Notes under the pieces: generated by a model
Told to the model about the DNA's origin: nothing
What the model saw: the letters and a program-made list of their open reading frames with translations, nothing else
Database searches by the model: none
Translations under genes and position numbers: made by a program
Part shown: positions 1 to 64,000 of the stretch, one piece after another
How positions within the stretch are numbered: the first letter of the stretch is position 1
Layout: every line of letters begins with the position of its first letter
Assembly: GCF_044324875.1 (NCBI RefSeq)
Contig: NZ_CP172187.1
From: Escherichia coli
Lineage (GTDB): Bacteria > Pseudomonadota > Gammaproteobacteria > Enterobacterales > Enterobacteriaceae
Reading direction: 5' to 3' (one strand)
DNA length: 64,000 nt

Positions 1-993
1 TAAGGCTCTGCATGCGGCGGCAATAATGTCCCGGCTGTCCTGTGTGGGCAATGGAAGCTTTTCCACAGCGGCATTGCTGTAACAGGGTTCTTTTACTGCA
101 AAGGGGGATGTCCGTACAAATGTCGTCACCTGCCGGCAATACTGACGTTCCCCACGTAGTTTCTCTGCGGCCCGCTCTGCATACTGAACAACAGCCTGGT
201 GCATGGCATCTTTGTCTGTGATTCGTTCACCAAAACTGCGACTACAGACAATCTGCTGTTTTGCCGGTGGTGCTTCTTCCAGGGATATGCAGGACTCGCC
301 GTTGAGTTCGCGTACCGTACGCTCAAGAATGACGCTGAAGTTTTTCCGGATGAATGCCGTGTTAGCCTGCGCCAGCTGCAGTGCTGTGTTAATACCCAGC
401 GCATTCAGCTTTTCCGTCAGTCTGCGTCCTACTCCCCAGACCTCACCAACTGGCTGCAGCCCCAGTAGCTTCAAGGTCCGATTACGGTTTTCTGCCGTCA
501 GCGCGACCACTCCGGAAAACTGTGGCCATTGCTTTGTTGCCCACTGTGCACTTTTAGCCAGCGTTTTTGTAGGCGCAATGCCCACCCCCATGGTGAGTCC
601 TGTCCAGCTCTTTACCTGTTCCCTGAGCTGATGACCAAAAACCTCCGGAGAGATGCAATGATTTATCCCCCGCAAATCAATGAACATTTCATCAATTGAG
701 TAGGGCTCAACTGCGGGAGAAAGCGACTCCAGAACAGCCATAACCCGTTGGCTCATGCTGTGGTACAGCGCATAATTGCTGGAAAATACATGTATTTTCT
801 TCTCCAGGCGCATTTGTCTCACCTGAAACCAGGGCTGCCCCATTCTGATGCCAAGGGCTTTTGCCTCCGGGCTGCGCGCGATCACACAGCCATCGTTATT
901 GCTGAGTACGATGACCGGTTCGTTGCGAAGGTCCGGGCGGAAAACTTTTTCACATGAGGCGTAGAAACTGTTGATATCAGCCAGTGCAAACAT
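1..993 (-). CDS. impB: Y-family translesion DNA polymerase subunit (UmuC/MucB/ImpB-like); 5' part only, gene continues past the left edge
   Basis: Minus-strand ATG is the reverse complement of 991-993 and overlaps the impA stop by 1 nt. Hand translation gives MFALADINSFYASCEKVFRPDLRNEPVIVLS, the conserved UmuC-family N-terminus. Absent from the ORF track because there is no in-window stop; frame beyond ~30 codons not checked by hand. Confidence 0.65.
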   Translation of the reverse strand, partial: MFALADINSFYASCEKVFRPDLRNEPVIVLSNNDGCVIARSPEAKALGIRMGQPWFQVRQMRLEKKIHVFSSNYALYHSMSQRVMAVLESLSPAVEPYSIDEMFIDLRGINHCISPEVFGHQLREQVKSWTGLTMGVGIAPTKTLAKSAQWATKQWPQFSGVVALTAENRNRTLKLLGLQPVGEVWGVGRRLTEKLNALGINTALQLAQANTAFIRKNFSVILERTVRELNGESCISLEEAPPAKQQIVCSRSFGERITDKDAMHQAVVQYAERAAEKLRGERQYCRQVTTFVRTSPFAVKEPCYSNAAVEKLPLPTQDSRDIIAAACRAL

Positions 994-1430
994 CAGCGTA
1001 ACTCCCGCGTCCTGTGTATCACGTGAGTGACAACACCAAAAATACAGATGTTTTCCGGATACAGTGTGCGGAACTCCGGGCTGTCTGAAACCGGCTCCAG
1101 TGCCGGGCGTGGGCGCAACAGCAGTCGTTTGACGGTGAACTCACCATCGATCTCAGCGATAACGATGTCCCCGTGTTGTGGTTTTTCGGCCCTGTCCACT
1201 ACCAGCAGATCACCATTCTGCACGCCAGCCTGGTTCATCGATTCACCGCTGGCGCGCAGAAAGAAGGTGGCTGCAGGTCTGCTGATGCAATAGCTGTTCA
1301 GATCCAGTTCCTGCTCAGCATAATCAGTGGCAGGCGAAGGAAAACCGGCCTGGCAACGATCGGCAAACAACGGTCGCACGTAACTGTCATTGCCTGAAGG
1401 GTCAGCCGGACGGTGATAAACGGTACTCAT
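993..1430 (-). CDS. impA: UmuD/MucA/ImpA-like SOS mutagenesis protein (LexA-type self-cleaving S24 peptidase fold)
   Basis: 145-aa ORF with the conserved segment FFLRASGESMNQAGVQNGDLLVVDR and a catalytic-Lys region typical of UmuD/LexA C-domains; sits between impC and impB. Confidence 0.85.
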   Translation of the reverse strand: MSTVYHRPADPSGNDSYVRPLFADRCQAGFPSPATDYAEQELDLNSYCISRPAATFFLRASGESMNQAGVQNGDLLVVDRAEKPQHGDIVIAEIDGEFTVKRLLLRPRPALEPVSDSPEFRTLYPENICIFGVVTHVIHRTRELR

Positions 1431-1675
1431 GCTGCAGGCAGCCAGCTGTCGTCCTGCCAGATTTCTTCCAGCAGAGACAGGATACGTTCTTTATCCTTGT
1501 CGTTGCGGGCTCCTGTGACAGATACAGACGGGGCGCTGCCCTGGTCTATACGCAGCCAGATTTCCGGGTAGTGTGGTTTCAGACGTCGTTCGATTTCATT
1601 CTGTAGCGCCTGAAGTGTGCCTGATTTGAGGTTTTTTGTGCTCTGGCGGTCGAAAAGAATTTCAATGCGGATCAT
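1427..1675 (-). CDS. impC: ImpC-like small protein, first gene of the impCAB operon
   Basis: ORF-track frame 1427..1735; chosen start is the internal ATG (MIRIEILFDRQ...) preceded by AAGGGAG, which leaves the LexA box outside the CDS. 4-nt overlap with impA. Confidence 0.7.
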   Translation of the reverse strand: MIRIEILFDRQSTKNLKSGTLQALQNEIERRLKPHYPEIWLRIDQGSAPSVSVTGARNDKDKERILSLLEEIWQDDSWLPAA

Positions 1676-1698
1676 GTTCTCATCTCCCTTTTCTTTTG

Positions 1699-1714
1699 CT
1701 GTATGTATATACAG
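1699..1714. promoter_or_regulatory. LexA (SOS) operator upstream of impC
   Basis: Perfect palindromic CTGTATGTATATACAG (CTGT-N8-ACAG) 24 nt upstream of the impC start. Confidence 0.65.
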
Positions 1715-1984
1715 TATTCTAATAACTGAATCCACACACAGTCAAATGTCATTATTGTGACTAAAAAACGCTCAATTCTCTGAGGGTGTGGCTGTATGCC
1801 TGCTGTGGACTGCTGTGTCCAGCTTATCCACAGCATTTTGCGCACGGTTCTGTGAATAAAATACCTGGTTACCCAGGCCGTGCCGGCACGTTAACCGGGC
1901 TGCATCCAATGCAAGTGTGTCGCTGTCGCCGGCATCCTCACCAGGTCACTCAGCAGTCAGGGAGAAAAATGGCGGATGAAGTAT

Positions 1985-2340
1985 GACGGAGACGGTCGGG
2001 CAAGTGCCCGTTTCTTTTCCGACAAAGGATGTCGCCGTGCTCCTCTTTTTACTGCGCCGGCTGACGCGGCGCGGCATAAACGCTGCCTGTGGTCAGTGTC
2101 CCGCGTCCGGCGGGCACGGGACGGGCGCTTTTACCGCTCCCGGCTGGCGTCGGTGACAGTGTACGCCAGCCCGTCGCCCTTTTCTGATGAACGCCCTTCA
2201 AGCCGCTTTCGCGGCATAGCCTTGCCGTCAAAAAGACGACGGCTGCGGTATTCCACGGTCGGCCTGACCCGTTACCGGACGCGGTGAACAGCCCACAGGC
2301 AGCGGGGAACGGGCACCACAGGGGGGCCCTCCCGGTGCTC
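1985..2340. repeat. Leading-region repeat family A, copy 1 (~350 bp, GC-rich, hairpin-rich); candidate Frpo/ssi-like single-strand promoter
   Basis: Near-identical to 3290-3650 (shown by near-identical translations of ORFs 1976..2287 and 3248..3592 and by direct reading); ends immediately upstream of the ATG at 2343. Confidence 0.8.
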
Positions 2341-2342
2341 CT

Positions 2343-3284
2343 GTGAGGAGAATTCCCATGCCAAACTGGTGCTCAAATCGTATGTATTTTTCTGGTGAAC
2401 CAGCACAGATCGCTGAGATTAAACGACTGGCCAGCGGTGCAGTCACACCGCTTTATCGCCGCGCCACAGATGAAGGTATTCAGCTGTTTCTGGCCGGTAG
2501 TGCCGGACTTCTGCAGACCACTGAAGATGTGCGGTTTGAACCATGCCCCGGACTGACGGCTGCCGGACGTGGTGTTGTATCGCCGGAGAATATCGCGTTC
2601 ACCCGCTGGCTGACACACCTGCAGAACGGTGTGCTACTGGATGAAAAAAACTGCCTGATGCTGCATGAACTCTGGCTGCAGAGTGGTACTGGCCAGCGTC
2701 GCTGGGAAGGATTACCGGATGAGGTCAGGGAAAGCATCACCGTGCATTTCACCGCCAAAAGAGGTAACTGGTGTGGCTTCTGGAGTAACGAGGATGTATC
2801 GGTGTGGTGGAACCGTCTGTGTGACAATGTACTGCCGGAAAAAACCATGCCGTTTGACCTGCTGACGGTTCTGCCCACCCGCCTGGATGTTGAAGTGAAT
2901 GGCTTTAACGGTGGTGTTCTGAACGGTGTTCCTTCTGCGTATCACTGGTATACGGAACAGTATGGCGTGAAGTGGCCTGTGGGGTATGAGGTGAATATCA
3001 GCAGTCAGGGAGACAACTTCATTCAGGTTGATTTCGACACGCCGTGGTGTCAGCCGGAAAGCGACGTTATTGCAGAATTAAGCCGCCGTTTCAGTTGCAC
3101 ACTGGAGCACTGGTATGCCGAGCAGGGCTGCAATTTCTGTGGCTGGCAGCGATATGAGCGTGGAGAGCTTGTTGATGTCCTGTGGGGGGAATTGGAATGG
3201 TCTTCCCCGACAGATGACGATGAGCTGCCGGAAGTCACCGGACCTGCGTGGATTGTCGACAAGGTGGCGCATTACGGTGGATGA
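2343..3284 (+). CDS. Hypothetical leading-region protein (313 aa; Cys/Trp-rich), function unknown
   Basis: Long ORF immediately downstream of repeat A copy 1; alternative start ATG at 2358 (MPNWCS...). No motif I can assign. Confidence 0.55.
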   Translation: MRRIPMPNWCSNRMYFSGEPAQIAEIKRLASGAVTPLYRRATDEGIQLFLAGSAGLLQTTEDVRFEPCPGLTAAGRGVVSPENIAFTRWLTHLQNGVLLDEKNCLMLHELWLQSGTGQRRWEGLPDEVRESITVHFTAKRGNWCGFWSNEDVSVWWNRLCDNVLPEKTMPFDLLTVLPTRLDVEVNGFNGGVLNGVPSAYHWYTEQYGVKWPVGYEVNISSQGDNFIQVDFDTPWCQPESDVIAELSRRFSCTLEHWYAEQGCNFCGWQRYERGELVDVLWGELEWSSPTDDDELPEVTGPAWIVDKVAHYGG

Positions 3285-3289
3285 ATTCT

Positions 3290-3650
3290 GACGGAGACGG
3301 GCGGGCAACCGCCCGTTTCTTTTCCGACAAAGGATGTCGCCGTGCTCCTCTTTTTACTGCGCCGGCTGACGCGGCGCGGCATAAACGCTGCCTGTGGTCA
3401 GTGTCCCGCGTCCGGCGGGCACGGGACGGGCGCTTTTACCGCTCCCGGCTGGCACCGGTGACAGTGTACGCCAGCCCGTCGCCCTTTTCTGATGAACGCC
3501 CTTCAAGCCGCTTTCGCGGCATAGCCTTGCCGTCAAAAAGACGACGGCTGCGGTATTCCACGGTCGGCCTGACCCGTTACCGGACGCGGTGAACAGCCCA
3601 CAGGCAGCGGGGAACGGGCACCACAGGGGTGCCCTCCCGGTGCCTTCTGT
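3290..3650. repeat. Leading-region repeat family A, copy 2
   Basis: Direct repeat of 1985-2340 with a few substitutions; ends at the RBS (AAGGAGG) of the methyltransferase gene at 3668. Confidence 0.8.
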
Positions 3651-3667
3651 AAGAGAAGGAGGCTTTT

Positions 3668-4351
3668 ATGTCCCGTTTTATCCTGGGTGACTGCGTGCGA
3701 GTTATGGCCACGTTTCCGGACAATGCTGTCGATTTCATCCTCACCGACCCGCCGTATCTCGTCGGTTTCCGTGACCGTTCCGGGCGCACCATTGCCGGTG
3801 ACGTTAACGATGACTGGTTGCAACCTGCCAGCAATGAGATGTACCGCGTACTCAAAAAAGACGCTCTGTTGGTCAGCTTCTACGGCTGGAACCGTATTGA
3901 CCGCTTTATGGCGGCCTGGAAACGCGCCGGATTCAGCGTGGCAGGGCACCTCGTGTTCACCAAAAACTACACATCCAAATCTGCGTATGTCGCGTACCGC
4001 CACGAATGCGCCTACATCCTGGCAAAAGGCCGTCCACGTCTGCCACAAAACCCGCTGCCGGACGTGCTGGGCTGGAAATATTCGGGCAATCGTCATCACC
4101 CGACGGAAAAGCCTGTTACCAGCCTGCAACCGCTGATTGAGAGCTTCACACACCCGAACGCAATTGTGCTGGACCCGTTTGCAGGCAGCGGCTCAACCTG
4201 CGTTGCCGCCCTCCAGTCCGGACGCCGGTATATCGGTATCGAGCTGCTTGAGCAGTATCACCGTGCCGGACAGCAACGACTGGCTGCCGTTCAACGGGCC
4301 ATGCAGCAGGGGGCCGCGAATGATGACTGGTTTATGCCGGAGGCTGCGTAA
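3668..4351 (+). CDS. Orphan DNA methyltransferase, beta-class (N6-adenine/N4-cytosine type; DPPY motif precedes the SAM-binding FAGSGST motif)
   Basis: 227-aa ORF with TDPPYLVGF near the N-terminus and DPFAGSGSTCVAA near the C-terminus; no adjacent restriction endonuclease gene. Confidence 0.85.
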   Translation: MSRFILGDCVRVMATFPDNAVDFILTDPPYLVGFRDRSGRTIAGDVNDDWLQPASNEMYRVLKKDALLVSFYGWNRIDRFMAAWKRAGFSVAGHLVFTKNYTSKSAYVAYRHECAYILAKGRPRLPQNPLPDVLGWKYSGNRHHPTEKPVTSLQPLIESFTHPNAIVLDPFAGSGSTCVAALQSGRRYIGIELLEQYHRAGQQRLAAVQRAMQQGAANDDWFMPEAA

Positions 4352-4573
4352 ATGAACTATGCCGGACACGAAAAACTTCGCGCCGAAGTGGCGGAGGTGG
4401 CCAACACCATGTGTGACCTTCGGGCCAGGCTGAACGATATGGAGCATCGCTGTCGTTTTGATTCCGATGTGCTTGTTGAACGCCTGACACGCCAGACGCT
4501 GTATCGCGCCAATCGCCTGTTTATGGAGGCGTATACCGAAATTCTTGAACTGGATGCGTGCTTCAAAGATTAA
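4352..4573 (+). CDS. Hypothetical small protein (73 aa)
   Basis: ATG abuts the methyltransferase stop; same strand as all leading-region genes. Confidence 0.5.
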   Translation: MNYAGHEKLRAEVAEVANTMCDLRARLNDMEHRCRFDSDVLVERLTRQTLYRANRLFMEAYTEILELDACFKD

Positions 4574-4585
4574 GGGGGAGACGAA

Positions 4586-5020
4586 ATGTACGGAACATGC
4601 GAAACACTCTGCCGGGAGCTGGCAGCGCAGTATCCGGGAGACACGCCGCTGATGCTGGTTGTCTGGTCCCCGGAAGAGATTCAGGCACTGGCTGACGGTA
4701 TGGAAATTTCTCTGACCGATCATGAAATCAGGACCGTCCTGTCGCGCCTGGAGGACATCCCGGAAGACCAGCGGAGTGAATCCGGTATTTCTTCTGCCGC
4801 TGCGATGGAGATTATCAGCAACGTGAGCGAAAACCGCCAGGTGACCGTCCCTGCTGAACTGCTGGCGTCCCTGATTCAGACCGCCGAACAGGCACTGTGG
4901 AAACGTGAATGGGCCGCCCGTGATAACGGCCTTGCCGTCCCGGAATGTGTTACCCGCCGTCAGGCAGTGATTAATCAGGCCCGCACCCTGCTGAAAAACA
5001 ACACACACGAAAACAACTGA
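4586..5020 (+). CDS. Hypothetical acidic protein (144 aa); paralog of ORF 6497..6919
   Basis: Shares the R(Q/H)VTVPA motif and a similar N-terminal pattern with ORF 6497..6919; RBS GGGGGAG upstream. Confidence 0.6.
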   Translation: MYGTCETLCRELAAQYPGDTPLMLVVWSPEEIQALADGMEISLTDHEIRTVLSRLEDIPEDQRSESGISSAAAMEIISNVSENRQVTVPAELLASLIQTAEQALWKREWAARDNGLAVPECVTRRQAVINQARTLLKNNTHENN

Positions 5021-5134
5021 TGTTATCGCCGCCTGCCCTCTGCCATTCAGAGACTGACCGGAACCGGGGCGGAACTGGTACTGTCCGGCAGTCAGTGGCA
5101 GTCGCTGCCGGTACTTCCGGCAGACGGAACGCAG

Positions 5135-5608
5135 GTGTCTTTCCCGTATGCCGGAGAATGGCTGACCGAAGACGAAATCAGGGCTGTTCTTGATGCGGTG
5201 CACGATGCGGTACGAAGCATCTGTTACCAGGTGGCAGAAGATACGCGGCGTATCCGTGCGGCGCTGACCACCACCGGTCAGACGTTGCTGACCCGCCAGA
5301 CGCGCCGCTTTCGCCTGGTCGTGAAGGAAAGCGATCATCCCTGCTGGCTCGATGAAGATGACGAAAACCTGCCCGTAGTGCTCGATGTCATCGTGAACCG
5401 GGGCGCACGTTTTTCGGCAGTGGAAATGTACCTGGTCAGCGATTGTATTGAGCATATCCTGTCCAGTGGGCTGGCCTGCGATGTGCTGCGTATACCGGAT
5501 GAACCGCCCCGCCGCTGGTTTGACCGTGGTGTTCTGCGGGAGGTGGTCCGGGAAGCCCGGACCGAAATCCGCAGCATGGCGGATGCCCTGGCAAAAATCC
5601 GTAAATGA
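5135..5608 (+). CDS. Hypothetical protein (157 aa)
   Basis: Co-oriented ORF; no recognisable motif. Confidence 0.5.
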
Positions 5609-5749
5609 TGACACTGGCGGGGTAAATCCCCGCCTTTTTCCTGCCGGTCCCCGGACAGAGCACAAAGGAAGTCGCCGCCGGCTCCGCTTTACCCGGCCAT
5701 GCGGGGCATGGCCTTGTGGATTTTCAGTTATGTGGCCTCAGCGTCGTGT

Positions 5750-5990
5750 GCGGGCTGTGCCGTGCCTCCATCGTAGCCGGGCTTCTGCGGGCGGGTTGCA
5801 AGGTAAGGTGAACCGCTGCGGTCACCCGGTCCCTCCTTCCCGTCTGCCGTGATTTTCCGGTCGTTCACCCGCTCAGATTTCGCGGTCTCACCCTCCAACT
5901 CCCGCCAGCCGTGTGCGTCAGGCTGCGGCTTCCCTTGCGCCCTTGCAACCCTGCAGGCCCGGCAAAGATGGAGGCACGGCACCGCCCGGT
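5750..5990. other. Long-range inverted repeat in a GC-rich 415-bp intergenic region upstream of klcA; candidate single-strand hairpin promoter/ssi element
   Basis: GCCGTGCCTCCATC (about 5763) pairs with GATGGAGGCACGGC (about 5968) about 190 nt apart, with further local palindromes; no ORF of note. Confidence 0.4.
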
Positions 5991-6024
5991 GTCGCGGAAT
6001 ATGTGAACAACGGAGGAAAACATC

Positions 6025-6450
6025 ATGCAATATGCGAAACCTGTCACTCTGAATGTTGAAGAGTGCGACCGTCTGTTTTTTCTGCCTTACCTGTTTGGCC
6101 AGGATTTTCTGTATGCCGAGGCATCTGTGTACGCGCTGGCGAAAAAAATGATGCCGGAATATGACGGCGGATTCTGGCACTTCATCCGCCTGCCGGACGG
6201 TGGCGGTTACATGATGCCGGATGGCGACCGTTTTCATCTGGTCAACGGTGAAAACTGGTTTGACCGTACGGTCAGCGCCGATGCCGCAGGCATCATTGTG
6301 ACTTCCCTTGTGATTAACCGTCAGTTGTGGCTGTACCACGACAGCGGTGATGCAGGACTGACTCACCTGTACAGGATGCGCGATGCGCAGTTGTGGAGCC
6401 ACATCGAATTTCACCCCGAATGCAATGCGATTTACGCGGCACTGGACTGA
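6025..6450 (+). CDS. klcA: KlcA/ArdB-family anti-restriction protein
   Basis: 141 aa with family hallmarks FLPYLFG...[16 protein letters not shown]...[11 protein letters not shown], matching my recollection of KlcA/YfjX-type proteins. Confidence 0.8.
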
Positions 6451-6496
6451 TTAACGGACGGGGCGGCAATGCCGCCCCTGTAAAGGAGACGAGAAC

Positions 6497-6919
6497 ATGT
6501 ACTGTACTGTTAAAGAAATTATCCGCGAAGTGCTGGATACAGACGTGCCGGACAGTGAATGCGTTTTTGCCGTGGTGCTGACCCGTGGGGATGTGCGCCA
6601 CATAGCTCAGGACTGGAGTCTGGCAGACGATGAGCTGGAAACCGTCATGCAGCGGCTGGACGATGCCTTTGAGCATGGTGCGGATGTCAGCGTTGTTCAC
6701 GACGTTGTTCGTGAACTGATGGAAGAAAAGCGCGCCAGCCGTCATGTGACAGTCCCGGCGATGATGCTGGAAAAAGTGATGGCGCTGGCAGGCAGTGAAA
6801 TGAAGCGCCTGTATGCCGTCGGAAGTGAGAACGGGGGCGACGGTGACGCATTCGTCAGGGAGGAACGCGAAGCAATGGACGTTGTGTTACAGGCGCTGGA
6901 CGGGGAGACGATGTCATGA
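6497..6919 (+). CDS. Hypothetical acidic protein (140 aa); paralog of ORF 4586..5020
   Basis: Shares the RHVTVPA motif and N-terminal pattern with ORF 4586..5020; RBS AAGGAG upstream. Confidence 0.6.
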   Translation: MYCTVKEIIREVLDTDVPDSECVFAVVLTRGDVRHIAQDWSLADDELETVMQRLDDAFEHGADVSVVHDVVRELMEEKRASRHVTVPAMMLEKVMALAGSEMKRLYAVGSENGGDGDAFVREEREAMDVVLQALDGETMS

Positions 6920-7107
6920 ATATCAGCACAGAAACCCGCGAAATTCTGCGTAATTACAGGGCCGTGATTAATGCGCGGCGTCGTGAAATGGGGCAGAAAC
7001 CGCTCACCACCGCGCAGATTGTTGATGAAATCTGCGATTTTGTGGCGAATCAGCAGGCGGTTTTCCTGGGCGGTCACTACATCTTACAGGGCAGCAGAAA
7101 CAGGTGA
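6916..7107 (+). CDS. Hypothetical small protein (63 aa)
   Basis: ATG overlaps the preceding stop (ATGA), suggesting translational coupling. Confidence 0.4.
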   Translation: MNISTETREILRNYRAVINARRREMGQKPLTTAQIVDEICDFVANQQAVFLGGHYILQGSRNR

Positions 7108-7295
7108 TACAGGGGCAGGCGGTGGAGGCCGCCTGTCAGCCCGCGCGAAAACCCCTGGCAGGCTGACGCCTGCCGGAAGGGAAGCGGGCCACGCTGGCGC
7201 GTCGCCCGTTACCCTTCCCGTCTGTGATGTGTCTGACTCAGGAGTGTTTCTTTCTTATGTTGCGGAACTGTTCCTGATGTTGTTGTTGTTCCTTT

Positions 7296-7895
7296 ATCTG
7301 CTGCTCTGATTCTGACTACTGCAGTGTTGTTCTGTCTGCCGGGCGCACCTTCGGCTCCCGGCTGCCTGGCGGCATCCGGTCGTCAGGCCCGACTCCGACA
7401 GGCAGCTGCTGGCGCACCTGCCAGTCTCCGCCGAACCCGCTGGCGCGGCTTCGGGCTGCCGCTACGGTCCGATGCGTGAAAACCCCGGGCTTGCAGCGAC
7501 CGTTCTGGTCGCGCCGCCTCTGTCGCGCCGTGGCCTGCGCTCCAGGCATCCCGGCAAAAAGACGCCGGGATGTAAGGCGCAACGCCGTTTCGCAAACCGC
7601 GCTTCACGTCGTTGCTGCGGGTCCCTGCTCATTGCCTGCCGGGTGCCACACACCCGTATGAGTCCCTGTCGCCGGGGGCATAGACAGCCACAACCTGCCG
7701 CACTGACTGTCCAGGGTAAATGAACAGCCCACAAAATTTTTTACCCAAAACCCGGTAAAAAATTTTGCGTTCTGCCCAGGACAGGTGCGTCAGGCCGTGG
7801 CAGTGATGCCCCTTGCGGCGAAGGTTCTCAAACGGGTGAAGTTCATACCACAGGGAATACAGCAGCAGGTTCCCGCGAAACGTCAAAACCGCGGC
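7296..7895. repeat. Leading-region repeat family B, copy 1 (~600 bp, GC-rich); candidate Frpo/ssi-like single-strand promoter
   Basis: Shares ...CTGATTCTGACTACTGCAGTGTTGTTCTGTCTGCCGGGCGCACCTTCGGCTCCCGGCTGCC... through ...CGCGGCTCCCGAAACTCAAC with copies at 10651-11280 and 18720-19340. Confidence 0.8.
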
Positions 7896-8148
7896 TCCCG
7901 AAACTCAACGGGTGATGTTCTTTAAAAATCAGGATTTATTTCAGGCTCCGGCAATACGCATTTATGTGTTCTGTCAGTCATCCGGCTGGCAGGTAATGAG
8001 AACGCAGGAACAGAAGGAGGAAAACACCGGAGAACGTCAGACGCAGATATGAAAAAAGCAGGCCGGGGAGGACCTGCTTAATCCACACCGCAAAAACTGT
8101 TCGAGCAGTTTCTGCGGTTCCATTCAACAGTCATAAGGAGTTTCATTT

Positions 8149-8379
8149 ATGACGGTAAGTATTGTTTCACCTTCCGCAGCGGCTGTAAAGCCCCGCCGTC
8201 ATCCCCGTTTCAGACGCGAAGACATCCCCGCGCCGGAAATTGACCCCGTGCTGAAAGCCTTCGGGCGACACATAGCCCGGAGTTTTCACCGGGGGCGTGG
8301 TGTACACATCCCCGCCATGAAAAACACGGCCTTCGGGCAGGTGCTCCGCACACTCGAACTGAAACGCGCTTTTAACTGA
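8149..8379 (+). CDS. Hypothetical small basic protein (76 aa)
   Basis: ORF downstream of repeat B copy 1 with RBS AGGAG. Confidence 0.4.
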   Translation: MTVSIVSPSAAAVKPRRHPRFRREDIPAPEIDPVLKAFGRHIARSFHRGRGVHIPAMKNTAFGQVLRTLELKRAFN

Positions 8380-8430
8380 TGAGGTGAGCCGCCCCGCGAG
8401 GGGCGGCAACAGATGGAAGGAGAACATTTT

Positions 8431-9792
8431 ATGACATTAGCAGCAATCACCATGACCGCCCCGGAAGCCGCCAACCCTGTGCAGATGTACCGCGCGACCT
8501 ACTCACCGGATGACAACAAACTGCGCCTGTATGCCGCGTCACGTCTTGACCCGGAGACGTATAAAAAAGTGCATGATGCCGGTTTTCGCTGGGCACCCAA
8601 ACAGGCGCTGTTTGTCGCGCCAGCCTGGACACCGGGCCGGGAAGACGTGCTCCTCTCACTTGCCGGAGAGATTGAGGATGAAGACAGCACGCTCGCTGAA
8701 CGTCAGGAAGCACGGGCGGAGCGGTTTACCGGATACAGCGGAAAGCGGGCCAGTGAATCCGCACAGGCACTTGATGAAGTGGAAAGACTGGCCGCGATGA
8801 TCCCGCCCGGTCAGCCCATTCTTGTGGGGCATCACAGCGAACGCCGCGCCCGTCGTGATGCGCAGCGTATTGAAAACGGCATGAAACGTGCCGTGATGCT
8901 CTTTGAGCGTGCGGAATACTGGGAGGAGCGGGCGCGGTCGGCACTGCTTCACGCGAAGTATAAAGAACGCCCGGACGTTCGCTGGCGTCGTATCAAAAAA
9001 ATCGAAGCGGATTTGCGCAAGGCTGAAAAGACCATCGCGCAGTCGCAGAAATATCTGACGATGTGGCGGGCTGAATCGCTGGATCTGAATATGGCAAAAC
9101 TCATCAGCAGTCATGACCATATCAGCGCCTGTTTCCCGCTGGACAGGTATCCGCGCCCGGCAGAAAAAAGCCAGTATGAAGGAAGTCGATCGTTATGGTC
9201 GGCCCTGGATGATGACATCATCACCACGGAGCAGGCCCGCGAAATTGCGATCCGCTGTCATGAACGGCAGATTCAGCATCAACAACGCTGGGTTAACCAC
9301 TATCATAACCGCCTGATCTATGAGCGTGCCATGCTGGACGAAAGCGGCGGCGTGGTTACCCGGACACAGGATTTTGAGCCGGGCGGACAGGTTTTCAGCC
9401 GGGGCGAGTGGCTGACCATCATCCGCGTGAACAAAAGCAACGGGGCGGTGAGTTCAGTCACAACGCCGAATTACAGTTTTCTCGGGTACAGCGGCACGAT
9501 GAAAGTGACACCCGATCGCATCACGGACTACAAAGCACCATCGGCAGAAGAGGCTGCCGTCGCCAGTCAGGCCGCGAAGCGTCCGCCGGTAGTCAACTAT
9601 CCGGGGGAAGGTTTCCGGGAAATGACAAAGGCGCAGTGGGCCGCCCTGCCCCGGGACTGTAAGGCCGTGCGCAGTGTGGCAGAGACAGAAGACCACGGGG
9701 CATACCGCTACCGCCGCACAATGGACAATAATTTCCGCCTGGTGAATGTGTATATCACTGACATGAAAATCACGGAAATCCCACAGAAATAA
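8431..9792 (+). CDS. Conserved hypothetical leading-region protein (~453 aa)
   Basis: ORF-track frame 8413..9792; ATG at 8431 follows AAGGAGAA. Charged and coiled-coil-like; no catalytic motif recognised. Confidence 0.55.
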   Translation: MTLAAITMTAPEAANPVQMYRATYSPDDNKLRLYAASRLDPETYKKVHDAGFRWAPKQALFVAPAWTPGREDVLLSLAGEIEDEDSTLAERQEARAERFTGYSGKRASESAQALDEVERLAAMIPPGQPILVGHHSERRARRDAQRIENGMKRAVMLFERAEYWEERARSALLHAKYKERPDVRWRRIKKIEADLRKAEKTIAQSQKYLTMWRAESLDLNMAKLISSHDHISACFPLDRYPRPAEKSQYEGSRSLWSALDDDIITTEQAREIAIRCHERQIQHQQRWVNHYHNRLIYERAMLDESGGVVTRTQDFEPGGQVFSRGEWLTIIRVNKSNGAVSSVTTPNYSFLGYSGTMKVTPDRITDYKAPSAEEAAVASQAAKRPPVVNYPGEGFREMTKAQWAALPRDCKAVRSVAETEDHGAYRYRRTMDNNFRLVNVYITDMKITEIPQK

Positions 9793-9838
9793 GGTATATC
9801 CCCCCGGGAAATCCCCGGGGGATGACGGAGATAATGAC

Positions 9839-10402
9839 ATGCACAGTCAGTTAAGAGAACGTATCCGGCTGATGCGCGCAAGGCTGGATAACGCCGCGCC
9901 GGTTGCTGAAATCCGGGCTGAATCTCAGCTTTTTGTGACTCCTGCCCCGGTCTGTGATCGCCTGGTGACGCTGGCGGAAATCAGCAACCGTGATCACATT
10001 CTGGAACCCTCTGCCGGCACCGGGGCCATACTGCTGGCGATTCGGGATACCGCGCCGGAGGCCATGTGTGATGCGGTGGAGATTAACAGCGGGCTGGTCC
10101 GGTATCTGCGGGAAAATTTTAACGGTGTCAGGGTACAGTGTGGCGACTTCATGGAATGGCAGCCGGTGCAGTATTACAGCCGGATCATTATGAATCCGCC
10201 GTTCAGTCACGGGCAGGATATCCGGCATATCCTGCGGGCTTTTTCCCTGTTGCGTCCGGGGGGCGTTCTGGTTGCCGTCTGTCTCAACGGGCCGCGCCAG
10301 CAGGAGAAGCTGTTACCGTTTTCTGACGTCCGCGAGGAGCTGCCGCGCGGCACGTTTGCTTATACCGATGTCCCGACGATGATTATTCGTTTGCGTGCCT
10401 GA
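9839..10402 (+). CDS. Small SAM-dependent methyltransferase (187 aa); probable second orphan N6-adenine DNA methyltransferase
   Basis: SAM-binding-like LEPSAGTGAILLA followed by IMNPPF (NPPF-type motif IV); too short for a separate target-recognition domain, so substrate is uncertain. Confidence 0.65.
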   Translation: MHSQLRERIRLMRARLDNAAPVAEIRAESQLFVTPAPVCDRLVTLAEISNRDHILEPSAGTGAILLAIRDTAPEAMCDAVEINSGLVRYLRENFNGVRVQCGDFMEWQPVQYYSRIIMNPPFSHGQDIRHILRAFSLLRPGGVLVAVCLNGPRQQEKLLPFSDVREELPRGTFAYTDVPTMIIRLRA

Positions 10403-10581
10403 TGACACAGGGCTGGCGGGAGGATAAATGCCCGTCTGTCCGCGCCGGGAAAAGACCGCGCGCCGGTGGCGCTGAAAGGGGCCGCGCTCACGCGCCGCCC
10501 CTTTCATTACGCGGACGTTCTGATGGGGGCTTCTGTCTTTTCAGACCTGTCATTTGTCTGTTACTGATGATGTTGTTGTTC

Positions 10582-10647
10582 CTGCTACTGCTACTGCTAC
10601 TGCTACTGCTACTGCTACTGCTACTGCTACTGCTACTGCTACTGCTC
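10582..10647. repeat. Hexanucleotide tandem repeat (CTGCTA)x11
   Basis: Eleven perfect units counted directly at the 5' edge of repeat B copy 2; the equivalent position in copies 1 and 3 is not expanded. Confidence 0.9.
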
Positions 10648-10650
10648 TTC

Positions 10651-11280
10651 TTTTTCCTGCTGCTCTGATTCTGACTACTGCAGTGTTGTTCTGTCTGCCG
10701 GGCGCACCTTCGGCTCCCGGCTGCCTGGCGGCATCCGGTCGTCAGGCCCGACTCCGACAGGCAGCTGCTGGCGCACCTGCCAGTCTCCGCCGAACCCGCT
10801 GGCGCGGTTTCGGGCTGCCGCTACGGTCCGATGCGTGAAAACCCGGCTTGCAGCGACCGTTCCGGTCGCGCCGCCCCTGTCGCGCCGTGACCTGCGCTCC
10901 AGGCATCCCGGCAAAAAGACGCCGGGATGTAAGGCGCAACGCCGTTTCGCAAACCGCGCTTCACGTCGTTGCGGCGGGTCCCTGCCCGTTGTTGTGTCCG
11001 GTGCCATTCACCTGTTTAAGCCCCTGTCGCCGGGGGCTGATACAGCCACAACCTGCCGCACTGACTGTCCAGGGTAAATGAACAGCCCACAAAATTTTTT
11101 ACCCAAAACCCGGTAAAAAATTTTGCGTTCTGCCCAGGACAGGTGCGTCAGGCCGTGGCAGTGATGCCCCATGCGGCGAAGGTTCTCAAACAGGTGATGG
11201 TGAATACCGGAGGGAACAAAGAGCAGGTCCCCGCAAAACGTCAAAACCGCGGCTCCCGAAACTCAACAGATGATGGGGGC
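10651..11280. repeat. Leading-region repeat family B, copy 2, directly upstream of ssb
   Basis: Direct sequence identity with copies 1 and 3; the 3' end ...CGAAACTCAACAGATGATGGGGGCTGAAAAC is shared exactly with copy 3. Confidence 0.8.
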
Positions 11281-11308
11281 TGAAAACATCAACAGAAGGA
11301 GACACATC

Positions 11309-11347
11309 ATGGCAGTTCGTGGCATTAACAAGGTCATTCTTGTCGGT
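11309..11347 (+). CDS. ssb: Plasmid single-stranded DNA-binding protein, exon 1 (codons 1-13, MAVRGINKVILVG)
   Basis: ATG with RBS AAGGAG; the 13 codons are the canonical SSB N-terminus; the reading frame is interrupted by GTGCG at 11348. Confidence 0.8.
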
Positions 11348-11960
11348 GTGCGCCGTTGAAGCGCGGTGTTTTATGGAGTGTTGCCTGAAAAGCAACATGG
11401 CTTAGTGGTATAGCCATTGCATACTGTGGTTAGCCTTGCTTGGTAACAGGCTCGGAGATCCTGAAAAGGAGAGGTGAACATAGCATCCACAGAAAAGGGT
11501 GGTGAATATGGAAATCGTTATAAGTATCACCATTCAATGCAAGATGTATATGGATAAACTGGGTTTGTTGAAGTCGAGATCTATGTGGGAAACAGGAAAC
11601 CAATAACGCAGAACGATTGAAGCGTTATTCCCGTACTAGCACAAGAAATCCGTCCGACGTTGATTGTGACCACTCTAACGGGCCAGCTATTGATGAAATA
11701 GTTAAACGATCGAAAGACATCCTAAGTACATCGCATCTCCACACCGTGAAACTACGGGACTACCTAAACTGGATTTATACCCAGCATGGTAGCGGAGTCT
11801 CCATAGTACTCAAGGTCGGCCTGTAATGGGTTCCGGCAGTCCGCATTATACGGAAGCAGCAAAGGTATAAATCAACCGGAAGGAAGATGAAAGCCTCACA
11901 GTGCTGCGGGGAAGGGAGACAGTTGTTAGATACATCAATCTCTAAGAGGAGGGTTAGCCA

Positions 11961-13862
11961 ATGCTGCCTGATGAACTTGAGAAAAGATTAGATGGAATTG
12001 AGGATGCTTCAAAAAAAGGGTATCCAGTACGTAATCTATACAAAATTGCGTGTGAGCCCGGACTGTGGCTGCAAGCCTACGTGAATATACGGGCCAATGC
12101 AGGTGCACTGACTCAAGGTGTATCAACAGATACCATTGATGGCTTTTCTATCGAAAGAGCAGAGAAGCTGGCAAAAACATTGCGGAGTAGAGAATACGTA
12201 GCGAAACCTGTACGCAGAGTTCAGATCCCAAAAAAGGACGGAAAAACCAGACCGCTGGGGATTCCAGGTGGAGACGATAAACTGGCGCAAGAAGTAGCAA
12301 GAATTATTCTGGAAAGGGTTTATGAACCAGTATTCTCTGAACACTCTCATGGATTCAGACCAAAACGTTCGTGTGAAACTGCGCTCAGATCTATTCGTCC
12401 AGTCTGGAACGGAGTTAAATGGATCGTGGATGTTGATATCAAAGGTTTCTTTGACAATATCCCCCACAAACTATTGCTGAATACACTGGCAGAGAAAATT
12501 AAGGATAAGAATTTCCTGAAATTAATCGAACAGTGGCTGAAGGCAGGATATGTGGACAATTGGAAATACCATCGCTCATATTCTGGCACGCCACAAGGTG
12601 GGATAATTTCTCCCTTACTGGCAAATATATACCTCGACAAACTGGACCGTTTTGTAGAACAGAATTTAATTCCTGCATATACAAGCGGTACAAAACGAAG
12701 AGCGAATCCAGATATGAACAGGCTGGCCCATAAGATTCATAAACTACGAAAGAAAGTAGACGGTATGGCAACTGATTCTGAATCAGAAAAAGAAGCCATA
12801 AAGAAAGAAATTGAACGACTGCTTGAAGAAAAACGTTCTATACCATCTCAGGTCATGAACGATCCAAACTTCAGGCGTATGTACTATGTTCGATATGCTG
12901 ATGACTTCGTAATCGGTGTCATCGGCTCGAAGAAAGATGCTGAACATATATCAAGACAGGTCAGAAACTTTATTACTACTTCACTGGGATTGGAAGTTAA
13001 TGAAGCAAAGACCAGGATCCGCCATATCTCAGAAGGAGTTAATTTTTTAGGCTATGAAATCAGACAGGCAGATGCAAAGAAATTGCTGAAGCAGAAAATG
13101 CAAGGGCGGCACGCTCTCCGGAGATCCACCACAGGAATTGTGCAGCTCTTCGTTCCTGACAATATAGCCGCTAAATTTTGTCACCAAAAGAAATATGGCT
13201 GTTATGAGAATGTGAAGGCTGTACATCGTTCAAGTCTACAAAATCTCAGTGAAGCTGAAATTGTTCTGACTTTCAACGCGGAAATGCGCGGATTGGCGAA
13301 CTACTACAGTCTGGCGCTGGACATGAAATATAAATTATCAAAATTATATTTCATATGGCAAATAAGCCTTTTTAAGACCCTGGCGAATAAACGACGTAGT
13401 TCAGTGAATAAAGTCGCCAAATCGCTACGGCAAAATAATGGAGATCTGGCTATTACCGTTCAGGCCAAAAATGGATCCCGAAAGATTGAGGTTTTCAAAC
13501 TCAAACATGTCAATCGCAACCGAACAACGATTGTCGATACGGAACCGAGAACCGCACATATCACAACCCGCACAACAGAGATCATGCGTCGATTAGGGGC
13601 AAGGATCTGCGAGTATTGTGCGAAGACTGGGCGCTGCGAAGTACATCATGTCAGAAAGCTAAAAGACCTGAAGAAAGGTCGTAAGGCCGGATATAAACCC
13701 AGCTTGTGGCAACTAATGATGATCGCACGCCGCCGGAAAACGATGATTTTGTGCGCAAGTTGCCACGACAAGTTACATAGCGGAAAACTACCCGATTTGA
13801 GACAGGAAAAGGGAAGAATACTCCTGCAACCACCTGTCTCAAGCGGGGATTCTGCTAAATGA
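11961..13862 (+). CDS. Group II intron-encoded protein: reverse transcriptase, maturase (X) and HNH endonuclease domains
   Basis: 633 aa with RT motifs (LGIPGGDDKLAQE, SHGFRPKRSCETAL, FFDNIPH, GTPQGGIISPLLANIYL, YVRYADDFVIGV) and a C-terminal Cys/His HNH-like cluster (CEYCAKTGRCEVHHV...CASCHDKLH). Confidence 0.9.
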   Translation: MLPDELEKRLDGIEDASKKGYPVRNLYKIACEPGLWLQAYVNIRANAGALTQGVSTDTIDGFSIERAEKLAKTLRSREYVAKPVRRVQIPKKDGKTRPLGIPGGDDKLAQEVARIILERVYEPVFSEHSHGFRPKRSCETALRSIRPVWNGVKWIVDVDIKGFFDNIPHKLLLNTLAEKIKDKNFLKLIEQWLKAGYVDNWKYHRSYSGTPQGGIISPLLANIYLDKLDRFVEQNLIPAYTSGTKRRANPDMNRLAHKIHKLRKKVDGMATDSESEKEAIKKEIERLLEEKRSIPSQVMNDPNFRRMYYVRYADDFVIGVIGSKKDAEHISRQVRNFITTSLGLEVNEAKTRIRHISEGVNFLGYEIRQADAKKLLKQKMQGRHALRRSTTGIVQLFVPDNIAAKFCHQKKYGCYENVKAVHRSSLQNLSEAEIVLTFNAEMRGLANYYSLALDMKYKLSKLYFIWQISLFKTLANKRRSSVNKVAKSLRQNNGDLAITVQAKNGSRKIEVFKLKHVNRNRTTIVDTEPRTAHITTRTTEIMRRLGARICEYCAKTGRCEVHHVRKLKDLKKGRKAGYKPSLWQLMMIARRRKTMILCASCHDKLHSGKLPDLRQEKGRILLQPPVSSGDSAK

Positions 13863-13888
13863 GTTTATCCCCAATAAGCTAGCAATGG

Positions 13889-13926
13889 AGAGCCGTATGC
13901 ACTGAAAGGTGCACGTACGGTTCGGA
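13889..13926 (+). ncRNA. Group II intron domain V (catalytic hairpin)
   Basis: Matches the conserved domain V consensus as I recall it (GAGCCGUAUGC...GCACGUACGGUUC), about 80 nt from the 3' splice site. Confidence 0.7.
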
Positions 13927-14008
13927 GGGGGGGTAACGGTGATCTAACTCAAGATAAGCAGGACATATTCGCCATTTATCTTGAAAGACCACACGTACCC
14001 TACCCTAC

Positions 14009-14497
14009 CGTCTGGGAAAAGATCCGGAAGTCCGTTACATCCCAAACGGGGGCGCAGTGGCAAACCTGCAGGTGGCCACGTCAGAAAGCTGGCGCGACAA
14101 ACAGACGGGGGAGATACGGGAGCAGACAGAATGGCATCGCGTGGTGCTGTTCGGCAAGCTCGCGGAAGTGGCTGGTGAGTATCTGCGCAAGGGCGCGCAG
14201 GTCTACATCGAAGGTCAGCTTCGCACCCGTAGCTGGGAGGATAACGGTATCACCCGTTACGTCACCGAAATTCTTGTTAAGACCACGGGCACCATGCAGA
14301 TGCTGGGACGTGCCGCAGGTACTCAGACTCAGCCGGAAGAGGCGCAACAGTTCAGCGGTCAGCCTCAGCCGGAATCACAGCCGGAACCGAAAAAAGGAGG
14401 CGCGAAAACGAAAGGCCGTGGACGTAAGGCCGCGCAGCCGGAGCCTCAGCAGCCGTCTGAACCCGCGTATGACTTCGATGACGACATTCCGTTCTAA
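14009..14497 (+). CDS. ssb: Plasmid single-stranded DNA-binding protein, exon 2
   Basis: In frame with ORF 14057..14497 ([19 protein letters not shown]...DDDIPF, acidic SSB tail); upstream in-frame codons [17 protein letters not shown] continue the SSB OB-fold. Confidence 0.8.
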
Positions 14498-14510
14498 CGA
14501 AAGACAGTGA

Positions 14511-14786
<276 letters not shown>

Positions 14787-14849
14787 GAGAGGTGCCGGAC
14801 GGGAACGCGTCCGGCAGACATACAACCATCCCGGTCAAAGGAGAAATAT

Positions 14850-16807
14850 ATGTCAGTTACAGAGTCTAAGACAAAAACGGAGCGTAAATCCAGCCGTAAA
14901 CCTGCAAAAACGCAGGAAACTGCACTGTCTGCCCTGCTGGCGCAGACGGAGGAAGTGAGCGTGCCGCTGGATTCACTGATTAAATCACCGCTGAATGTGC
15001 GCACGGTGCCGTATTCTGCGGAGTCCGTCAGTGAACTGGCTGATTCCATTAAGGGAGTCGGCCTGCTGCAGAATCTGGTTGTTCATGCCCTGCCAGGTGA
15101 CCGTTACGGTGTCGCCGCAGGTGGTCGCCGACTGGCAGCACTCAACATGCTGGCAGAGCGTGACATCATTCAGGCTGACTGGCCTGTCCGCGTGAAAATT
15201 ATTCCGCAGGAGCTGGCGACGGCTGCATCGATGACCGAGAACGGTCATCGTCGGGATATGCACCCTGCCGAACAGATTGCCGGATTCCGCGCAATGGCGC
15301 AGGAAGGCAAAACACCTGCGCAAATCGGTGATTTGCTGGGCTATTCACCCCGCCATGTCCAGCGAATGCTGAAACTGGCTGACCTTGCGCCTGTCATCCT
15401 CGATGCGCTGGCAGAAGACCGCATCACCACCGAACACTGTCAGGCGCTGGCGCTGGAGAACGACACCGCGCGTCAGGTGCAGGTGTTTGAAGCCGCTGCC
15501 AGTCAGGATGGGGTGGAAAACCGGATGTGCGGGTTATCCGCAACCTGATTACGGAAAGTGAAGTGGCGGTGAAGGACAACACTAAATTTCGCTTTGTGGG
15601 GGCTGATGCTTTCTCGCCTGACGAACTGCGCACCGATTTGTTCAGCGATGACGGGGACGGTTATGTCGACCGCGTGGCGCTCGATGCCGCCCTGCTGGAA
15701 AAACTCCAGGTTGTTGCAGAGTCCCTTCGGGAAGCAGAAGGCTGGGAATGGTGCGCCGGGCGCATGGAGCCAGTCGGTGAGTGCCGTGAGGATGCCGGAA
15801 CATACCGCTGTCTGCCGGAGCCGGAAGCGGTGCTGACGGAGGCGGAAGAAGAACGCCTGAACGAACTGATGACGCGTTACGACGCGCTGGAAAACCAGTG
15901 TGAGGAATCCGACCTGCTGGAAGCAGAAATGAAGCTGATGCGCTGCATGGCGAAGGTCAGAGCGTGGACGCCGGAGATACGTGCCGGAAGCGGTGTGGTG
16001 GTGTCCTGGCGTTATGGCAACGTATGTGTCCAGCGTGGTGTGCAGTTGCGCAGTGAAGATGACGCGACTGACGACGCTGACCGCACGGAACAGGTGCAGG
16101 AGAAAGCGTCAGTGGAGGAAATCAGTCTGCCACTGCTGACGAAAATGTCTTCCGAACGCACGCTGGCAGTCCAGGCGGCACTGATGCAGCAACCGGACAA
16201 ATCCCTGACACTGCTGGCATGGACGCTCTGCCTGAATGTGTTTGGCAGCGGAGCGTACAGTAAACCAGCACAAATCAGCCTGGAATGTAAACATTATTCG
16301 CTGACCAGCGATGCGCCGTCAGGGAAGGAAGGTGCCGCATTCATGGCGCTGATGGCAGAAAAAGCCCGTCTTGCGGCCCTGTTACCGGAGGGATGGTCAC
16401 GGGACATGACGACATTCCTTTCACTCAGTCAGGAGGTGCTGTTATCCCTGCTCAGTTTCTGCACCGCGTGCAGCATCCACGGCGTTCAGACCCGCGAGTG
16501 TGGTCACACGTCACGCAGCCCGCTGGACACGCTGGAGAGCGCCATCGGTTTTCACATGCGCGACTGGTGGCAGCCGACAAAAGCAAACTTCTTCGGACAC
16601 CTGAAAAAGCCGCAGATTATCGCAGCCCTGAATGAGGCAGGACTGTCCGGTGCCGCACGGGACGCGGAGAAGATGAAGAAAGGCGATGCGGCTGAACATG
16701 CAGAGTTCCATATGAAAGACAACCGCTGGGTGCCTGGCTGGATGTGTGCACCACGTCCACAGACGGATACCACTGAACGCACTGATAACCTGGCTGATGC
16801 CGCCTGA
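14850..16807 (+). CDS. ParB-like nuclease-domain protein, apparently split by a frameshift into 14850..15548 and 15527..16807
   Basis: N-terminal part has ParB/Srx-like motifs (LQNLVVHALPGDRYGVAAGGRRLAALN, HTH-like region); the second ORF continues in another frame with a 22-nt overlap. Combined length (~650 aa) is that of intact homologues as I recall them. Confidence 0.6.
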
Positions 16808-16858
16808 TGAACAACCACACCGCCCCGCCGGAGACGGGGCGGCAGCAAGGGAGATACC

Positions 16859-17296
16859 GTGATGAAAACTGAACTGACCCTGAATGTCCTGCAGACCATG
16901 AACGCACAGGAATATGAAGATATCCGTGCTGCGGGAAGCGATATGCGCCGTAATCTCACTCACGAGGTGATGCGTAAAGTGGACGCACCGGCTAACTGGA
17001 TGATGAATGGCGAGTATGGCAGTGAGTTCGGGGGCTTTTTCCCCGTCCAGGTTCGTTTCACGCCAGCCCACGAACGTTTTCACCTGGCGTTATGTTCACC
17101 GGGCGATGTCTCTCAGGTCTGGGTGCTGGTTCTGGTGAATGCCGGTGGTGAGCCGTTTGCGGTGGTTCAGGTGCAGCGGCGGTTTGCACCGGAAGCTGTC
17201 AGCCATTCACTGGCACTGGCGGCGTCACTGGATGCGCAGGGGTACAGCGTTAACGACATCATTCATATCCTGATGGCGGAAGGAGGTCAGGCATGA
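16859..17296 (+). CDS. psiB: PsiB, plasmid SOS-inhibition protein
   Basis: 145 aa matching F-plasmid PsiB nearly end to end from memory ([25 protein letters not shown]...). Confidence 0.9.
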
Positions 17297-18012
17297 GCGC
17301 ACGTTCACAGGCACTGGTTCCTCTCAGCACAGAGCAACAGGCCGCATGGCGGGCGGTGGCGGAGACCGAAAAACGCCGCCATCAGGGTAACACGCTGGCT
17401 GAATATCCGTATGCGGGTGCGTTTTTCCGCTGTCTGAACGGAAGCCGCAGGATATCGCTGTCTGACCTGCGATTTTTCATGCCGTCCCTGACCGCAGAAG
17501 AACTGCACGGCAACCGTCTTCAGTGGCTGTATGCCATCGATGTGCTGATTGAAACACAGGGCGAGGTCTGCCTCCTTCCCCTTCCCGGTGATGCAGCAGA
17601 GCGCTTGTTCCCGTCGGTGCGGTTTCGTGTCAGGGAACGCAGTCGCCATAAATCCGCGCTGGTCATGCAGAAGTACAGCCGCCAGCAGGCGAGGGAGGCA
17701 GAGCAGAAAGCCCGTGCGTACCAGGCGCTGGTCGCTCAGGCTGAAATCGAACTGGCATTCCATTCGCCGGAAACAGTCGGAAGCTGGCATGCACGCTGGA
17801 GTGACCGGGTGGCAGAGCATGACCTGGAAACCCTGTTCTGGCAGTGGGGCGAGCGTTTTCCGTCACTGGCCGGAATGGAACGCTGGCAGTGGCAGGATAT
17901 GCCGTTCTGGCAGGTTATTGCGGAAGCCAGTCTTGCAGCAAGAGAGGCCGGTCACGCTGTCCGTGAGATGGAGCGGTGGATGGTGCCGAACAAACTCCGG
18001 GAGGCAGCGTGA
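17293..18012 (+). CDS. psiA: PsiA
   Basis: 239-aa ORF overlapping psiB by 4 nt in the canonical psiB-psiA arrangement; sequence consistent with F PsiA. Confidence 0.85.
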
Positions 18013-18199
18013 TGCGGCAACAATCACACGGATTTCCCGTGAACGGTCTGAATGAGCGGATTATTTTCAGGGAAAGTGAGTGTGGTCAGCGTGCAGGTAT
18101 ATGGGCTATGATGTGCCCGGCGCTTGAGGCTTTCTGCCTCATGACGTGAAGGTGGTTTGTTGCCGTGTTGTGTGGCAGAAAGAAGATAGCCCCGTAGTA

Positions 18200-18270
18200 A
18201 GTTAATTTTCATTAACCACCACGAGGCATCCCTATGTCTAGTCCACATCAGGATAGCCTCTTACCGCGCT
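18200..18270 (-). ncRNA. sok: Sok-type antisense RNA of the hok/mok/sok locus; approximate position
   Basis: Placed by analogy with type I hok/sok systems, where the antisense overlaps the mok start region; exact ends not determinable by eye. Confidence 0.35.
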
Positions 18271-18446
18271 TTGCGCAAGGAGAAGAAGGCCATGAAACTA
18301 CCACGAAGTTCCCTTGTCTGGTGTGTGTTGATCGTGTGTCTCACACTGTTGATATTCACTTATCTGACACGAAAATCGCTGTGCGAGATTCGTTACAGAG
18401 ACGGACACAGGGAGGTGGCGGCTTTCATGGCTTACGAATCCGGTAA
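18234..18446 (+). CDS. mok: Mok/FlmC-like overlapping reading frame that couples hok translation
   Basis: 70-aa ORF overlapping hok in a different frame. Confidence 0.55.
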
Positions 18447-18450
18447 GTAG
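18292..18450 (+). CDS. hok: Hok/FlmA type I toxin (52 aa)
   Basis: Hand translation: [52 protein letters not shown]; too short for the ORF track. Confidence 0.85.
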
Positions 18451-18719
18451 CAACCTGGAGGCGGGCGCAGGCCCGCCTTTTCAGGACTGATGCTGGTCTG
18501 ACTACTGAAGCGCCTTTATAAAGGGGCTGCTGGTTCGCCGGTAGCCCCTTTCTCCTTGCTGATGTTGTACGGGCATGAACAACCTGACTTCAGGAAGGTC
18601 GTTTCCCTTCAGGAACGGGGATGAACGCGCGCCTGCGGCGCCCGTTCTTTTCCCCCGCCTTCTCTGGTTATGGCCTGTCAGAAATCACATCACCTTCCCT
18701 GTGATTATTCTCTTTTTCT

Positions 18720-19340
18720 TCCTGCTCTGATTCTGACTACTGCAGTGTTGTCCTGTCTGCCGGCGCACCTTCGGCTCCCGGCTGCCTGGCGGCATCCGGT
18801 CGTCAGGCCCGACTCCGACAGGCAGCTGCTGGCGCACCTGCCAGTCTCCGCCGAACCCGCTGGCGCGGTTTCGGGCTGTCGCTACGGTCCGATGCGTGAA
18901 AACCCCGGGCTTGCAGCGACCGTTCCGGTCGCGCCGCCTCTGTCGCGCCGTGGCCTGCGCTCCTGGCATCCCGGCAAAAAGACGCCGGGATGTAAGGCGC
19001 AACGCCGTTTCGCAAACCGCGCTTCACGTCGTTGCTGCGGGTCCCTGCCCGTTGTTGTGTCCGGTGCCATTCACCTGTTTAAGCCCCTGTCGCCGGGGGC
19101 TGATACAGCCACAACCTGCCGCACTGACTGTCCAGGGTAAATGAACAGCCCACAAAATTTTTTACCCAAAACCCGGTAAAAAATTTTGCGTTCTGCCCAG
19201 GACAGGTGCGTCAGGCCGTGGCAGTGATGCCCCATGCGGCGAAGGTTCTCAAACAGGTGATGGTGAATACCGGAGGGAACAAAGAGCAGGTCCCCGCAAA
19301 ACGTCAAAACCGCGGCTCCCGAAACTCAACAGATGATGGG
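18720..19340. repeat. Leading-region repeat family B, copy 3
   Basis: Direct identity with copies 1 and 2; ends about 30 nt upstream of the ATG at 19371. Confidence 0.8.
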
Positions 19341-19370
19341 GGCTGAAAACCAGAGAGAGGAGAAAGCTGG

Positions 19371-19658
19371 ATGAGTACCCGAAATATCCACGTTAACACC
19401 GCGTCGTACACGATTCTTGTTGCCGGGAGGGAAAAAAACACCGGGGAAGAGTGGGACGTCCTGGAATTCAGCAGCCTGACTGAGCTGAAAAAATATCGCA
19501 AAAGCCACCCGGAAAAGATGGCCTTCAGCTATAGCTACGCGCTCAGCCGGGGTGTGGATACGCAGTTCCGCCATATCAACATTGCGGAAGCCGATCACTT
19601 CAAACAGTTCCTGCGTCAGATTAAGCGTGCCGGCCTCGATATCCGGGCGATCTGCTGA
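19371..19658 (+). CDS. Hypothetical protein (95 aa) downstream of repeat B copy 3
   Basis: ORF with RBS GGAGAAAG. Confidence 0.5.
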   Translation: MSTRNIHVNTASYTILVAGREKNTGEEWDVLEFSSLTELKKYRKSHPEKMAFSYSYALSRGVDTQFRHINIAEADHFKQFLRQIKRAGLDIRAIC

Positions 19659-19776
19659 CCGGATGTGATGAATATCCCTCCTGATTGTTGCAATCTTGTT
19701 AATGGAGATCGGGAGAGATGATATTAAGCGGAAAAATTTTTTATTAAATTTATTCTTTCATAAAGGAGTAGCTGTT

Positions 19777-20598
19777 ATGCGATTAGCTTCCCGTTTTGGT
19801 CGGTATAATTCCATCCGTCGTGAACGTCCTTTAACGGATGATGAATTAATGCAGTTCGTGCCTTCGGTATTTTCCGGTGATAAACATGAGTCCCGGAGTG
19901 AACGTTATACGTATATTCCAACAATCAATATCATCAATAAGTTACGTGATGAAGGTTTCCAGCCATTCTTTGCCTGTCAGAGTCGGGTTCGTGATTTGGG
20001 ACGCCGCGAATACAGTAAACATATGTTACGTCTTCGCAGGGAAGGGCATATTAACGGGCAGGAAGTTCCTGAAATTATCCTGCTTAATTCACATGATGGT
20101 TCATCCAGTTATCAGATGATCCCCGGAATTTTTCGTTTTGTCTGCACAAATGGCCTGGTGTGCGGAAATAATTTTGGCGAAATCCGTGTTCCACATAAAG
20201 GTGATATTGTCGGGCAGGTTATCGAGGGAGCGTATGAAGTGCTCGGTGTCTTTGATAAGGTCACTGATAATATGGAGGCGATGAAAGAAATTCATCTTAA
20301 CAGTGACGAGCAACATTTATTTGGCAGAGCTGCACTGATGGTCAGGTATGAAGATGAAAATAAAACGCCAGTGACACCTGAACAGATAATTACTCCCCGT
20401 CGTCGGGAAGATAAACAGAACGATCTCTGGACAACCTGGCAGCGGGTTCAGGAGAATATGATAAAAGGTGGATTATCGGGGCGAAGTGCCTCCGGGAAAA
20501 ATACCAGGACAAGAGCCATTACAGGTATTGATGGTGATATAAGAATCAACAAGGCGTTATGGGTGATTGCCGAACAGTTCAGAAAGTGGAAGTCATGA
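19777..20598 (+). CDS. Conserved leading-region protein (273 aa), possibly DUF932/YubP-like
   Basis: ORF-track frame 19696..20598; ATG at 19777 preceded by AAGGAG. Family assignment is from memory and uncertain. Confidence 0.5.
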   Translation: MRLASRFGRYNSIRRERPLTDDELMQFVPSVFSGDKHESRSERYTYIPTINIINKLRDEGFQPFFACQSRVRDLGRREYSKHMLRLRREGHINGQEVPEIILLNSHDGSSSYQMIPGIFRFVCTNGLVCGNNFGEIRVPHKGDIVGQVIEGAYEVLGVFDKVTDNMEAMKEIHLNSDEQHLFGRAALMVRYEDENKTPVTPEQIITPRRREDKQNDLWTTWQRVQENMIKGGLSGRSASGKNTRTRAITGIDGDIRINKALWVIAEQFRKWKS

Positions 20599-20603
20599 TA
20601 ATA

Positions 20604-20641
20604 TAAGTAAAGCCCCGAAAAAATTTTCGGGGCTTTACTTA
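20604..20641. terminator. Bidirectional hairpin terminator between the leading-region genes and gene X
   Basis: Perfect inverted repeat TAAGTAAAGCCCCGAAAA / TTTTCGGGGCTTTACTTA flanked by A/T runs. Confidence 0.6.
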
Positions 20642-20894
20642 TATTATCATTTTTCGGCATTGCTGTGTCGTCTGATATACCTCAATTTCATCGACCGGCT
20701 TTCCGGTTGTCTGTAAATATTGTGCCCGCGAAAAATGGTCTGGCAGGAGGCTGCGCAGTTACCGGGTATATATAAGATGGGTTCCCGCTTCGCGGGGCTT
20801 CGGCCAGTCAGTATTGTCACTCATATGATATTTTTGTGTGTGGCCTTCCATGCCGCTTTTGCGGCATAACCGGTATCTGACAATGTCTGTAAGA

Positions 20895-21404
20895 TTAATT
20901 GTTCTGCACGCTGTTAATTTCCGGAAGTGATTTCTTCGTGGCCGGAAGCCGGATACCTTTACTGCTTTTTATCCCGGTATAAATCCGGTAAACCTCTGAT
21001 GCGTAGGCAAGACGTCTCTGGTTCTGGCGTTCGGATTTCCTGAATCCTGCATTGTATGCACCAACGGCCTCCCAGGTGACGCCCCATTTTTTAAATGCTA
21101 TTGCCAGATAATAAGCACCGGTATAAATGTTCATGCAGGGATCTGTTGTCAGATGTTCTGGCTTAATTCCGTAGCGGGCCAGTTCGTTAAAATGCTGGGA
21201 ATCTACCTGCATCAGTCCGCTGCCATATCCCGTTACCGGATTAATACCGATGGCATTAACCCGGTAACGGGATTCTTTCCATGATATTGCTCTCAGTAAA
21301 TCAGGATCTATTTTGTAATCCCGGCCTGCAAGATCAAAGCAATCAGTGGCATGGCAGATCTCATTTATAAACATCAGGCAGATGGCTAACATCCATTTTT
21401 TCAT
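20895..21404 (-). CDS. Gene X / orf169-type lytic transglycosylase
   Basis: ORF-track frame 20895..21497; internal start [12 protein letters not shown] gives a 169-aa signal-peptide protein with a lytic transglycosylase-like region; adjacent to oriT as in F-like plasmids. Confidence 0.8.
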
Positions 21405-21469
21405 TTTTCCACCTCTGGTGACTTTATCCGTAAATAATTTAACCCACTCCACAAAAAGGCTCAACAGGT

Positions 21470-21830
21470 TGGTGGTTCTCACCACCAAAAGCACCACACA
21501 CTACGCAAAAACAAGTTTTTGCTGATTTGCCACTTGAATCATTAACTTATGTTTTAAATAATGTATTTTAATTTATTTTACATTATAAAAAGGATTCATT
21601 GGTGAATCGCATATGATTCACCAATGAATTTAACACAACTCATAGATGAATCAGTAATAATAAAACAACGAGTTAAAGCGAATTGACTCTAGATTCAATT
21701 CGTGATGTGATTTGCTGCATGAATCGTAATTTTCGTAACTTGCGTCACGATTCGATTCATCGATGAATTGTCATTTTTTTATATGTGAAATAAATTTGAT
21801 GCGATAAGAAAATAAAGAGGTATACATATG
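21470..21830. other. oriT region; predicted nic site on the minus strand at about 21495/21496
   Basis: Minus strand reads ...TTTTTGCGTAGTGTGT|GGTGCTTTTGGTGGTGAG, the F-like nic consensus as I recall it; AT-rich with multiple inverted repeats (e.g. 21590-21630, 21690-21770) in the expected TraM/IHF/TraY binding zone upstream of traM. Confidence 0.7.
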
Positions 21831-22211
21831 GCGAAAGTGCAGGCTTATGTCAGTGACGAAATTGTCTATAAAATAAATAAAATTGTGGAAAGAAGACGTG
21901 CAGAAGGAGCTAAAAGTACAGATGTAAGTTTCTCAAGCATATCCACTATGCTTCTCGAATTAGGGCTTCGTGTATATGAGGCTCAGATGGAGCGTAAAGA
22001 GTCAGCGTTCAATCAGGCTGAGTTTAATAAGGTGCTTCTTGAATGTGCGGTAAAAACACAGTCAACAGTTGCTAAGATTTTAGGTATTGAGTCACTAAGC
22101 CCTCATGTTTCCGGGAATCCAAAGTTTGAATATGCGAATATGGTCGAAGATATCAGGGAGAAGGTGTCATCTGAGATGGAGAGGTTCTTTCCAGAAAATG
22201 ATGAGGATTAA
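21828..22211 (+). CDS. traM: TraM, relaxosome accessory protein
   Basis: 127 aa beginning MAKVQAYVSDEIVYKINKIVERRR. Confidence 0.9.
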   Translation: MAKVQAYVSDEIVYKINKIVERRRAEGAKSTDVSFSSISTMLLELGLRVYEAQMERKESAFNQAEFNKVLLECAVKTQSTVAKILGIESLSPHVSGNPKFEYANMVEDIREKVSSEMERFFPENDED

Positions 22212-22334
22212 AAAAGAATTAAAAGTTGATTTGCTTCAAATAACAGGATTTTGATCTGGTTCAATTTGATGACAATTAACCGCATAAAGGTTATATTAAT
22301 TACGTGGTTAATGCCACGTTAAAAATTGAAACTG

Positions 22335-22415
22335 AAAATCGCCGATGCAGGGAGTTCAGACCTCCCTGCATCGACTGTCCATAGAATCCTTAACGGAGGT
22401 TCCTATGTGTGCGCT
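22335..22415 (-). ncRNA. finP: FinP antisense RNA (approximate)
   Basis: Two stem-loops in the traJ leader: hairpin 22341-22378 and a second hairpin at about 22381-22410 whose loop holds the traJ Shine-Dalgarno (AACGGAGG) and whose stem holds the start codon. Confidence 0.5.
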
Positions 22416-23091
22416 GGATCGTAGAGAAAGGCCACTTAACAGTCAATCTGTAAATAAATACATCCTTAACGTTCAGAATATCTACAGAAATTCTCCCGTT
22501 CCGGTTTGTGTCCGTAACAAAAACCGGAAAATCCTTTATGCCAATGGGGCTTTTATTGAACTCTTTTCCAGAGAAGATAAACCCTTATCCGGAGAGAGTT
22601 ATATACGTCTGCAGGTTGAAATTTTTCTTTCATCACTTGAACTGGAATGCCAGGCTCTTGGACATGGCTCTGCATTTTGTCGTCGTTTTAATTTTCATGG
22701 CGAAATCTATCAGATAAGGATGGAGAATGTTTCTTTTTATAATGACGAATCTGTTGTTTTATGGCAAATTAATCCGTTTCCTGATTATCCATTTTTTGCG
22801 TTAAATCAGAGTGGAAGTAATACAAATACTTCTGATAAATTAACGATATGGAATGATCTTTCTCCAGGGACATTGGTTGTTTTCTCTTTTTATATGCTGG
22901 GTGTTGGTCACGCAACAATTGCCAGAGAGTTGGGTATTACAGACAGAGCATCTGAGGATCGAATTAAACCAGTTAAACGGAAAATAAAAGAATTTTTTGA
23001 ACACTTTGATTTATTCAGAGTGTCATGTATCTATAAAGGAGAAATAGATTCGCTATTAAGTATAATTCGTGAATTTTATAGTATTAAGTAA
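22405..23091 (+). CDS. traJ: TraJ, tra operon activator
   Basis: ORF-track frame 22345..23091; ATG at 22405 follows GGAGG and gives an [10 protein letters not shown]... start. Confidence 0.8.
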
Positions 23092-23102
23092 ATGTTAAAT
23101 AA

Positions 23103-23130
23103 GGCACGCCAATTTTGGCGTGTTTTTTTT
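23103..23130 (+). terminator. Rho-independent terminator after traJ
   Basis: Hairpin CACGCCAA/TTGGCGTG followed by T8. Confidence 0.7.
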
Positions 23131-23184
23131 CGTCGGTTTCTGTGCAATCATGATTTTATTAGTCAGGAAACAGAGGTGAATTGA

Positions 23185-23412
23185 GTGAGGAGGCGTAACG
23201 CGAGAGGCGGGATAAGCAGAACAGTCTCAGTGTATCTCGATGAAGATACAAATAACCGACTTATTCGGGCCAAAGATCGTAGCGGTAGAAGTAAAACTAT
23301 AGAGGTTCAGATCCGTCTCAGAGATCATCTGAAACGGTTTCCTGATTTCTATAATGAAGAAATATTCAGGGAGGTGATCGAAGAGAACGAGTCAACATTT
23401 AAAGAACTTTAG
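23185..23412 (+). CDS. traY: TraY, relaxosome accessory protein (short R100-type)
   Basis: 75-aa ORF with a non-ATG start, in the canonical position. Confidence 0.75.
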   Translation: MRRRNARGGISRTVSVYLDEDTNNRLIRAKDRSGRSKTIEVQIRLRDHLKRFPDFYNEEIFREVIEENESTFKEL

Positions 23413-23445
23413 TTTTTATCTATCAATATTAAACAGAGGAATCAT

Positions 23446-23805
23446 ATGAATACTGTTTTAAGTGTTCAGGGTGCTTCTGCGCCTGTTGAAAAGAAATCGT
23501 TTTTTTCTAAATTCACTCGTCTGAATATGCTTCGCCTGGTTCGCGCAGTGATCCCGGTTGCTGTTCTGATGATGTTCTTCCCGCAACTGGCAATGGCAGC
23601 ACAGGGCCAGGACCTGATGCAGAGTGGTAACTCCACGGTTAAGGCGACCTTCGGTAAGGACTCCAGTGTTGTTAAATGGGTTGTTCTGGCTGAAGTTCTG
23701 GTCGGTGCTGTCATGTACATGATGACCAAAAACGTCAAGTTCCTGGCCGGTTTTGCCATCATCTCTGTATTTATTGCTGTGGGTATGGCCGTCGTTGGCC
23801 TCTGA
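23446..23805 (+). CDS. traA: TraA propilin
   Basis: 119 aa; long leader then hydrophobic pilin core. Confidence 0.9.
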
Positions 23806-23819
23806 CAGGAAATAAAACG

Positions 23820-24131
23820 ATGTCGGGAGACGAGAATAAACTTAAGAAATATCGTTTCCCGGAAACACTGACCAACCAGAGCCGCTGGTTTGGCCTGCCA
23901 CTGGATGAACTGATCCCCGCAGCAATCTGTGTTGGCTGGGGTATCACAACATCGAAATATCTGTTCGGTATTGGTGCAGCTGTTCTGGTTTATTTCGGGA
24001 TTAAAAAACTGAAAAAAGGGCGGGGCAGTTCCTGGTTACGTGACCTGATTTACTGGTATATGCCAACAGCCCTGCTGCGCGGTATTTTTCATAATGTTCC
24101 CGATTCGTGTTTCCGGCAGTGGATTAAATAG
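23820..24131 (+). CDS. traL: TraL
   Basis: Small membrane protein in canonical position. Confidence 0.85.
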
Positions 24132-24152
24132 AACTGATATCAGGATTGTTAT

Positions 24153-24719
24153 ATGGAACACGGTGCCCGTTTAAGTACCAGTCGTGTAATGGCCATCGCC
24201 TTTATATTTATGTCAGTGCTTATTGTTCTCAGCCTCTCTGTTAACGTCATTCAGGGGGTGAATAACTACCGCCTTCAGAATGAGCAACGCACTGCCGTGA
24301 CGCCAATGGCATTTAATGCCCCCTTTGCCGTGTCACAGAACAGTGCCGACGCCTCTTATTTACAGCAGATGGCGCTGTCATTTATTGCCCTCCGTCTGAA
24401 TGTTTCATCAGAAACCGTCGATGCCTCACATCAGGCGCTTCTGCAATATATCCGCCCGGGCGCACAGAACCAGATGAAAGTTATTCTGGCTGAAGAAGCG
24501 AAGCGTATTAAAAACGATAACGTGAACTCAGCCTTTTTCCAGACCAGTGTTCGTGTCTGGCCTCAGTATGGCCGTGTGGAAATTCGTGGTGTGCTTAAAA
24601 CCTGGATTGGTGATTCAAAACCTTTCACTGATATCAAACATTACATCCTTATTCTGAAGCGGGAAAACGGGGTGACCTGGCTGGATAATTTCGGGGAAAC
24701 AGACGATGAGAAAAAATAA
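24153..24719 (+). CDS. traE: TraE
   Basis: 188 aa, N-terminal transmembrane segment; canonical position. Confidence 0.85.
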
Positions 24720-25434
24720 TACGGCAATAATATTCGGCGGCCTGTTTTTTTCCTGCAGCGTGATGGCCGCAAACGGTACGCTGGCCCCCACTGTGGTGCC
24801 AATGGTGAACGGTGGTCAGGCCAGTATTGCCATCAGCAATACCAGCCCGAATCTGTTTACCGTTCCCGGTGACCGGATTATCGCCGTGAACAGTCTGGAT
24901 GGTGCCCTGACCAATAATGAGCAGACCTCCTCCGGCGGTGTGGTGGTGGCCACCGTCAACAAAAAGCCCTTTACGTTCATTCTGGAAACAGAACGTGGTC
25001 TGAATCTTTCCATTCAGGCCGTTCCCCGTGAAGGCGCGGGGCGTACCATTCAGCTGGTCAGTGACCTGCGCGGAACCGGAGAAGAAGCCGGTGCGTGGGA
25101 AACGTCCACGCCTTACGAATCCCTGCTTGTGACCATCAGCCAGGCTGTCCGTGGCGGAAAATTACCTGCAGGCTGGTATCAGGTTCCTGTGACAAAGGAA
25201 ACCCTGCAGGCCCCGGCGGGGCTGTCTTCAGTGGCAGATGCCGTATGGACGGGGAATCACCTGAAGATGGTCCGCTTTACCGTGGAAAATAAAACGCTGT
25301 CTGCCCTGAATATCCGGGAAAGTGATTTCTGGCAGCCGGGAACCCGTGCCGTGATGTTCAGCCAGCCTGCCAGCCAGTTACTGGCAGGTGCGCGCATGGA
25401 TGTGTATGTCATCCGTGACGGGGAGGGCAACTGA
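24706..25434 (+). CDS. traK: TraK
   Basis: 242 aa; canonical position. Confidence 0.85.
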
Positions 25435-26861
25435 TGGCCAGTATCAACACCATTGTGAAACGCAAGCAGTACCTGTGGCTGGGGATTGTGGTTGTCGGTG
25501 CAGCCTCCGCGATTGGTGGGGCACTGTATCTGTCTGATGTGGACATGTCCGGTAACGGTGAGGCGGTGGCTGAACAGGAGCCTGTACCGGATATGACCGG
25601 TGTGGTGGATACGACCTTTGATGACAAGGTGCGTCAGCATGCCACCACAGAGATGCAGGTGACGGCAGCGCAGATGCAGAAGCAGTATGAGGAAATCCGT
25701 CGTGAGCTGGATGTCCTGAACAAACAGCGCGGTGATGACCAGCGTCGTATTGAAAAGCTGGGACAGGATAATGCTGCCCTGGCAGAGCAGGTAAAAGCCC
25801 TGGGTGCAAATCCCGTCACCGCGACCGGTGAGCCAGTACCGCAGACGCCAGCCTCACCGCCCGGCCCGGAAGGCGAACCACAGCCAGGAAACACACCCGT
25901 ATCTTTCCCGCCGCAGGGCAGCGTTGCTGTTCCACCGCCGACGGCGTTTTATCCCGGGAATGGTGTCACGCCACCACCACAGGTGACGTACCAGTCTGTG
26001 CCGGTGCCTAACCGGATACAGCGTAAGGTGTTTACCCGTAATGAGGGAAAACAGGGACCATCACTGCCGTACATTCCGTCAGGAAGTTTTGCGAAAGCCA
26101 TGCTGATTGAAGGGGCGGATGCCAATGCCTCTGTCACCGGTAATGAATCCACGGTGCCGATGCAGCTGCGTATCACCGGCCTGGTGGAAATGCCGAACAG
26201 CAAGACGTATGACGCAACGGGATGTTTTGTGGGTCTGGAAGCCTGGGGGGATGTGTCCAGTGAGCGTGCCATTGTACGCACCCGCAATATCAGCTGCCTG
26301 AAGGACGGCAAAACTATTGATATGCCGATTAAGGGGCATGTCAGCTTCCGGGGTAAAAACGGTATCAAGGGCGAAGTGGTGATGCGTAACGGCAAAATCC
26401 TCGGCTGGGCATGGGGCGCGGGATTTGTTGACGGTATCGGTCAGGGAATGGAGCGTGCCTCCCAGCCGGCTGTCGGGCTGGGTGCCACCGCTGCTTACGG
26501 GGCCGGCGATGTCCTTAAAATGGGTATCGGTGGCGGCGCATCGAAAGCCGCACAGACGCTCAGTGACTACTACATCAAACGTGCCGAACAGTATCACCCG
26601 GTGATACCGATTGGTGCGGGCAACGAAGTGACCGTGGTGTTCCAGGACGGCTTCCAGCTGAAAACCGTGGAAGAGATGGCGCTGGAACGCACGCAGAGCA
26701 GAGCTGAAGAAGACAATCCGGAAAGTCCGGTTCCTGTTCCGCCATCGGCTGAAAGTCATCTTAACGGCTTTAATACTGACCAGATGCTGAAGCAGCTGGG
26801 CAACCTGAATCCGCAGCAGTTTATGTCCGGCAGCCAGGGAGGGGGCAACGATGGCAAATAA
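25434..26861 (+). CDS. traB: TraB
   Basis: 475 aa with N-terminal TM segment, coiled coil and Pro-rich linker. Confidence 0.85.
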   Translation: MASINTIVKRKQYLWLGIVVVGAASAIGGALYLSDVDMSGNGEAVAEQEPVPDMTGVVDTTFDDKVRQHATTEMQVTAAQMQKQYEEIRRELDVLNKQRGDDQRRIEKLGQDNAALAEQVKALGANPVTATGEPVPQTPASPPGPEGEPQPGNTPVSFPPQGSVAVPPPTAFYPGNGVTPPPQVTYQSVPVPNRIQRKVFTRNEGKQGPSLPYIPSGSFAKAMLIEGADANASVTGNESTVPMQLRITGLVEMPNSKTYDATGCFVGLEAWGDVSSERAIVRTRNISCLKDGKTIDMPIKGHVSFRGKNGIKGEVVMRNGKILGWAWGAGFVDGIGQGMERASQPAVGLGATAAYGAGDVLKMGIGGGASKAAQTLSDYYIKRAEQYHPVIPIGAGNEVTVVFQDGFQLKTVEEMALERTQSRAEEDNPESPVPVPPSAESHLNGFNTDQMLKQLGNLNPQQFMSGSQGGGNDGK

Positions 26862-27435
26862 TATGTCACTCCGTCAGATATGCCATGCCACCCGGTATGT
26901 TGTTGTCCGGGGCCTGTGTTGGTTGTTCTGGTGTCTGAAATACGCCGTCATTCTGCCACTGGCCACAATGGCCCTGATGGCTCTGTTTGTTTTATGGAAG
27001 GACAACACCACACCGGGAAAATTACTGGTTCAGGAAATTGACTTCGTAAGACAAACAGCCCCTGCCGGGCAGTTTCCTGTAAGAGAATGTTTGCCTTCTC
27101 TGCATGATCTTCCAGGAGCAGAAGAGAAAATCTGCCGTTACCGTGCTGCTGATGCTGCAGATTATGTCAGGGAGACTGACCGGTCACTGATGCAACTGGT
27201 CACCGCATTCTGGGCAACGCTGGCACTTATGTATATGTCGTTTGCGGCAGGCACCGGGAAATATCCGGTGCGACCCGGAAAAATGAAATGTGTCCGTGTG
27301 GCAACAGCAGATGAGCGTCTGAAGGAAGTTCTTGCAGAAGACACTTCCCTGCCGGGAAAAATCAGGGAATGCCATGTTTATTTCCCTGATGACAGAACAA
27401 TCAGAAACAACGGAGATAAAAATGAACATGCGTAA
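26851..27435 (+). CDS. traP: TraP
   Basis: 194-aa membrane protein in canonical position. Confidence 0.75.
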   Translation: MANNMSLRQICHATRYVVVRGLCWLFWCLKYAVILPLATMALMALFVLWKDNTTPGKLLVQEIDFVRQTAPAGQFPVRECLPSLHDLPGAEEKICRYRAADAADYVRETDRSLMQLVTAFWATLALMYMSFAAGTGKYPVRPGKMKCVRVATADERLKEVLAEDTSLPGKIRECHVYFPDDRTIRNNGDKNEHA

Positions 27436-27742
27436 TATTAATGTTATTACTGCCCGCTCTGTACCGGATAAAAGCGTATCAGATGATTTTATGCATGCTG
27501 TTCTCAGTAACTGCACCACAAGAATCGTACTTCCTGCACCGAAGGAATTCAGTTCTGAATCATTGCCGCACAATTTTAATATGGCTGCTGTCGGTGTGAT
27601 GAAGAAGGGTATGTCGATGAGCTTATTTTCTTCTCCGGGGCATATTGTGGTTGCCGGACAATCCGGTGGCGGAAAATCTGTTCCGGTGAAAGAACTAATC
27701 GACAGAATTATTCAGAAATATAAGGAACCCTTCGATGAATAA
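27422..27742 (+). CDS. trbD: TrbD (start uncertain)
   Basis: ORF-track frame 27332..27742; ATG at 27422 overlaps the traP stop; contains a P-loop-like GQSGGGKS. Confidence 0.55.
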   Translation: MNMRNINVITARSVPDKSVSDDFMHAVLSNCTTRIVLPAPKEFSSESLPHNFNMAAVGVMKKGMSMSLFSSPGHIVVAGQSGGGKSVPVKELIDRIIQKYKEPFDE

Positions 27743-27986
27743 GCTGGTTTCTGATGGCAGCGTCAAAAAAATAAATTATCCGGTGCTGTATGAATCCGGA
27801 ATAACACCTCCGTTATGTGAAGTCAGTGCGCCAGAACCTGATGCGGGGGGGAAACGCATTGTGGCATATGTTTATAAATCATCACGGAATACGGTTTTTG
27901 AAAATCCTGACATTGTAAAAACCTGTACGGTCAGGGATTTGAAGAATGATTTTGTGAACTGCGATGAGAAAGGTGAGGGACAATGA
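27735..27986 (+). CDS. trbG: TrbG
   Basis: 83 aa; canonical position. Confidence 0.75.
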   Translation: MNKLVSDGSVKKINYPVLYESGITPPLCEVSAPEPDAGGKRIVAYVYKSSRNTVFENPDIVKTCTVRDLKNDFVNCDEKGEGQ

Positions 27987-28498
27987 AACAGATTTCTTTA
28001 TTTATTCCTCTGCTGGGGACCTTATTACTTTCCGGCTGTGCCGGAACCAGTACGGAATTTGAGTGTAACGCCACCACATCCGATACCTGTATGACGATGG
28101 AGCAGGCCAATGAGAAGGCCAAAAAACTGGAGCAGTCCTCAGAAGCAAAGCCGGTTGCGGCATCACTGCCGCGCCTGGCTGAAGGGAACTTCCGGACAAT
28201 GCCGGTGCAGACCATTACCGCGACCACTCCGTCCGGCAGCAGACCTGCGGTGACAGCACATCCGGAGCAGAAACTGCTGGCACCACGCCCGCTGTTTACC
28301 GCTGCCCGGGAAGTGAAAACGGTTGTTCCGGTCAGTTCAGTTACGCCGGTAACACCTCCTCGTCCGCTAAGAACGGGTGAGCAGACGGCAGCATTATGGA
28401 TAGCGCCTTATATTGATAACCAGGATGTTTATCATCAGCCATCCAGCGTGTTTTTTGTTATTAAACCGTCTGCGTGGGGAAAGCCACGTATTAATTAA
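27983..28498 (+). CDS. traV: TraV lipoprotein
   Basis: 171 aa with lipobox LLLSGCAG. Confidence 0.85.
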   Translation: MKQISLFIPLLGTLLLSGCAGTSTEFECNATTSDTCMTMEQANEKAKKLEQSSEAKPVAASLPRLAEGNFRTMPVQTITATTPSGSRPAVTAHPEQKLLAPRPLFTAAREVKTVVPVSSVTPVTPPRPLRTGEQTAALWIAPYIDNQDVYHQPSSVFFVIKPSAWGKPRIN

Positions 28499-28632
28499 CT
28501 GGCCCTGAAGTTGTATATCAGCCGGCAATGTCGGCGGGCTTTCTGTATTCAAAATCTGCCTGTAAAACGAGTGCCCTGTGCGTGAAAAGGGATGGGCGGT
28601 AGCGTGTCAGAACATGTCGGGAGGAATATTCC

Positions 28633-28854
28633 GTGAGTGATGAAGCCGATGAAGCATATTCAGTGACAGAACAACTGACCATGACAGGAATAAACCTGAT
28701 ACGCCAGAAAATAAATGCTCATGGTATTCCTGTTTATCTCTGTGAAGCATGCGGAAATCCTATTCCGGAAGCCCGGCGGAAAATATTTCCCGGTGTGACG
28801 TTGTGCGTTGAATGTCAGGCGTATCAGGAAAGGCAGAGGAAACACTATGCATAA
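28633..28854 (+). CDS. traR: TraR (DksA/TraR-family zinc finger)
   Basis: 73 aa with CEACGNPIPEARRKIFPGVTLCVECQ. Confidence 0.85.
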   Translation: MSDEADEAYSVTEQLTMTGINLIRQKINAHGIPVYLCEACGNPIPEARRKIFPGVTLCVECQAYQERQRKHYA

Positions 28855-29320
28855 ATCAGAAGCTGAAAAAATAGATTCTATTCTGGATGAACATCAACAG
28901 ATATATCGCAGACATAACCGAATAGATAACATCCTGGCGTTTTGTGCGTGTATTGCATGGGTTCCCTGTATTATTGCTGCGTTCGGCGTTGATGGTATAT
29001 ATCTGAAAATACTGTTTGCGGTCCTTGCCTGCTGTGGTGCGGTATGCTTTTTTATTTTCTTCTTCACCCTCCTGCCGGAATCACTCATGGTCCTCAGCCG
29101 TCAGAGCCTGCTTCAGCTTATGCGTCTGACTGAAGACGTACCGGATGCGAGACAGGAACTGCTTAACCGTCTGCTGTCCGGTAAAAAACTGACTGGTCGG
29201 GATGAACAGGATATCCGGCGTCTCTGGCAGGAGAAAGTGGATGCAATGCAGGAGTCTGCCACCCGTCAGCGTGAACAGGATACTATTCGGAAGTTTACTG
29301 AAGGGAATAAATCCGAATGA
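28847..29320 (+). CDS. Hypothetical membrane protein, accessory ORF between traR and traC
   Basis: ORF-track frame 28808..29320; ATG at 28847 overlaps the traR stop; two predicted TM helices. Confidence 0.5.
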   Translation: MHKSEAEKIDSILDEHQQIYRRHNRIDNILAFCACIAWVPCIIAAFGVDGIYLKILFAVLACCGAVCFFIFFFTLLPESLMVLSRQSLLQLMRLTEDVPDARQELLNRLLSGKKLTGRDEQDIRRLWQEKVDAMQESATRQREQDTIRKFTEGNKSE

Positions 29321-29368
29321 GAATCTGCAGTGTTTTATGACCTCATAAGTTAACTGAAGGGATATTCA

Positions 29369-29614
29369 GTGATTAATATACAAGCGGAGATAATAAAGAA
29401 TGCATACCTTTATTTTTCTTGTGCTGATAAAAATATTAACGGTGGCGGAAGCTGGAATATTACACCCATGCCAAATACGGACGTATGCGTGCAGGTTCTT
29501 CGGACAATCGAGTCACACGGAGGCAGGGGATTTGGAAATACAGGGGAATGTATTGAAGTTAAAACAAATAAACCTTTGAACAACGTGATGGATACACTGA
29601 ATGGGGGGCAATGA
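29369..29614 (+). CDS. Hypothetical small protein (81 aa)
   Basis: AT-rich ORF between traR and traC. Confidence 0.4.
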   Translation: MINIQAEIIKNAYLYFSCADKNINGGGSWNITPMPNTDVCVQVLRTIESHGGRGFGNTGECIEVKTNKPLNNVMDTLNGGQ

Positions 29615-30004
29615 GTGCTTACTGCTTCAAAGGAAAATGAAATGAAGTCGATATATTTAGAATCTGTTCTGGCTTTTATATTTGTTGGCGTTATGGCTAT
29701 GTTGATATGTGGTCTTTTTTACAATGACTACCTTGAGCAACAACCTGCAACACCAGAACAACTGAGAGAGATTACACAGGATATCCCCTGTGCAGCAGAA
29801 GCATTTAAGGAAGCTATTAAGTCTGACACATCTGATTATCAGCCTGAACCTTTAAGTCTTGGTAAGGCAAAAGAGCTTGCATCAGCGTGTAGAGAAAGAA
29901 ACGAAATGGCAGAGGTGAAACGGGTAAGAGAAAATGAGCGCAATAAGATTCGCGAAAAACAAATTCAGGCATTAAATGATGCTCATTCAGTAAAGGAACG
30001 TTAA
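29615..30004 (+). CDS. Hypothetical protein with N-terminal TM segment (129 aa)
   Basis: AT-rich ORF; alternative start ATG at 29642. Confidence 0.45.
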   Translation: MLTASKENEMKSIYLESVLAFIFVGVMAMLICGLFYNDYLEQQPATPEQLREITQDIPCAAEAFKEAIKSDTSDYQPEPLSLGKAKELASACRERNEMAEVKRVRENERNKIREKQIQALNDAHSVKER

Positions 30005-30129
30005 TCCTGGTTTCCTGTTAAAAGCCTCCATCTCTTATTTGTGCTGTGGTTTCAGGAATGGCACTGCGTGATATATCCACGGCCACAGACTGATATTTTC
30101 CTTTTTTAAACGCACTAAGGAATACGCAT

Positions 30130-32760
30130 ATGAGTAATAACCCACTTGAGGCCGTCACTCAGGCGGTTAACTCCCTCGTCACAGCACTGAAACTGCCTGA
30201 CGAATCAGCAAAGGCCAATGAAGTGCTGGGCGAAATGAGCTTCCCGCAGTTCAGCCGTCTGCTGCCGTACCGTGATTACAACCAGGAATCCGGTCTGTTC
30301 ATGAATGACACCACGATGGGCTTTATGCTGGAAGCCATTCCCATCAATGGGGCGAATAAGTCCATTGTGGAGGCACTCGATCACATGCTGCGCACCAAAC
30401 TGCCGCGCGATATTCCGTTGTGTATCCATCTGATGTCCAGTCAGCTGGTTGGTGACAGGATTGAATACGGGCTGCGTGAGTTCTCCTGGTCAGGTGAACA
30501 GGCTGAACGGTTTAACGCCATTACCCGGGCCTATTATATGAAAGCGGCAGCGACACAGTTTCCGCTGCCGGAGGGGATGAATCTGGCCCTGACCCTGCGC
30601 CATTACCGGGTGTTTATCTCGTACTGTTCTCCTTCGAAGAAAAAAAGCCGGGCCGACATTCTGGAAATGGAAAACCTGGTGAAAATCATCCGGGCGTCGT
30701 TACAGGGGGCCAGTATCACCACACAGACGGTGGATGCACAGGCCTTTATCGATATTGTCGGGGAGATGATTAACCATAACCCGGACTCCCTGTACCCGAA
30801 AAGACGTCAGCTGGACCCGTATTCTGATCTGAATTATCAGTGTGTGGAGGACAGTTTTGATCTGAAAGTCCGGGCTGATTACCTGACGCTGGGCCTGCGT
30901 GAGAACGGCAGGAACAGCACGGCCCGCATCCTGAATTTCCATCTGGCCCGTAACCCGGAAATCGCCTTCCTGTGGAACATGGCCGACAACTACAGCAACC
31001 TGCTGAACCCGGAACTGTCCATCTCCTGTCCGTTCATCCTGACGCTGACTCTGGTGGTGGAAGACCAGGTGAAAACCCACAGCGAAGCCAACCTGAAGTA
31101 CATGGACCTGGAGAAAAAGTCGAAGACCTCCTATGCCAAATGGTTTCCGTCCGTGGAGAAAGAGGCGAAGGAGTGGGGGGAACTGCGTCAGCGGCTGGGC
31201 TCCGGTCAGTCCTCCGTGGTGTCCTACTTCCTCAACATCACAGCATTCTGCAAGGACAATAATGAAACGGCGCTGAAAGTGGAGCAGGACATCCTGAACA
31301 GCTTTCGTAAAAACGGTTTTGAGCTGATTTCACCGCGCTTTAACCACATGCGCAATTTCCTGACCTGCCTGCCCTTTATGGCCGGGAAAGGGCTGTTTAA
31401 ACAGCTGAAAGAGGCCGGAGTGGTTCAGCGCGCAGAGAGCTTTAATGTGGCCAACCTGATGCCGTTAGTGGCGGATAACCCCCTGACACCGGCAGGTCTG
31501 CTGGCACCCACCTACCGTAACCAGCTGGCGTTTATCGATATTTTCTTCCGGGGGATGAATAACACCAATTACAACATGGCGGTCTGTGGCACCTCCGGGG
31601 CCGGTAAAACCGGGCTGATACAGCCACTTATCCGCAGCGTGCTGGACTCCGGGGGCTTTGCCGTGGTGTTCGACATGGGGGATGGCTACAAGTCCCTGTG
31701 TGAGAACATGGGGGGCGTATATCTGGACGGTGAAACCCTGCGCTTTAACCCGTTTGCGAACATCACCGATATTGACCAGTCAGCGGAGCGTGTCCGCGAC
31801 CAGCTGTCGGTGATGGCCAGCCCCAACGGTAACCTGGATGAAGTGCATGAAGGTCTGCTGCTGCAGGCGGTCAGGGCATCATGGCTGGCCAAAGAGAACA
31901 GGGCTCGTATTGATGACGTGGTGGATTTCCTGAAAAACGCCAGTGACAGCGAGCAGTATGCCGGGTCACCGACTATCCGCAGCCGTCTGGACGAAATGAT
32001 TGTGCTGCTTGACCAGTACACTGCCAACGGCACTTACGGCCAGTATTTTAACTCTGATGAGCCGTCCCTGCGGGATGACGCAAAAATGGTGGTGCTGGAG
32101 CTGGGCGGACTGGAAGACCGTCCGTCACTGCTGGTTGCGGTGATGTTCTCCCTGATTATCTACATCGAGAACAGGATGTACCGCACGCCGCGTAACCTCA
32201 AGAAACTGAACGTTATTGATGAAGGCTGGCGTCTGCTGGACTTCAAAAATCACAAGGTCGGTGAATTTATTGAGAAAGGCTACCGTACGGCCCGCCGTCA
32301 TACCGGTGCCTATATCACCATCACACAGAACATCGTCGACTTTGACTCTGACAAGGCCTCCAGTGCTGCCCGCGCGGCATGGGGTAACTCCTCCTACAAA
32401 ATTATCCTCAGACAGAGTGCGAAGGAGTTCGCGAAATACAACCAGCTGTATCCGGACCAGTTCCAGCCACTGCAGCGCGACATGATTGGTAAGTTTGGTG
32501 CGGCCAAAGACCAGTGGTTCAGTTCCTTCCTGCTGCAGGTGGAAAACCATTCCTCCTGGCACCGCCTGTTTGTGGACCCGTTAAGCCGCGCCATGTACAG
32601 CTCTGACGGCCCGGATTTTGAGTTTGTGCAGCAGAAACGTAAAGAGGGGCTGAGTATTCATGAGGCGGTGTGGCAGCTGGCGTGGAAGAAGTCAGGGCCG
32701 GAGATGGCTTCGCTGGAAGCCTGGCTGGAAGAACATGAGAAATACAGGAGTGTTGCATGA
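30130..32760 (+). CDS. traC: TraC, VirB4-family type IV secretion ATPase
   Basis: 876 aa with Walker A GTSGAGKTG. Confidence 0.95.
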   Translation: MSNNPLEAVTQAVNSLVTALKLPDESAKANEVLGEMSFPQFSRLLPYRDYNQESGLFMNDTTMGFMLEAIPINGANKSIVEALDHMLRTKLPRDIPLCIHLMSSQLVGDRIEYGLREFSWSGEQAERFNAITRAYYMKAAATQFPLPEGMNLALTLRHYRVFISYCSPSKKKSRADILEMENLVKIIRASLQGASITTQTVDAQAFIDIVGEMINHNPDSLYPKRRQLDPYSDLNYQCVEDSFDLKVRADYLTLGLRENGRNSTARILNFHLARNPEIAFLWNMADNYSNLLNPELSISCPFILTLTLVVEDQVKTHSEANLKYMDLEKKSKTSYAKWFPSVEKEAKEWGELRQRLGSGQSSVVSYFLNITAFCKDNNETALKVEQDILNSFRKNGFELISPRFNHMRNFLTCLPFMAGKGLFKQLKEAGVVQRAESFNVANLMPLVADNPLTPAGLLAPTYRNQLAFIDIFFRGMNNTNYNMAVCGTSGAGKTGLIQPLIRSVLDSGGFAVVFDMGDGYKSLCENMGGVYLDGETLRFNPFANITDIDQSAERVRDQLSVMASPNGNLDEVHEGLLLQAVRASWLAKENRARIDDVVDFLKNASDSEQYAGSPTIRSRLDEMIVLLDQYTANGTYGQYFNSDEPSLRDDAKMVVLELGGLEDRPSLLVAVMFSLIIYIENRMYRTPRNLKKLNVIDEGWRLLDFKNHKVGEFIEKGYRTARRHTGAYITITQNIVDFDSDKASSAARAAWGNSSYKIILRQSAKEFAKYNQLYPDQFQPLQRDMIGKFGAAKDQWFSSFLLQVENHSSWHRLFVDPLSRAMYSSDGPDFEFVQQKRKEGLSIHEAVWQLAWKKSGPEMASLEAWLEEHEKYRSVA

Positions 32761-33143
32761 CCATAACGCAAAAAACGACGGATGTTACAGCCCCCCGACG
32801 CAGCCACTGGTGGTGGACGGTGCCGGGATACCTGGCAATGGTGTTACTGAACGCAGCCATCAGTTACGGCATTGTCAGACTGAACGCACCGGTGACTGCC
32901 GCCTTCAACATGAAACAGACCGTGGATGCGTTTTTTGACAGCGCCAGTCAGAAACAACTGTCAGAAGCACAGTCAAAAGCCCTTTCAGCGCGTTTTAACA
33001 CGGCACTGGAAGCCAGCCTGCAGGCGTGGCAGCAGAAACACCACGCGGTCATTCTGGTGTCGCCTGCTGTGGTACAGGGGGCACCGGATATCACCCGGGA
33101 AATCCAGCAGGATATTGCCCGGCGAATGAGGGCGGAGCCATGA
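32757..33143 (+). CDS. trbI: TrbI
   Basis: 128 aa; start overlaps the traC stop. Confidence 0.8.
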   Translation: MTITQKTTDVTAPRRSHWWWTVPGYLAMVLLNAAISYGIVRLNAPVTAAFNMKQTVDAFFDSASQKQLSEAQSKALSARFNTALEASLQAWQQKHHAVILVSPAVVQGAPDITREIQQDIARRMRAEP

Positions 33144-33772
33144 GATGCCGGGGGCTGATTGCCCTGCTGATATGGGGGCAGAGTGTGGCCGCCGCCGATC
33201 TTGGTACCTGGGGCGATCTGTGGCCGGTAAATGAGCCGGACATGCTGACGGTGATCATGCAGCGCCTGACGGCACTGGAGCAGTCCGGTGAGATGGGCCG
33301 GAAAATGGATGCCTTTAAGGAGCGGGTGATCCGCAACAGTCTGCGGCCCCCTGCCGTGCCCGGTATCGGACGCACGGAGAAATACGGCAGCCGGTTGTTT
33401 GACCCGTCCGTCAGACTGGCTGCGGATATCCGGGATAACGAAGGGCGGGTGTTTGCCCGTCAGGGTGAAGTGATGAATCCATTGCAGTATGTTCCTTTTA
33501 ACCAGACGCTGTATTTCATCAATGGCGATGATCCGGCGCAGGTGGCCTGGATGAAACGCCAGACGCCGCCCACACTGGAGAGCAAAATTATCCTCGTGCA
33601 GGGCAGTATCCCGGAGACGCAGAAGTCTCTGGACAACCGTGTTTACTTTGACCAGAACGGTGTGCTCTGCCAGCGCCTCGGCATTGATCAGGTCCCGGCA
33701 CGGGTGAGCGCCGTTCCCGGCGATCGCTTCCTGAAGGTGGAATTTATTCCGGCAGAGGAGGGCAGAAAATGA
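33140..33772 (+). CDS. traW: TraW
   Basis: ORF-track frame 33026..33772; internal ATG at 33140 gives a 210-aa signal-peptide protein overlapping the trbI stop. Confidence 0.8.
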   Translation: MRCRGLIALLIWGQSVAAADLGTWGDLWPVNEPDMLTVIMQRLTALEQSGEMGRKMDAFKERVIRNSLRPPAVPGIGRTEKYGSRLFDPSVRLAADIRDNEGRVFARQGEVMNPLQYVPFNQTLYFINGDDPAQVAWMKRQTPPTLESKIILVQGSIPETQKSLDNRVYFDQNGVLCQRLGIDQVPARVSAVPGDRFLKVEFIPAEEGRK

Positions 33773-34761
33773 AGCGAAGCCTGTGGCTGCTGATGTTATT
33801 CCTTCTCGCCGGTCATGTCCCTGCAGCGTCTGCGGATTCTGCCTGTGAGGGGCGTTTTGTAAACCCGATCACGGATATCTGCTGGAGCTGTATTTTCCCG
33901 CTCTCGCTGGGCAGTATCAAAGTCAGTCAGGGTAAGGTCCCCGACACGGCGAACCCGTCGATGCCCATTCAGATTTGTCCGGCACCGCCGCCGCTGTTCA
34001 GGCGTATCGGGCTGGCCATTGGTTACTGGGAGCCGATGGCGCTGACGGACGTCACCCGATCACCGGGATGCATGGTTAACCTGGGCTTCAGCCTGCCGGC
34101 TTTTGGTAAAACGGCACAGGGAACGGCGAAAAAGGATGAGAAGCAGGTGAACGGGGCGTTCTATCACGTTCACTGGTACAAATACCCGCTGACGTACTGG
34201 CTTAACATCATCACATCGCTGGGCTGTCTGGAAGGTGGTGACCTGGATATCGCTTATCTTTCTGAAATCGACCCCACCTGGACGGACAGCAGCCTGACCA
34301 CCATTCTCAATCCGGAAGCTGTCATCTTTGCCAATCCGATAGCACAGGGGGCCTGTGCAGCAGATGCCATTGCCAGCGCCTTTAATATGCCTCTCGATGT
34401 TCTGTTCTGGTGTGCCGGTTCGCAGGGCAGTATGTACCCGTTCAATGGCTGGGTGAGTAATGAGTCCAGTCCGTTGCAGTCCTCCCTGCTGGTCAGTGAA
34501 CGCATGGCGTTCAAGCTGCACCGTCAGGGCATGATTATGGAAACCATCGGGAAAAATAACGCCGTCTGTAATGAATATCCGTCCCCAATCCTGCCCAAAG
34601 AACGCTGGCGTTACCAGATGGTGAATATGTACCCGGACAGCGGACAGTGCCACCCGTTCGGGCGCAGTGTGACCCGCTGGGAGACGGGAAAAAATCCGCC
34701 CAACACAAAGAAAAACTTCGGCTACCTGATGTGGCGTAAACGTAACTGTGTGTTCCTGTAA
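33769..34761 (+). CDS. traU: TraU
   Basis: 330 aa with signal peptide. Confidence 0.9.
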   Translation: MKRSLWLLMLFLLAGHVPAASADSACEGRFVNPITDICWSCIFPLSLGSIKVSQGKVPDTANPSMPIQICPAPPPLFRRIGLAIGYWEPMALTDVTRSPGCMVNLGFSLPAFGKTAQGTAKKDEKQVNGAFYHVHWYKYPLTYWLNIITSLGCLEGGDLDIAYLSEIDPTWTDSSLTTILNPEAVIFANPIAQGACAADAIASAFNMPLDVLFWCAGSQGSMYPFNGWVSNESSPLQSSLLVSERMAFKLHRQGMIMETIGKNNAVCNEYPSPILPKERWRYQMVNMYPDSGQCHPFGRSVTRWETGKNPPNTKKNFGYLMWRKRNCVFL

Positions 34762-34789
34762 GTCATGTTAATCAATAAGAGGATCGATT

Positions 34790-35101
34790 ATGAAGGTGGG
34801 GGTAATAAGAAATAAGCACGCAGAGGACTTCAGAAAAATATGTCTTCTGTTTATCCGGTTAACGAGCAATGTATTAAAACTGTTTCCTTTTGCTATGGTG
34901 ATGTGCTCTGTGGTGTGGTTTTATTTTTGCCCTGAACATATTCTCTCAGACATTGTTAACGACTGGCACGATGCAGATACACTGGAAAAAATACGGATTG
35001 TCAGACTGTATCTGAAGACGTCTTTTATTCTGACAGTGGTGGGCGTTGTTATTTCATATCTTTCTTCAGATAAGTTTATGCCCGTTAAGCGCAGGAAATG
35101 A
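34790..35101 (+). CDS. Hypothetical membrane protein (103 aa), accessory ORF between traU and trbC
   Basis: AT-rich ORF with two predicted TM helices. Confidence 0.45.
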   Translation: MKVGVIRNKHAEDFRKICLLFIRLTSNVLKLFPFAMVMCSVVWFYFCPEHILSDIVNDWHDADTLEKIRIVRLYLKTSFILTVVGVVISYLSSDKFMPVKRRK

Positions 35102-35163
35102 GTCTGGCGGTTCTCATAAATATAACCGTGTGTGCATGTGTACAATATAAGTAAAGGTGCGTT

Positions 35164-35685
35164 ATGGGATTTTTCTCGTTTTTACGAAAGATAAGTAATA
35201 AAGAAAAAGGGGTGGTTATCTATGAGAAGCAGTGGTTCTCACTGCTGGAAAAGGTGAGTGCTTTTGATGAGGTCAGACAATGGGCTGAAAGTAATGGTGG
35301 AGCATATTATCCTCTGCTGGAGTGTCGTCGGCTTACAGACAGTGAAGATGTCAGGAAATCAGAGGATATACTGAACCGACTGGAGTTTATTGACAGAAGA
35401 TTTCGGGAATTCATCAGCATTATGTCTGAACATATTAATAATGATAAAACTAAATCCATGTGGGAGAGGGAATTGTCTGAATATCCACCGGAAAAAATAT
35501 ACCAGGTCCGGAGAGAGGGAGAACATCTGTCATTAAAAAATTACGGTGATGATATTACTCTGAACAGAGATACCGCCGTGGCTACGGTGCAGATTACTGT
35601 CAGCAGAAAATGCATTACTCAGGAAGAAATGGATGAATTATATGCATTGTCTGAGAGACTGAAAGAAAAGTGCGCCGGTAATTAA
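35164..35685 (+). CDS. Hypothetical protein (173 aa), accessory ORF between traU and trbC
   Basis: AT-rich ORF; no recognised motif. Confidence 0.45.
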   Translation: MGFFSFLRKISNKEKGVVIYEKQWFSLLEKVSAFDEVRQWAESNGGAYYPLLECRRLTDSEDVRKSEDILNRLEFIDRRFREFISIMSEHINNDKTKSMWERELSEYPPEKIYQVRREGEHLSLKNYGDDITLNRDTAVATVQITVSRKCITQEEMDELYALSERLKEKCAGN

Positions 35686-35711
35686 ATTATATCACTGTGC
35701 CGGGAGATGAT

Positions 35712-36350
35712 ATGAGCCGGAAAATATTTGTACTTTTTGCCCTGACAGCAGGACTGTTTATTTCTGCCCATGCTTCGGAAAATGTGAATACACCCGAAAA
35801 CCGCCAGTTCCTGAAGCAGCAGGAAACACTGAGTCAGCAGTTACGTGAAAAACCGGACACACAGCTGCAGGCATGGGCAGAACAGCAGGTCAGGGCGAAT
35901 CCCCTTCAGCATTCCGATAACCAGTTTCTCGATGAACTGGTCCGTAAACAGCAGGCTTCGCAGGGTGATAAACCACAGCAGGGTGCCCTGTATTTTGTGT
36001 CGTTTTCCATACCCGAAGAGGGGCTGAAACGGATGCTGGGTGAAACCCGGCACTACGGTATTCCGGCCACGCTGCGGGGCATGGTGAACAACGACCTGAA
36101 GACCACCGCTGAAGCCGTGCTGTCCCTGGTGAAAGACGGCGCGACTGATGGTGTTCAGATCGACCCGACGCTGTTTTCACAGTACGGCATTCGCAGCGTT
36201 CCGGCCCTGGTGGTGTTCTGCAGCCAGGGGCACGACATCATCCGGGGAAACCTGCGCGTCAGGCAGGCGCTGGAGAAAGTGGCCGCCACAGGAGACTGCC
36301 GGCAGGTGGCTCAGGGACTGCTGGACGGCACCGGGGATAAATCGCAATAA
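35712..36350 (+). CDS. trbC: TrbC
   Basis: ORF-track frame 35697..36350; ATG at 35712 gives a 212-aa protein with signal peptide (MSRKIFVLFALTAGLFISAHA). Confidence 0.85.
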   Translation: MSRKIFVLFALTAGLFISAHASENVNTPENRQFLKQQETLSQQLREKPDTQLQAWAEQQVRANPLQHSDNQFLDELVRKQQASQGDKPQQGALYFVSFSIPEEGLKRMLGETRHYGIPATLRGMVNNDLKTTAEAVLSLVKDGATDGVQIDPTLFSQYGIRSVPALVVFCSQGHDIIRGNLRVRQALEKVAATGDCRQVAQGLLDGTGDKSQ

Positions 36351-36406
36351 GTTTACCTGCAGGCTATTACCGGATTGACCCGGACATCCGTGCACTGGTG
36401 TCCGCG

Positions 36407-36718
36407 ATGAACGTGCATGGATTTCGTACATATGCGTCCTGTCAGGGGCATGGCTTCCCTGTTACGAAACTGCCGCCTTATATCGCCTTTTCCTGTCCGG
36501 TAAAAATGGCTGCCCTTCTGGAGCAGCGACTGCGGCAGGATGCTGAATCAGCAATACCACGTCTGACATGGGGATGGTCGGTGAAGGGGACTTTTAACAG
36601 TGATTTTCAGCTTTGCTTCCGGCTTCAGCCTGAAAGCCCTCATCACTGGTATCACCGGTACTGTCGCCGCTCACTGCGTGCAGACTTCAGGACGCTGGTC
36701 CGCTTACTGAATCCGTAA
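36407..36718 (+). CDS. Hypothetical Cys/His/Trp-rich protein (start uncertain)
   Basis: ORF-track frame 36398..36718; the frame stays open upstream of the first ATG. Confidence 0.4.
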   Translation: MNVHGFRTYASCQGHGFPVTKLPPYIAFSCPVKMAALLEQRLRQDAESAIPRLTWGWSVKGTFNSDFQLCFRLQPESPHHWYHRYCRRSLRADFRTLVRLLNP

Positions 36719-36742
36719 ATCTGTTCCCGTAAGGAGGCATTG

Positions 36743-37165
36743 ATGGCGCTGACAAAGAAGCAGCGGGAAAAACTGCGTATGAAATTCGGCGGTCGTTGTG
36801 CGTACTGCGGCTGTGAACTGCCGGAAAAAGGCTGGCATGCCGACCATGTTCAGGCGGTGCTCCGCAAGTCAGAGCAGTGCATGAAGGCTGCAGAAAAGCG
36901 CATTTTCAGGCTGAAATCCACCGGTGATGTTTTCAGACCGGAGGCCGACTGTCCGGAAAACCTCGTCCCGGCCTGTGCGCCGTGCAACCTGCTGAAAACA
37001 ACATATTCGCTGGAGATGTTCAGAACGCAGGTGTCCCTGCAGGTTGAACGGGGGCGAAGAAGCAGCGTGAATTTCAGGACCGCAGAACGGTTCGGGCTGA
37101 TTCAGGTGGTGAACAAACCAGTCGTGTTCTGGTTTGAGCAATATCAGAGGGAGAGTGAGGTATGA
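36743..37165 (+). CDS. HNH endonuclease
   Basis: CAYCGCEL...HADHV...CAPCNLLK motif set; ATG at 36743 follows AAGGAGG. Confidence 0.75.
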   Translation: MALTKKQREKLRMKFGGRCAYCGCELPEKGWHADHVQAVLRKSEQCMKAAEKRIFRLKSTGDVFRPEADCPENLVPACAPCNLLKTTYSLEMFRTQVSLQVERGRRSSVNFRTAERFGLIQVVNKPVVFWFEQYQRESEV

Positions 37166-39012
37166 AACGTCTTCTGCCATTGCTGCTGGGGCTGGCAGTC
37201 AGTGTGGCACAGGCTGACAGCAACAGTGATTACCGGGCGGGTTCTGATTTTGCCCGTCAGATTCAGGGGCAGGGTACAGGCAGTATTCAGGGCTTTAAGC
37301 CACAGGAGAGTATCCCCGGCTATAACGCGAATCCGGACGAGACAAAATATTACGGTGGAGTGACTGCCGGCGGGGATGGCGGCCTGAAAAATGACGGCAC
37401 CACGGAATGGGCGACCGGTGAAACCGGAAAAACTATCACAGAGTCATTCATGAACAAGCCGAAAGACATTCTTTCACCGGATGCGCCGTTTATCCAGACC
37501 GGCAGGGATGTGGTGAACCGGGCTGACAGCATTGTGGGAAACACCGGGCAGCAGTGCAGTGCGCAGGAGATAAACCGCAGTGAATTCACAAACTATACCT
37601 GTGAGCGGGACACGATGGTGGAGGAGTACTGCACACGGACTGCCAGTATCACCGGGGACTGGAAATACACGGATGAATATCGTGAGGTGACGATACCGCA
37701 CTCACAGTTCCAGTTCAGTATGAACGGGCTGAAACTGGTGTTCAGTGTCACGGCTCCGGTAACCGGTACAGTGGAAAGTGCATCATTGTCTGTATACGCC
37801 GCTTTTTTCTTCCTGAATTCTCGTTATACCTTCATGAATTCGACGTTCAATGTTGGCCTGGTAAACGGGCAGTCGGGTACTTTCCCCTTGTCCGGGGCGA
37901 CAGGTTTGCAGGTGACACAGGGGCAGGTTCTGACCGGTAGTGGCTGTACTGCAAACGGTAATTGCCTCCCGCACGGGAACGGTGACAGGAAAGTCTATGA
38001 ATCGCTTGTCAGTGGTGCTTCCACCTTTACGCTGAAACTCAGGATGAAGGTCCGTGATAAAGAATGGGTTCCCCGGGTGGAGTGGGTGGAGAGTTGTCCG
38101 TTTAATAAAGCGGATGGCGTGCTGAAAGGCACTGAGTGTTCAGAGCCGGGGGGTACGAAAACGGGTGTGATGGAAGGTAAACCCTGGAGCATCACACAGG
38201 CATGCTGGGCATACCGGGATAAATATGTCACACAGTCCGCAGATAACGGCACCTGTCAGAAATATGTCGATAATCCGGCCTGTACGCTGGCCTCACGTCA
38301 GTGCGCGTTTTATTCCGATGAGGGAATCTGTCTGCATGAGTATGCCACGTACTCCTGCGAGTCCAGAACATCAGGAAAAGTGATGGTCTGTGGTGGTGAT
38401 GTCTTCTGCCTTGACGGTGAATGCGATAAGGCACAGAGCGGAAAAAGCAGTGATTTTGGTGAGGCTGTATCACAGCTGGCTGCGCTTGCCGCCGCAGGTA
38501 AGGATGTTGCCGCCCTGAATGGTGTGGATGTCAGGGCTTTCACGGGCGAGGCGAAATTCTGCCGTAAGGCCGCAGCCGGCTTCAGTAACTGCTGTAAGGA
38601 TGGTGGCTGGGGTCAGGATGTGGGGCTGGCGAAGTGCAACAGTGAAGAAAAGGCACTGGGAAAGGCAAAGGACAACAAACTGACGGTGAGTGTGGGCGAG
38701 TTCTGTTCGAAAAAGGTACTCGGTGTCTGCCTGCAGAAAAAGCGCAGCTACTGCCAGTTTGATTCGAAACTGGCGCAGATAGTCCAGCAGCAGGGGCGTA
38801 ACGGGCAGCTGCGTATCGGGTTTGGCAGCGCCAAAAGTCCTGACTGCCGTGGAATAACCGTGGATGAACTACAGCGTATTAAGTTCGACCAGCTGGACTT
38901 CACTAACTTCTACGAAGACCTGATGAATAACCAGAAAATCCCGGACAGTGGCGTTCTGACGCAGAAAGTGAAAGAGCAGATTGCTGACCAGCTGAAGCAG
39001 GCAGGACAATAA
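37162..39012 (+). CDS. traN: TraN, outer-membrane mating-pair stabilisation protein
   Basis: 616 aa, signal peptide, Cys-rich. Confidence 0.9.
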   Translation: MKRLLPLLLGLAVSVAQADSNSDYRAGSDFARQIQGQGTGSIQGFKPQESIPGYNANPDETKYYGGVTAGGDGGLKNDGTTEWATGETGKTITESFMNKPKDILSPDAPFIQTGRDVVNRADSIVGNTGQQCSAQEINRSEFTNYTCERDTMVEEYCTRTASITGDWKYTDEYREVTIPHSQFQFSMNGLKLVFSVTAPVTGTVESASLSVYAAFFFLNSRYTFMNSTFNVGLVNGQSGTFPLSGATGLQVTQGQVLTGSGCTANGNCLPHGNGDRKVYESLVSGASTFTLKLRMKVRDKEWVPRVEWVESCPFNKADGVLKGTECSEPGGTKTGVMEGKPWSITQACWAYRDKYVTQSADNGTCQKYVDNPACTLASRQCAFYSDEGICLHEYATYSCESRTSGKVMVCGGDVFCLDGECDKAQSGKSSDFGEAVSQLAALAAAGKDVAALNGVDVRAFTGEAKFCRKAAAGFSNCCKDGGWGQDVGLAKCNSEEKALGKAKDNKLTVSVGEFCSKKVLGVCLQKKRSYCQFDSKLAQIVQQQGRNGQLRIGFGSAKSPDCRGITVDELQRIKFDQLDFTNFYEDLMNNQKIPDSGVLTQKVKEQIADQLKQAGQ

Positions 39013-39035
39013 GGTATGGAAAATAACCGGGGGAA

Positions 39036-39284
39036 ATGATGAAGGTCATATTCACGTCGAACCGTTTTATTGATTTTCTTATCCGGCTTTTGATTACAGC
39101 GATTGTCATTTCCCCGGTAATTATCTGGTCGTGGGATACGGTAAAAGAAACCACGGCAGACGGGATGCCTGCCGCTGCTTTCGTTATCCTTTACTCCGGT
39201 GTGCTCCTGTTTATTCTGTATTTTTGTTTTTCTGCCCTGACCTGCAGAAAACCGATGAAAGAAAAAATGATGAAAGGAATGAAG
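39036..39284 (+). CDS. trbE: TrbE-like small membrane protein; reading frame continues into traF without a stop
   Basis: Upstream portion of ORF-track frame 39036..40028; no in-frame stop separates it from the traF start at 39285. Confidence 0.45.
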
Positions 39285-40028
39285 ATGAATAAAGCATTAC
39301 TGCCACTGTTACTCTGCTGCTTTATTTTTCCGGCGTCAGGGAAAGATGCAGGCTGGCAGTGGTATAACGAGAAAATAAATCCGAAGGAAAAAGAAAATAA
39401 ACCTGTACCTGCAGCCCCCCGTCAGGAGCCGGATATTATGCAGAAACTGGCCGCGCTGCAGACGGCAACAAAGCGGGCGCTGTACGAAGCCATTCTGTAT
39501 CCCGGCGTGGATAATTTTGTGAAATATTTCCGGCTGCAGAATTACTGGACTCAGCAGGCCGGGCTTTTCACCATGAGTGCTAAAAAAGCTATGCTGGCAC
39601 ATCCCGAACTGGACTATAACCTGCAGTACAGCCATTACAACGGCACGGTCCGGAACCAGCTGGCGGCAGACCAGGCGCAGCAGCGACAGGCCATTGCGAA
39701 ACTGGCTGAACACTACGGCATCATGTTCTTTTACCGGGGGCAGGACCCCATCGACGGGCAGCTGGCGCAGGTCATTAATGGCTTCAGGGATACCTATGGT
39801 CTGAGTGTTATTCCCGTTTCCGTGGATGGTGTGATTAATCCGCTGTTGCCGGATTCCCGGACTGACCAGGGGCAGGCGCAGCGCCTCGGCGTGAAATATT
39901 TCCCGGCCATGATGCTGGTTGACCCGAAACAGGGCAGTGTTCGCCCGTTATCATACGGCTTTATTTCGCAGGACGACCTGGCAAAACAATTCCTGAACGT
40001 TTCTGAAGATTTTAAACCCAATTTTTAA
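39285..40028 (+). CDS. traF: TraF, thioredoxin-fold pilus assembly protein
   Basis: Internal ATG giving MNKALLPLLLCCFIFPASG..., 247 aa. Confidence 0.85.
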   Translation: MNKALLPLLLCCFIFPASGKDAGWQWYNEKINPKEKENKPVPAAPRQEPDIMQKLAALQTATKRALYEAILYPGVDNFVKYFRLQNYWTQQAGLFTMSAKKAMLAHPELDYNLQYSHYNGTVRNQLAADQAQQRQAIAKLAEHYGIMFFYRGQDPIDGQLAQVINGFRDTYGLSVIPVSVDGVINPLLPDSRTDQGQAQRLGVKYFPAMMLVDPKQGSVRPLSYGFISQDDLAKQFLNVSEDFKPNF

Positions 40029-40043
40029 TCGCGGATTTGATTT

Positions 40044-40391
40044 ATGAGTGAAGATTATTTGAAACTGTTTACAGGTGTTGTTCTGTTAATATTTGTCATT
40101 ATTGCCGGTTATTTCTTTTCTGAGCGTAATGACAGGAAAATGTTTCTCCTGGGCTCACTGGTTTTCCTTGTTATTAATATCGCGTGTTTATATGTGCTGA
40201 CTGCCAGTCTCTGGTTTCTGTGTGGTGCAATTATGAATCAGGGCGCAGCAATGGTTGTTCCAATGGTTATTGGCTCATTACCGAACGTTACGAGCTTCGA
40301 CGGGTTCAGAAGAATATTTATCTGTATTATGTTGTCATCAGTATGGTCCGGAGTGATGTGGTTTTTTATAAGGGGGCTTATGACAGGCTAA
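40044..40391 (+). CDS. trbA: TrbA
   Basis: 115-aa membrane protein in canonical position. Confidence 0.75.
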   Translation: MSEDYLKLFTGVVLLIFVIIAGYFFSERNDRKMFLLGSLVFLVINIACLYVLTASLWFLCGAIMNQGAAMVVPMVIGSLPNVTSFDGFRRIFICIMLSSVWSGVMWFFIRGLMTG

Positions 40392-40392
40392 G

Positions 40393-40707
40393 TCATATAA
40401 AACGGTCATAAAAACCATGCAAAATAATGAGGTTGATTACTGAAGACCATATGATAAACCATACCGCAATCCAGTGGCTTCTGAATAGCTCACAAAAATA
40501 AATATAGATAATTGAAAATAACCATAATACAACGATGCCTGCTGCGATACTTAATAAACTTATTACAAGATAGTCAGGGAAGGCATTGACCGGTAATGAA
40601 TGTGATGCTGCATATATCAGCGCAATAATTGCCGCATTTCCCAGTAACGACTCTCTTATTATGTTTCTGATTATTTCCAGTTTTTCTTTAAAAGATCGCT
40701 TTTCCAT
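40393..40707 (-). CDS. artA: ArtA (anti-tra strand ORF)
   Basis: 104-aa minus-strand ORF between trbA and traQ, same length and position as F artA. Confidence 0.65.
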   Translation of the reverse strand: MEKRSFKEKLEIIRNIIRESLLGNAAIIALIYAASHSLPVNAFPDYLVISLLSIAAGIVVLWLFSIIYIYFCELFRSHWIAVWFIIWSSVINLIILHGFYDRFI

Positions 40708-40787
40708 TTGTACCTCTGATTAATATCACACAAACGCGAATATTACAGACATGAATACTCTCATGTAAATAATAACCGGAGTTTAAC

Positions 40788-41072
40788 ATGATAAGTAAAC
40801 GCAGATTCTCTTTACCCCGGCTTGATATTACGGGAATGTGGGTATTTTCCCTGGGTGTCTGGTTTCATATCGTCGCCCGTCTTGTTTACAGCAAACCCTG
40901 GATGGCTTTTTTTCTGGCGGAGCTGATTGCGGCCATCCTTGTGCTGTTCGGCGCATACCAGGTGCTGGATGCATGGATTGCCCGTGTCAGCCGGGAAGAG
41001 CGTGAGGCACTGGAAGCCAGGCAACAGGCCATGATGGCAGAGCAGCAGGAGGGCGGACATGTCTCTCACTAA
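40788..41072 (+). CDS. traQ: TraQ, pilin chaperone
   Basis: 94-aa membrane protein in canonical position. Confidence 0.8.
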   Translation: MISKRRFSLPRLDITGMWVFSLGVWFHIVARLVYSKPWMAFFLAELIAAILVLFGAYQVLDAWIARVSREEREALEARQQAMMAEQQEGGHVSH

Positions 41073-41604
41073 ATTACTGCCGGTCATTTTGTTGATGATG
41101 GCCACAGGTGTGCAGGCCTCCACCCGGGATGAAATTGAACGACTCTGGAATCCGCAGGGTATGGCCGCGCAGCCTGCACAACCGGCAGCAGGCACGTCAG
41201 CCAGGACAGAAAAGCCGGCCCCCCGCTGGTTCCGCCTCAGCAACGGCAGGCAGGTTAACCTGGCCGACTGGAAGGTGGTGCTGTTTATGCAGGGGCATTG
41301 CCCTTACTGTCACCAGTTTGACCCGGTACTGAAACAGCTGGCACAGCAGTACGGCTTTTCCGTTTTTCCCTACACCCTGGATGGTCAGGGTGATACCGCC
41401 TTTCCAGAGGCATTGCCGGTGCCACCGGACGTGATGCAGACCTTCTTCCCGAATATCCCGGTGGCCACACCGACCACCTTCCTGGTCAACGTCAACACGC
41501 TGGAAGCATTACCGCTTTTACAGGGGGCAACGGATGCCGCCGGTTTTATGGCGCGGATGGATACCGTTCTGCAGATGTACGGAGGAAAAAAGGGTGCGAA
41601 ATAA
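41059..41604 (+). CDS. trbB: TrbB, thioredoxin-like disulfide isomerase
   Basis: 181 aa with CPYC motif and signal peptide. Confidence 0.85.
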   Translation: MSLTKLLPVILLMMATGVQASTRDEIERLWNPQGMAAQPAQPAAGTSARTEKPAPRWFRLSNGRQVNLADWKVVLFMQGHCPYCHQFDPVLKQLAQQYGFSVFPYTLDGQGDTAFPEALPVPPDVMQTFFPNIPVATPTTFLVNVNTLEALPLLQGATDAAGFMARMDTVLQMYGGKKGAK

Positions 41605-41908
41605 GCAGGTGGTGTTACTCATTGCCGGAATATCCGGCATCGCGACGGGAATAATCGTCAGCCTGAATATCACCTTTATTCGTCAGGGACTTTTTTATCC
41701 CGCCAGCCCTGTAGAAATTGTCGTTTCGCTGTGTCTTACCTTTTCTGTTTCTGTTGTGTTTTTTGTGGGGGCAATTGTGGGATGGATTTTGGTGTCTGAA
41801 ATATATTACAGCCGCATGACCGGTCTGAATGAATCATCAGTAATTTCAGAGGAAACTTATAATGACAGAAAACAAAAAGAATCAGGAATTCAAAATAAGA
41901 AAAATTAG
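41534..41908 (+). CDS. trbJ: TrbJ (start uncertain)
   Basis: Membrane-protein ORF in canonical position; the true start is probably internal (about 41594). Confidence 0.6.
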   Translation: MPPVLWRGWIPFCRCTEEKRVRNKQVVLLIAGISGIATGIIVSLNITFIRQGLFYPASPVEIVVSLCLTFSVSVVFFVGAIVGWILVSEIYYSRMTGLNESSVISEETYNDRKQKESGIQNKKN

Positions 41909-42254
41909 ACGGAATATTGAGTATAGTTTCAGAGGTTCTGACAGATATTTTGATTTGTTTTTTGTTTTCCTTGTTGCCGGAATTGTTTTATGGGCAGTTA
42001 TGCACGTTATTTTCGATGTCTGTATTGATTCGTGGATGGCCGACCCGAAATTACTTAATTTCCAGTATATGTGGAATGTTCTGATGAAAGTCATTCCGTT
42101 TACGTTATGGGCGCTGGCAGCAGGGTTTCTTGTTACATTTTTTCTGTCCCCAATGTGCGAATTAATATTCGGAAATATCGGGATATTCCTGCTGAAATGT
42201 CGTATGCGCCGGGAGAACAAATTAAGGGAGGGCAAGAATGATGCCACGCATTAA
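41862..42254 (+). CDS. trbF: TrbF
   Basis: 130-aa membrane protein in canonical position. Confidence 0.7.
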   Translation: MTENKKNQEFKIRKIRRNIEYSFRGSDRYFDLFFVFLVAGIVLWAVMHVIFDVCIDSWMADPKLLNFQYMWNVLMKVIPFTLWALAAGFLVTFFLSPMCELIFGNIGIFLLKCRMRRENKLREGKNDATH

Positions 42255-43614
42255 ACCTCTTCTGGTTCTTTGTGCCGCTTTACTGACGGTCACACCCGCA
42301 GCGTCAGCGGATGTGAACAGCGACATGAATCAGTTCTTTAATAAGCTGGGATTTGCTTCCAATACCACACAGCCGGGCGTCTGGCAGGGGCAGGCCGCCG
42401 GCTATGCTTACGGTGGCTCCCTGTATGCCCGTACTCAGGTCAAAAATGTTCAGCTGATTTCCATGACGCTGCCGGATATCAATGCCGGATGTGGTGGCAT
42501 CGACGCCTACCTCGGTTCGTTCAGTTTTATTAATGGCGAGCAGTTGCAGCGTTTTGTTAAGCAGATTATGAGCAATGCTGCCGGTTACTTTTTTGACCTT
42601 GCCCTGCAGACAACGGTGCCGGAAATAAAAACCGCAAAAGACTTCGTACAGAAAATGGCAAGCGACATTAACAGTATGAACCTCAGTTCCTGCCAGGCTG
42701 CACAGGGGATTATCGGCGGGCTTTTCCCCCGGACGCAGGTGTCCCAGCAGAAAGTCTGTCAGGACATTGCCGGTGAGAGCAATATTTTTGCTGACTGGGC
42801 GGCTTCCCGGCAGGGATGTACCGTTGGCGGGAAATCTGACAGCGTCAGGGATAAAGCCAGCGACAAGGATAAGGAGCGGGTGACCAAAAACATCAACATC
42901 ATGTGGAATGCGCTTTCCAAAAACAGAATGTTTGACGGCAACAAAGAGCTGAAAGAGTTTGTGATGACGCTGACCGGCTCACTGGTGTTTGGTCCCAACG
43001 GCGAAATCACACCGCTGTCGGCCAGAACCACTGACCGCTCAATTATCCGGGCCATGATGGAAGGCGGCACAGCAAAAATTTATCACTGCAACGATTCGGA
43101 CAAGTGTCTGAAGGTGGTGGCGGATGCAAATGTGACCATCGCCCGGGATAAAGCCCTGAAGTCACAGATTACAAAACTGCTCACCAGTATTCAGAATAAA
43201 GCGGTCAGCGACACGCCTCTGGATGACAGGGAAAAAGGCTTCATTTCCAGCACCACCATCCCCGTCTTTAAATATCTGATTGACCCGCAGATGCTCGGTG
43301 TTTCCAACAGTATGATTTACCAGCTGACGGACTATATCGGTTACGACATCCTGCTGCAGTACATTCAGGAGCTGATACAGCAGGCCCGGGCGATGGTGGC
43401 CACAGGAAATTATGACGAAGCAGTTATCGAACATATTAACGACAACATGAATGATGCCACCCAGCAGATTGCGGCGTTTCAGTCACAGGTGCAGGTACAG
43501 CAGGATGCGCTGCTGGTTGTCGATCGTCAGATGAGCTACATGCGTCAGCAGCTTTCCGCCCGCATGCTCAGTCGTTACCAGAACAACTATCACTTCGGAG
43601 GGAGCACGCTGTGA
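42238..43614 (+). CDS. traH: TraH
   Basis: 458 aa with signal peptide. Confidence 0.9.
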   Translation: MMPRIKPLLVLCAALLTVTPAASADVNSDMNQFFNKLGFASNTTQPGVWQGQAAGYAYGGSLYARTQVKNVQLISMTLPDINAGCGGIDAYLGSFSFINGEQLQRFVKQIMSNAAGYFFDLALQTTVPEIKTAKDFVQKMASDINSMNLSSCQAAQGIIGGLFPRTQVSQQKVCQDIAGESNIFADWAASRQGCTVGGKSDSVRDKASDKDKERVTKNINIMWNALSKNRMFDGNKELKEFVMTLTGSLVFGPNGEITPLSARTTDRSIIRAMMEGGTAKIYHCNDSDKCLKVVADANVTIARDKALKSQITKLLTSIQNKAVSDTPLDDREKGFISSTTIPVFKYLIDPQMLGVSNSMIYQLTDYIGYDILLQYIQELIQQARAMVATGNYDEAVIEHINDNMNDATQQIAAFQSQVQVQQDALLVVDRQMSYMRQQLSARMLSRYQNNYHFGGSTL

Positions 43615-46433
43615 ATGAAGTTTATGTGATTGCCGGTGGTGAGTGGTTGCGGAATAACCTGAATGCCATTGCCGCCTTTATGGGAACCAGAACGTGGGAT
43701 TCCATTGAAAAAATTGCGCTCACATTGTCTGTTCTCGCGGTGGCCGTAATGTGGGTACAGCGGCACAACGTGATGGATTTGCTGGGCTGGGTGGCCGTGT
43801 TTGTGCTTATCAGCCTGCTGGTTAATGTCCGTACATCGGTGCAGATTATTGATAACAGTGACCTGGTCAAAGTTCACCGGGTGGATAATGTGCCGGTCGG
43901 ACTGGCGATGCCACTTTCACTGACGACCCGTATCGGGCATGCAATGGTGGCCAGTTACGAGATGATCTTCACGCAACCGGACAGTGTCACCTACAGCAAA
44001 ACGGGGATGCTGTTTGGCGCAGAACTGGTATCAAAAAGCACCGACTTTTTGTCCCGTAATCCGGAAATCGCCAATCTTTTCCAGGATTATGTGCAGAACT
44101 GCGTGATGGGGGATATTTACCTGAACCACAAATATACGCTGGAGGAGCTGATGGCCTCCGCTGATCCCTACACGCTGATTTTTTCCCGCCCCAGCCCGCT
44201 GCGGGGCGTTTATGACAGCAATAATAATTTCGTAACCTGTAAGGACGCTTCGGTTTCGCTGAAAGACAAGCTGAATCTGGACACACAGAGTGGCGGAAAA
44301 ACCTGGCATTATTATGCCCAGCAGCTATTTGGCGGACGCCCTGATCCTAACCTGCTGTTCAGTACGCTGATTGGCGACAGTTACAGTTACTTCTATGGCT
44401 CAAGTAAATCAGCCAGCCAGATCATCCGCCAGAATGTCACCATCAATGCGCTGAAGGAGGGGATCACCAGTTATGCCGCACGTAATGGTGATTCGGCCAG
44501 CCTGGTGAATCTGGCCACCACGTCATCGATGGAGAAACAACGTCTGGCACATGTATCAATCGGTCATGTGGCGATGCGGACACTGCCCATGACGCAGACC
44601 ATCCTGACGGGGATCGCCATCGGTATTTTCCCGCTCCTGGTACTGGCGGCTGTATTCAACAAACTGACGCTGTCCGTCCTGAAAGGCTATGTGTTTGCCC
44701 TGATGTGGTTGCAGTCATGGCCAATGTTGTACGCCATTCTGAACAGCGCCATGACATTTTATGCAAAGCAGAATGGTGCACCGGTGGTGCTCTCGGAAAT
44801 TTCACAGATACAGCTGAAATACTCCGATCTGGCTTCCACTGCCGGGTATCTTTCCATGATGATCCCGCCATTATCCTGGATGATGGTCAGGGGGCTCGGG
44901 GCAGGATTTTCCAGTGTGTACAGCCATTTCGCTTCCTCTGCTATCAGCCCGACCGCCAGTGCAGCAGGCAGTGTGGTTGACGGTAATTACTCCTACGGCA
45001 ACATGCAGACGGAGAACGTGAACGGCTTCAGCTGGAGCACCAACAGCACCACGTCGTTTGGTCAGATGATGTACCAGACCGGCAGTGGCGCAACTGCCAC
45101 ACAGACCCGTGACGGTAATATGGTGATGGATGCAAGCGGAGCGATGTCCCGGTTACCGGTCGGCATCAATGCAACGCGTCAGATTGCGGCGGCACAACAG
45201 GAAATGGCCCGGGAAGCATCGAACAGAGCAGAAAGTGCCCTGCATGGGTTCAGCAGCAGTATTGCCAGTGCCTGGAACACGCTCAGTCAGTTTGGTTCTA
45301 ACCGGGGGAGCAGTGATTCTGTCACCGGTGGCGCTGACAGTACGATGAGCGCACAGGACTCCATGATGGCCAGCCGTATGCGCAGTGCAGTGGAAAGCTA
45401 TGCGAAGGCGCATAATATCAGTAATGAGCAGGCGACTCAGGAACTGGCATCCAGAAGTACGAGAGCTTCTGCCGGGATGTATGGAGATGCTCATGCTGAA
45501 TGGGGGGTTAAACCTAAAATTCTTGGTGTTGGTGGAGGATTAGGTGTTAAAGGTGGTGGTCGCGCTGGTATTGATTGGGAAGATAATGATGCGCATACGG
45601 CAAGTAGTAATACTCAGTCGAGCCATAATGCTCGTCATGATATCGATGCCAGAGCTACACAAGACTTTAAAGAGGCCAGCGATTACTTTACCAGTCGCAA
45701 GGTCAGTGAGTCCGGCAGCCATACTGACAATAATGCTGATTCCCGTGTGGATCAGTTGTCTGCAGCCCTGAACTCAGCAAAACAGAGTTACGACCAGTTC
45801 ACGACGAATATGACCCGCAGCCATGAATATGCTGAAATGGCATCCCGTACTGAAAGCATGAGTGGGCAGATGAGTGAAGACCTGTCGCAACAGTTTGCAC
45901 AGTATGTGATGAAACACGCGCCGCAGGATGCCGAAGCTATTCTGACAAACACCAGTTCACCGGAGATTGCAGAACGCCGTCGGGCTATGGCGTGGTCTTT
46001 TGTTCAGGAACAGGTGCAGCCTGGTGTTGATAATGCCTGGCGTGAATCCCGTGGGGACATCGGTAAAGGAATGGAGAGCGTACCTTCGGGTGGTGGCAGC
46101 CAGGATATTATTGCTGATCATCAGGGGCATCAGGCCATTATTGAGCAAAGAACGCAGGACAGTAATATCCGTAATGATGTAAAACATCAGGTTGATAATA
46201 TGGTCACAGAATACCGAGGCAATATCGGAGATACTCAGAGCAGCATACGTGGCGAAGAAAATATTGTAGGAAGACAGTATTCTGAACTACAAAATCACCA
46301 TAAAACAGAGGCATTATCTCAGAATAATAAATATAATGAAGAAAAATCGGGTCAGGAAAGAATGCCCGGGGCTGACAGTCCACAGGAACTGATGAAAAGA
46401 GCAAAGGAGTATCAGGATAAGCACAAGCAATAA
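43611..46433 (+). CDS. traG: TraG, mating-pair stabilisation and entry-exclusion determinant
   Basis: 940-aa polytopic membrane protein. Confidence 0.9.
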   Translation: MNEVYVIAGGEWLRNNLNAIAAFMGTRTWDSIEKIALTLSVLAVAVMWVQRHNVMDLLGWVAVFVLISLLVNVRTSVQIIDNSDLVKVHRVDNVPVGLAMPLSLTTRIGHAMVASYEMIFTQPDSVTYSKTGMLFGAELVSKSTDFLSRNPEIANLFQDYVQNCVMGDIYLNHKYTLEELMASADPYTLIFSRPSPLRGVYDSNNNFVTCKDASVSLKDKLNLDTQSGGKTWHYYAQQLFGGRPDPNLLFSTLIGDSYSYFYGSSKSASQIIRQNVTINALKEGITSYAARNGDSASLVNLATTSSMEKQRLAHVSIGHVAMRTLPMTQTILTGIAIGIFPLLVLAAVFNKLTLSVLKGYVFALMWLQSWPMLYAILNSAMTFYAKQNGAPVVLSEISQIQLKYSDLASTAGYLSMMIPPLSWMMVRGLGAGFSSVYSHFASSAISPTASAAGSVVDGNYSYGNMQTENVNGFSWSTNSTTSFGQMMYQTGSGATATQTRDGNMVMDASGAMSRLPVGINATRQIAAAQQEMAREASNRAESALHGFSSSIASAWNTLSQFGSNRGSSDSVTGGADSTMSAQDSMMASRMRSAVESYAKAHNISNEQATQELASRSTRASAGMYGDAHAEWGVKPKILGVGGGLGVKGGGRAGIDWEDNDAHTASSNTQSSHNARHDIDARATQDFKEASDYFTSRKVSESGSHTDNNADSRVDQLSAALNSAKQSYDQFTTNMTRSHEYAEMASRTESMSGQMSEDLSQQFAQYVMKHAPQDAEAILTNTSSPEIAERRRAMAWSFVQEQVQPGVDNAWRESRGDIGKGMESVPSGGGSQDIIADHQGHQAIIEQRTQDSNIRNDVKHQVDNMVTEYRGNIGDTQSSIRGEENIVGRQYSELQNHHKTEALSQNNKYNEEKSGQERMPGADSPQELMKRAKEYQDKHKQ

Positions 46434-46435
46434 TA

Positions 46436-46933
46436 TTGTATGGGGAGATGATAATGAGATGTTTAACCCATATTGCTCTGGTAACGGTGATACAGTTTAT
46501 CGCCTGTTATCTGGCTGGTTGGGGGAATGCCGAAACAATTTTTATGCTGTTCTTCATAGTACTATGGCAGGGACTGTTTATATGGTTGTTCTCTCAAATA
46601 CGAAAAAAACGGAATGTGTCGGATGAGTTTAAGTTTAGTAAAGGCGTTTGGTATATAACGATGCCAGTATCTTCCTTACTCTCTCCATTATTAAGCCTGA
46701 TGGTTTTTATCATTGGTACACTATACGAATTAAGGCGAGTTAGTGGTTGTGTAAGTGTAAGAGAATGGATGCAATCTCAGGTAAATGAACAAACTAATGA
46801 AGATTTGCATCTGGATTTTGATAATATGGATTTTCATCGTACTAATCCTGCAACAGGGTTACCTATGTCAGGTATTGGTGTGGATATCGGCGGTAATTCA
46901 TATGGTTATAGTTCAAAACGATATGATGAGTGA
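46436..46933 (+). CDS. traS: TraS, entry exclusion
   Basis: 165-aa AT-rich membrane protein between traG and traT. Confidence 0.75.
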   Translation: MYGEMIMRCLTHIALVTVIQFIACYLAGWGNAETIFMLFFIVLWQGLFIWLFSQIRKKRNVSDEFKFSKGVWYITMPVSSLLSPLLSLMVFIIGTLYELRRVSGCVSVREWMQSQVNEQTNEDLHLDFDNMDFHRTNPATGLPMSGIGVDIGGNSYGYSSKRYDE

Positions 46934-46978
46934 ATCTTAATTTGTATATTATGACGTTTTATTCAATATGAAGGAACA

Positions 46979-47713
46979 TTGATGAAAATGAAAAAATTGA
47001 TGATGGTTGCACTGGTCAGTTCCACTCTGGCCCTTTCAGGGTGTGGTGCGATGAGCACAGCAATCAAGAAGCGTAACCTTGAGGTGAAGACTCAGATGAG
47101 TGAGACCATCTGGCTTGAACCCGCCAGCGAACGCACGGTATTTCTGCAGATCAAAAACACGTCTGATAAAGACATGAGTGGGCTGCAGGGTAAAATTGCT
47201 GATGCTGTGAAAGCAAAAGGATATCAGGTGGTGACTTCTCCGGATAAAGCCTACTACTGGATTCAGGCGAATGTGCTGAAGGCCGATAAGATGGATCTGC
47301 GGGAGTCTCAGGGATGGCTGAACCGTGGTTATGAAGGCGCAGCTGTTGGTGCAGCGTTAGGTGCCGGTATTACCGGCTATAACTCAAATTCTGCCGGTGC
47401 CACACTCGGTGTAGGCCTTGCTGCTGGTCTGGTGGGTATGGCTGCAGATGCGATGGTGGAAGATGTGAACTATACCATGATCACGGATGTGCAGATTGCA
47501 GAGCGTACTAAGGCAACGGTGACAACGGATAATGTTGCCGCCCTGCGTCAGGGCACATCAGGTGCGAAAATTCAGACCAGTACTGAAACAGGTAACCAGC
47601 ATAAATACCAGACCCGTGTGGTCTCAAATGCGAACAAGGTTAACCTGAAATTTGAAGAGGCGAAGCCTGTTCTCGAAGACCAGCTGGCCAAATCAATCGC
47701 AAATATTCTCTGA
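46979..47713 (+). CDS. traT: TraT, surface exclusion lipoprotein
   Basis: 244 aa with lipobox LALSGCGA; matches F TraT from memory. Confidence 0.95.
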
Positions 47714-47915
47714 ACCTCGTCAGGAGGCTGATCTGACCGGCCTCCTTGCTGACGCCTCGCGTTGCTCGTTGTCCAACCCCGGGATGTAACAAAATAAATT
47801 TTGTCACCTCCCGGCGTTTCCGAAATAAATATGAAAACACTGAGCGGTTGTGCAAATTCTTTGTGCGACCGTGAAGTGTTGCCGGCGAAGCCGGGATCTT
47901 CCGGAGAAAGTCATT

Positions 47916-48704
47916 ATGACATCAGACAATATCGCTGAATATGTTGGTGAGAATAATCAATTTACTGAGAAGCCTGTAACTGAATACCCCCCGGTGATAC
48001 AGGATAATACAGTGACCACTAAAGACTATCTGTACAGCAATAATATTGATACTGACCTTTTAGTGGTTATCGGAGGGCTTATTGTTATATTGTTTCTCAT
48101 GATGCTTATCATGTACTTTATTAATTCTCTCAGGCATAAGGAATTAACTGAAATACTGACAAAAATATCTTTTCCTGAAAAATCCGGGAGCAATTCGCTT
48201 AAACCGGAAGCGGTCAGCTGTAATTTGTTGTCCCTGTGTGTGCTGGCACCGGTATTCTGTACACCCAAAAAGCTGGCTGAAGTTTCCAGGGAGATCATCG
48301 TGGCGAGTGCGCAGGAGATTGCATGGACGCCGGGGAGCAGTCGTATTGATGGTCATCAGGGCGAAAATATTACCTGGTCTCTGTCGTCACAGTCTCATGC
48401 CGATAAATACGAGCTCATCAATAAAACGTCCCGTGTTTCTCCTGACAGTGGCCGTTTTTATGAACCGGACACAGTTCTGGATCACCGTGAACGGGTACGC
48501 CTTTTTATTCAGATCCAGTTTCCGCATGGGAGTGACTGGTCTGAAGTATTGCGCCTGACTGACATTGTTGCAGAGAAGGTCTCTTCCGGCAGGACTGCAG
48601 GTGCGTATTCCGCTCTATTCGATCACGGATTGGCATCGAAGTCCGATCAGCGATTCGCATCCATTCGATCAACCGGGAACTTAACTTTTTCTACCGCTTT
48701 TTAA
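47916..48704 (+). CDS. Hypothetical single-pass membrane protein (262 aa) inserted between traT and traD; 3' end runs into the IS terminal repeats
   Basis: ORF-track frame 47850..48704; ATG at 47916; TM helix LLVVIGGLIVILFLMMLIMYFI; the last ~30 codons overlap the IS21-type terminal repeats beginning at about 48602. Confidence 0.5.
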   Translation: MTSDNIAEYVGENNQFTEKPVTEYPPVIQDNTVTTKDYLYSNNIDTDLLVVIGGLIVILFLMMLIMYFINSLRHKELTEILTKISFPEKSGSNSLKPEAVSCNLLSLCVLAPVFCTPKKLAEVSREIIVASAQEIAWTPGSSRIDGHQGENITWSLSSQSHADKYELINKTSRVSPDSGRFYEPDTVLDHRERVRLFIQIQFPHGSDWSEVLRLTDIVAEKVSSGRTAGAYSALFDHGLASKSDQRFASIRSTGNLTFSTAF

Positions 48705-49456
48705 CGCGTTTTTTCGCTGCTTTCCACTACCGGGGGATTTTTCCTCAGTGACTCTCCCTGAAGGACCACTCGGTGTGAGTTATGTACCAGTCTGTCCAGG
48801 ATGGCATCTGCTGTTGTTGGGTTCTCCATCAGACCATGCCATTTATCTACCGGGAACTGGCTTACCACTATCGTGCTGCTTTGTCCGTAACGATCCTCTA
48901 TGAGCTCCAGAAGGTCATTACACTGGGCGTTACTTAACTGTTCCAGCCCCAGATCGTCCAGGATTAGAACCTGTATTTTTTGCAACTGTTTCAGATATTT
49001 CAGCCAGCTGCCATCAACACGTCCCTGAGCCAGTTGTTCCAGTAATCGCCCGGTTCTACAGTACCGGACGCTGTGTTTCTGTCGACATGCCTGTTCGCCC
49101 AGCGCATTGGCTATCCAGCTCTTGCCACATCCTGTCGGACCGGTTATCAGCAGGTTTTTCCTGTGGGTTATGTAGTGGCCGTTCAGCAGTTCTCTCATCT
49201 GTTCAGCCCGCAGACCTCTTGAGGCCGGATAGCGCAGCCCTTCCGGTGTTGCCTGGTATTTCAGGCCGGCATTTTTTCTCAACCGTGCCACACGGCTGTT
49301 TTCCCTGCTCAGAAGCTCGTCATCAACCAGCAGCGTCAGCCTTTCCTCGAACGACAGTTCGTCGTAGGTCTGAGGCGTTTCCCGCTGCCGTATCAGGCTC
49401 CCGGCCATCGCCGGGAGTTTCAGTTGGGTCAGTTTGTTTAACAGGTTATCACTCAT
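48701..49456 (-). CDS. istB: IstB-like AAA+ ATPase transposition helper
   Basis: ORF-track frame 48701..49699; internal start MSDNLL...; Walker A GPTGCGKSW and Walker B LILDDLG. Confidence 0.8.
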   Translation of the reverse strand: MSDNLLNKLTQLKLPAMAGSLIRQRETPQTYDELSFEERLTLLVDDELLSRENSRVARLRKNAGLKYQATPEGLRYPASRGLRAEQMRELLNGHYITHRKNLLITGPTGCGKSWIANALGEQACRQKHSVRYCRTGRLLEQLAQGRVDGSWLKYLKQLQKIQVLILDDLGLEQLSNAQCNDLLELIEDRYGQSSTIVVSQFPVDKWHGLMENPTTADAILDRLVHNSHRVVLQGESLRKNPPVVESSEKTR

Positions 49457-49472
49457 ACTGTTGTTCCTTCTG

Positions 49473-51119
49473 TCAGTGGTAGTAGCCCGGACCACGCAGG
49501 TTTTCATGCTCTGAAGCATATGCCGGATGTTGTTCGCCCTGGCGGGATAATGGAAGCTCCAGGTTCTCCCGATGGTGACGCAGCAGATTGTCGATAAAGC
49601 GTCTGTCAGGGGCGTTATAGTGCAGGGCAACGTAACAGGCCTTTTCCAGCCGTTCCGGGCCGTATTTTTTCTGAAGTGCCAGCAGCCCCAGAACTGCACG
49701 ATAAGCCAGTTCCGGATGGGGTTTTGCCTTCAGCATGGATTCAACCACCCGGCCTGTGGACGGGCCCGTACGTTTTCCCTGCTCGATCAGGCGTTCCGGT
49801 GTCCATGTCCCGTGCTGCCGGTGGCGCTCTGGCATGTGAAGCGGATTGGTTGTGTGTTTATATTCATGTGTGCTGCGCGGATGTTGCGCCACACACTGCC
49901 CCTTGTGCCAGAGCTGTACCACCGACTGCCCCGCCTTCAGTGACAGACGCTGACCGACCAGTTCGTGTGGAACGGAGTACCAGTGACGGGCATATTCAAC
50001 GTGGTAGTCAGGGCCAACCTTCACAGCTTTGTATTCCGTGTATTCATAAGGTGCCAGAGGCAGCGGAGAGAGTGCTGGCGCATCCAGTATGCGGAAGCGT
50101 TCTGCACGGGTTTGATTGCCGTACCCCTTCATTGGCCGGTTATTCATGTCTGTCAGTAACTCCCTAAGGCGCGCATTCAGCGCCCTGAGCGTGTGGAAGG
50201 TTTCATTACGGATGCGGGCAAGAAGCCATCGTTCAACGATGAGGACGCCGTTTTCTGCTTTTGGTTTATCTTTAGGTTTGCGTGGTCGGGCCGGGATGAT
50301 AACCGTGCCATAGTGCTCAGCCAGTGCCTGATAACTGTCGTTGATGACAGGCTCATATCGATCGGCCTTTTTCACTGCGCTTCTGAGGTTATCGGGGATG
50401 AGCAGCTTCGGTACGCCGCCCAGGAAGGTCAGGCAACGGCTGTGGGCATTTAACCATGACATCATGTCCTGACCTTCGCACGCTTCAACGTAGGTATAGT
50501 TGGACGCCCCCATTACGGCCACGAAGATTGCCACGCGGCGTATCTCACCGGTGTCCGGATTAATAACAGGAACCGTAGGACCACAGAAGTCGATAAAAAG
50601 CTTTTCGCCGGCACGATGCTCCTGGCGCATGGAGAGACGTCGCGTTTTTTTCCACTCCCGGTAGCAACGGCAGAAGTGCGAGTATCCCATCGCTTTGTTA
50701 CCCGCCTGTGCCTTGTATTCCATCCACAACAGTTGCCGCGTCACACCTGGTTTTCTCATTTCCGTATCGAAGTACAACATGTCAGGCATTACAAGCTCTG
50801 ATGCAAAGGTGTCTTTGGGCGGAAAAATGAGTTTCTCCAGCGTGTCATGGGATATATCAGCAGGTAATGGCCATGACAGAGAAGAGGCTTTGAAGCGGGC
50901 AAGAACCTCAAAAACGGTTGAGGCGCTGATGTGTAACGTCAGTCCGATACAACGGTTAGTCAGCTTCTTGTCGAACTTGAGCTGAAGGATCTTAAAACAG
51001 GTTTCCATAGTGCTCCTGGATTTTCTCTTTCTGGACATTGACGTCTCCACTGGTTTAAACACGGCAATGGAGACTGTGGTGAAAAGAGTTAATTCCCGGA
51101 GTGACTGGCAGGATGCCAA
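49473..51119 (-). CDS. istA: IstA-like transposase (start uncertain)
   Basis: 548-aa ORF whose 3' end overlaps istB; HTH-like N-terminus; two-gene arrangement diagnostic of the IS21 family. Confidence 0.75.
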   Translation of the reverse strand: MASCQSLRELTLFTTVSIAVFKPVETSMSRKRKSRSTMETCFKILQLKFDKKLTNRCIGLTLHISASTVFEVLARFKASSLSWPLPADISHDTLEKLIFPPKDTFASELVMPDMLYFDTEMRKPGVTRQLLWMEYKAQAGNKAMGYSHFCRCYREWKKTRRLSMRQEHRAGEKLFIDFCGPTVPVINPDTGEIRRVAIFVAVMGASNYTYVEACEGQDMMSWLNAHSRCLTFLGGVPKLLIPDNLRSAVKKADRYEPVINDSYQALAEHYGTVIIPARPRKPKDKPKAENGVLIVERWLLARIRNETFHTLRALNARLRELLTDMNNRPMKGYGNQTRAERFRILDAPALSPLPLAPYEYTEYKAVKVGPDYHVEYARHWYSVPHELVGQRLSLKAGQSVVQLWHKGQCVAQHPRSTHEYKHTTNPLHMPERHRQHGTWTPERLIEQGKRTGPSTGRVVESMLKAKPHPELAYRAVLGLLALQKKYGPERLEKACYVALHYNAPDRRFIDNLLRHHRENLELPLSRQGEQHPAYASEHENLRGPGYYH

Positions 51120-51347
51120 TCAATGATCGGAAGCATGCCAAATCGTGATCGATTGTGATGCCAAACTGTGATCGGAGATGGATGCCAAATCATGATCGAT
51201 TCGAATGCCAAACTGCGATCGATTCAGATGCCATTTTGCAGCAGGCGGGTATCACCACCGGCATACAGGGTACACCTGGTCTGTTTCTGTGAATTAACCC
51301 CACATCATCCTTTTCTGCCCTGTTCCAGATTTTCCCGGAGTTTCATC

Positions 51348-53546
51348 ATGAGTTTTAACGCAAAGGATATGACCCAGGGCGGTCAGATTGCGTCCATGCG
51401 TATCCGCATGTTCAGCCAGATCGCCAATATCATGCTTTACTGCCTGTTTATTTTTTTCTGGATACTCGTTGGTCTGGTTTTATGGGTAAAAATAAGCTGG
51501 CAGACGTTTGTGAACGGCTGTATTTACTGGTGGTGTACCACGCTGGAAGGCATGCGGGATTTAATCAAGTCCCAGCCAGTATATGAGATTCAGTATTACG
51601 GCAAAACCTTCCGGATGAACGCTGCCCAGGTACTGCATGATAAATATATGATCTGGTGCGGTGAGCAGCTATGGTCCGCATTCGTTCTGGCGTCTGTCGT
51701 GGCCCTGGTTATTTGCCTGATCACCTTCTTTGTTGTCTCCTGGATTCTGGGGCGTCAGGGTAAACAACAGAGCGAAAATGAAGTCACAGGTGGTCGTCAG
51801 CTGACAGACAATCCGAAAGACGTTGCCCGGATGCTGAAAAAAGACGGCAAGGACTCCGATATCCGGATTGGCGACCTGCCGATTATCCGGGATTCCGAAA
51901 TCCAGAACTTCTGTCTGCACGGCACGGTCGGGGCCGGTAAGTCGGAGGTTATCCGTCGTCTGGCCAACTACGCCCGTCAGCGCGGTGATATGGTGGTGAT
52001 TTATGACCGTTCAGGGGAATTTGTTAAAAGTTACTATGATCCCTCCATCGATAAAATCCTGAATCCGCTGGATGCCCGCTGTGCCGCATGGGATTTGTGG
52101 AAGGAGTGCCTGACACAGCCGGATTTTGATAATACCGCAAATACTCTGATCCCTATGGGTACAAAAGAGGACCCGTTCTGGCAGGGTTCAGGACGTACCA
52201 TTTTTGCGGAAGCGGCGTACCTGATGCGTAATGACCCCAACCGCAGCTACAGCAAACTGGTGGACACACTGCTTTCCATCAAAATTGAAAAACTGCGTAC
52301 CTTCCTGCGTAATTCACCGGCAGCCAACCTGGTGGAAGAGAAAATTGAGAAAACGGCGATTTCCATCCGTGCTGTGCTGACCAACTACGTGAAAGCCATC
52401 CGTTACCTGCAGGGGATTGAGCATAACGGTGAGTCTTTTACCATCCGTGACTGGATGCGTGGTGTCCGGGAAGATCAGAAAAACGGCTGGCTGTTTATCT
52501 CGTCGAATGCCGACACCCATGCCTCCCTGAAGCCGGTGATCTCCATGTGGCTGTCCATTGCCATTCGTGGTCTGCTGGCAATGGGAGAAAACCGTAACCG
52601 TCGTGTGTGGTTTTTCTGTGACGAGTTACCCACGTTACACAAACTGCCGGACCTGGTGGAGATCCTGCCGGAAGCCCGTAAGTTCGGAGGCTGTTATGTG
52701 TTTGGTATCCAGTCCTATGCCCAGCTGGAAGATATCTACGGTGAGAAAGCGGCGGCCACGCTGTTTGACGTCATGAACACCCGTGCTTTTTTCCGTTCCC
52801 CGAGCCATAAGATTGCAGAGTTCGCTGCCGGTGAGATTGGTGAGAAAGAGCACCTGAAAGCCAGCGAGCAGTATTCCTACGGTGCTGACCCGGTACGTGA
52901 CGGGGTATCGACCGGTAAGGATATGGAGCGTCAGACACTGGTCAGTTATTCCGACATTCAGTCTCTGCCGGATCTGACCTGCTATGTCACTCTGCCCGGA
53001 CCGTATCCGGCAGTAAAACTCTCCCTGAAATATCAGGCACGACCGAAGGTCGCTCCGGAGTTTATTCCGCGTGACATCAACCCGGAAATGGAGAACCGTC
53101 TGAGTGCCGTACTTGCTGCAAGGGAAGCAGAAGGTCGCCAGATGGCCAGCCTCTTCGAACCGGAGGTTGCCTCCGGAGAAGGCGTGACTCAGGCTGAACA
53201 GCCACAACAGCCACAACAGCCACAACAGCCACAACAGCCACAACAGCCACAACAGCCACAACAGCCAGTGTCTTCTGTCATGAATGATAAGAAGTCAGAT
53301 GCAGGTGTGAGTGTTCCGGCAGGGGGGATCGAGCAGGAGCTGAAAATGAAACCGGAAGAAGAGATGGAACAGCAACTGCCACCCGGGATCAGTGAATCCG
53401 GTGAAGTGGTGGATATGGCCGCTTATGAGGCATGGCAACAGGAAAATCATCCGGACATCCAGCAGCAGATGCAGCGTCGTGAAGAGGTGAACATTAATGT
53501 GCACCGGGAGCGCGGGGAGGATGTTGAGCCGGGAGATGATTTCTGA
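51348..53546 (+). CDS. traD: TraD, type IV coupling protein
   Basis: ORF-track frame 51168..53546; true start [22 protein letters not shown] at 51348; Walker A GTVGAGKS; matches F TraD from memory. Confidence 0.95.
53199..53261 (+). repeat. 9-bp tandem repeat (CAGCCACAA)x7 encoding the TraD C-terminal (QQP)n tract
   Basis: Counted directly in the sequence. Confidence 0.9.
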
Positions 53547-56500
53547 TGTTGAGTTTTAGCGTTGTTAAATCGGCAGGCAGTGCCGGAAACTATTACACCG
53601 ACAAGGATAATTACTATGTGCTGGGTAGCATGGGAGAACGCTGGGCCGGTCAGGGGGCTGAACAGCTTGGGCTGCAGGGCAGCGTCGATAAGGATGTTTT
53701 TACCCGTCTTCTGGAGGGCAGGCTGCCGGACGGGGCGGATTTAAGCCGCATGCAGGATGGCAGTAATAAGCATCGTCCCGGCTACGACCTGACCTTCTCC
53801 GCCCCCAAAAGTGTCTCCATGATGGCCATGCTCGGGGGGGATAAACGTCTTATTGATGCACATAACCAGGCTGTGGATTTTGCTGTCCGTCAGGTGGAGG
53901 CGCTGGCTTCCACACGGGTGATGACGGACGGACAGTCAGAAACGGTGCTGACCGGTAATCTGGTGATGGCACTGTTTAACCATGACACCAGTCGCGATCA
54001 GGACCCACAGTTACACACGCATGTGGTGGTGGCTAATGTCACGCAGCATAACGGCGAGTGGAAGACACTGAGCAGTGACAAAGTGGGGAAAACCGGATTT
54101 TCCGAGAACGTGCTCGCGAACCGGATTGCGTTCGGGAAAATATATCAGAGTGAGTTACGTCAGCGCGTTGAGGCGCTGGGTTATGAAACCGAAGTGGTCG
54201 GTAAGCACGGTATGTGGGAGATGCCGGGCGTACCGGTGGAGGCCTTTTCCGGACGCTCACAGGCTATCCGGGAGGCCGTCGGGGAAGATGCCTCGCTGAA
54301 ATCCCGGGATGTGGCGGCACTGGATACGCGAAAATCCAAACAGCACGTCGATCCGGAAATCAGAATGGCTGAATGGATGCAGACGCTGAAGGAAACCGGG
54401 TTCGACATCCGGGCATATCGTGACGCGGCGGATCAGCGTGCGGAGACCCGCACGCAGGCGCCCGGGGCTGTTTCACAGGAGGGGCCGGATGTGCAGCAGG
54501 CGGTGACACAGGCCATTGCCGGATTAAGTGAACGAAAAGTGCAGTTCACGTATACGGACGTGCTGGCCAGGACGGTCGGCATACTGCCGCCGGAAAATGG
54601 TGTGATTGAACGGGCACGCGCCGGTATCGATGAGGCCATCAGCCGTGAGCAGCTTGTCCCCCTCGATCGTGAGAAGGGGCTGTTCACGTCCGGGATTCAT
54701 GTGCTCGATGAGCTGTCAGTCCGGGCACTCAGTCGTGACATCATGAAACAGAACCGGGTGACCGTACATCCGGAGAAAAGTGTCCCCCGGACGGCCGGTT
54801 ACAGCGATGCCGTCAGTGTTCTGGCACAGGATCGCCCGTCGCTGGCCATTGTGTCCGGGCAGGGCGGTGCAGCCGGGCAGCGTGAGCGGGTGGCTGAACT
54901 GGTCATGATGGCCCGGGAGCAGGGGCGGGAGGTGCAGATTATCGCTGCTGACCGTCGCTCGCAGATGAACCTGAAGCAGGATGAACGGCTGTCCGGTGAG
55001 CTGATAACCGGACGTCGTCAGCTGCAGGAGGGCATGGTCTTCACGCCGGGCAGTACCGTTATCGTTGACCAGGGCGAAAAACTCTCCCTGAAAGAGACGT
55101 TAACCCTGCTGGACGGTGCCGCACGTCATAACGTACAGGTCCTGATAACCGACAGCGGGCAGCGAACCGGTACAGGCAGTGCGCTGATGGCCATGAAGGA
55201 TGCCGGGGTGAACACGTATCGCTGGCAGGGCGGAGAACAGCGACCGGCCACCATCATCAGTGAACCGGACCGGAATGTCCGCTATGACCGGCTGGCCGGA
55301 GATTTTGCGGCCAGCGTGAAAGCCGGAGAAGAGAGCGTGGCACAGGTCAGCGGGGTACGGGAACAGGCCATACTGACACAGGCCATTCGCAGTGAGCTGA
55401 AAACACAGGGCGTGCTCGGACACCCGGAGGTGACCATGACCGCCCTGTCACCGGTCTGGCTGGACAGCCGGAGCCGTTATCTGCGGGATATGTACCGACC
55501 GGGGATGGTGATGGAGCAGTGGAACCCGGAGACACGCAGTCATGACCGCTATGTTATCGACCGGGTGACGGCGCAGAGTCACAGCCTGACCCTGCGGGAT
55601 GCGCAGGGCGAAACGCAGGTGGTGCGTATTTCCTCCCTGGACAGCAGCTGGTCGCTGTTCCGGCCGGAAAAAATGCCGGTGGCAGACGGCGAGCGACTGA
55701 GGGTGACAGGGAAAATTCCCGGACTCCGCGTCTCCGGCGGTGACCGCCTGCAGGTGGCATCCGTCAGTGAAGATGCGATGACGGTTGTTGTGCCGGGGCG
55801 GGCTGAACCGGCCACCCTGCCTGTGGCTGATTCACCGTTCACGGCACTGAAGCTGGAGAACGGCTGGGTGGAAACGCCCGGGCATTCCGTCAGCGACAGT
55901 GCGAAGGTTTTTGCCTCCGTCACACAGATGGCAATGGACAACGCCACCCTGAACGGTCTGGCCCGCAGTGGTCGTGATGTCCGGCTGTATTCTTCACTGG
56001 ATGAAACCCGTACTGCGGAAAAACTTGCCCGCCATCCCTCCTTTACGGTGGTTTCTGAGCAGATAAAGGCGCGTGCCGGTGAGACATTGCTGGAAACCGC
56101 TATCAGTCTGCAGAAAGCCGGGCTTCACACGCCGGCACAGCAGGCTATTCATCTGGCCCTTCCTGTGCTGGAAAGTAAAAACCTGGCCTTCAGCATGGTG
56201 GACCTGCTGACAGAGGCGAAGTCGTTTGCTGCAGAAGGAACCAGTTTTACTGAACTGGGAGGGGAAATCAATGCGCAGATAAAACGCGGTGATTTACTGT
56301 ATGTGGATGTGGCAAAAGGCTATGGCACAGGCCTGCTGGTTTCCCGTGCGTCGTATGAGGCAGAAAAGAGCATTCTTCGCCATATTCTCGAAGGTAAGGA
56401 GGCGGTCACGCCGCTGATGGAGAGAGTACCTGGCGAACTCATGGAGAAACTGACATCAGGACAGCGTGCCGCCACCCGCATGATACTGGAAACGTCCGAC

Positions 56501-58816
56501 CGTTTCACGGTGGTGCAGGGCTATGCCGGTGTGGGTAAGACCACACAGTTCCGGGCGGTGATGTCAGCCGTGAACATGCTGCCGGAGAGTGAGCGTCCCC
56601 GTGTCGTTGGGCTGGGTCCCACGCACCGCGCGGTCGGGGAGATGCGCAGCGCCGGCGTGGATGCACAGACACTGGCGTCCTTTCTGCATGACACGCAGCT
56701 GCAGCAGCGCAGCGGAGAAACGCCGGATTTCAGCAACACGCTGTTCCTGCTCGATGAGAGCTCAATGGTGGGCAATACCGACATGGCACGGGCATACGCC
56801 CTGATTGCGGCCGGTGGCGGTCGTGCTGTGGCCAGCGGTGACACGGACCAGCTGCAGGCCATCGCGCCCGGTCAGCCTTTCCGTCTCCAGCAGACGCGCA
56901 GTGCTGCCGATGTGGTCATCATGAAGGAGATTGTGCGTCAGACGCCGGAACTGCGGGAGGCGGTATACAGCCTGATTAACCGGGATGTGGAAAGGGCACT
57001 GTCCGGGCTTGAGAGTGTGAAACCGTCTCAGGTTCCCCGTCAGGAGGGCGCATGGGCACCGGAGCACTCCGTGACGGAGTTCAGTCACAGCCAGGAAGCG
57101 AAACTGGCAGAAGCGCAGCAGAAGGCGATGCTGAAAGGCGAGGCTTTCCCGGATATCCCCATGACACTGTATGAAGCCATTGTCCGCGACTATACCGGCA
57201 GGACACCGGAAGCACGGGAGCAGACGCTGATTGTCACACACCTGAATGAGGACCGGCGCGTACTGAACAGCATGATTCATGATGCACGGGAAAAGGCCGG
57301 TGAGCTGGGCAAAGAGCAGGTCATGGTGCCTGTCCTGAACACAGCGAATATACGTGACGGAGAACTGCGTCGTCTCTCCACCTGGGAGAATAACCCGGAT
57401 GCCCTTGCCCTGGTGGATAGTGTGTATCACCGGATTGCCGGTATCAGCAAGGATGACGGGCTGATAACCCTGCAGGATGCGGAAGGTAACACGCGGCTGA
57501 TTTCGCCCCGGGAGGCGGTGGCTGAAGGCGTCACACTGTACACCCCGGACACCATCCGGGTGGGAACCGGTGACCGGATGCGCTTCACGAAGAGTGACCG
57601 GGAGCGCGGTTATGTGGCCAACAGCGTCTGGACGGTGACAGCGGTTTTAGGTGACAGTGTCACGTTGTCGGACGGACAGCAGACCCGGGTGATTCGCCCC
57701 GGTCAGGAGCGGGCAGAGCAACATATTGACCTGGCTTATGCCATCACCGCCCACGGTGCGCAGGGGGCAAGTGAAACCTTTGCCATCGCGCTTGAAGGCA
57801 CGGAAGGTAACCGGAAACTGATGGCAGGCTTTGAGTCAGCTTATGTAGCCCTGTCGCGTATGAAGCAGCATGTGCAGGTGTACACCGATAACCGTCAGGG
57901 CTGGACGGATGCCATCAACAATGCCGTACAGAAAGGAACTGCCCACGATGTGTTTGAACCGAAACCGGACCGGGAGGTCATGAATGCAGAGCGGCTGTTC
58001 AGTACGGCGCGGGAGCTGCGGGACGTGGCGGCAGGCCGTGCCGTTCTTCGTCAGGCGGGACTTGCCGGGGGAGACAGTCCTGCACGGTTTATTGCTCCGG
58101 GACGTAAATATCCGCAACCGTATGTGGCACTGCCGGCTTTTGACCGTAACGGCAGGTCCGCCGGTATCTGGCTGAACCCGCTGACCACGGATGACGGAAA
58201 CGGGCTGCGGGGATTCAGCGGTGAAGGCCGGGTGAAAGGCAGCGGGGATGCACAGTTTGTGGCCCTGCAGGGCAGCCGTAACGGAGAGAGCCTGCTGGCT
58301 GATAATATGCAGGATGGTGTCCGGATTGCCCGTGATAATCCTGACAGCGGTGTGGTGGTGAGAATCGCCGGTGAAGGCCGTCCGTGGAATCCCGGTGCCA
58401 TCACCGGTGGTCGCGTGTGGGGGGATATCCCGGACAACAGCGTCCAGCCGGGGGCCGGAAATGGTGAACCGGTTACAGCTGAAGTGCTGGCACAGCGGCA
58501 GGCTGAAGAGGCCATCCGCCGTGAAACGGAACGTCGCGCAGATGAAATTGTCCGTAAAATGGCAGAGAACAAACCTGACCTGCCGGATGGCAGAACAGAG
58601 CAGGCTGTCAGGGAGATTGCCGGGCAGGAGCGTGACCGGGCTGCCATAACTGAACGGGAAGCCGCGCTGCCGGAGAGTGTGCTGCGTGAATCACAACGGG
58701 AGCGGGAAGCGGTCCGGGAGGTTGCCCGGGAAAATCTGCTGCAGGAGCGTCTGCAGCAGATGGAGCGGGATATGGTCCGTGACCTGCAGAAAGAGAAAAC
58801 CCTGGGCGGAGACTGA
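53546..58816 (+). CDS. traI: TraI, relaxase-helicase
   Basis: 1756 aa; start overlaps the traD stop; matches F TraI from memory. Confidence 0.95.
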   Translation: MLSFSVVKSAGSAGNYYTDKDNYYVLGSMGERWAGQGAEQLGLQGSVDKDVFTRLLEGRLPDGADLSRMQDGSNKHRPGYDLTFSAPKSVSMMAMLGGDKRLIDAHNQAVDFAVRQVEALASTRVMTDGQSETVLTGNLVMALFNHDTSRDQDPQLHTHVVVANVTQHNGEWKTLSSDKVGKTGFSENVLANRIAFGKIYQSELRQRVEALGYETEVVGKHGMWEMPGVPVEAFSGRSQAIREAVGEDASLKSRDVAALDTRKSKQHVDPEIRMAEWMQTLKETGFDIRAYRDAADQRAETRTQAPGAVSQEGPDVQQAVTQAIAGLSERKVQFTYTDVLARTVGILPPENGVIERARAGIDEAISREQLVPLDREKGLFTSGIHVLDELSVRALSRDIMKQNRVTVHPEKSVPRTAGYSDAVSVLAQDRPSLAIVSGQGGAAGQRERVAELVMMAREQGREVQIIAADRRSQMNLKQDERLSGELITGRRQLQEGMVFTPGSTVIVDQGEKLSLKETLTLLDGAARHNVQVLITDSGQRTGTGSALMAMKDAGVNTYRWQGGEQRPATIISEPDRNVRYDRLAGDFAASVKAGEESVAQVSGVREQAILTQAIRSELKTQGVLGHPEVTMTALSPVWLDSRSRYLRDMYRPGMVMEQWNPETRSHDRYVIDRVTAQSHSLTLRDAQGETQVVRISSLDSSWSLFRPEKMPVADGERLRVTGKIPGLRVSGGDRLQVASVSEDAMTVVVPGRAEPATLPVADSPFTALKLENGWVETPGHSVSDSAKVFASVTQMAMDNATLNGLARSGRDVRLYSSLDETRTAEKLARHPSFTVVSEQIKARAGETLLETAISLQKAGLHTPAQQAIHLALPVLESKNLAFSMVDLLTEAKSFAAEGTSFTELGGEINAQIKRGDLLYVDVAKGYGTGLLVSRASYEAEKSILRHILEGKEAVTPLMERVPGELMEKLTSGQRAATRMILETSDRFTVVQGYAGVGKTTQFRAVMSAVNMLPESERPRVVGLGPTHRAVGEMRSAGVDAQTLASFLHDTQLQQRSGETPDFSNTLFLLDESSMVGNTDMARAYALIAAGGGRAVASGDTDQLQAIAPGQPFRLQQTRSAADVVIMKEIVRQTPELREAVYSLINRDVERALSGLESVKPSQVPRQEGAWAPEHSVTEFSHSQEAKLAEAQQKAMLKGEAFPDIPMTLYEAIVRDYTGRTPEAREQTLIVTHLNEDRRVLNSMIHDAREKAGELGKEQVMVPVLNTANIRDGELRRLSTWENNPDALALVDSVYHRIAGISKDDGLITLQDAEGNTRLISPREAVAEGVTLYTPDTIRVGTGDRMRFTKSDRERGYVANSVWTVTAVLGDSVTLSDGQQTRVIRPGQERAEQHIDLAYAITAHGAQGASETFAIALEGTEGNRKLMAGFESAYVALSRMKQHVQVYTDNRQGWTDAINNAVQKGTAHDVFEPKPDREVMNAERLFSTARELRDVAAGRAVLRQAGLAGGDSPARFIAPGRKYPQPYVALPAFDRNGRSAGIWLNPLTTDDGNGLRGFSGEGRVKGSGDAQFVALQGSRNGESLLADNMQDGVRIARDNPDSGVVVRIAGEGRPWNPGAITGGRVWGDIPDNSVQPGAGNGEPVTAEVLAQRQAEEAIRRETERRADEIVRKMAENKPDLPDGRTEQAVREIAGQERDRAAITEREAALPESVLRESQREREAVREVARENLLQERLQQMERDMVRDLQKEKTLGGD

Positions 58817-58835
58817 TACAGGAAGACAAACACTG

Positions 58836-59582
58836 ATGACAACGGATAACACGAATACGACACGTAACGATTCACTGGCTGCACGGACCGATACCTGGTT
58901 GCAGTCGTTTCTGGTCTGGTCACCCGGACAGCGGGATATCATCAAAACGGTGGCACTGGTGCTGATGGTACTGGACCACATCAATCTGATATTCCAGCTG
59001 AAGCAGGAATGGATGTTTCTGGCCGGGCGAGGAGCCTTTCCGCTGTTTGCCCTGGTGTGGGGGCTGAATCTGTCCCGTCATGCGCATATCCGGCAACCGG
59101 CCATTAACCGGCTGTGGGGATGGGGAATTATTGCCCAGTTCGCATATTATCTGGCCGGCTTTCCCTGGTATGAGGGGAATATCCTGTTTGCCTTTGCAGT
59201 GGCGGCACAGGTGCTGACGTGGTGTGAAACGCGCAGTGGGTGGCGTACAGCAGCGGCCATTCTTCTGATGGCCCTGTGGGGGCCCTTGTCCGGCACCAGT
59301 TACGGCATTGCCGGGCTGCTGATGCTGGCAGTCAGCCACCGGCTGTACCGGGCGGAAGACAGAGCGGAACGTCTGGCGCTGGTCGCCTGCCTGCTGGCTG
59401 TTATTCCGGCGCTTAACCTTGCCACCAGTGATGCAGCGGCGGTGGCCGGTCTTGTGATGACGGTGCTGACCGTTGGTCTGGTGTCGTGTGCAGGAAAATC
59501 ATTACCCCGTTTCTGGCCCGGGGATTTTTTCCCGGTATTCTACGCCTGTCATCTGGCTGTGCTGGGCGTTCTGGCGCCGTGA
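58836..59582 (+). CDS. traX: TraX, pilin N-acetylase
   Basis: ORF-track frame 58677..59582; ATG at 58836 (MTTDNTNTTRNDS...) gives a 248-aa membrane protein. Confidence 0.85.
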   Translation: MTTDNTNTTRNDSLAARTDTWLQSFLVWSPGQRDIIKTVALVLMVLDHINLIFQLKQEWMFLAGRGAFPLFALVWGLNLSRHAHIRQPAINRLWGWGIIAQFAYYLAGFPWYEGNILFAFAVAAQVLTWCETRSGWRTAAAILLMALWGPLSGTSYGIAGLLMLAVSHRLYRAEDRAERLALVACLLAVIPALNLATSDAAAVAGLVMTVLTVGLVSCAGKSLPRFWPGDFFPVFYACHLAVLGVLAP

Positions 59583-59636
59583 CGGGTGTGGTATCTTTGA
59601 CCGTAACAGGATGATTCGTCAGAGGCAGAACACAGC

Positions 59637-60197
59637 ATGACAGAGCAGAAGCGACCGGTACTGACACTGAAGCGGAAAACGGAAGGGGAGACGCCTGTCC
59701 GCAGCCGGAAAACCATCATCAATGTCACCACGCCACCAAAGTGGAAGGTGAAAAAGCAGAAGCTGGCCGAGAAAGCAGCCCGGGAAGCAGAGCTGGCGGC
59801 AAAAAAAGCGCAGGCCAGACAGGCACTGTCCATTTATCTGAACCTGCCCACGCTGGATGAGGCCGTGAATACCCTGAAACCCTGGTGGCCGGGATTGTTT
59901 GACGGTGACACGCCCCGGCTTCTGGCCTGCGGTATCCGGGACGTGTTACTGGAAGACGTGGCGCAGCGGAATATCCCGCTCTCGCATAAAAAACTGCGCA
60001 GGGCGCTGAAGGCCATCACCCGTTCAGAAAGCTATCTGTGTGCCATGAAAGCCGGTGCCTGCCGGTATGACACGGAAGGGTATGTGACGGAGCATATTTC
60101 TCAGGAGGAGGAAGCGTATGCGGCAGCGCGTCTGGATAAAATCCGCCGCCAGAACCGGATAAAGGCAGAACTTCAGGCCGTGCTTGATGAGAAATAA
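59637..60197 (+). CDS. finO: FinO, RNA chaperone for fertility inhibition; intact
   Basis: 186 aa, basic N-terminus; uninterrupted. Confidence 0.9.
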
Positions 60198-60327
60198 AAA
60201 AGCCTCCGTCAGAGAGAGGAGGCAGGGAAATAAGGCTTAAAGGAAATAACTTCCGTACCCAAAAGGAAATCGGTCCACTGAATTATTTAACACCATAATG
60301 CTGACGGGTTAAAGAGGAGTGATAAAG

Positions 60328-60540
60328 ATGAATGGATTCAGAAACAGTTCACGGAACGGTCAGGTCTGGCGCTGGCAGCGTGCCGGAAGCCGGGCCGTTA
60401 TTCTGGAGGTCAGTGGACGCTGGATGGAAGCGGCAGAAGCATGGCGACGGGCTGCCGGTGTTGCACCCCGGACAGACTGGCAGCAGTTTGCCCGAAAAAG
60501 GGCTGAACAATGCCACCGACGCTGCCGGGGAAGGGTGTAA
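60328..60540 (+). CDS. Hypothetical small Arg/Trp-rich protein
   Basis: Short ORF; could be spurious. Confidence 0.3.
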   Translation: MNGFRNSSRNGQVWRWQRAGSRAVILEVSGRWMEAAEAWRRAAGVAPRTDWQQFARKRAEQCHRRCRGRV

Positions 60541-60787
60541 CGAAAAAGCAGCCTTCATTACTCCAGGGATTCAGAAGGCTGAATAATGCATGAGATTTGC
60601 TTTTTTTAATATCCGGTCGGGCAGTATGACCGGACAGTTCTGAGTAGCACAGAGTTTTTTCCGTATTAAGTCGTGATTTTATATTTTGTGATTAATTTCG
60701 CAAAATAAGGTGTTATTCAGTGTGTGCTGCGATATTCAGGATTACCTGAAATACAGGTGCCATTTATCTGATATGGAGAATAATATG

Positions 60788-61246
60788 AGGAAATATATTC
60801 CACTGGTATTATTTATCTTTTCATGGCCGGTATTGTGTGCAGATATTCATGGACGGGTTGTTCGTGTACTGGACGGTGATACCATCGAGGTCATGGACTC
60901 ACGGAAGGCAGTGCGGATCAGGCTGGTAAATATTGATGCACCGGAAAGGAAACAGGATTATGGCCGGTGGTCAACGGACATGATGAAATCACTGGTTGCA
61001 GGAAAAACGGTTACCGTCACATATTTTCAGCGAGATCGTTATGGTCGTATTCTCGGGCAGGTTTATGCACCAGACGGAATGAATGTTAATCAGTTTATGG
61101 TCCGGGCCGGGGCTGCCTGGGTATATGAGCAGTACAACACAGATCCCGTGCTGCCTGTCCTTCAGAACGAAGCCAGACAACAAAAACGTGGGCTCTGGTC
61201 AGATGCTGATCCGGTTCCCCCCTGGATATGGAGACACCGTAAATAA
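60788..61246 (+). CDS. Secreted thermonuclease (SNase/micrococcal nuclease-like)
   Basis: ORF-track frame 60710..61246; internal start MRKYIPLVLFIFSWPVLCA (signal peptide); motifs VRVLDGDTIEV, RLVNIDAPE. Confidence 0.8.
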   Translation, partial: RKYIPLVLFIFSWPVLCADIHGRVVRVLDGDTIEVMDSRKAVRIRLVNIDAPERKQDYGRWSTDMMKSLVAGKTVTVTYFQRDRYGRILGQVYAPDGMNVNQFMVRAGAAWVYEQYNTDPVLPVLQNEARQQKRGLWSDADPVPPWIWRHRK

Positions 61247-61291
61247 AGCGATGGCAATCTTATCATTCATCTGTTCTCAGCGGGAATAAAA

Positions 61292-61501
61292 ATGGCGAAA
61301 ACAAAACAGGAATGGCTGTATCAGTTACGGCGATGTTCATCAGTCAATACGCTGGAAAAAATTATTCATAAAAACAGAGACAGTTTATTAAACAGTGAAC
61401 GTGAATCATTTAATTCAGCAGCAGACCACCGGTTAGCGGAATTAATCACCGGAAAGTTATATGACAGGATACCAAAAGAGATATGGAAATATGTAAGGTA
61501 A
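61292..61501 (+). CDS. Hypothetical small protein (69 aa)
   Basis: AT-rich ORF. Confidence 0.4.
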   Translation: MAKTKQEWLYQLRRCSSVNTLEKIIHKNRDSLLNSERESFNSAADHRLAELITGKLYDRIPKEIWKYVR

Positions 61502-61538
61502 TAATTCAACATAATTAATTTCCAGGAACAGATAAATA

Positions 61539-62129
61539 ATGAAGTTGATTATTTTTATTCTCATTGTTCTGATTATTGCAGCGTTACTTATCCGGATTAT
61601 CCTCAGAAGTGTAAATCAGCATTCTCCTTTGCTGATGCAGTTACATGCGGCAGGTATACGGACCGGTGATGCAGAGCGAATACTGTCCGGCGGTGAATAC
61701 TGGCAACGTCAGAAGACGCTGCTGACAGAAAGGGAAGTCAGTTTTATGAAAGGACTGTTCAGAATTGTGGATATGAAGCGGTGGTATCTGTGTCCGCAGG
61801 TACGGGTCGCGGATATCGTCCAGCTGAACGGGAATATCCGGCCACGATCACGCCAGTGGTGGCAGTTATTCAGGATGGTGTCTCAGTGGCATGTTGATGT
61901 GGTTATCGTTGAGCAGCGTTCGTTCAGTATTGTTGCAGCAGTAGAGCTGGATGATGCCAGCCATTTACGACCGGAACGCAGACGCCGGGATATTCTTCTG
62001 GAAGAGGTTCTGAGGCAGGCTGGTATTCCGTTGCTCAGAAGCCACGATGCCAGAAAACTGCTGCAGATGACCGGAGAATGGCTGAATACAACAGGGGCTG
62101 ATCAGCAGTCCCCGGAACATCGTAGCTGA
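61539..62129 (+). CDS. Membrane-anchored protein, possibly DUF2726-like
   Basis: 196 aa with N-terminal TM helix; family assignment from memory and uncertain. Confidence 0.5.
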   Translation: MKLIIFILIVLIIAALLIRIILRSVNQHSPLLMQLHAAGIRTGDAERILSGGEYWQRQKTLLTEREVSFMKGLFRIVDMKRWYLCPQVRVADIVQLNGNIRPRSRQWWQLFRMVSQWHVDVVIVEQRSFSIVAAVELDDASHLRPERRRRDILLEEVLRQAGIPLLRSHDARKLLQMTGEWLNTTGADQQSPEHRS

Positions 62130-62283
62130 CGCCTTCGCGTTGCTCAGTTGTCCAACCCCGGAAACGGGAAAAAGCAAGTTTTCCCCGCTCCCGGCGTTTC
62201 CGTAATAAAAAACGGGAAATGGTGGTCACAGAATAAATTCCGGAACTACCTGTACCCAAACTTTATATAATAAAGGTGAATAT

Positions 62284-62733
62284 ATGGAATATGATGATGT
62301 ATCAGAATTGATGATTAAGCGTGAACACAATATTCTTATTGTTGGGAATTCTGCCTCCCACATTGATAAGTTTTTTAAGGAGTATTCTATACCAAGTTCT
62401 AAATATTATGATTTCACTCAGATTAACAGTGATTCAGATGTAGAGAGAAATGAGAATGCTGTCTCTTTTATCAGGGATGCAATGAATAGTGAAGAGCTCA
62501 CAATCATTTTTAATTGCGTTGGGTGGCCTGATTTAGGTGGTGGAGCAGCAGTATCACAGTTTGCAATGATGGCCAGAAAATTTGGTAAACAACTTATTGT
62601 CGCTGTAAGTGAAAAGGATGCCATCAAATTAAAAGACAACTTTGATATTATTGGGATGTTGTCATATGGTAAAGAAAATTTTATTGCCATGAGTCATACG
62701 AAAAGCGAGTTAACTGGAGGGAAACGTCGGTAA
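62284..62733 (+). CDS. Hypothetical protein (149 aa), markedly AT-rich
   Basis: ORF with RBS AAAGGTG; Rossmann-like pattern (ILIVGNS...IIFNCVGWPDLGGGAA). Confidence 0.5.
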   Translation: MEYDDVSELMIKREHNILIVGNSASHIDKFFKEYSIPSSKYYDFTQINSDSDVERNENAVSFIRDAMNSEELTIIFNCVGWPDLGGGAAVSQFAMMARKFGKQLIVAVSEKDAIKLKDNFDIIGMLSYGKENFIAMSHTKSELTGGKRR

Positions 62734-62947
62734 CGGATTAAAAATAGATGTAAATAAAAAGCATACTTATTGGCTGGAGTGACGCCTTCGTGCTTCGGTA
62801 GTAAAAAACGGGAAATGAAGGTAATAGTCAGCAACAGGGAATGTGGTATTATCGCGGCGGGTGTCTGAGCCTTTCTGGTTCAGGCAAGACGCAGGTACCA
62901 GAAATGCGAAGACCCCACTTGTTAATCCATTAACTCGTGAGGTCTGC

Positions 62948-63154
62948 ATGAAGTACTTGAACACTACTGATTGTAGCCTCTTCCTTGCAGAGAGGTCAAA
63001 GTTTATGACGAAATATGCCCTTATCGGGTTGCTCGCCGTGTGCGCCACGGTGTTGTGTTTTTCACTGATATTCAGGGAACGGTTATGTGAACTGAATATT
63101 CACAGGGGAAATACAGTGGTGCAGGTAACTCTGGCCTACGAAGCACGGAAGTAA
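62948..63154 (+). CDS. SrnB' leader reading frame (mok analogue)
   Basis: ATG at 62948 (MKYLNTTD...) in frame with srnB. Confidence 0.5.
   Translation: MKYLNTTDCSLFLAERSKFMTKYALIGLLAVCATVLCFSLIFRERLCELNIHRGNTVVQVTLAYEARK
63005..63154 (+). CDS. srnB: SrnB/PndA-type Hok-family toxin (49 aa)
   Basis: MTKYALIGLLAVCATVLCFSLIFRERLCELNIHRGNTVVQVTLAYEARK. Confidence 0.85.
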   Translation: MTKYALIGLLAVCATVLCFSLIFRERLCELNIHRGNTVVQVTLAYEARK

Positions 63155-63437
63155 GCTGCCGGGCGGGGACGGAAGTCCCCGCTTTCCGGGAGTGTGAGGT
63201 ATTTCAGGGGCAGACACCCTACACGTCAGAAACCGCCGGTCCCGCCCGGGGCCGGCACACAGGTTAAGGCATTTCCTGTTTTTCAGCCATTTCGCAACAA
63301 AATTCACACTAAACGACAGTAATCCCCGTTGATTTGTGCGCCAACACAGATCTTCGTCACAATTCTCAAGTCGCTGATTTCAAAAAACTGTAGTATCCTC
63401 TGCGAAACGATCCCTGTTTGAGTATTGAGGAGGCGGG

Positions 63438-63698
63438 ATGTCGCAGATCGAAAATGCAGTAACTTCCTCACCGAAACGCATTTACAGAAAAGGTAATCCG
63501 TTAACCGGAGCCGAGAAACAACGTATATCTGTTTCCCGGAAAAAGGGGACACATAAAGCGATTAATGTTTTCATCCAGAGTGAACTCAAAGATGATTTGA
63601 CACAGCTTTGTAAAGATTCGGGCTTAACTCAAAAAGAAATGATAGAGCACTGGATTTTGAAAGAAAAAGCTGCGATGGATAATGCGAATAGAAGGTAA
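63438..63698 (+). CDS. copB: CopB/RepA2 repressor of the RepFIIA replicon
   Basis: 86-aa basic protein resembling IncFII CopB from memory (MSQ.ENAVTSS...). Confidence 0.75.
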   Translation: MSQIENAVTSSPKRIYRKGNPLTGAEKQRISVSRKKGTHKAINVFIQSELKDDLTQLCKDSGLTQKEMIEHWILKEKAAMDNANRR

Positions 63699-63933
63699 CT
63701 AAGTTACTTTCTTGAACATTTGAATTGCGGATGCTAGATTACTGATCGTTTAAGGAATTTTGTGGCTGGCCACGCCGTAAGGTGGCAGGGAACTGGTTCT
63801 GATGTGGATTTACAGGAGCCAGAAAAGTGAAAACCCCGATAATCTTCAGCAAGTTTGGCGACTAAGAGAAGATTAACGGGGCCATCTAAAAACCGTATAG
63901 CCAACAATTCAGCTATGCGGGGAGTATAGTTAT

Positions 63934-64000
63934 ATGCCCGGAAAAGTTCAAGACTTCTTTCTGTGCTCGCTCCTTCTGCGCATTGTAAGTGCAGGATGGT
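63934..64000 (+). CDS. Leader peptide (tap/repA6-like) preceding repA1; truncated by the window end
   Basis: ATG at 63934 ([22 protein letters not shown]...), about 235 nt downstream of copB, where the CopA/CopT region is expected. Confidence 0.4.

Follow-up and report, generated by a model that had tools for sequence, protein, structure and literature searches.

The split ssb gene and its intron

The window, a 64,000-nt stretch of Escherichia coli DNA (contig NZ_CP172187.1), carries a plasmid ssb gene that starts at position 11309, stops at 14497 and is divided into two exons by a complete group II intron in the sense orientation (Table 1). A sequence-only reading of the same DNA had proposed that ssb is split after codon 13 by a 2661-nt element beginning GTGCG, and its coordinates (11348–14008) were verified: both ends fit the group II boundaries 5′ GUGYG and 3′ AY, with GTGCG at 11348 and AC at 14007–14008. 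Its further claim, that removal of the element restores an uninterrupted SSB, was borne out in silico: joining 11309–11347 to 14009–14497 gave an in-frame 175-aa SSB with NKVILVG at the junction and DDDIPF at its end. The unspliced frame meets a stop three codons inside the intron, and SSB production would reasonably be expected to depend on splicing. The insertion separates the Gly codon of the NKVILVG strand, which is conserved, from the Arg codon that follows. Uninterrupted ssb alleles, searched for as that reading had suggested, are common (F and ~3700 PLSDB plasmids), and exon 2 of the window is 94% identical to the uninterrupted ssb of F. The same reading called the placement in conserved coding sequence unusual, which stands in so far as bacterial group II introns are said to occupy such sequence only rarely (PMC3522654). 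The paradox is nevertheless smaller than for an insertion into a housekeeping gene, because plasmid ssb is dispensable and its deletion in F (ΔssbF) does not lower conjugation frequency (PMC9849209).

Table 1 Features of the intron-split ssb locus, in window coordinates
Feature	Position	Strand	Description and basis
Frpo2-type single-strand promoter repeat	10800–11287	−	hairpin core 10974–11234; homology and folding
ssb exon 1	11309–11347	+	codons 1–13 (MAVRGINKVILVG); translation and in-frame join
IBS2	11336–11340	+	exon positions −12 to −8; covariation with EBS loops, 13 related introns
IBS1	11341–11347	+	exon positions −7 to −1; covariation with EBS loops, 13 related introns
Group II intron, E.c.I11 kind, mitochondrial-like/IIA type	11348–14008	+	2661 nt; 5′ GTGCG, 3′ AC
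Domain I	11348–11757	+	closing helices 11353–11356/11754–11757 and 11362–11368/11742–11748; RNAalifold
EBS2	11594–11598	+	AGGAA in a 10-nt loop; pairs with exon at about −12 to −8, or −11 to −7
Delta, then EBS1	11651–11659	+	delta CG (11651–11652), EBS1 UCCGAC+G (11653–11659); loop of hairpin 11640–11668
Domain II	11760–11792	+	consensus helix with compensatory changes
Domain III	11797–11920	+	consensus helices with compensatory changes
Intron-encoded protein (IEP), in domain IV	11961–13862	+	633 aa; RT, X/thumb (maturase), DNA-binding and HNH endonuclease regions; YADD
Domain V	13890–13923	+	34 nt, AGC triad, GAAA loop; RF00029 alignment
Domain VI	13926–14006	+	bulged branch-point A at 14002, 7 nt from 3′ splice site; RF00029 alignment
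ssb exon 2	14009–14497	+	codons 14–175 plus stop; delta′ = 14009–14010 (CG); in-frame join

All six intron domains were found in the structural modelling that the sequence-only reading had proposed. The Rfam model RF00029 (domains V–VI) matched 13888–14008 with 67.4 bits (gathering score 40), confirming the canonical domain V noted by that reading and ending exactly at its 3′ boundary. The Rfam D1–D4 models gave no match to the intron even at E up to 10, domains V–VI alone being matched, and a single-sequence minimum free energy fold of domain I was uninformative. Domains I–III were instead resolved by an RNAalifold consensus of 13 related introns, in which 116 of 150 predicted pairs showed compensatory changes. 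Domain I also contains a motif resembling a GAAA-tetraloop receptor, read from the sequence and with a presumed role as such (UAUGG at 11548–11552, CCUAAG at 11719–11724).

The 633-aa RT/X/HNH frame recognised in the sequence-only reading is intact. It is preceded by a GGAGG ribosome-binding site, contains the Pfam domains RVT_1, Intron_maturas2 and an AI2M-like HNH, and passes the NCBIfam cut-off for group II RT/maturases (TIGR04416, 310.7 vs 300 bits). The protein is identical to the representative of a 1004-member cluster, and its best PDB match is LtrA of the Lactococcus lactis IIA intron Ll.LtrB (5g2x_C, a full-length match over residues 25–604, E = 5.5e−119), which has the same domain order and in which the YADD motif and the HNH cysteines and histidines align. 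Based on this match, the HNH domain and a delta–delta′ pairing next to EBS1, the intron is Ll.LtrB-like and is assigned to the mitochondrial-like (ML)/IIA type, with a domain I RNA identity to Ll.LtrB of only ~38% in pairwise alignment. Both introns have delta immediately 5′ of EBS1 and lie in the sense orientation in a conjugation-related gene of a transmissible element. They differ in target gene and host phylum. The relaxase gene ltrB, occupied by Ll.LtrB, is required for transfer, whereas ssb is dispensable for it and would be driven by a single-strand promoter.

Exon-binding pairings and relatives at the same ssb codon

The EBS/IBS pairings, whose identification the sequence-only reading had proposed, were located at 11594–11598 and 11653–11659 and co-vary with the exons. 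In relatives with other targets, the EBS2 loop makes perfect 5–6 bp matches to the cognate exon (a Ktedonobacteraceae ssb, a Rad52-family gene, an integrase gene, an RT gene and L100). Nucleotides of the EBS1 loop change in step with exon positions −6 and −4, and the stem of the EBS1 hairpin is preserved through compensatory changes. The delta nucleotide 5′ of EBS1 is G if exon 2 begins with C and U if it begins with A, corresponding to a delta–delta′ pairing as opposed to the EBS3 of IIB introns. Not one of 100,000 permuted intron–exon assignments reached the observed pairing value. In the window, position 1 of EBS1 (U) stands opposite U at exon −1, a mismatch, while the IncI allele GTCGGG is predicted to pair fully with EBS1; the IncF site of the window is therefore not the best-fitting target.

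Three other candidate EBS segments were rejected. The hairpin loop AGAACGAUUGAA (intron 263–274) can pair across the junction as a putative EBS1, but is invariant in relatives with different exons. The segment ACGAUCGA (intron 359–366) falls within a conserved CGAAAG stretch, by the tetraloop-receptor motif, that is common to Ll.LtrB, and ACAAGAA (intron 294–300) forms one strand of the EBS1 hairpin stem according to the compensatory changes.

Eight further introns, with IEPs 50–84% identical to that of the window, occupy the same ssb codon in Xenorhabdus, a Ktedonobacteraceae genome and several metagenomes, with EBS1, EBS2 and delta sequences that change together with the exons. Splicing six of the eight in silico yields an in-frame SSB that is intact or open as far as it extends; for the remaining two, the evidence is a single junction or a pair of contigs. 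Two loci with an ssb-like 5′ exon and a non-ssb 3′ exon, L098 (Rubrobacter) and L013, were excluded from the verified ssb insertions. A genome-contig search with a single IEP recovered only two loci, and a search of IMG/VR returned relatives at ≤44% identity only, none of them beside an SSB. The ssb site is kept down to 50% IEP identity and in at least three phyla. As far as sequence comparison can tell, the ssb position is the intron's specific homing site, conserved across the whole lineage; the sequence-only reading had missed both points. An intron lineage always found at the same ssb codon in several bacterial phyla appears not to have been described before.

Distribution and recent movement of E.c.I11

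The only group II intron listed on pEC958, a plasmid of E. coli ST131, is E.c.I11 (Phan et al. 2015, PMC4398462). The pEC958 intron occupies the same ssb junction and is identical to the window intron at 2643 of 2661 positions (99.3%, 18 differences), and the window intron is therefore E.c.I11, represented here by its second common variant. The paper naming E.c.I11 makes no mention of ssb, a homing site or relatives. Novelty of the element itself, as opposed to its site and lineage, has to be given up: it is known, already bears a name, appears as ltrA in the annotation of hundreds of GenBank entries, and brings no new kind of system.

At ≥99% identity, E.c.I11 was found in 514 PLSDB plasmids and in 436 of 5426 complete E. 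coli genomes. Almost every copy lies at this ssb site, in IncF and IncI plasmids alike: the junction of the intron with ssb exon 2 was present in 504 of the 514 plasmids with any intron part, and that of ssb exon 1 with the intron in 434. Occupancy of the site amounts to ~12%; roughly every eighth plasmid with an ssb of this family has the split gene. Chromosomal ssb was occupied in none of the 5426 E. coli genomes, and the nine chromosomal intron copies among them all lie elsewhere. A further ~37 metagenome contigs carry E.c.I11, all in ssb; most matches of a metagenome search by domain V pattern were again E.c.I11, in its second variant, and the rest were unrelated introns with the same domain V sequence. 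About 70 plasmids hold a 5′-truncated intron of which only the 3′ part is kept, and some copies are truncated by IS1 or disrupted by IS1203. Decay of the intron thus occurs as well, and ssb can be left inactive at no obvious cost.

Comparison of the IncF copy in the window with that of an IncI1 plasmid showed introns identical at 2660 of 2661 positions, unrelated upstream flanks and second exons only ~80% identical. Exon bases differ within 12 nt of the junction (ATTCTTGTCGGT vs ATCCTCATCGGG, plus exon 2 at +9 and +12), so that flanks were not co-converted, as retrohoming predicts. Each of the two intron variants is found on either backbone, at least five IBS1 variants are occupied, and the spliced ssb frame was intact in silico in every case examined. 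Near-identical introns in diverged exons indicate recent retrohoming, as seen from these comparisons. Recent reverse splicing into diverged ssb alleles on unrelated backbones in turn calls for excised, catalytically active intron RNA, and splicing with exon ligation probably takes place in vivo.

Possible expression after transfer and competing explanations

The sequence-only reading had placed a putative single-strand promoter (its repeat B) directly upstream of the split ssb, and this could be substantiated. The repeat at 10800–11287 is present in three direct copies in the window (92–99% identity), all containing an imperfect inverted repeat, and its − strand, as single-stranded DNA, folds into a long hairpin (−86.7 kcal/mol, z = −10.3). 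It is collinear with the region upstream of ssb in the F plasmid (94% identity) and homologous to F Frpo2, which has been demonstrated in F to be a promoter active only on single-stranded DNA (PMC9849209). By analogy, the repeat in the window would be active on the − strand, the one that is transferred, and start + sense transcription running into ssb. In the transiently expressed operon (ssb through psiB–psiA) the intron comes first, and its position directly downstream of such a promoter makes early production of the IEP in new transconjugants plausible.

Following the Ll.LtrB paradigm, the ssb operon would be transcribed, in a fresh transconjugant from the hairpin promoter on the incoming single strand; the IEP would be translated from domain IV, bind the intron and promote lariat splicing at A14002. 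Splicing would rejoin the ssb mRNA and free an intron RNA–protein particle, which would locate empty ssb sites on other plasmids through EBS2 (−12 to −8), EBS1 (−7 to −1) and delta (+1/+2), with additional contacts made by the IEP. The intron RNA would then reverse-splice into DNA, the HNH domain nick the other strand, and a copy be made by target-primed reverse transcription. Restoration of SSB may be only partial, since Ll.LtrB is reported to lower host-gene expression even when it splices (PMC6003770).

We consider it very probable that the window holds a functional, currently mobile Ll.LtrB-like group II intron that homes naturally to a single position in plasmid ssb genes. The contrary view, that a degenerate, non-splicing retroelement inactivates ssb and persists because the plasmid gene is dispensable, draws on the undiminished conjugation of ΔssbF plasmids (PMC9849209) and on the persistence of plasmids with IS1-truncated, IS1203-disrupted or 3′-only copies. 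It is hard to reconcile with an intact IEP frame identical to its cluster representative, a conserved ribozyme structure, intact spliced ssb frames in all examined cases and near-identical copies in diverged alleles and backbones, and we regard it as very unlikely. Also very unlikely is a single old insertion, inherited vertically and exchanged between plasmids through homologous recombination in the leading region they share. The leading regions of IncF and IncI plasmids are indeed homologous, their 0.5-kb Frpo repeats could recombine, and plasmid backbones are mosaic; recombination would, however, have transferred flanking markers along with the intron, whereas junction-adjacent exon bases differ around identical introns, and relatives of 50–84% identity hold the same site in unrelated genomes with matching EBS changes.

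Compatible with a mobile intron homing to ssb is the idea that it is also retained as a regulator, delaying or attenuating the Frpo2 operon or coupling SSB supply to host conditions. Its first place in a transiently expressed operon would suit such a role, precedents exist for Ll.LtrB, for which such a role in the relaxase gene has been proposed (PMC6003770, PMC7293003), and mutations in the operon altered plasmid spread in an evolution experiment (PMC10104558). Yet only ~12% of sites are occupied, decayed copies are tolerated, and selfish homing accounts for all data with no sign of benefit, making this role unlikely. A wider, tentative proposal is that an old multi-phylum lineage has specialised on one ssb codon boundary of transmissible elements and, in enterobacterial plasmids, exploits the single-strand promoter to supply intron RNA and protein within minutes of host entry, when resident plasmids offer empty ssb sites. 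Intron spread would then be coupled to conjugation, and SSB, possibly with the downstream SOS-inhibition genes, might be delayed or reduced; this coupling of mobility to the leading-region expression burst is now directly testable.

In evolutionary terms, the window intron resembles the homing group I introns and inteins of conserved DNA-metabolism genes: a coding motif that is conserved guarantees a recognisable empty site across many genomes. It differs from them in moving by RNA-guided reverse splicing. The conserved ssb site offers a natural data set on how group II introns keep or switch targets, and a native E. coli, endonuclease-bearing, LtrA-like intron that clearly homed recently and has a base-pairing code readable from natural variants is a ready model and a possible gene-targeting tool in E. 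coli. Split ssb genes also occur on plasmids of the pandemic ST131 clone. Annotation pipelines report the split gene as a truncated ssb and a pseudogene fragment, with misleading gene-content comparisons as a result.

Another intron of the IncF/IncI leading region, a few kb upstream of ssb, has to be kept apart from E.c.I11. This putative single element, known from pHN7A8/FII-33 plasmids as an intron of 2343 bp and from Benz et al. 2023 as the jumping, LtrA-like ESBL01_04913 intron, is smaller, encodes a 555-aa IEP and occupies another small ORF, upstream of the promoter repeat and, in the cases seen, on the other strand. The FII-33/pHN7A8 intron was accordingly rejected as a copy of E.c.I11, and the jumping intron of Benz et al. 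2023, in yffB upstream of ssi3, as direct evidence of E.c.I11 mobility. E.c.I11 and this other intron co-occur in p_dm884b_NDM5.

A complete group II intron in the leading-region ssb

The window belongs to an F-like conjugative plasmid, in which Rfam models place FinP and the traJ 5′ UTR at 22.3 kb, together with CopA and two hok/sok loci. The split ssb lies within the leading region, where ssb, a DUF905 gene, a parB-like gene, psiB, psiA and hok/sok follow one another on the + strand, toward traJ. As the sequence-only reading had claimed, ssb is split after codon 13 by 2661 nt and can be rejoined in frame; all of these facts were confirmed from the sequence. Joining the flanks yields a 175-aa SSB with an acidic DDDIPF tail, and the unspliced frame stops after three codons. 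The joined gene plus 0.5 kb upstream is collinear with the classical F plasmid over 965 nt (94% identity), whose own ssb is uninterrupted.

Features of the intron, the split gene and the upstream repeats (window coordinates)
Feature	Position	Strand	Remarks
ssb start	11309	+	intron enters after codon 13
Intron	11348-14008	+	2661 nt, 5′ GTGCG, 3′ AC
Domain I	closed at 11353/11757	+	13-intron consensus pairs
EBS2 AGGAA	11594-11598	+	in 10-nt loop
EBS1 and delta	loop of hairpin 11640-11668	+	stem maintained by compensatory changes
Domain II	11760-11792	+	13-intron consensus pairs
Domain III	11797-11920	+	13-intron consensus pairs
IEP ORF	11961-13862	+	633 aa; RT, maturase, HNH domains
Bulged A	14002	+	RF00029 match, domains V-VI
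Frpo-type hairpin element copies, ~0.48 kb	7441-7917, 10800-11287, 18861-19350	direct	92-99% identical

The intron-encoded protein (IEP) exceeded the cut-off of the curated NCBIfam model of group II RT/maturases. LtrA, the protein of Ll.LtrB from Lactococcus (PDB 5g2x), matched it end to end (E = 5.5e-119), with the YADD and HNH residues present. Domains V and VI matched Rfam RF00029 (67.4 bits), with the 3′ limit exactly at the proposed 3′ splice site. Because no Rfam model covers domains I–IV of the class to which this intron (E.c.I11) belongs, the evidence for domains I–III was built from related introns: the aligned 5′ 600 nt of 13 of them gave a consensus of 150 base pairs, 116 of which retain pairing through changes on both sides. 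With the domains recovered by structure modelling, the IEP and the in-frame exons, the first reading holds: ssb contains a complete group II intron in sense orientation. A structure model lacking domains I–VI, named beforehand as grounds for refuting that reading, was not the outcome.

Several minor observations concern the surroundings and class of the element. The hok/sok-type toxin-antitoxin loci are separate (18118-18294 and 62859-63015; Rfam sok, 89 and 94 bits). The parB-like gene (14850-16807) is broken into two ORFs by a 1-nt deletion near 15496 relative to intact 1959-nt homologues, which could be a sequencing error; when plasmids were evolved experimentally, this gene acquired frameshifts and deletions (PMC10104558, supplement). 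Introns of three other records (L132, L150, L153) contain, over 40 nt, exactly the domain V sequence of the second E.c.I11 variant (see below), and their downstream exon translation resembles a small hydrophobic mitochondrial membrane subunit. We take this exon, judged by eye, to be nad4L, which, if right, would fit the mitochondrial-like class assignment of E.c.I11.

A common element at its homing site

The intron is not new: it already has a name and is very widespread. Copies at least 99% identical occur, annotated as ltrA, in 514 PLSDB plasmids, mainly conjugative ones of Escherichia, with some from Salmonella, Klebsiella and Shigella; of 5426 complete E. coli genomes, 436 contain the intron (564 plasmid and 9 chromosomal places). 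In pEC958, a plasmid of ST131, it occupies the identical ssb junction. The single group II intron listed for that plasmid is named E.c.I11 in a paper that leaves ssb unmentioned (PMC4398462), and we found no description of a group II intron in ssb in the literature searched. Two published leading-region introns are different elements and lie at another site, 5′ of the promoter repeat: pHN7A8-type plasmids have one of 2343 bp (PMC8765060), and the other, LtrA-like, was seen to move from plasmid to plasmid during experimental evolution (PMC10104558).

Plasmid p_dm884b_NDM5 carries a second, different group II intron (L103:730-2397, − strand; 555-aa ltrA) 3 kb upstream of its E.c.I11-bearing ssb, possibly the one known from pHN7A8-type plasmids and from Benz et al. 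2023. RefSeq leaves the ssb exons unjoined in a pEC958-type record (L002:6665-7150 and L002:3923-4000) and likewise in L001 and L102-L104; the 'ssb' of such records is 161–165 aa long, with a CTG start 4 nt into exon 2, and exon 1 is a pseudogene fragment in some. These separate calls are an annotation artefact masking the split gene.

The junction of the intron with ssb exon 2 was found in 504 of the 514 plasmids bearing any part of the intron, and that with exon 1 in 434. About 3700 further plasmids hold the exon sequence without the intron, and therefore ~12% of ssb sites are occupied. Carrier backbones include IncF (MOBF) and IncI/K (MOBP). Between the window and IncI1 plasmid pMTY11352, a single one of the 2661 intron positions is changed. 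The surroundings are far less alike, with no relatedness over the 200 nt upstream, ~80% identity in exon 2 and four differences within the last 12 exon-1 bases. Two intron sequence variants, 18 differences apart, are each found on both backbones. Identical introns in diverged exons, with flanks not co-converted, are the signature of retrohoming, a pattern that descent or recombination does not fit. By these comparisons, the plasmid ssb position is the homing site of the intron, which has moved recently. Metagenome contigs supplied a further ~37 copies, every one of them in ssb. Counted over contigs and plasmid records, at least five variants of IBS1, the exon partner of EBS1, are occupied, and all spliced ssb frames examined in silico are intact. 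Decay also occurs alongside spread: ~70 plasmids retain only a 5′-truncated intron, cut for example by IS1, and in others IS1203 lies within the IEP gene. The interest lies in the strict ssb homing and in the clear evidence that the intron is still spreading through major resistance plasmids.

In three metagenome contigs (L119, L151, L164) the IncI-type exon 1 is one G short at the junction (..CGTCGG|GTGCG), which would frameshift the spliced ssb; the missing base may be genuine variation or an assembly error in the homopolymer.

The ssb-homing lineage and its recognition code

Proteins 50–84% identical to the IEP were traced back to their contigs. Relatives at ssb comprise the introns of Xenorhabdus budapestensis (84%) and a Ktedonobacteraceae genome (54%) and six metagenomic ones (66–75% and 50%), all eight inserted directly after the codon for the final Gly of ..N(K/Q)(V/I)x(L/I)(I/V)G. 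After in silico splicing, five leave intact SSBs of 132–170 aa, and a sixth leaves a frame still open where its contig stops; for the last two, the sequence available is a single junction, or a pair of contigs with one intron end each. Several spliced SSBs end in DIPF, and identity to the F-type SSB is only 36–69%. Visible neighbours (topoisomerase III fragments, AcaB, lytic transglycosylase, RadC, transposases) suggest transmissible elements. Three relatives (49–55% identity) lie elsewhere, in the RT gene of another intron, a Rad52-family gene and an integrase gene. A simple neighbour-joining tree, without support values, places all ssb-homers in one clade, with the RT-gene case nested inside it and the Rad52-family and integrase cases outside. 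Viral contigs yielded 80 relatives at a greater distance (≤44% identity), and none of these has an SSB nearby. This conserved site across a diverged intron lineage is of interest in its own right, and we found no published description of it.

A 55%-identical relative within the TPQGG(V|I)SP motif of another group II intron's RT gene (L014:158-2711 and L015) is a twintron-like arrangement. Other relatives or introns with the same domain V lie in a Rad52/Rad22-family gene and UvrD-like helicase motifs (L099:1201 onward; L109, L154).

Natural variation among the relatives also identified the exon-binding sites: EBS1, EBS2 and delta were located through covariation. With exon positions counted as −n before the 5′ junction and +n from the start of exon 2, the window loop pairs 5′-CG with +2,+1 and the adjoining UCCGAC(G) with −1 to −6 (−7). 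Across relatives, a G at exon position −6 is faced by C in the loop, and an A by U. Delta likewise follows the first bases of exon 2: it is G for an initial C (Arg or His codon), U(U) for an initial AA (Asn codon). Loops of retargeted relatives match their own exons (CCGUC/GACGG, CAGGAG/CUCAUG, ACUCCG/CGGCGU), and the EBS2 loop gives perfect 5–6 bp matches to −12 to −8 in five relatives with different exons. The observed complementarity was reached in 0 of 100000 shuffles of the intron–exon assignment. Position −1 in the window is a U-U mismatch with EBS1, the IncI allele GTCGGG would pair at 7 of 7 positions, and any base occurs at −1 among occupied sites. Three other EBS candidates were rejected as invariant among relatives or helix-forming.

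To look for chromosomal occupancy, the 5′ part of K-12 ssb was fused in silico to the intron start, and this artificial junction was not matched at ≥80% coverage anywhere in the 5426 E. coli genomes. The chromosomal ssb site differs from occupied sites at +1/+2 (AA versus CG), −4 and −13, and AA at +1/+2 would disrupt the delta–delta′ pairing. Its sparing may come from target discrimination or from selection against insertions in an essential gene.

Promoter context and expected expression

A direct repeat with three copies in the window occupies the 490 nt 5′ of ssb, and sequence comparison identifies it as the homologue of Frpo2, a single-strand promoter of F. Its core is an imperfect 260-nt palindrome, with a − strand DNA fold of −86.7 kcal/mol versus −47.5 ± 3.8 in shuffles. 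Only two matches were found in 18 kb of the F leading region (record positions 50000-68000), so the window plasmid carries one copy more than F, 5′ of a different block of genes. From gene orientation relative to traJ, the − strand should be both the transferred strand and the template of the leading-region genes. In F, the burst of SsbF synthesis in new transconjugants needs Frpo2; without ssbF, conjugation is no less frequent, but the plasmid takes longer to duplicate for the first time (PMC9849209). Given the Frpo2 homology and this precedent, it is reasonable to expect that the intron and IEP would be expressed directly upon entry, with only SSB depending on splicing; the other operon genes, downstream of ssb, would be translated from the unspliced transcript. 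Just 5′ of the promoter repeat lies a perfect hexamer microsatellite, (CTGCTA) × 10.8 (10582-10646), which yields long poly-Leu and poly-Ala-Thr ORFs.

Follow-up and report, generated by a model that had tools for sequence, protein, structure and literature searches.

In plasmid F, the yfjB product appears early and transiently in transconjugants, being expressed from the single-stranded promoter Frpo2, and the operon under Frpo2 is dispensable for conjugation frequency (PMC9849209, from which we also take the description of Frpo2). Deletion of parB2 from pED208 leaves pilus production, transfer and the SOS response unaffected (PMC8406263). A preprint of July 2026 (bioRxiv 10.64898/2026.07.07.736705, PMC13370423) describes the F protein as HerB, whose target is the host chromosome, with no part in plasmid partition, and which lowers the cost of acquiring the plasmid. 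Upon deletion of herB from F, conjugation frequency stays the same, the acquisition cost rises by ~10% and the plasmid loses in multi-cycle competition. The same work divides the protein into D1 (residues 1-136, CTP binding), D2 (137-235, HTH DNA binding), D3 (238-417, a new fold) and D4 (418-652, a new fold that forms the core of the dimer). D1D2 alone is diffuse in the cell, while D3D4 is bound to the nucleoid without forming foci; all domains are required. According to the literature, HerB dimerises via its C-terminal D4 and is loaded onto the host chromosome by means of its 'legs', the CTP-binding and HTH domains. Only experiments with F have demonstrated its early zygotic expression, its nucleoid foci and the lowered acquisition cost. 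Another 2026 preprint ('Coupling DNA processing') was set aside as not relevant, since the ParB in it is a parS/ParB imaging tool.

The window analysed here, a stretch of 64,000 nt from the Escherichia coli contig NZ_CP172187.1, contains two plus-strand open reading frames, 14850..15548 (232 aa, ATG start) and 15527..16807 (426 aa, GTG start). Our ORF listing reproduces the coordinates, the 22-nt overlap and the -1 frame of ORF2 relative to ORF1 that were reported in the first-pass annotation, which had read the two ORFs as a single ParB-like 'nuclease domain' gene, ~650 aa when intact, split by a frameshift. The features of the locus are as follows.

10834..11308, plus strand: Frpo2-type region, upstream of the ssb-yfjA-yfjB-psiB-psiA block
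11309..14497, plus strand: ssb, split after nt 39 by a group II intron (exons 11309-11347 and 14009-14497)
14553..14786, plus strand: yfjA (DUF905), intact
14850..16807, plus strand: yfjB/herB (parB2, yubM) with a 1-nt deletion; the intact gene has 1959 nt and encodes 652 aa
14850..15548, plus strand: ORF1, encoding native residues 1-215 (D1 with the greater part of D2, including the HTH) and 17 foreign residues ahead of the TGA stop
15495..15496, plus strand: frameshift site, from alignment with p135-2 and pTB-nb2
15510..15516, plus strand: Shine-Dalgarno-like GGGGUGG, 9-11 nt upstream of the ORF2 GTG
15527..16807, plus strand: ORF2, GTG start at V227, with a putative product of residues 227-652 (the last part of D2, followed by D3 and by D4 as the dimerisation core)
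16862..17296, plus strand: psiB, intact, 54 nt past the ORF2 stop
17293..18012, plus strand: psiA, intact

A megablast search with 14850-16807 returned at least 5000 matching plasmid records in PLSDB. The top records are 99.9% identical and span 1959 nt against 1958 in the query, with one annotated CDS, 'ParB/RepB/Spo0J family partition protein'. Because these records hold a single CDS of this length, the split is real and the two ORFs represent one known gene; intact homologues are indeed single CDSs of 652 aa, as the earlier reading had supposed. With the one missing C put back, the window protein is 652 aa long and identical to WP_045146531.1, so the match is not due to chance. Compared with F YfjB (WP_000117173.1; ParB2 in pED208), 625 of the 652 residues are identical (96%) without gaps, and R94, E130, R168, R172 and K175 are common to both. 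After repair, homology to F YfjB extends over all four domains (D1 CTP-binding, D2 HTH, D3 and D4). Its place is the leading region: ssb-yfjA and, further upstream, the Frpo2-type region precede it, psiB-psiA follows, and the order ssb, yfjA (DUF905), yfjB, psiB, psiA is that of plasmid F. On the strength of these matches we identify 14850..16807 as yfjB of a plasmid F-type leading region, a gene also called parB2, yubM and recently herB; UniRef names its product YubM. In contrast to the intact frame of F, the window copy is broken at codon 216, and no single uninterrupted frame joins D1-D2 to D3-D4. By descent the window gene thus belongs to the YfjB/HerB family, though in disrupted form.

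The ParB-like call is borne out by ORF1, which matches Pfam ParB_N (PF02195, residues 38-131) and HTH_ParB (PF17762, residues 136-219) with scores above the cut-offs, as well as NCBIfam TIGR00180 (64.4 bits against a cut-off of 58.45). The term 'nuclease domain' is only an old Pfam label, and in the YfjB/HerB family this domain binds CTP (PMC13370423). ORF1 keeps Box II GGRRLAA at 91-97 (including R94), MTENG at 128-132 (including E130 of Box III), and R168, R172 and K175; every residue named in the HerB preprint (PMC13370423) stands at the same number in the window protein. The C-terminal 426 aa encoded by ORF2 match no Pfam family. The canonical ParB/Spo0J/Noc CTPase clamps have a similar N-terminal CTP-binding fold and HTH (PDB 1vz0, 4umk and 7nfu; E = 1e-17 to 1e-11). 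In contrast, the C-terminal 430 aa of the window protein are unrelated to the ParB C-terminal domain, and its gene is flanked by ssb, DUF905 and psiB with no adjacent parA. We therefore rejected a ParB of a canonical ParABS partition system: the ParB_N and HTH domains are present, but the adjacent parA ATPase and the canonical C-terminal dimerisation domain are lacking.

Alignment to intact homologues, which the first-pass annotation had proposed as a way to locate the indel, was carried out with p135-2 (NZ_CP080262, locus L001), and pTB-nb2 (NZ_CP033633, locus L002), whose copy is broken at another site, was aligned as well. The alignment places the lesion at window 15495/15496, in codon 216 of 652, where one C is absent and GCCGCC has become GCCGC; against p135-2, the context changes from GAAGCCGCCTGCCAG to GAAGCCGCTGCCAG. 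Over window 14643-17079, this missing C is the sole difference from p135-2, and it gives rise to the premature stop TGA at 15546-15548. The shift had previously been placed within a GGGG/AAAA-containing stretch (near 15510-15530). However, GGGG at 15510-15513 and AAAA at 15517-15520 are identical in the intact alleles, which rules out either run as the cause of the shift; the missing C sits 15-25 nt upstream of them, in a CC dinucleotide.

Whether the missing C belongs to the plasmid or only to this record was decided by searches of public sequence. A 120-nt query spanning the deletion junction found no exact match among the best 5000 plasmid hits in PLSDB, nor among the 4065 records that it hit in complete E. 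coli RefSeq genomes; the best matches were each 99.2% identical and one base longer. These results at first suggested an indel introduced by sequencing or assembly in this record alone, with an intact gene on the actual plasmid. The lesion is a single-base deletion, as such an error would produce, and the sister assembly (pTB-nb2 and pTB-nb3) shows single-base deletions typical of long-read assemblies. An exact-sequence look-up overturned this reading. The exact 232-aa and 426-aa products are both in the public protein collection and are encoded on eight further contigs, from NCBI drafts (GCA_022972835.1, GCA_022972715.1, GCA_902848135.1 and GCA_902846475.1) and from Logan assemblies of public read runs (ERR2060076, ERR1790084, ERR1622252 and SRR8891666). 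GAAGCCGCTGCCAG is present in all eight, the intact form in none; across the whole overlap, six match the window at 100% identity and the remaining two at 99.6-99.9%, although some of the contigs could share isolates or read sets and so represent fewer than eight independent isolates. In addition, the site is a CC dinucleotide and not a long homopolymer, and the rest of the window has no excess of indels. A private indel is very improbable and, in our view, effectively refuted already, so the earlier suggestion of a sequencing or assembly indel is dropped in favour of a real pseudogene, the possibility that had been listed first.

Because the junction occurs in read-level assemblies of several samples, we take the deletion to be real and inherited; because it is missing from the best 5000 plasmid and 4065 E. 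coli records, the frameshift allele must be rare. It had also been argued that the same junction in related plasmids, as two separate genes, would speak against a broken gene. The junction is indeed shared by relatives, but its carriers represent a single allele, with 99.6-100% identity to the window sequence, and not an ancestral two-gene layout, which argues for one inherited mutation. With the copies near-identical to the intact allele, a single recent origin would fit better than recurrence at a hot spot.

Other parts of the window were inspected for signs of poor assembly. Across window 18826-48608 (29.8 kb), there are 9 substitutions and 2 indels relative to pTB-nb3; each indel is a poly-A run in which pTB-nb3 is one A shorter than the window. 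Residual indel errors are therefore possible in the assembly of this plasmid, a sister of pTB-nb2. The tra genes have the same length in the window and in pTB-nb3. Overlapping ORFs at 48701-51119 on the minus strand, considered as a sign of poor assembly, turned out to be a normal IS21-type istA/istB pair without a frameshift. They belong to an IS21-family element at 48609-51240 (minus strand; istA 49473-51119, istB 48701-49699), which is absent from pTB-nb3 and lies just upstream of traD. Flanks of the contigs L009 and L010 were considered as evidence for a second backbone carrying the allele; the differences are located at the ends of the contigs, and their small number allows no interpretation.

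A real deletion could still be compatible with a full-length protein if programmed -1 ribosomal frameshifting or transcriptional slippage restored the frame. Both frames are open over 58 nt (15491-15548), with the G4 and A4 runs inside this stretch, which would leave room for such an event. However, a scan found no X XXY YYZ slippery heptamer anywhere in the ORF1 frame, and transcriptional slippage needs runs longer than four bases. Nor is the two-frame layout conserved: it is absent from the best ~5000 plasmid homologues, the closest of which have a single CDS. When ORF2 was used as a query, 118 of the 120 best protein clusters were single long proteins, with a length of 652 aa in 113 clusters, 682 aa in four and 651 aa in one, and the other two were fragment clusters. 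Stand-alone homologues of D3-D4 were not found among these 120 clusters, which are all close relatives, distant architectures being beyond the reach of the search. Recoding, already called less likely in the earlier reading, is rejected here, and we put its probability at close to nil. It is also conceivable that the gene is split yet partly functional, with ORF1 and an ORF2 re-initiated at GTG 15527 both being made and retaining some activity, separately or in non-covalent association. The break lies near the end of the ParB-homologous module (HTH_ParB extends to ~222, matches to PDB ParB/Noc structures extend to 200-218, and the D2/D3 limit is at 235/238), and residues 216-226 alone are missing from both ORFs. 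The Shine-Dalgarno-like GGGGUGG pairs with the 16S 3' end at -7.1 kcal/mol, a value that ranks among the best ~8% of random positions in the window, and in F the D3D4 fragment alone is still nucleoid-associated (PMC13370423). Against this, GGGGUGG and the GTG are the same in the intact alleles, so this site did not evolve for ORF2 initiation, and no sign of adaptation to a split gene is seen. Apart from the deletion, the allele matches the intact one at 100% identity and must therefore be very recent, the best protein clusters are overwhelmingly single long proteins, and focus formation in F requires all domains in one chain (PMC13370423). Re-initiation 22 nt backward of a stop is, moreover, generally inefficient. 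ORF2 may or may not be re-initiated at this GTG, but a functional split gene is unlikely.

We conclude that the locus is yfjB (herB/parB2/yubM), a ParB-like leading-region gene of an F-type conjugative plasmid, in which one C has genuinely been lost at codon 216 and the loss has been inherited. Which gene it is, where the lesion lies and that several assemblies share it are results of the comparisons above; that the function is lost and the gene is dispensable in the short term is very probable. On a plasmid that has newly entered a recipient, the gene would be transcribed at once from the single-stranded promoter Frpo2. Translation would then end after 215 native and 17 foreign residues, and the CTP/HTH module would be cut off from D3-D4. 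Since HerB foci need all domains in one chain, as truncation experiments on the F protein indicate, loss of function is the most likely outcome of severing this module from D3-D4. Plasmids would tolerate the knockout, since transfer as such does not depend on the gene, and the allele presumably persists since it is dispensable for transfer in the short term; a separate 1-nt deletion in the pTB-nb2 copy of yfjB supports this tolerance. If ORF2 is untranslated, 1.26 kb of untranslated RNA would precede psiB, and polarity might lower the expression of psiB and psiA.

The finding is of an ordinary kind, a correctly spotted pseudogene. What it usefully adds is the precise position of the lesion, grounds for rejecting both assembly error and recoding, and a link to a newly characterised gene. 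For annotation, the two ORFs should be recorded as one frameshifted yfjB/herB pseudogene, and not as two genes or as a partition protein. A natural knockout circulating on an otherwise transfer-competent F-type plasmid also provides a ready-made field control, and it suggests that, for some time at least, a plasmid lacking YfjB/HerB is able to persist and spread.

The intact allele and the broken one reside on different backbones. The intact WP_045146531.1 is encoded by p135-2, an IncK2/Z plasmid, and by at least 8 other plasmids, mostly from poultry isolates. In comparison, the window allele sits on an IncF backbone, with a tra region that is 99.96% identical to that of the IncFIA plasmid pTB-nb3 (18826-48608). 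While the DNA over 14643-17079 is identical to p135-2 apart from the one C, the flanks (ssb, the 3' half of psiB, and psiA) are only ~92% identical, which indicates that the segment from yfjA through yfjB to the 5' part of psiB is a recombination patch in a mosaic backbone, exchanged between co-circulating poultry E. coli plasmids.

The yfjB pseudogene of pTB-nb2 is the same allele and is likewise broken by a single-base deletion. Its lesion lies elsewhere, however: a T is missing (TT to T) at the equivalent of window 16382, in D4. This deletion is an independent event, or possibly an assembly error in that record. pTB-nb2 is an IncK2/Z plasmid, and PLSDB gives no CDS for yfjB there.

Codon 229 of yfjB is a second recurrent break point. 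In three drafts (GCA_027102455.1, GCA_050020475.1 and GCA_040785885.1) the contig ends exactly at this codon, and a 57-member cluster of 424-aa fragments starts at residue 229. A repeat element inserted here, or a branching of the assembly graph, could account for this.

A broader possibility is that the truncated products form a natural 'split HerB', in which a monomeric CTP/HTH module and a re-initiated, nucleoid-binding D3-D4 dimer, jointly or each alone, keep or change the host-reprogramming activity, or that inactivation of herB is selected in some hosts. Independent breaks (the C deletion in the window, the T deletion in pTB-nb2 and the recurrent contig breaks at codon 229) would hint at selected inactivation. 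We regard this as quite unlikely, and the loss of a gene that is dispensable in the short term remains our preferred reading.

Upstream of yfjB, ssb is interrupted by a group II intron of 2661 bp (11348-14008), inserted in sense orientation at the head of the yfjB operon, with its junctions set by comparison with pTB-nb3. It starts with GTGCG, contains an RT/maturase ORF at 11961-13862 and matches Rfam Intron_gpII at 13888-14008. Three contigs (L005, L006 and L011) carry the same yfjB frameshift with the intron site empty. The intron-in-ssb layout is annotated in pF524-1 and apparently occurs in ST131 IncF plasmids such as pEC958 and pEK499, where the stretch including ltrA is covered.

The Frpo2-type region at 10834..11308 resembles two sites in F: it shares 94% identity with the stretch directly preceding ssb and 89% with the one directly preceding the gene at position 8033 of our F locus (L004), which we take to be ygeA with the Frpo1 region. 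This region overlaps one of three direct repeats of ~630 bp (7286-7917, 10649-11287 and 18705-19350), which are 93-98% identical to each other and each precede a leading-region gene block. The repeat before ssb matches both the F Frpo2 region and the second F site, and the repeats are presumably single-strand promoter regions.

Elsewhere in the window, two RNAs score above the Rfam gathering threshold: a sok antitoxin RNA at 18118-18294 (plus strand), marking a hok/sok or flm locus downstream of psiA, and an AS-pc01 antisense RNA at 8053-8154 (minus strand). A 383-bp direct repeat with 96.6% identity (1971-2352 and 3276-3657) flanks an ORF at 2343-3284.

Follow-up and report, generated by a model that had tools for sequence, protein, structure and literature searches.

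The 64,000-nt stretch of DNA analysed here, hereafter the window, comes from an F-like conjugative plasmid of Escherichia coli and carries two Hok-family loci, hok/mok/sok in the leading region, where Frpo elements in direct repeat flank it, and srnB beside the IncFII replicon. Both very probably are functional hok-type type I toxin-antitoxin modules that act by post-segregational killing, each independently of the other. This call rests mainly on identity to loci whose mechanism has been demonstrated experimentally, and transcription, processing, antisense control and killing are expected at both loci on the strength of that identity. As the original prediction held, both toxin reading frames (18292-18450 and 63005-63154) translate without interruption, and the product of each scores above the Pfam gathering threshold. 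A tblastn search of the window in all six frames with both toxins returned these two loci only (next best E 0.087), so that a candidate third Hok-family gene in the 64 kb is set aside.

The span originally given for the leading-region locus, 18200 to 18450, lies inside it but takes in only its middle. The unit begins with the hok promoter (18083) and reaches as far as the fbi element and the terminator-like hairpin at about 18516-18556. For the full-length hok mRNA a length of about 398 nt is assumed, which we take from the literature of the Gerdes laboratory. The parts of the locus are as follows.

18083 to 18112 (+), hok mRNA promoter, TGGTCA and TATGAT with an 18-nt spacer, from the promoter scan; it places +1 at 18119
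18119 to 18516 (+), full-length hok mRNA, about 398 nt; +1 checked against the numbering of PMC9841398
18119 to 18128 (+), tac element at the 5' end of the hok mRNA, from its minimum free energy (MFE) pairing with fbi
18188 to 18193 (+), ucb or anti-Shine-Dalgarno box sequestering the mok Shine-Dalgarno (SD) sequence; 18190-18193 pair with 18226-18223 in the fold
18223 to 18226 (+), mok SD sequence GAGG, from the sequence; includes G105 and A106 of PMC9841398
18292 to 18450 (+), hok toxin reading frame, with the SD sequence AAGGAG at 18277-18282; from the reading frame and profile matches
18250 to 18278 (-), sok promoter, -35 TTGCGC at 18278-18273, 17-nt spacer, -10 TATCCT at 18255-18250, read from the sequence
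18179 to 18245 (-), Sok antisense RNA, ends approximate, from its fold; complementary to the mok translation-initiation region
18458 to 18479 (+), 3' hairpin just past the stop codon, forming the end of the truncated hok mRNA (about 361 nt) that processing leaves, from the fold
18505 to 18514 (+), fbi (fold-back inhibitory) element, pairing with 18119-18128
18520 to 18556 (+), terminator-like hairpin 3' of fbi (AAAGGGGCUGC...GGUAGCCCCUUUCUCC), read from the sequence

The hok reading frame encodes 52 amino acids, and its product scores 76.5 bits against Pfam HOK_GEF (PF01848; gathering cut-off 22, E 1.2e-21) and 126.4 against the NCBIfam Hok subfamily model NF007279 (cut-off 73). All seven of the conserved Hok-family residues are present (M1, C16, T18, L30, C31, E32 and E41), these being conserved in more than 80% of the peptides rather than invariant (preprint 10.1101/2025.08.07.668861). 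Overlapping hok out of frame is mok (18234-18446, +), which encodes 70 amino acids behind its own SD sequence, GAGG, and matches both the NCBIfam equivalog 'modulator of post-segregation killing protein' (PRK13720; 151.6 bits, cut-off 110, E 5.2e-45) and Pfam DUF5431 (E 2.6e-41).

With +1 set at 18119, eleven published positions of R1 hok agree with the window (G4, C5, T6, A70, G71, C72, G105, A106, T204, G311 and C358), among them the mok anti-Shine-Dalgarno A70 G71 C72 (PMC9841398). One published position, C345 (PMC9841398), disagrees with this mapping, as 18463 is a G. Substitutions in the stem-loop at 18458-18479, the last of the truncated mRNA, are reported to abolish that mRNA, and the hairpin at 18520-18556 may be the source of the second full-length isoform mentioned in the same paper (PMC9841398). 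Folding of the 398-nt RNA (18119-18516) gives a minimum free energy of -175.9 kcal/mol, with a z-score of -7.45 against dinucleotide shuffles, and in this structure tac and fbi pair with one another (18119-18125 with 18514-18508, and 18127-18128 with 18506-18505). On the opposite strand, Sok is predicted to fold into one long hairpin between a single-stranded 5' tail of about 14 nt and a U-rich 3' tail (-26.5 kcal/mol, z -6.38, none of 200 shuffles as stable). The sok promoter agrees with the consensus at 8 of 12 positions and was not picked up by the promoter scan at its threshold of 9 of 12; it is assigned because it is identical to that of R1.

Indeed, the whole locus bears out its original identification as hok/mok/sok, since the DNA from 18010 to 18600 is 100% identical to parB of plasmid R1 (591 of 591 nt against NZ_KY749247). 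The identical stretch includes the promoters, tac, ucb, mok, hok, the Sok region, the 3' hairpin and fbi; there is no difference within the locus, and the Hok and Mok proteins of the two plasmids are the same. In R1 the locus also occupies the same place, between psiA and an Frpo1-type leading-region element. The backbone is mosaic relative to R1: nic is of the R100 type here (GCGTAGTGTGT/GG, the slash marking the nick), whereas the reference oriT judged to be that of R1 has the F-type GCGTGGGGTGT/GG. The flm locus of F shares both the place (psiB, psiA, flm, Frpo1, ygeA, and onward to oriT) and the architecture, and a three-way alignment of F, R1 and the window has a mean column identity of 96%. 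FlmA has Y39 where the toxin here has H39 (H39Y, the sole residue change), and the region of F complementary to Sok/FlmB differs by several substitutions and two small deletions of 3 and 2 nt. The window therefore carries the R1 allele and not the F allele.

Turning to the second locus, its parts are as follows.

62825 to 62852 (+), srnB mRNA promoter, TAGTCA and TATTAT with a 16-nt spacer and a TG extended -10, from the promoter scan
62859 to 63222 (+), srnB mRNA, ends approximate; the Rfam leader match starts at 62859
62859 to 62867 (+), tac-equivalent 5' element GGGUGUCUG, from MFE pairing with 63219-63211
62948 to 63154 (+), srnB leader reading frame, 68 amino acids, with the SD sequence GAGG at 62939-62942; from the reading frame and the Rfam alignment
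63005 to 63154 (+), srnB' toxin reading frame, 49 amino acids, from the reading frame and Pfam
62970 to 62999 (-), srnC promoter, TTGACC and TACAAT with an 18-nt spacer, 10 of 12 consensus positions, from the promoter scan
62897 to 62963 (-), SrnC antisense RNA, ends approximate, from a fold with a 14-nt single-stranded 5' tail and a long hairpin
63161 to 63184 (+), 3' hairpin past the srnB' stop codon, equivalent to the hairpin that ends the truncated hok mRNA, from the fold
63211 to 63219 (+), fbi-equivalent element CAGACACCC, pairing with 62867-62859

The srnB' toxin, MTKYALIGLLAVCATVLCFSLIFRERLCELNIHRGNTVVQVTLAYEARK, is above the cut-off of Pfam HOK_GEF (37.3 bits against 22, E 2.1e-9) but below that of the NCBIfam subfamily model NF007279 (32.9 against 73), and it is therefore a member of the family that lies outside that subfamily model. 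It has equivalents of six of the conserved residues (M1, C13, T15, L27, C28 and E29), with V38 where Hok has E41. The leader reading frame shares the frame of the toxin, which mok does not, and its SD sequence and AUG stand opposite those of mok in the Rfam alignment. The mRNA folds with a minimum free energy of -155.1 kcal/mol (z -6.22), and SrnC with -20.9 kcal/mol (z -3.23, none of 200 shuffles as stable).

The original identification of this locus as srnB also proves correct. The 49-amino-acid toxin and the 68-amino-acid leader product are identical to those of F, and the transcript DNA (62859-63222) is identical at 358 of 364 nt (98.4%), with four changes in the coding region that are all synonymous. 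The toxin is annotated as WP_001312851.1 in both F and pTB-nb3. Two substitutions relative to F, at 62957 and 62959, fall in the 5' tail of SrnC and in its target, so that SrnC here is an allelic variant of that of F. Similarity to F starts at 62829-62830, inside the -35 hexamer of srnB, and falls to 35% left of 62829, where the two plasmids have unrelated flanks. Since the unrelated flank reaches up to this recombination junction, the -35 itself differs (TAGTCA here, TATTAA in F). In place of the other sequence found in F, the flank here holds an orphan reading frame of 149 amino acids that has no match in Pfam, NCBIfam, PADLOC or PDB sequences.

Several structural features are common to both loci. 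In the MFE folds of both mRNAs the leader SD sequence pairs with an upstream box, and tac and fbi, or their equivalents, form 9 and 10 end pairs at the two loci. When the leaders are put in register by the Rfam model, the tac/fbi helices of hok and srnB differ at three pairs that have changed on both sides with pairing kept (C-G to U-A twice, U-A to C-G once). The Gerdes group is said to have established the structure of hok-type mRNAs from covariation of this kind. End pairing by itself is weak evidence, because 18 and 16 of the 150 dinucleotide shuffles made of each RNA (12% and 11%) also show at least 7 such pairs. For the truncated RNAs (361 nt for hok, 328 nt for srnB), the MFE structure frees the 5' end from fbi and the leader SD sequence stays paired; the published open form is absent from these MFE structures, with the mok SD still paired to ucb.

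The Rfam model RF01794, named 'sok', matches at 18118-18294 and 62859-63015 with 88.9 and 93.5 bits (threshold 59). Both matches lie on the plus strand, in the sense of the toxin, and the end of the model falls in the toxin AUG, which means that the model describes the mRNA leader and not the antisense RNA; on the minus strand there is no match to it even at E<=1. The matches were therefore rejected as evidence for Sok or SrnC and are used here for leader homology only. At the DNA level blastn finds no similarity between hok and srnB at E<=1e-3, so the relationship between them is visible only in the proteins and in the covariance model.

The mechanism of hok/sok is summarized in PMC9841398 and PMC4147584, and flm, srnB-srnC and pnd share its arrangement and regulation (PMC4147584, PMC9841398). 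For R1 hok/sok and F srnB, post-segregational killing, induction by rifampicin and cleavage of the RNA duplex by RNase III are known from the literature. The scheme below was established for R1 hok/sok and is carried over to both loci by identity. A weak promoter would give rise to a very stable, highly folded toxin mRNA in which tac pairs with fbi and the upstream box occludes the SD sequence of the leader reading frame, mok or the 68-amino-acid frame of srnB, so that the full-length RNA would escape both translation and binding by the antisense RNA. Slow trimming of the 3' end to the hairpin past the stop codon would then free the 5' end, and refolding would expose the translation-initiation region of the leader. 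As long as cells bear the plasmid, abundant and unstable Sok or SrnC, transcribed from a convergent promoter that is the stronger one and lies within the leader, would bind this region through the single-stranded 5' tail and RNase III would cut the duplex. Upon plasmid loss the antisense RNA would decay first, allowing the leader frame to be translated and, by coupling, the toxin, a small membrane peptide that would kill the cell. The membrane-damaging toxicity expected of Hok and SrnB' likewise draws on their identity to R1 Hok and F SrnB.

The surroundings of the two loci are given by the following features.

17293 to 18012 (+), psiA, left neighbour of the hok locus; Pfam PsiA 8.5e-39, NCBIfam PRK13704 4.8e-127
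18704 to 19353 (+), copy 3 of the Frpo-type single-strand-promoter repeat, from repeat families D1, D2 and D4 and the F alignment
21490 to 21501 (-), oriT nic region GTGTGT/GGTGCT, with the nick between 21496 and 21495, from the motif and the oriT alignment
63438 to 63698 (+), copB (repA2) of the IncFII replicon, right neighbour of srnB; Pfam RepB-RCR_reg 2.2e-47
63825 to 63916 (-), CopA RNA, 99.7 bits

The placement of hok between psiA and an element that the original prediction called 'repeat-B' is borne out by the Pfam and NCBIfam matches of psiA and by the repeat itself, a sequence of about 650 nt of which the window holds three copies (7284-7932, 10643-11290 and 18704-19353). Copies 2 and 3 stand 8,063 bp apart as direct repeats and share 98% identity over 300 nt. 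The third aligns with the region of F upstream of ygeA and the second with that upstream of ssb, regions that are the single-strand promoters Frpo1 and Frpo2 respectively (Couturier et al., PMC9849209), which identifies 'repeat-B' as an Frpo-type element.

At 21501-21490 the minus strand carries the R100-type nic sequence, GCGTAGTGTGT/GGTGC; the 181 nt in which it lies share 98% identity with a reference oriT region that was judged to come from R1. The exact motif has no match in the reference F and oriT sequences because these carry the GGGGTGT variant. The position of the nick within the motif is presumed from established knowledge of the TraI of F and R100. From the strand of nic it follows that the minus strand is transferred and that entry proceeds toward lower coordinates. 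The distance from nic to hok is about 3.0-3.2 kb, with gene X, a DUF932 gene and a ygeA-like reading frame of 95 amino acids coming before it, and the template strand of hok is the one that reaches the recipient first; the claim that hok is among the first genes to enter a recipient is a fair one. The location of srnB near the replicon holds as well, with copB 284 nt downstream both here and in F and with CopA RNA also found.

Why hok/sok should sit between Frpo repeats is the biological question that this arrangement touches, and a guard against deletion and a role in establishment are the candidate answers. It is conceivable, though doubtful, that the leading-region copy is kept mainly for such a position-specific role, in which it would guard the Frpo-flanked ssb, psiB and psiA genes from recombinational deletion, aid establishment, or both. 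This role is compatible with killing, to which it would add without replacing it. The location of hok between the near-identical direct repeats at 10643-11290 and 18704-19353 fits the idea, and the same safeguarding has been proposed for flm between Frpo1 and Frpo2 of F (Couturier et al., PMC9849209). Toxin-antitoxin genes are moreover over-represented in leading regions, where they are encoded on the T-strand (PMC11541004), and a preprint from 2025-26 reports the same for hok/Sok. However, if one of several plasmid copies suffered a deletion, killing would not be released before segregation. Position also appears unneeded for function, since parB of R1 reportedly stabilises unrelated replicons wherever it is cloned, a finding attributed to Gerdes in 1988.

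A second possibility is that the loci are chiefly abortive-infection (phage-exclusion) devices, in which the shut-off of transcription by a phage depletes the antisense RNA and so releases the toxin. That a block of transcription activates srnB and pnd is indicated by the title of Nielsen 1991, which describes them as rifampicin-inducible. No PADLOC defence model matches either toxin, however, and the neighbouring genes serve plasmid maintenance and transfer rather than forming defence islands. The phage effect on record, a lowering of T4 plating by hok/sok that Pecota and Wood are said to have observed in 1996, is modest. As the chief function of the loci phage exclusion is unlikely, while as a side effect it is possible.

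The strand that is transferred would allow a further role for hok, as a checkpoint on establishment. The minus strand that enters is the template for hok mRNA and not for Sok, and no strong plus-strand terminator is predicted between the Frpo2-type promoter (10643-11290) and hok. Since only the hok-sense template enters, read-through from 10643-11290 might produce toxin mRNA ahead of any template for Sok. Recipients whose restriction or CRISPR systems block or destroy the entering DNA ahead of complementary-strand synthesis would then be left with stable hok mRNA but no Sok, and die. Such a checkpoint is quite improbable; if true, it would retaliate against the defences of the recipient, a function separate from post-segregational killing in its classical form.

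Relics of the kind seen in many chromosomal hok copies, translatable but silent in killing and regulation, are very improbable for either locus or for both. Chromosomal hokA to hokE of E. coli share the toxin family and the leader architecture, and copies among them are reported to lack post-segregational killing; the relevant passage of preprint 10.1101/2025.08.07.668861, which cites Pedersen and Gerdes 1999, names hokA, hokB and hokC. At srnB, the replacement of the upstream flank up to the -35 hexamer could be read in the same direction. Against this, what occurs here are plasmid alleles, identical to ones that are active. The hok locus matches R1 parB at every base, and srnB retains the extended -10, tac, fbi, both SD sequences and an srnC promoter with 10 of 12 consensus positions, its proteins being the same as in F. 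Neither an IS element nor a frameshift is present, and the confinement of the coding changes relative to F to synonymous ones points to purifying selection on srnB.

The reading of the two loci as working modules that act independently of each other is consistent with the predicted pairing of their antisense RNAs. For the first 20 nt of Sok and SrnC the cognate duplexes have energies of -38.2 and -32.7 kcal/mol, and the non-cognate ones energies of -15.0 and -10.0 kcal/mol. The single-stranded 5' tails that serve in recognition are unrelated, and each antisense RNA should therefore neutralise only its own mRNA. Cross-talk, in which Sok and SrnC would each silence the other toxin too and the pair would form one redundant system with loss buffered, is scarcely credible: the loci are homologous, one Rfam model matches both leaders and the antisense hairpin loops have a common GUUAAUG...AUUAAC core, but the 5' tails are unrelated, the non-cognate energies are about a third of the cognate ones, five chromosomal Sok RNAs did not inhibit R1 hok (PMC9841398) and both families are stably carried by F. 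Two addiction modules that probably are non-redundant and do not neutralise one another would be relevant to strategies for curing the plasmid.

As a pair, hok and srnB are already known, and their arrangement is a textbook and ordinary one, because F carries this pair in these two places as well. A flm/hok locus together with srnB has been known on F-like plasmids since about 1990. The related pndA/pndB/pndC genes of R483 and R16, which according to the literature belong to the same family and follow the same regulatory scheme, do not occur in the window; its toxins are not Pnd alleles, and that of srnB' is identical to SrnB of F.

By a near-identity DNA search in which each locus was counted separately, 3160 of 5426 complete E. 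coli genomes (58%) contain DNA of the hok locus, with 4275 of its 4324 places on plasmids and 49 chromosomal. For srnB-locus DNA the corresponding counts are 2004 of 5426 genomes (37%), with 2185 of 2216 places on plasmids and 31 chromosomal, and in PLSDB at least 5000 records matched for each locus. This wide spread counts in favour of working modules. Both loci are among the commonest plasmid genes in E. coli and matter little as a discovery. The value of the analysis lies instead in annotation, as the true extent and strand of every regulatory element are now fixed. Three pitfalls in databases are worth noting: the Rfam 'sok' model sits on the sense strand, annotation of the PGAP type shortens Hok to 41 amino acids, and an antisense 'hypothetical protein' is probably spurious.

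The leading-region hok/mok/sok locus is 100% identical to that of R1, although an R100-type nic region lies only 3 kb away:

21490-21501, - strand: nic region, R100-type, GCGTAGTGTGT/GGTGC

In contrast, both the related plasmid pLH50-c-D and the fetched reference oriT, which was judged to be that of R1, carry the F-type nic, GCGTGGGGTGT/GGTGC. Judged from sequence, the proximity of an R100-type nic to an R1 hok locus indicates that the plasmid backbone is mosaic.

The leading region also contains Frpo-type repeats, which are single-strand-promoter elements, and an interrupted ssb gene:

7284-7932: Frpo-type repeat, copy 1
10643-11290: Frpo-type repeat, copy 2
18704-19353: Frpo-type repeat, copy 3
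11309-14497: split leading-region ssb
11349-14008: intron within ssb
11961-13862: ltrA ORF

Whereas two such elements (Frpo1 and Frpo2) have been described on plasmid F, the window holds three, and the homology among its copies reaches about 200 nt further left than that between F's own two. Copies 2 and 3, which share 98% identity across 300 nt, are direct repeats on either side of ssb, psiB, psiA and hok. The element interrupting ssb after codon 13 is a sense-oriented group II intron. Its 5' end reads GTGCG, it contains a 633-aa RT/maturase ORF, and Rfam RF00029 matches it at 13888-14008. In pLH50-c-D, ssb is uninterrupted and its sequence is the exact join of the window's two exons (GTCGGT/CGTCTGGG). 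Since the intron begins approximately 60 nt downstream of a Frpo2-type single-strand promoter, splicing would be required for early ssb expression in recipients.

At the second Hok-family locus, srnB, homology to F breaks at 62828, inside the -35 hexamer, coinciding with the right edge of an orphan ORF:

62284-62733, + strand: 149-aa ORF, approximately 35% GC, between a DUF2726 gene and srnB

Searches of Pfam, NCBIfam, PADLOC and PDB sequences gave no match to this ORF, which is listed for pTB-nb3 as a "hypothetical protein" (WP_053287837.1). At least 80% of 61800-64000 was covered in just 263 of the best 5000 records. Relative to F srnB, substitutions at 62957 and 62959 are synonymous in the leader ORF and lie where the antisense RNA SrnC is predicted to have its single-stranded 5' recognition tail. 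The SrnC/target pair is therefore allelic relative to that of F, and may not be fully interchangeable with it.

Both toxin loci are matched by the Rfam family RF01794 ("sok antitoxin"):

18118-18294, + strand: RF01794 match
62859-63015, + strand: RF01794 match

Since the family covers the toxin-sense strand between the mRNA start (+1) and the AUG of the toxin, it describes the hok/srnB mRNA leader and not the antisense RNA; automated annotation by RF01794 would assign "sok" to the incorrect strand.

In its public annotation, the near-identical plasmid pLH50-c-D has two calls at hok:

18325-18450, + strand (7126-7251 in fetched locus L001): Hok
18024-18212, - strand (L001 6825-7013): 62-aa "hypothetical protein"

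The former is a 41-aa Hok from GTG 18325, versus 52 aa from ATG 18292. The latter is on the strand opposite to hok, spanning the hok promoter and the end of the antisense RNA Sok, and is probably spurious.

Further Rfam matches are the traJ 5' UTR/FinP pair and four antisense RNAs originally described from plasmid pHK01:

8053-8154, - strand: AS-pc01
44330-44415, - strand: AS-traG
56395-56471, - strand: AS-traI
60437-60620, - strand: AS-pc02
22302-22411: traJ 5' UTR/FinP pair

Follow-up and report, generated by a model that had tools for sequence, protein, structure and literature searches.

The traJ leader and traJ gene at positions 22335-23091 of a 64,000-nucleotide stretch of Escherichia coli DNA (NZ_CP172187.1; "the window" hereafter refers to this entire stretch), taken together with the distal finO gene, very probably constitute the classical FinOP fertility-inhibition module of an F-like (MOBF12 group A) conjugative plasmid, a device that would repress transfer. 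The proposal of an earlier sequence-only reading that this circuit is intact finds support, at the level of the sequence, in a finP promoter-like site, the two stem-loops of the antisense RNA, the spacer between them, the 3' tail and a full-length finO. In the FinOP scheme, FinP pairs with the traJ leader, FinO stabilizes FinP and promotes this pairing, and the tra operon is thereby kept off (PMC9977716, PMC7690428, PMC5102898). For the plasmid considered here, expression, binding and the repressed phenotype are predicted by analogy with F, R1, R100 and pSLT.

There is nothing new in an intact FinOP system, which is very common and represents the default condition of natural F-like plasmids, F itself being the exception. 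In a survey of 256 MOBF12 plasmids all members of group A except F were finO+ (PMC5102898), and these finO+ plasmids transfer less than F (PMC5102898; PMC7690428), which exceeds R1, R100 or pSLT in transfer by two to three orders of magnitude (PMC5102898). Hence the identification has annotation value only: it leads one to expect that transfer is low in the steady state and surges in new transconjugants, a behavior relevant to the modelling of plasmid spread. The only new detail emerging from the present analysis is that one FinP hairpin loop exists naturally in two mirror-image orientations.

The finP antisense RNA and the traJ leader

The elements recognized on the two strands of the traJ leader are:
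22269-22297, plus strand: traJ promoter-like site, ATGACA-17-TATATT (10/12 consensus matches), just upstream of the leader
22302-22410, plus strand: traJ 5' untranslated leader (Rfam RF00243)
22303-22318, plus strand: 5' hairpin of the leader
22343-22373, plus strand: SLIIc, with stems 22343-22354 and 22362-22373 and loop 22355-22361
22380-22407, plus strand: SLIc
22395-22399, plus strand: traJ Shine-Dalgarno sequence GGAGG, 5 nt before the AUG, at the loop/stem border of SLIc
22405-23091, plus strand: traJ, encoding a 228-aa PAS-domain activator of the tra operon
22446-22418, minus strand: finP promoter-like site, TTGACT-17-TACGAT, within the first traJ codons and 7 nt upstream of the FinP 5' end
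22335-22411, minus strand: finP antisense RNA gene, ~77 nt (Rfam RF00107)
22407-22380, minus strand: FinP SLI, 7+3 bp with a 6-nt loop
22379-22376, minus strand: FinP spacer GACA, 4 nt
22375-22341, minus strand: FinP SLII, 14 bp with a 7-nt loop at 22361-22355
22340-22335, minus strand: FinP 3' tail GAUUUU, 6 nt

Two stem-loops had been claimed for the traJ leader, and both were recovered at that place with scores above the Rfam cut-offs. The FinP covariance model RF00107 matched over positions 1-76 of 76 with 91.2 bits (gathering score 45), and the traJ leader model RF00243 over its full length, 1-109, with 118.3 bits (gathering score 50); the E-values of these full-length matches lie between 1e-18 and 1e-21. 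The minimum free energy (MFE) was -38.6 kcal/mol for the FinP strand (z = -5.2) and -31.6 kcal/mol for the traJ strand (z = -4.0), and on either strand the native sequence surpassed all 200 shuffled versions. The putative antisense RNA thus displays two stem-loops, a 4-nt spacer and a short single-stranded 3' tail; FinO requires such a tail of 5-6 nt on FinP (PMC9977716).

A consensus fold computed from seven alleles (those of the window, pRS218, a Salmonella plasmid, FORC_029p, F, R100 and a Klebsiella plasmid) yielded the same two hairpins, SLI and SLII, with five compensatory pairs in SLII and loops that vary. These observations bear on the reading that the hairpins are chance structures or a mere terminator, with no antisense RNA being made. 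SLII followed by GATTTT does score as a terminator-like site; against this stand the E-values and fold z-scores given above, the compensatory changes in the other alleles, and a conserved promoter-like site at the correct distance. We regard this reading as vanishingly improbable, and at the sequence level it is already refuted. In a Shigella flexneri plasmid, pA-10383 (NZ_CP130065.1), the finP/traJ-leader region at ~300-440 failed to align with the other alleles; an IS1 transposase gene lies after traJ in this plasmid, and either a FinP deletion or an offset in the chosen coordinates may explain the misalignment.

On the minus strand, the finP promoter-like site shares its -10 hexamer, TACGAT, with F and differs from it by one base in the -35 hexamer (TTGACT versus TTGACG). 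A GATC (Dam) site at 22417-22420 overlaps the -10 hexamer, as it does in pSLT. In pSLT, Dam methylation reportedly controls finP transcription. On the plus strand, ~7 nt separate the promoter-like site assigned to traJ from the beginning of the Rfam traJ_5 match downstream of it.

As laid out here, finP would be transcribed from its own minus-strand promoter, starting at ~22411 within the second traJ codon, and its product would be an RNA of ~77 nt with two stem-loops that matches the traJ leader without a mismatch, ribosome-binding site and AUG included. In terms of coordinates, FinP (22411-22335) is antisense to the Shine-Dalgarno sequence at 22395-22399, the AUG at 22405-22407 and the first codons. 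The assertion that the start codon is held in the stem of the second hairpin agrees with the predicted fold, in which the AUG pairs within the outer stem of SLIc. The companion assertion, that the Shine-Dalgarno sequence sits in the loop, does not hold as worded and applies only to one or two of its bases: when the FinP SLI is mirrored onto the plus strand, two bases of GGAGG belong to the 6-nt loop and the other three to the stem, whereas in the MFE fold a single base is in the loop. The traJ start used throughout is the ATG at 22405, which follows GGAGG by 5 nt and matches the annotation of identical plasmids; for these reasons it was preferred to the start at 22345 given by a mechanical list of open reading frames.

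The traJ allele is not that of R100, since TraJ is only 24% identical to the R100 protein, and its identity with TraJ of F is 23%. It instead belongs to the pRS218/pAA-042 type: TraJ is 99% identical to that of pRS218, and versions with 97-100% identity were found in ~1336 plasmid records, among them pRS218, pAA of strain 042 and numerous plasmids of Klebsiella, the exact protein being present on 87 contigs. The exact 77-nt FinP sequence was found in 288 plasmid records.

Comparisons with characterized systems place the variation chiefly in the loops. F has the same architecture, and its SLII stem arms, GACA spacer and 3' tail are identical to those of the window, whereas its SLII loop in FinP reads UUCACGU as against GUCUGAA here, and the SLI loop is 2 nt shorter in the window than in F. 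R100/R6-5 encodes a two-hairpin FinP with the same outline, and in R100 the SLII stem repeat is imperfect and the loop has 6 nt. The Salmonella pSLT-like plasmids share the organization and nearly identical FinP stems, with one G-U change in SLII; their TraJ is 73% identical, and their loops (UGACAG in SLII, CCUCAA in SLI) are unlike those of the window. The closest counterparts, namely the pRS218-type plasmids and many Klebsiella IncF plasmids, have a TraJ that is 97-99% identical.

finO and the layout of the tra region

The window comprises the transfer region of an F-like plasmid, of which the following parts concern us here:
21828-22211: traM, first in the tra gene order
23185-23412: traY, after traJ and followed by traA, traL, traE and onward
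48602-51240, minus strand: IS21-family (ISSso4-like) element with istA and istB and ends TG...CA
51348-53546: traD, reading frame intact
53546-58816: traI, reading frame intact
58836-59582, plus strand: traX, reading frame intact, directly upstream of finO
59637-60197, plus strand: finO, 186 aa, full length, positioned beyond traI and traX at the tra operon's distal end

Its closest relative in PLSDB is pTB-nb3 (NZ_CP033634.1), a plasmid from chicken E. coli that is typed as conjugative, MOBF and MPF_F, and that is 100% identical to the window over positions 21000-45999. With traM, traJ, traY and finO, a full complement of MPF-F genes and a relaxase of the MOBF type, the plasmid corresponds to a classical F-like plasmid of MOBF12 group A as defined in PMC5102898, with the caveat of an insertion sequence upstream of traD.

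Several minor features were noted along the same stretch. At 23105-23130, 14 nt past the traJ stop and before traY, CACGCC-AAUU-GGCGUG with a run of eight U behind it constitutes a strong terminator-like hairpin. An Rfam match to FopS at 23069-23132, whose 31.6 bits fall short of the threshold of 56, was discarded as corresponding to this hairpin and its U8 run; FopS is an RNA family of Bacteroidetes and the match is spurious. In the leading region there is an insertion of ~2.6 kb relative to pTB-nb3, at ~11348-14008, whose end carries the catalytic domain of a group II intron (RF00029, 67.4 bits; Rfam match at 13888-14008, plus strand). Further RNAs scoring above the Rfam gathering scores are CopA of the IncFII replicon (63825-63916, minus), two sok antitoxin RNAs (18118-18294, plus; 62859-63015, plus), AS-traI (56395-56471, minus), AS-traG (44330-44415, minus), AS-pc02 (60437-60620, minus) and AS-pc01 (8053-8154, minus).

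That finO is full length, as had been claimed, is borne out by an uninterrupted open reading frame of 186 codons whose product contains both expected Pfam domains: FinO_N (PF12602; 133.7 bits, 2.1e-39) and ProQ/FinO (PF04352; 94.7 bits, 4.1e-27). It matched the crystallized FinO (PDB: 1DVO) with an E-value of 1.5e-95 and 148 of 152 residues identical (97%). Its identity with FinO of R100, likewise a protein of 186 aa, is also 97%, with six substitutions at positions 21, 54, 72, 160, 164 and 186. Residues cross-linked to RNA or critical for the chaperone activity of FinO have been mapped to Trp36, Lys46, Lys81, Arg121, Lys125, Arg165 and Lys176 (PMC3105414). All seven (the six RNA cross-linking positions and Trp36) are present in the protein encoded here, and none coincides with a position that differs from R100. 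The exact protein occurs on at least 1000 contigs, and a private defect in finP or finO was ruled out because the exact sequences of both are widespread.

The contrast that had been drawn with F, in which finO was said to be disrupted, was confirmed in NC_002483: finO of F is split after codon 132 by 1258 bp carrying an IS3 transposase gene, so that FinO residues 1-132 and 132-186 are encoded in different frames on either side of it, whereas finO of the window is whole. The two remnants in F are 98% identical to the window gene, and their spacing from traX is the same.

With these components in place, FinO, the product of a gene 37 kb distant that closes the tra operon, would bind the base of SLII and the 3' tail of FinP, shield FinP from RNase E and speed up its pairing with traJ mRNA. 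This pairing would begin as a loop-loop contact, proceed to cover the ribosome-binding site and block the synthesis of TraJ; without TraJ the main tra promoter, PY, would stay silent, most established donors would be devoid of pili and transfer would be rare. A fresh transconjugant, by the same scheme, would transfer efficiently until FinO and FinP had accumulated.

Two alternatives to efficient repression by FinOP

The gene order around finO opens the question of how strongly an intact module would act. Between the traX stop at 59582 and the finO start at 59637 there are only 54 bp (59583-59636), whereas R100 has at this place orf286, an alpha/beta-hydrolase gene of 286 codons and 861 bp. van Biesen and Frost (1992) reportedly found that orf286 raises finO mRNA and strengthens repression. 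Since orf286 is lacking upstream of finO, repression in the present plasmid may belong to a weaker class. Moreover, a simple scan of the plus strand for a sigma-70-like site detected none directly upstream of finO, and finO may therefore rely on transcription arriving from upstream.

That path leads across the IS21-family element. This element, ~2.6 kb in length, lies in the interval between traT and traD, leaving 102 bp to the traD ATG at 51348, and truncates a small hypothetical gene of 245 codons; it is flanked by a 5-bp target duplication, GCAGG, at 48597-48601 and 51241-51245, and is oriented against the tra operon. To reach traD, traI, traX and finO, transcription from PY has to pass through 2.6 kb of IS in antisense orientation. 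Terminator-like hairpins were detected within the element on the plus strand, whereas the 102 bp between it and traD yielded no promoter-like site. The insertion is missing from the nearest relatives, pTB-nb3 and pGZM7d both being IS-free, and neither PLSDB nor a set of 5426 complete E. coli genomes contained its junction with the tra region, so the event is recent and has not been exposed to the test of selection. The element may be polar on traD, traI, traX and finO, and finO expression might be affected.

These circumstances bear on two alternative readings. The first accepts that FinOP is intact in sequence and holds that repression is nonetheless weak, with FinO limiting, FinP short-lived, and traJ and the pilus genes partly derepressed. 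It draws on the F-type layout, with finO right after traX and a spacer that matches that of F, on the missing promoter-like site, and on an insertion sequence that may cut finO transcription. Yet the same traX-finO layout and FinO protein are found in thousands of natural plasmids that the literature describes as repressed. We consider weak repression rather unlikely.

The second alternative concerns the interpretation of a low transfer frequency, and we give it somewhat more credence, as a serious possibility that still falls short of an even chance. It states that transfer is low or absent through polarity of the insertion on traD and traI, whose products are the coupling protein and the relaxase respectively, and that FinOP would wrongly receive the credit. 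The well-defined insertion and target duplication, the placement of istA and istB on the strand opposing the operon, the lack of a promoter-like site in the 102 bp upstream of traD, and the absence of the insertion from all records searched are consistent with it; the intact reading frames of traD, traI and traX weigh against it. A further counterweight comes from F, where traD and traI reportedly have TraJ-independent internal promoters. Given the position of the element immediately ahead of traD and traI, infrequent transfer could not be taken as evidence specific to FinOP. The reading of the locus as an intact and repressing FinOP module nevertheless remains the one we favor.

Two orientations of the SLII loop

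In the course of comparing alleles we found that the SLII loop of the window, TTCAGAC on the plus strand, is the exact reverse complement of the loop GTCTGAA in pRS218 and a Klebsiella plasmid. Alignment of FinP from plasmids with the same TraJ allele shows no difference in the stems, SLI loop or promoter; the SLII loop differs. Exact matches numbered 288 records for the window-type loop versus 942 for the pRS218-type. Eleven 1-kb traJ regions of at least 99.3% identity provided flanking markers (T/A at 22208 and A/G at 23080) that agree in 10 of the 11. Both loop orientations occur on both marker haplotypes, and this distribution requires recurrent inversion or very short conversion tracts. 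The flip thus appears to have happened more than once.

A comparable situation was sought in other alleles. As a test, the F allele was rewritten in silico with its loop inverted, a change that alters all seven loop bases, before the search was run; this sequence retrieved eight exact records as compared with 316 for the native form. The flipped R100 allele retrieved none (best match 95.1%), as against 547 records for the native R100 form. The SLII stem repeat of R100 is broken by a mismatch into 5+6 bp, whereas that of the window is a perfect repeat of 12 bp. Three independent substitutions in the loop were rejected as an explanation: such a history is unparsimonious, given that the changes produce exactly the reverse complement, recur on two haplotypes and have a counterpart in the flipped F allele.

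On this basis we tentatively suggest that the 7-nt SLII loop, along with its counterpart in the traJ leader, is bounded by its 12-bp perfect inverted repeat and naturally invertible and that its inversion could give rise to a new FinP specificity in a single step. The flip retains both the complementarity of FinP and traJ in cis and the loop size of 7 nt, and 4 of the 7 loop bases can pair with an unflipped partner. The contacts of FinO are with the SLII base and the 3' tail rather than with the loop (PMC3105414), and loop size affects repression (PMC10470590). Regulation in cis should consequently be unaffected, in that the FinO contacts spare the loop and its size stays the same. In trans, however, recognition by FinP might change, because non-cognate loops pair at only those four positions. 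If so, a flip would amount to an escape from the fertility inhibition exerted by a related co-resident plasmid and, where it alters cross-repression, to a simple means by which resistance and virulence plasmids that circulate together could vary the specificity of their antisense RNAs. The literature searched, the coverage of which was incomplete, yielded no description of an inversion of the FinP SLII loop, and we offer the specificity switch as a lead and not as a result.

A change of loop size offers a different route to altered repression, as seen in pHNSHP24, which is derepressed by the mutation A51G that reduces the loop from 6 to 4 nt (PMC10470590). A mutation of this type does not apply to the present plasmid, since the loop has its full 7 nt in both orientations. 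Judging from the positions of the mutation, the 6-nt loop of pHNSHP24, A51 to C56, fits the R100-type loop AGCGAC.

Follow-up and report, generated by a model that had tools for sequence, protein, structure and literature searches.

The window analysed here, 64,000 nucleotides of Escherichia coli contig NZ_CP172187.1, includes part of an F-like transfer (tra) operon in which two small genes lie between trbC and traN. Both are on the plus strand, in agreement with the earlier note, which had placed an HNH endonuclease gene and a second open reading frame (here ORF1) between these neighbours and on the same strand. The features of the locus are as follows.

35712-36350, plus strand: trbC, the upstream neighbour (Pfam TrbC_Ftype, E=1.9e-19; RefSeq annotation of the identical plasmid NZ_CP033634)
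36347-36718, plus strand: ORF1, a 123-codon frame whose family has no Pfam match
36347-36349, plus strand: mutated ORF1 start codon, ATA in the window (CAATAA) versus ATG in relatives
36398-36409, plus strand: the earliest canonical starts remaining in the ORF1 frame, namely GTG at 36398 (codon 18) and ATG at 36407 (codon 21)
36636-37358, plus strand: 723-bp patch identical, with no mismatch, to pHNEP28_cfr (NZ_KT845955)
36719-36742, plus strand: spacer between ORF1 and HNH holding the HNH ribosome-binding site (AAGGAGG at 36731-36737)
36730-37148, plus strand: segment homologous to phage HNH genes at the nucleotide level (80% for phage g341c), confined to the ribosome-binding site and the reading frame through ...FEQYQ
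36743-37165, plus strand: HNH endonuclease gene, 140 amino acids, identical to RefSeq WP_001229309.1
37162-39012, plus strand: traN, the downstream neighbour (Pfam F_T4SS_TraN, E=1.3e-78)

The HNH frame runs from ATG at 36743 to TGA ending at 37165 with the Shine-Dalgarno sequence AAGGAGG ahead of it, and its stop overlaps the traN start (ATGA, 37162-37165). The ORF1 frame opens at 36347, upstream of the ATG at 36407 from which the earlier note had begun the gene and which is an internal codon. We read the ORF1 start in eight relatives, five plasmids with both ORF1 and HNH and three with ORF1 only, and in all eight it is an ATG overlapping the trbC stop codon (CAATGA). At position 36349 the window differs from all five of the other aligned plasmids that carry both genes; the ATA is also present in NZ_CP033634 and AP026457/NZ_CP128973, which are 100% identical to the window over a 951-bp query. 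The trbC stop codon reads TAA in the window versus TGA in relatives, and RefSeq annotates the ORF1 coding sequence of NZ_CP033634 from the mutated codon. No Shine-Dalgarno sequence was found upstream of GTG 36398 or ATG 36407, and the internal starts would drop the invariant Asp11 and most or all of the helix at residues 12-23. With its start changed from ATG to ATA, ORF1 is therefore probably barely expressed in the window, at a very low level or not at all, and the ATA may permit some coupled re-initiation.

Promoter, terminator and Rfam scans over the region returned nothing above background, so neither a separate transcription unit nor an RNA element is indicated. The GC content of ORF1 and HNH (53-58%) is like that of the tra genes, so base composition carries no sign of recent import. 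Minus-strand open reading frames at 36177-36431, 36704-36847, 36850-36987 and 36869-37180 were treated as antisense shadows of the conserved plus-strand genes.

Comparison with F-like operons lacking the pair, as the earlier note had proposed, resolved four states of the slot between trbC and traN in related plasmids: empty, ORF1 only, ORF1 with HNH, and HNH only. The empty slot is the state of most F-like plasmids, and in one such example trbC directly overlaps traN. Both genes are present in 537 of the 3135 PLSDB records matching the 951-bp query, counted as records that cover at least 80% of it, while in the remaining matches, as sampled, similarity is confined to the 5′ end of traN. Among complete E. 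coli genomes, 308 of 5,426 carry both. The HNH-only state is that of pSLT-like plasmids, in which ORF1 is gone except for a probable six-codon remnant of its 5′ end, ATGACATTCCCTGCGGAATAA. HNH is thus polymorphic for presence and absence at one conserved locus, the trbC-traN junction. Neither gene belongs to the core F tra set, both being missing from most matching F-like plasmids, and the F genes taken as the tra gene set in PMC5102898 include neither. The earlier description of the pair as non-core, variable cargo is therefore borne out, and the pattern that the note gave as speaking against its proposal, identical junctions in all F-like operons, is not the one we found. Its treatment of the two genes as one cassette fails, since each occurs without the other. 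Further unrelated cargo was seen in the trbC-traN slot and in the neighbouring slot.

Conserved in hundreds of plasmids and under purifying selection, ORF1 and HNH are both real genes. Selection on HNH is strong (dN/dS 0.06-0.10), with ratios well below 1 even between plasmid and phage copies, where synonymous sites are saturated. For ORF1, dN/dS is 0.15-0.21 among close relatives and 0.18-0.28 against the distant pZZ100 copy. No relevant paper came up in literature searches covering the pair, their accession numbers, HNH genes within tra operons and plasmid-borne TYW3; the two genes are common, already annotated and unstudied cargo.

The HNH protein has the features of its superfamily, namely the catalytic His of an HxDH/DH motif, a structural Asn and a metal-ligand Asn/His in the second half of the motif, and two zinc CxxC pairs. 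Its motif comprises the pairs C19/C22 and C78/C81, H32-A-D34-H35, N73, N82 and K85, is split by an insert of about 37 residues, and is kept in eight homologues of 54-91% identity, in which C19, C22, H32, D34, H35, N73, C78, C81, N82 and K85 are invariant. The protein matches phrog_2118, annotated as HNH endonuclease, at E=8.7e-58 and PHROG families annotated as endonuclease VII at E=4.4e-10. The Pfam models score under their cut-offs (PF01844, 18.9 bits against 21.4; HNH_5, 14.3 bits against 27.5). The DH aligns with that of the solved structure 4h9d, where ENLVPACAPCNLLK pairs with GNVVPACKECNNRK in an alignment of insignificant overall similarity (E=1.1). A C-terminal module, NFRTAERFG...KPVVFWFE, is conserved within the last 50 amino acids, and Pfam, PHROG, NCBIfam and PADLOC scans found no known DNA-binding domain. 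The single-sequence AF2 model was unusable (pLDDT 44.5). Judged from its residues, the protein is predicted to be a zinc-stabilised beta-beta-alpha-metal nuclease with its catalytic residues intact. We rejected assignment to a defence-system effector (PtuB, PDC-M01B, retron HNH or IscB), since only short motif-level matches were found and the neighbours are tra genes, with no partner such as a PtuA ATPase or a reverse transcriptase alongside: the best PADLOC hit (E=5.7e-4) covers about 20-30 motif residues, as generic domain matches do, and TIGR02646 scored 21.2 bits with a cut-off of 52. A match to HslV in the PDB sequence search was discarded as spurious.

HNH is phage-derived. Its amino acid identity is 87% to gp24 of Salmonella phage g341c, 81% to phages Bas77-80, and up to 91-92% to Salmonella genomic copies named HNH endonuclease; homologues occur in 179 phage records. 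The copies in Salmonella genomes are probably prophage-borne. The segment of nucleotide homology to the phage genes marks the extent of the imported unit. In g341c, a P22-like Lederbergvirus, the gene is a neighbour of erf, abc2 and kil in the early-left ea region, and the Bas77-type copy is near the genome end, just upstream of the terminase large-subunit gene with two small open reading frames between. Plasmid homologues number 2701 records, 2450 of them conjugative. Those of IncHI1 and IncHI2 plasmids and of Klebsiella megaplasmids belong to runs of small genes that share one direction and are not part of the tra operon, and ORF1 adjoins none of the homologues in phages and IncHI plasmids.

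Among F-like plasmids, WP_001229309.1 is found unchanged on backbones with differing trbC, ORF1 and traN. Mean nucleotide identity across six carriers is 98.1% for HNH, 93.2% for ORF1, 88.6% for trbC and 79.7% for traN. The flanks of the 723-bp patch shared with pHNEP28_cfr diverge, with 100-bp windows down to 75% in ORF1 and to 32-37% in the centre of traN. Identity decays away from HNH and the whole trbC-traN region is mosaic; because mosaic recombination runs all along it, the patch is not specific evidence for homing. An E. albertii plasmid carries a frameshifted HNH copy, as expected in a cycle of gain and decay.

ORF1 has a different history. Its homologues end in ...LLKS... (ancestral tail ...LLKSLSE), whereas the copies adjoining HNH end in ...LLNP: on inserting, HNH trimmed the 3′ end of an ORF1 that was already in place. 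The family comprises 296 representative clusters of small cytoplasmic proteins with the invariant core GFRTYASCQGHG, and is carried by 855 plasmids, 781 of them conjugative by typing. Homologues occupy at least five different intergenic positions inside tra operons. All eight informative contexts, in plasmids of Escherichia, Klebsiella, Morganella, Providencia and Vibrio and in two further contigs, fall within MPF_F transfer operons and share the strand of the tra genes, mostly with start/stop overlaps. Some distant relatives have no recognisable tra operon around them, one example following a topoisomerase gene, and in one distant protein the ORF1 domain is joined to a PLD-type nuclease domain. 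No homologue was found in phages, scans of ORF1 with Pfam, NCBIfam and PADLOC gave no match, and the PHROG search gave only noise (E of at least 0.046). The family is specific to F-type transfer operons and occurs almost only there.

The fold of ORF1 is probably remotely like that of TYW3 methyltransferases. The AF2 model has a pLDDT of 92.4, and matches of the ORF1 profile to TYW3/Taw3 sequences in the PDB (E=0.016 and 0.17) fall on the motif; known TYW3/Taw3 structures are SSO0622 (1tlj), PH1069 (2drv), AF_2059 (2qg3) and APE0816 (2dvk). Weak sub-threshold matches to PF02676 were found in 16 of 87 ORF1 relatives (best E=0.0028), the one inspected covering only profile positions 15-53, and ORF1 itself gave no match to PF02676 even at E<=10. 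Foldseek of the model against the PDB returned nothing significant, and a search for TYW3 sequences with a 45-residue fragment gave no matches. The TYW3 signature motif is (S/T)xSSCxGR (PMC5311493). In ORF1 it reads T28-Y-A-S31-C32-Q-G34-H35, keeping T, S, C and G with one Ser changed to Ala and Arg to His, and across the 87 relatives G34 never varies, while conservation of C32 and H35 is at least 90%. The Asp of the TYW3 N-terminal extension has its equivalent in D11, which is invariant in the close family and aligned with it in the profile; about 25 residues after the motif Cys, there is no obvious counterpart of the invariant TYW3 His at the end of RAGNYA strand 3. The earlier note had called this protein Cys/His-rich. 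The count stands, with 4 Cys and 5 His in 123 amino acids, but there is no zinc-cluster signature, and only C32 and H35 are kept across the wider family, and this content would reflect the TYW3-like TxxSCxGH motif. The model and the motif suggest that ORF1 may bind SAM or a nucleotide-like ligand. According to PMC4417183, bacteria do not make wybutosine, and the substrate of ORF1 would therefore have to differ from that of TYW3.

The reading we favour, at a probability of about 55%, is that F-like transfer operons have a permissive slot at the trbC-traN junction, which in this plasmid has taken up two unrelated, separately acquired accessory genes, of which HNH is most likely a selfish or hitch-hiking one. 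ORF1 would have been in the slot first. HNH would have arrived later from a temperate-phage-type gene pool as a bare unit of ribosome-binding site and reading frame, landing between ORF1 and traN at the cost of the last ORF1 codons. It would be read from the long tra transcript, would play no part in the transfer machinery, and would persist and move as a short patch that recombination carries from one F-like plasmid to another. This movement may follow a homing-like route, in which cutting of plasmids that lack HNH stimulates gene conversion, or HNH may instead hitch-hike on the recombination that often takes place between F-like plasmids in the same cell. Such meetings are restricted by entry exclusion and incompatibility. 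The earlier note had suggested a selfish homing-type cassette; a free-standing phage-type HNH gene and its distribution do fit a selfish element, but the two genes form no unit. Against homing, HNH is a small protein in which no additional domain for binding a long homing site was recognised, and the whole of it, including the C-terminal module, is conserved across the phage ea region, terminase-proximal, IncHI and F tra contexts, which fits a context-independent activity better than site-specific homing. Strong purifying selection, moreover, would fit just as well with a function from which the plasmid benefits.

That last point leads to a different reading of HNH, possible but somewhat unlikely in our estimate, in which the gene is kept for a benefit to its carrier as a context-independent nickase or structure-specific nuclease acting early in the life of mobile elements. 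It may attack competing phage or plasmid DNA, process branched DNA or stimulate recombination, and in F-like plasmids its expression may accompany that of the tra genes, both in donors and in new transconjugants. The low dN/dS across plasmids and phages, the many conjugative carriers, including those with the gene outside the tra operon, the g341c copy beside erf, abc2 and kil in the ea region, the Bas77-type position near terminase, which recalls known packaging-associated HNH proteins, and the endonuclease VII matches all agree with such a role. Yet F and about 2600 of the 3135 matching records lack HNH and are nevertheless typed conjugative, at least one copy is frameshifted, no neighbouring partner gene is conserved, and the PADLOC and NCBIfam matches to PtuB, retron HNH and IscB are weak and at the level of the domain. 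An equivalent case for ORF1, which we consider unlikely, would make its family genuine but dispensable components or modulators of F-type conjugation, with HNH merely a later neighbour. The exclusive MPF_F setting of the informative contexts at five positions, the predominance of conjugative carriers, purifying selection and a conserved catalytic-like motif favour it, but F and the majority of F-like plasmids lack the gene, the pSLT-like ones have probably lost most of it, it has no start codon in the window's lineage, and its distant members are not all in recognisable tra operons.

Two further readings place the genes either outside selection or under a common purpose. As neutral, slowly decaying passengers in a tolerant slot, an improbable view of them, ORF1 and HNH would account for the lost ORF1 start, the E. 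albertii frameshift, the probable ORF1 deletion in pSLT-like plasmids and the unrelated cargo in the same and neighbouring slots, but not for dN/dS well below 1 in both genes or for invariance of all HNH catalytic residues. It is hardly credible that the two arrived as one functional cassette, for example a nuclease accompanied by its partner, its regulator or an immunity protein. Adjacency and common direction of the two genes, their joint presence in the 537 PLSDB plasmids and the fusion of a distant ORF1-domain protein to a PLD-type nuclease would be expected of it. The distribution largely refutes it, and we rejected it on this ground: each gene is found without the other, phages hold HNH and no ORF1, ORF1 homologues sit at four other tra-operon positions with no HNH neighbour, carriers differ much less in HNH than in ORF1, and in the window the ORF1 start is lost with HNH intact. 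Quite doubtful, finally, is a bolder combination in which ORF1 would be an unrecognised bacterial branch of the TYW3-type non-Rossmann SAM-enzyme fold dedicated to F-type transfer operons, its active members binding SAM or a related nucleotide and modifying or sensing nucleic acid or a Tra component during mating, and HNH an active homing-type nuclease driving gene conversion among F-like plasmids.

Resistance and virulence genes have major carriers in F-like plasmids, whose transfer operons are commonly taken as a fixed gene set. The permissive-slot reading of this locus instead shows tolerated slots for foreign genes that are read along with the tra genes, and nothing suggests that either ORF1 or HNH is needed for transfer. 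If active, HNH could promote recombination between F-like plasmids, and this would extend to swapping alleles of the neighbouring traN, which contribute to recipient specificity. ORF1 represents a widespread family specific to conjugation operons, absent from the literature and with a plausible enzyme-like core.

Each gene can be set beside known systems. TYW3 and Taw3 proteins, of about 190-210 amino acids in comparison with 123 for ORF1, combine an N-terminal extension with SHS2 and RAGNYA parts; the likeness of ORF1 to their catalytic core lies in its predicted fold and the N-terminal motif (Asp ... TxxSCxGH). Terminase-associated HNH proteins (HK97 gp74 type; Geobacter 4h9d) are small and single-domain and share the CxxC...DH...N...CxxCN..K layout with the plasmid HNH. 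The gp74-type proteins help to cleave cos. In the window, HNH is flanked by ORF1 and traN rather than by terminase or portal genes, and since the plasmid has neither terminase nor cos site, a packaging role cannot apply to its HNH.

The pSLT-type HNH (WP_001229397.1) has 91% amino acid identity and occupies the same slot upstream of traN with the same stop/start overlap. The similar tails before traN suggest that the pSLT-type and E. coli genes descend from the same ancestral insertion, with substantial synonymous divergence since (dS about 0.6). A phage record names a relative of the pSLT-type protein PSLT094.1N. From the also uncharacterised g341c gp24, the plasmid protein differs in setting (phage ea region, unrelated flanks) and in the tail after ...FEQYQ, and the two agree in family, length, catalytic and zinc residues and C-terminal module, each being a small free-standing gene wedged between unrelated genes with overlapping stop and start codons. 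The free-standing homing genes of phages (T4 seg/mob, T-odd and SPO1-type HNH) act in the setting of phage co-infection, in contrast to passage from plasmid to plasmid, and the plasmid HNH lacks a recognised accessory DNA-binding domain. With them it shares intergenic, co-oriented insertion between conserved genes, patchy presence, a near-identical gene on diverged backbones, a short identical flanking patch and occasional pseudogenes.

The two genes lying between trbC and traN, a small gene that follows trbC (ORF1) and a phage-type nuclease gene (HNH), are both real. RefSeq annotates the same order in the E. coli plasmid pTB-nb3 (NZ_CP033634), which is 100% identical to the window over the region: trbC, hypothetical protein, 'HNH endonuclease signature motif containing protein' (WP_001229309.1) and traN.

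Genes and signals at the trbC-traN junction of the window
35712-36350, + strand: trbC (Pfam E=1.9e-19)
36347-36718, + strand: ORF1, 123-codon frame
between ORF1 and HNH, + strand: 24-bp spacer with a strong Shine-Dalgarno sequence, AAGGAGG, at 36731-36737
36743-37165, + strand: HNH gene, 140 aa
37162-39012, + strand: traN (Pfam E=1.3e-78)

The HNH gene has its own strong ribosome-binding site and is coupled to traN, its stop overlapping the traN start as ATGA. A scan of the region found no promoter-like site, no terminator-like sites above background and no Rfam match, and the GC content of ORF1 and HNH (53-58%) resembles that of tra genes; both are therefore presumably transcribed as part of the long tra transcript. 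Further downstream, at 39036-40028 (+), trbE differs from that of NZ_CP069883 by 1 nt near its 3′ end, so that the trbE stop is lost and, being in frame with traF, a 330-codon trbE'-traF reading frame results; traF retains its own ATG, and RefSeq annotates traF and no trbE in the identical NZ_CP033634.

The earlier note took the pair for non-core cargo inside the tra operon, and this is correct: the slot is empty in some F-like plasmids, and identical junctions in every F-like operon are clearly not what is seen. Four states occur. In state A the slot is empty, with the stop codon of trbC overlapping the start of traN (NZ_CP069883); in state B ORF1 stands alone with 126 aa and an ATG overlapping the trbC stop (AP026744, CP148560, NZ_CP026403); state C, the arrangement of the window, carries both genes and was read in further representatives; and state D, in pSLT-like Salmonella plasmids, has HNH alone. 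Since each gene is found without the other, the suggestion that they form one cassette is unsupported; they are unrelated genes with separate histories. A 951-bp query spanning the junction matched 3135 PLSDB records, only 537 of them with at least 80% coverage, the remainder, as sampled, matching the traN 5′ end only. By tblastn, ORF1 at ≥80% identity is present in about 687 plasmids, and HNH in 539 at ≥95% and in 183 at 90-95%, counts that imply roughly 150 state-B and about 180 state-D plasmids. Of the 5426 complete E. coli genomes searched, 439 matched and 308 carried both genes, almost all plasmid-borne.

The ORF1 C-terminus, usually ...LLKS(L/V)S..., reads ...LLNP* beside HNH, so ORF1 is the older occupant, and the HNH unit came later and replaced the last ORF1 codons. 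In state D, trbC is followed by 21 nt, ATGACATTCCCTGCGGAATAA, that resemble the first ORF1 codons joined to the ORF1 end, and this state probably arose through internal deletion of ORF1.

Other cargo lies nearby. Between traU and trbC (34790-35685, +) the window has two more non-F ORFs of 103 aa (membrane-like) and 173 aa, with no Pfam match and 39-42% GC against about 55% for tra genes. That interval is an 8-bp gap in pO26_2 and holds other ORFs in E. albertii plasmids, making it a second cargo slot, and its foreign-DNA signature is clearer than that of the trbC-traN slot. The ORF1-only plasmids CP148560 (2916-3140) and NZ_CP026403 carry, on the minus strand between ORF1 and traN, an unannotated ORF of roughly 73 aa, whose N-terminus is a CxxC...CxxC zinc ribbon and whose C-terminus is hydrophobic (MSSQLQNCVDCGKALSRTATTCGNCSS...); AP026744 retains just a remnant of this ORF.

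The HNH protein matches phrog_2118 (HNH endonuclease; E=8.7e-58) and scores just below the Pfam HNH threshold because an insert of ~37 residues interrupts the motif. Across 8 homologues (54-91% identity), C19, C22, H32, D34, H35, N73, C78, C81, N82 and K85 are invariant, as is the C-terminal module NFRTAxRFG...KPvVFWFE; the solved HNH protein 4h9d has the same motif layout, with no significant sequence match. The closest kin outside F-like plasmids are Salmonella genomic genes (up to 91-92% amino acid identity), probably prophage-borne, followed by phage g341c gp24 (87%) and E. coli phages Bas77-80 (81%). In g341c the gene belongs to the early-left 'ea' accessory region, where erf, abc2 and kil are its neighbours; the Bas77 copy is found at the end of the genome, a short distance upstream of the gene for the large terminase subunit. 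Nucleotide homology to phage is restricted to 36730-37148, the ribosome-binding site plus the ORF to ...FEQYQ, and marks the extent of the imported unit; the last few codons are context-specific and bear the ribosome site of the next gene. IncHI1, IncHI2 and Klebsiella megaplasmids carry remoter homologues (54-62%), which lie within runs of small genes that share one orientation. The IncHI2 (5890-6423) and IncHI1 (5893-6417) copies, 57-62% identical, have about 37 extra N-terminal residues and always adjoin a DUF6012 gene, 3′ of a large PAPS-reductase-family gene; the many small, uncharacterised genes lined up in one direction around them may form an accessory island of leading-region type.

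The same HNH protein is found on backbones with differing trbC, ORF1 and traN. Mean nucleotide identity among six carriers is 98.1% for HNH, 93.2% for ORF1, 88.6% for trbC and 79.7% for the bulk of traN, and the window matches pHNEP28_cfr without mismatch over 36636-37358 (723 bp), while 100-bp windows of ORF1 directly upstream drop to 75% and the traN centre to 32-37%. Such a trace is what one would expect from a gene of the homing type, or from one that has been spreading recently in some other way. The whole trbC-traN stretch is mosaic, so ordinary recombination among F-like plasmids also explains the pattern, and the full-length conservation of HNH across contexts without common flanks argues against strict site-specific homing. 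The best-supported reading is that HNH is a phage-derived nuclease with a competent-looking catalytic site, riding selfishly in a tolerant slot and spreading via recombination, plausibly in a homing-like mode. Its main rival holds that the nuclease benefits its carrier. The gene has dN/dS of 0.06-0.10 (window, pSLT and phage copies compared), and it is frameshifted and unannotated in the E. albertii plasmid NZ_CP117648 (1943-2365). There the adjoining ORF1 is intact, the reverse of the window.

In the window the trbC/ORF1 overlap reads CAATAA, as it does in records identical to it, against CAATGA in 8/8 relatives read; at position 36349 it differs from all others of the six aligned carriers. 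ATA can serve as an initiator, though a very weak one, and RefSeq nonetheless starts the ORF1 CDS there. The ATG at 36407, previously taken as the start, is internal (codon 21 of the family frame). Neither it nor the GTG at 36398, the next canonical starts, has a Shine-Dalgarno sequence, and a protein begun at either would lack the invariant Asp11 together with most, if not all, of model helix 12-23. With the ATG lost and poor starts downstream, this plasmid lineage probably makes little or no ORF1 protein, while its HNH gene is intact. Records at least 99% identical number at most 13 in PLSDB and 8 in the E. coli set, an upper bound on the size of the start-less lineage.

A word-indexed search returned only 44 close ORF1 relatives; exhaustive search gave 296 representative clusters at E≤1e-3. 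The family was found on 855 plasmids, of which 781 are typed as conjugative. In all informative contexts examined it shares the tra strand and lies within a transfer operon of F type, at differing positions.

Positions of ORF1 homologues in transfer operons
trbC/traN: window; K. pneumoniae pZZ100-KPC (55% identity); a metagenomic contig (56%)
traW/traU: E. coli pYLMB49a; Vibrio harveyi pvh3
trbB/traH: Providencia
traH/traG: Morganella
traR-like/traP

No phage homologues were found, and dN/dS among close relatives is 0.15-0.21. The conserved core is D11 ... GFRTYASCQGHG ... PY.AF ... W77; ORF1 does have the 4 Cys and 5 His that led it to be called Cys/His-rich, but no conserved metal cluster underlies them. 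Distant members (P0054, P0161, P0165 and P0181 among them) include tandem duplications of 339-435 aa and one N-terminal fusion to a PLD-type (PLDc_2) nuclease domain, hints that the domain acts on or senses nucleic acid. On metagenomic contig SRR20722002_739890 (1-1485), a 38%-identical homologue overlaps the stop of a bacterial type IA topoisomerase gene (Topoisom_bac plus Zn ribbons), a further DNA-processing neighbourhood beyond any recognisable tra operon. No literature naming either gene was found in the searchable library, and both are routinely annotated in RefSeq. The finding is of modest weight: plasmid mosaicism of the usual kind, together with one small family, ORF1, that deserves a bench test.

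ORF1 is the more original of the two, an unstudied, conjugation-operon-specific family with a core like that of the TYW3/Taw3 methyltransferases. Its AlphaFold model, from an 87-sequence alignment, is confident (pLDDT 92.4) and gave no significant Foldseek match in the PDB. Neither ORF1 nor the 87 family members reach the PF02676 (TYW3) threshold; weak matches in 16 of the 87 make it the commonest Pfam family by far. Five members weakly match DUF6919 (best E=0.0059), which may be a related uncharacterised family. The two top matches of the family profile to PDB sequences (E=0.016 and 0.17) also speak for a TYW3 link, the alignment spanning the N-terminal Asp and the motif. Remote homology to TYW3 is probable, at roughly two chances in three. 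The catalytic signature of TYW3 combines the motif (S/T)xSSCxGR with an N-terminal Asp and with a His (PMC5311493); the invariant His was not located in ORF1, and of the remainder ORF1 keeps the Asp, Thr, Ser, Cys and Gly, with one Ser replaced by Ala and the Arg by His.
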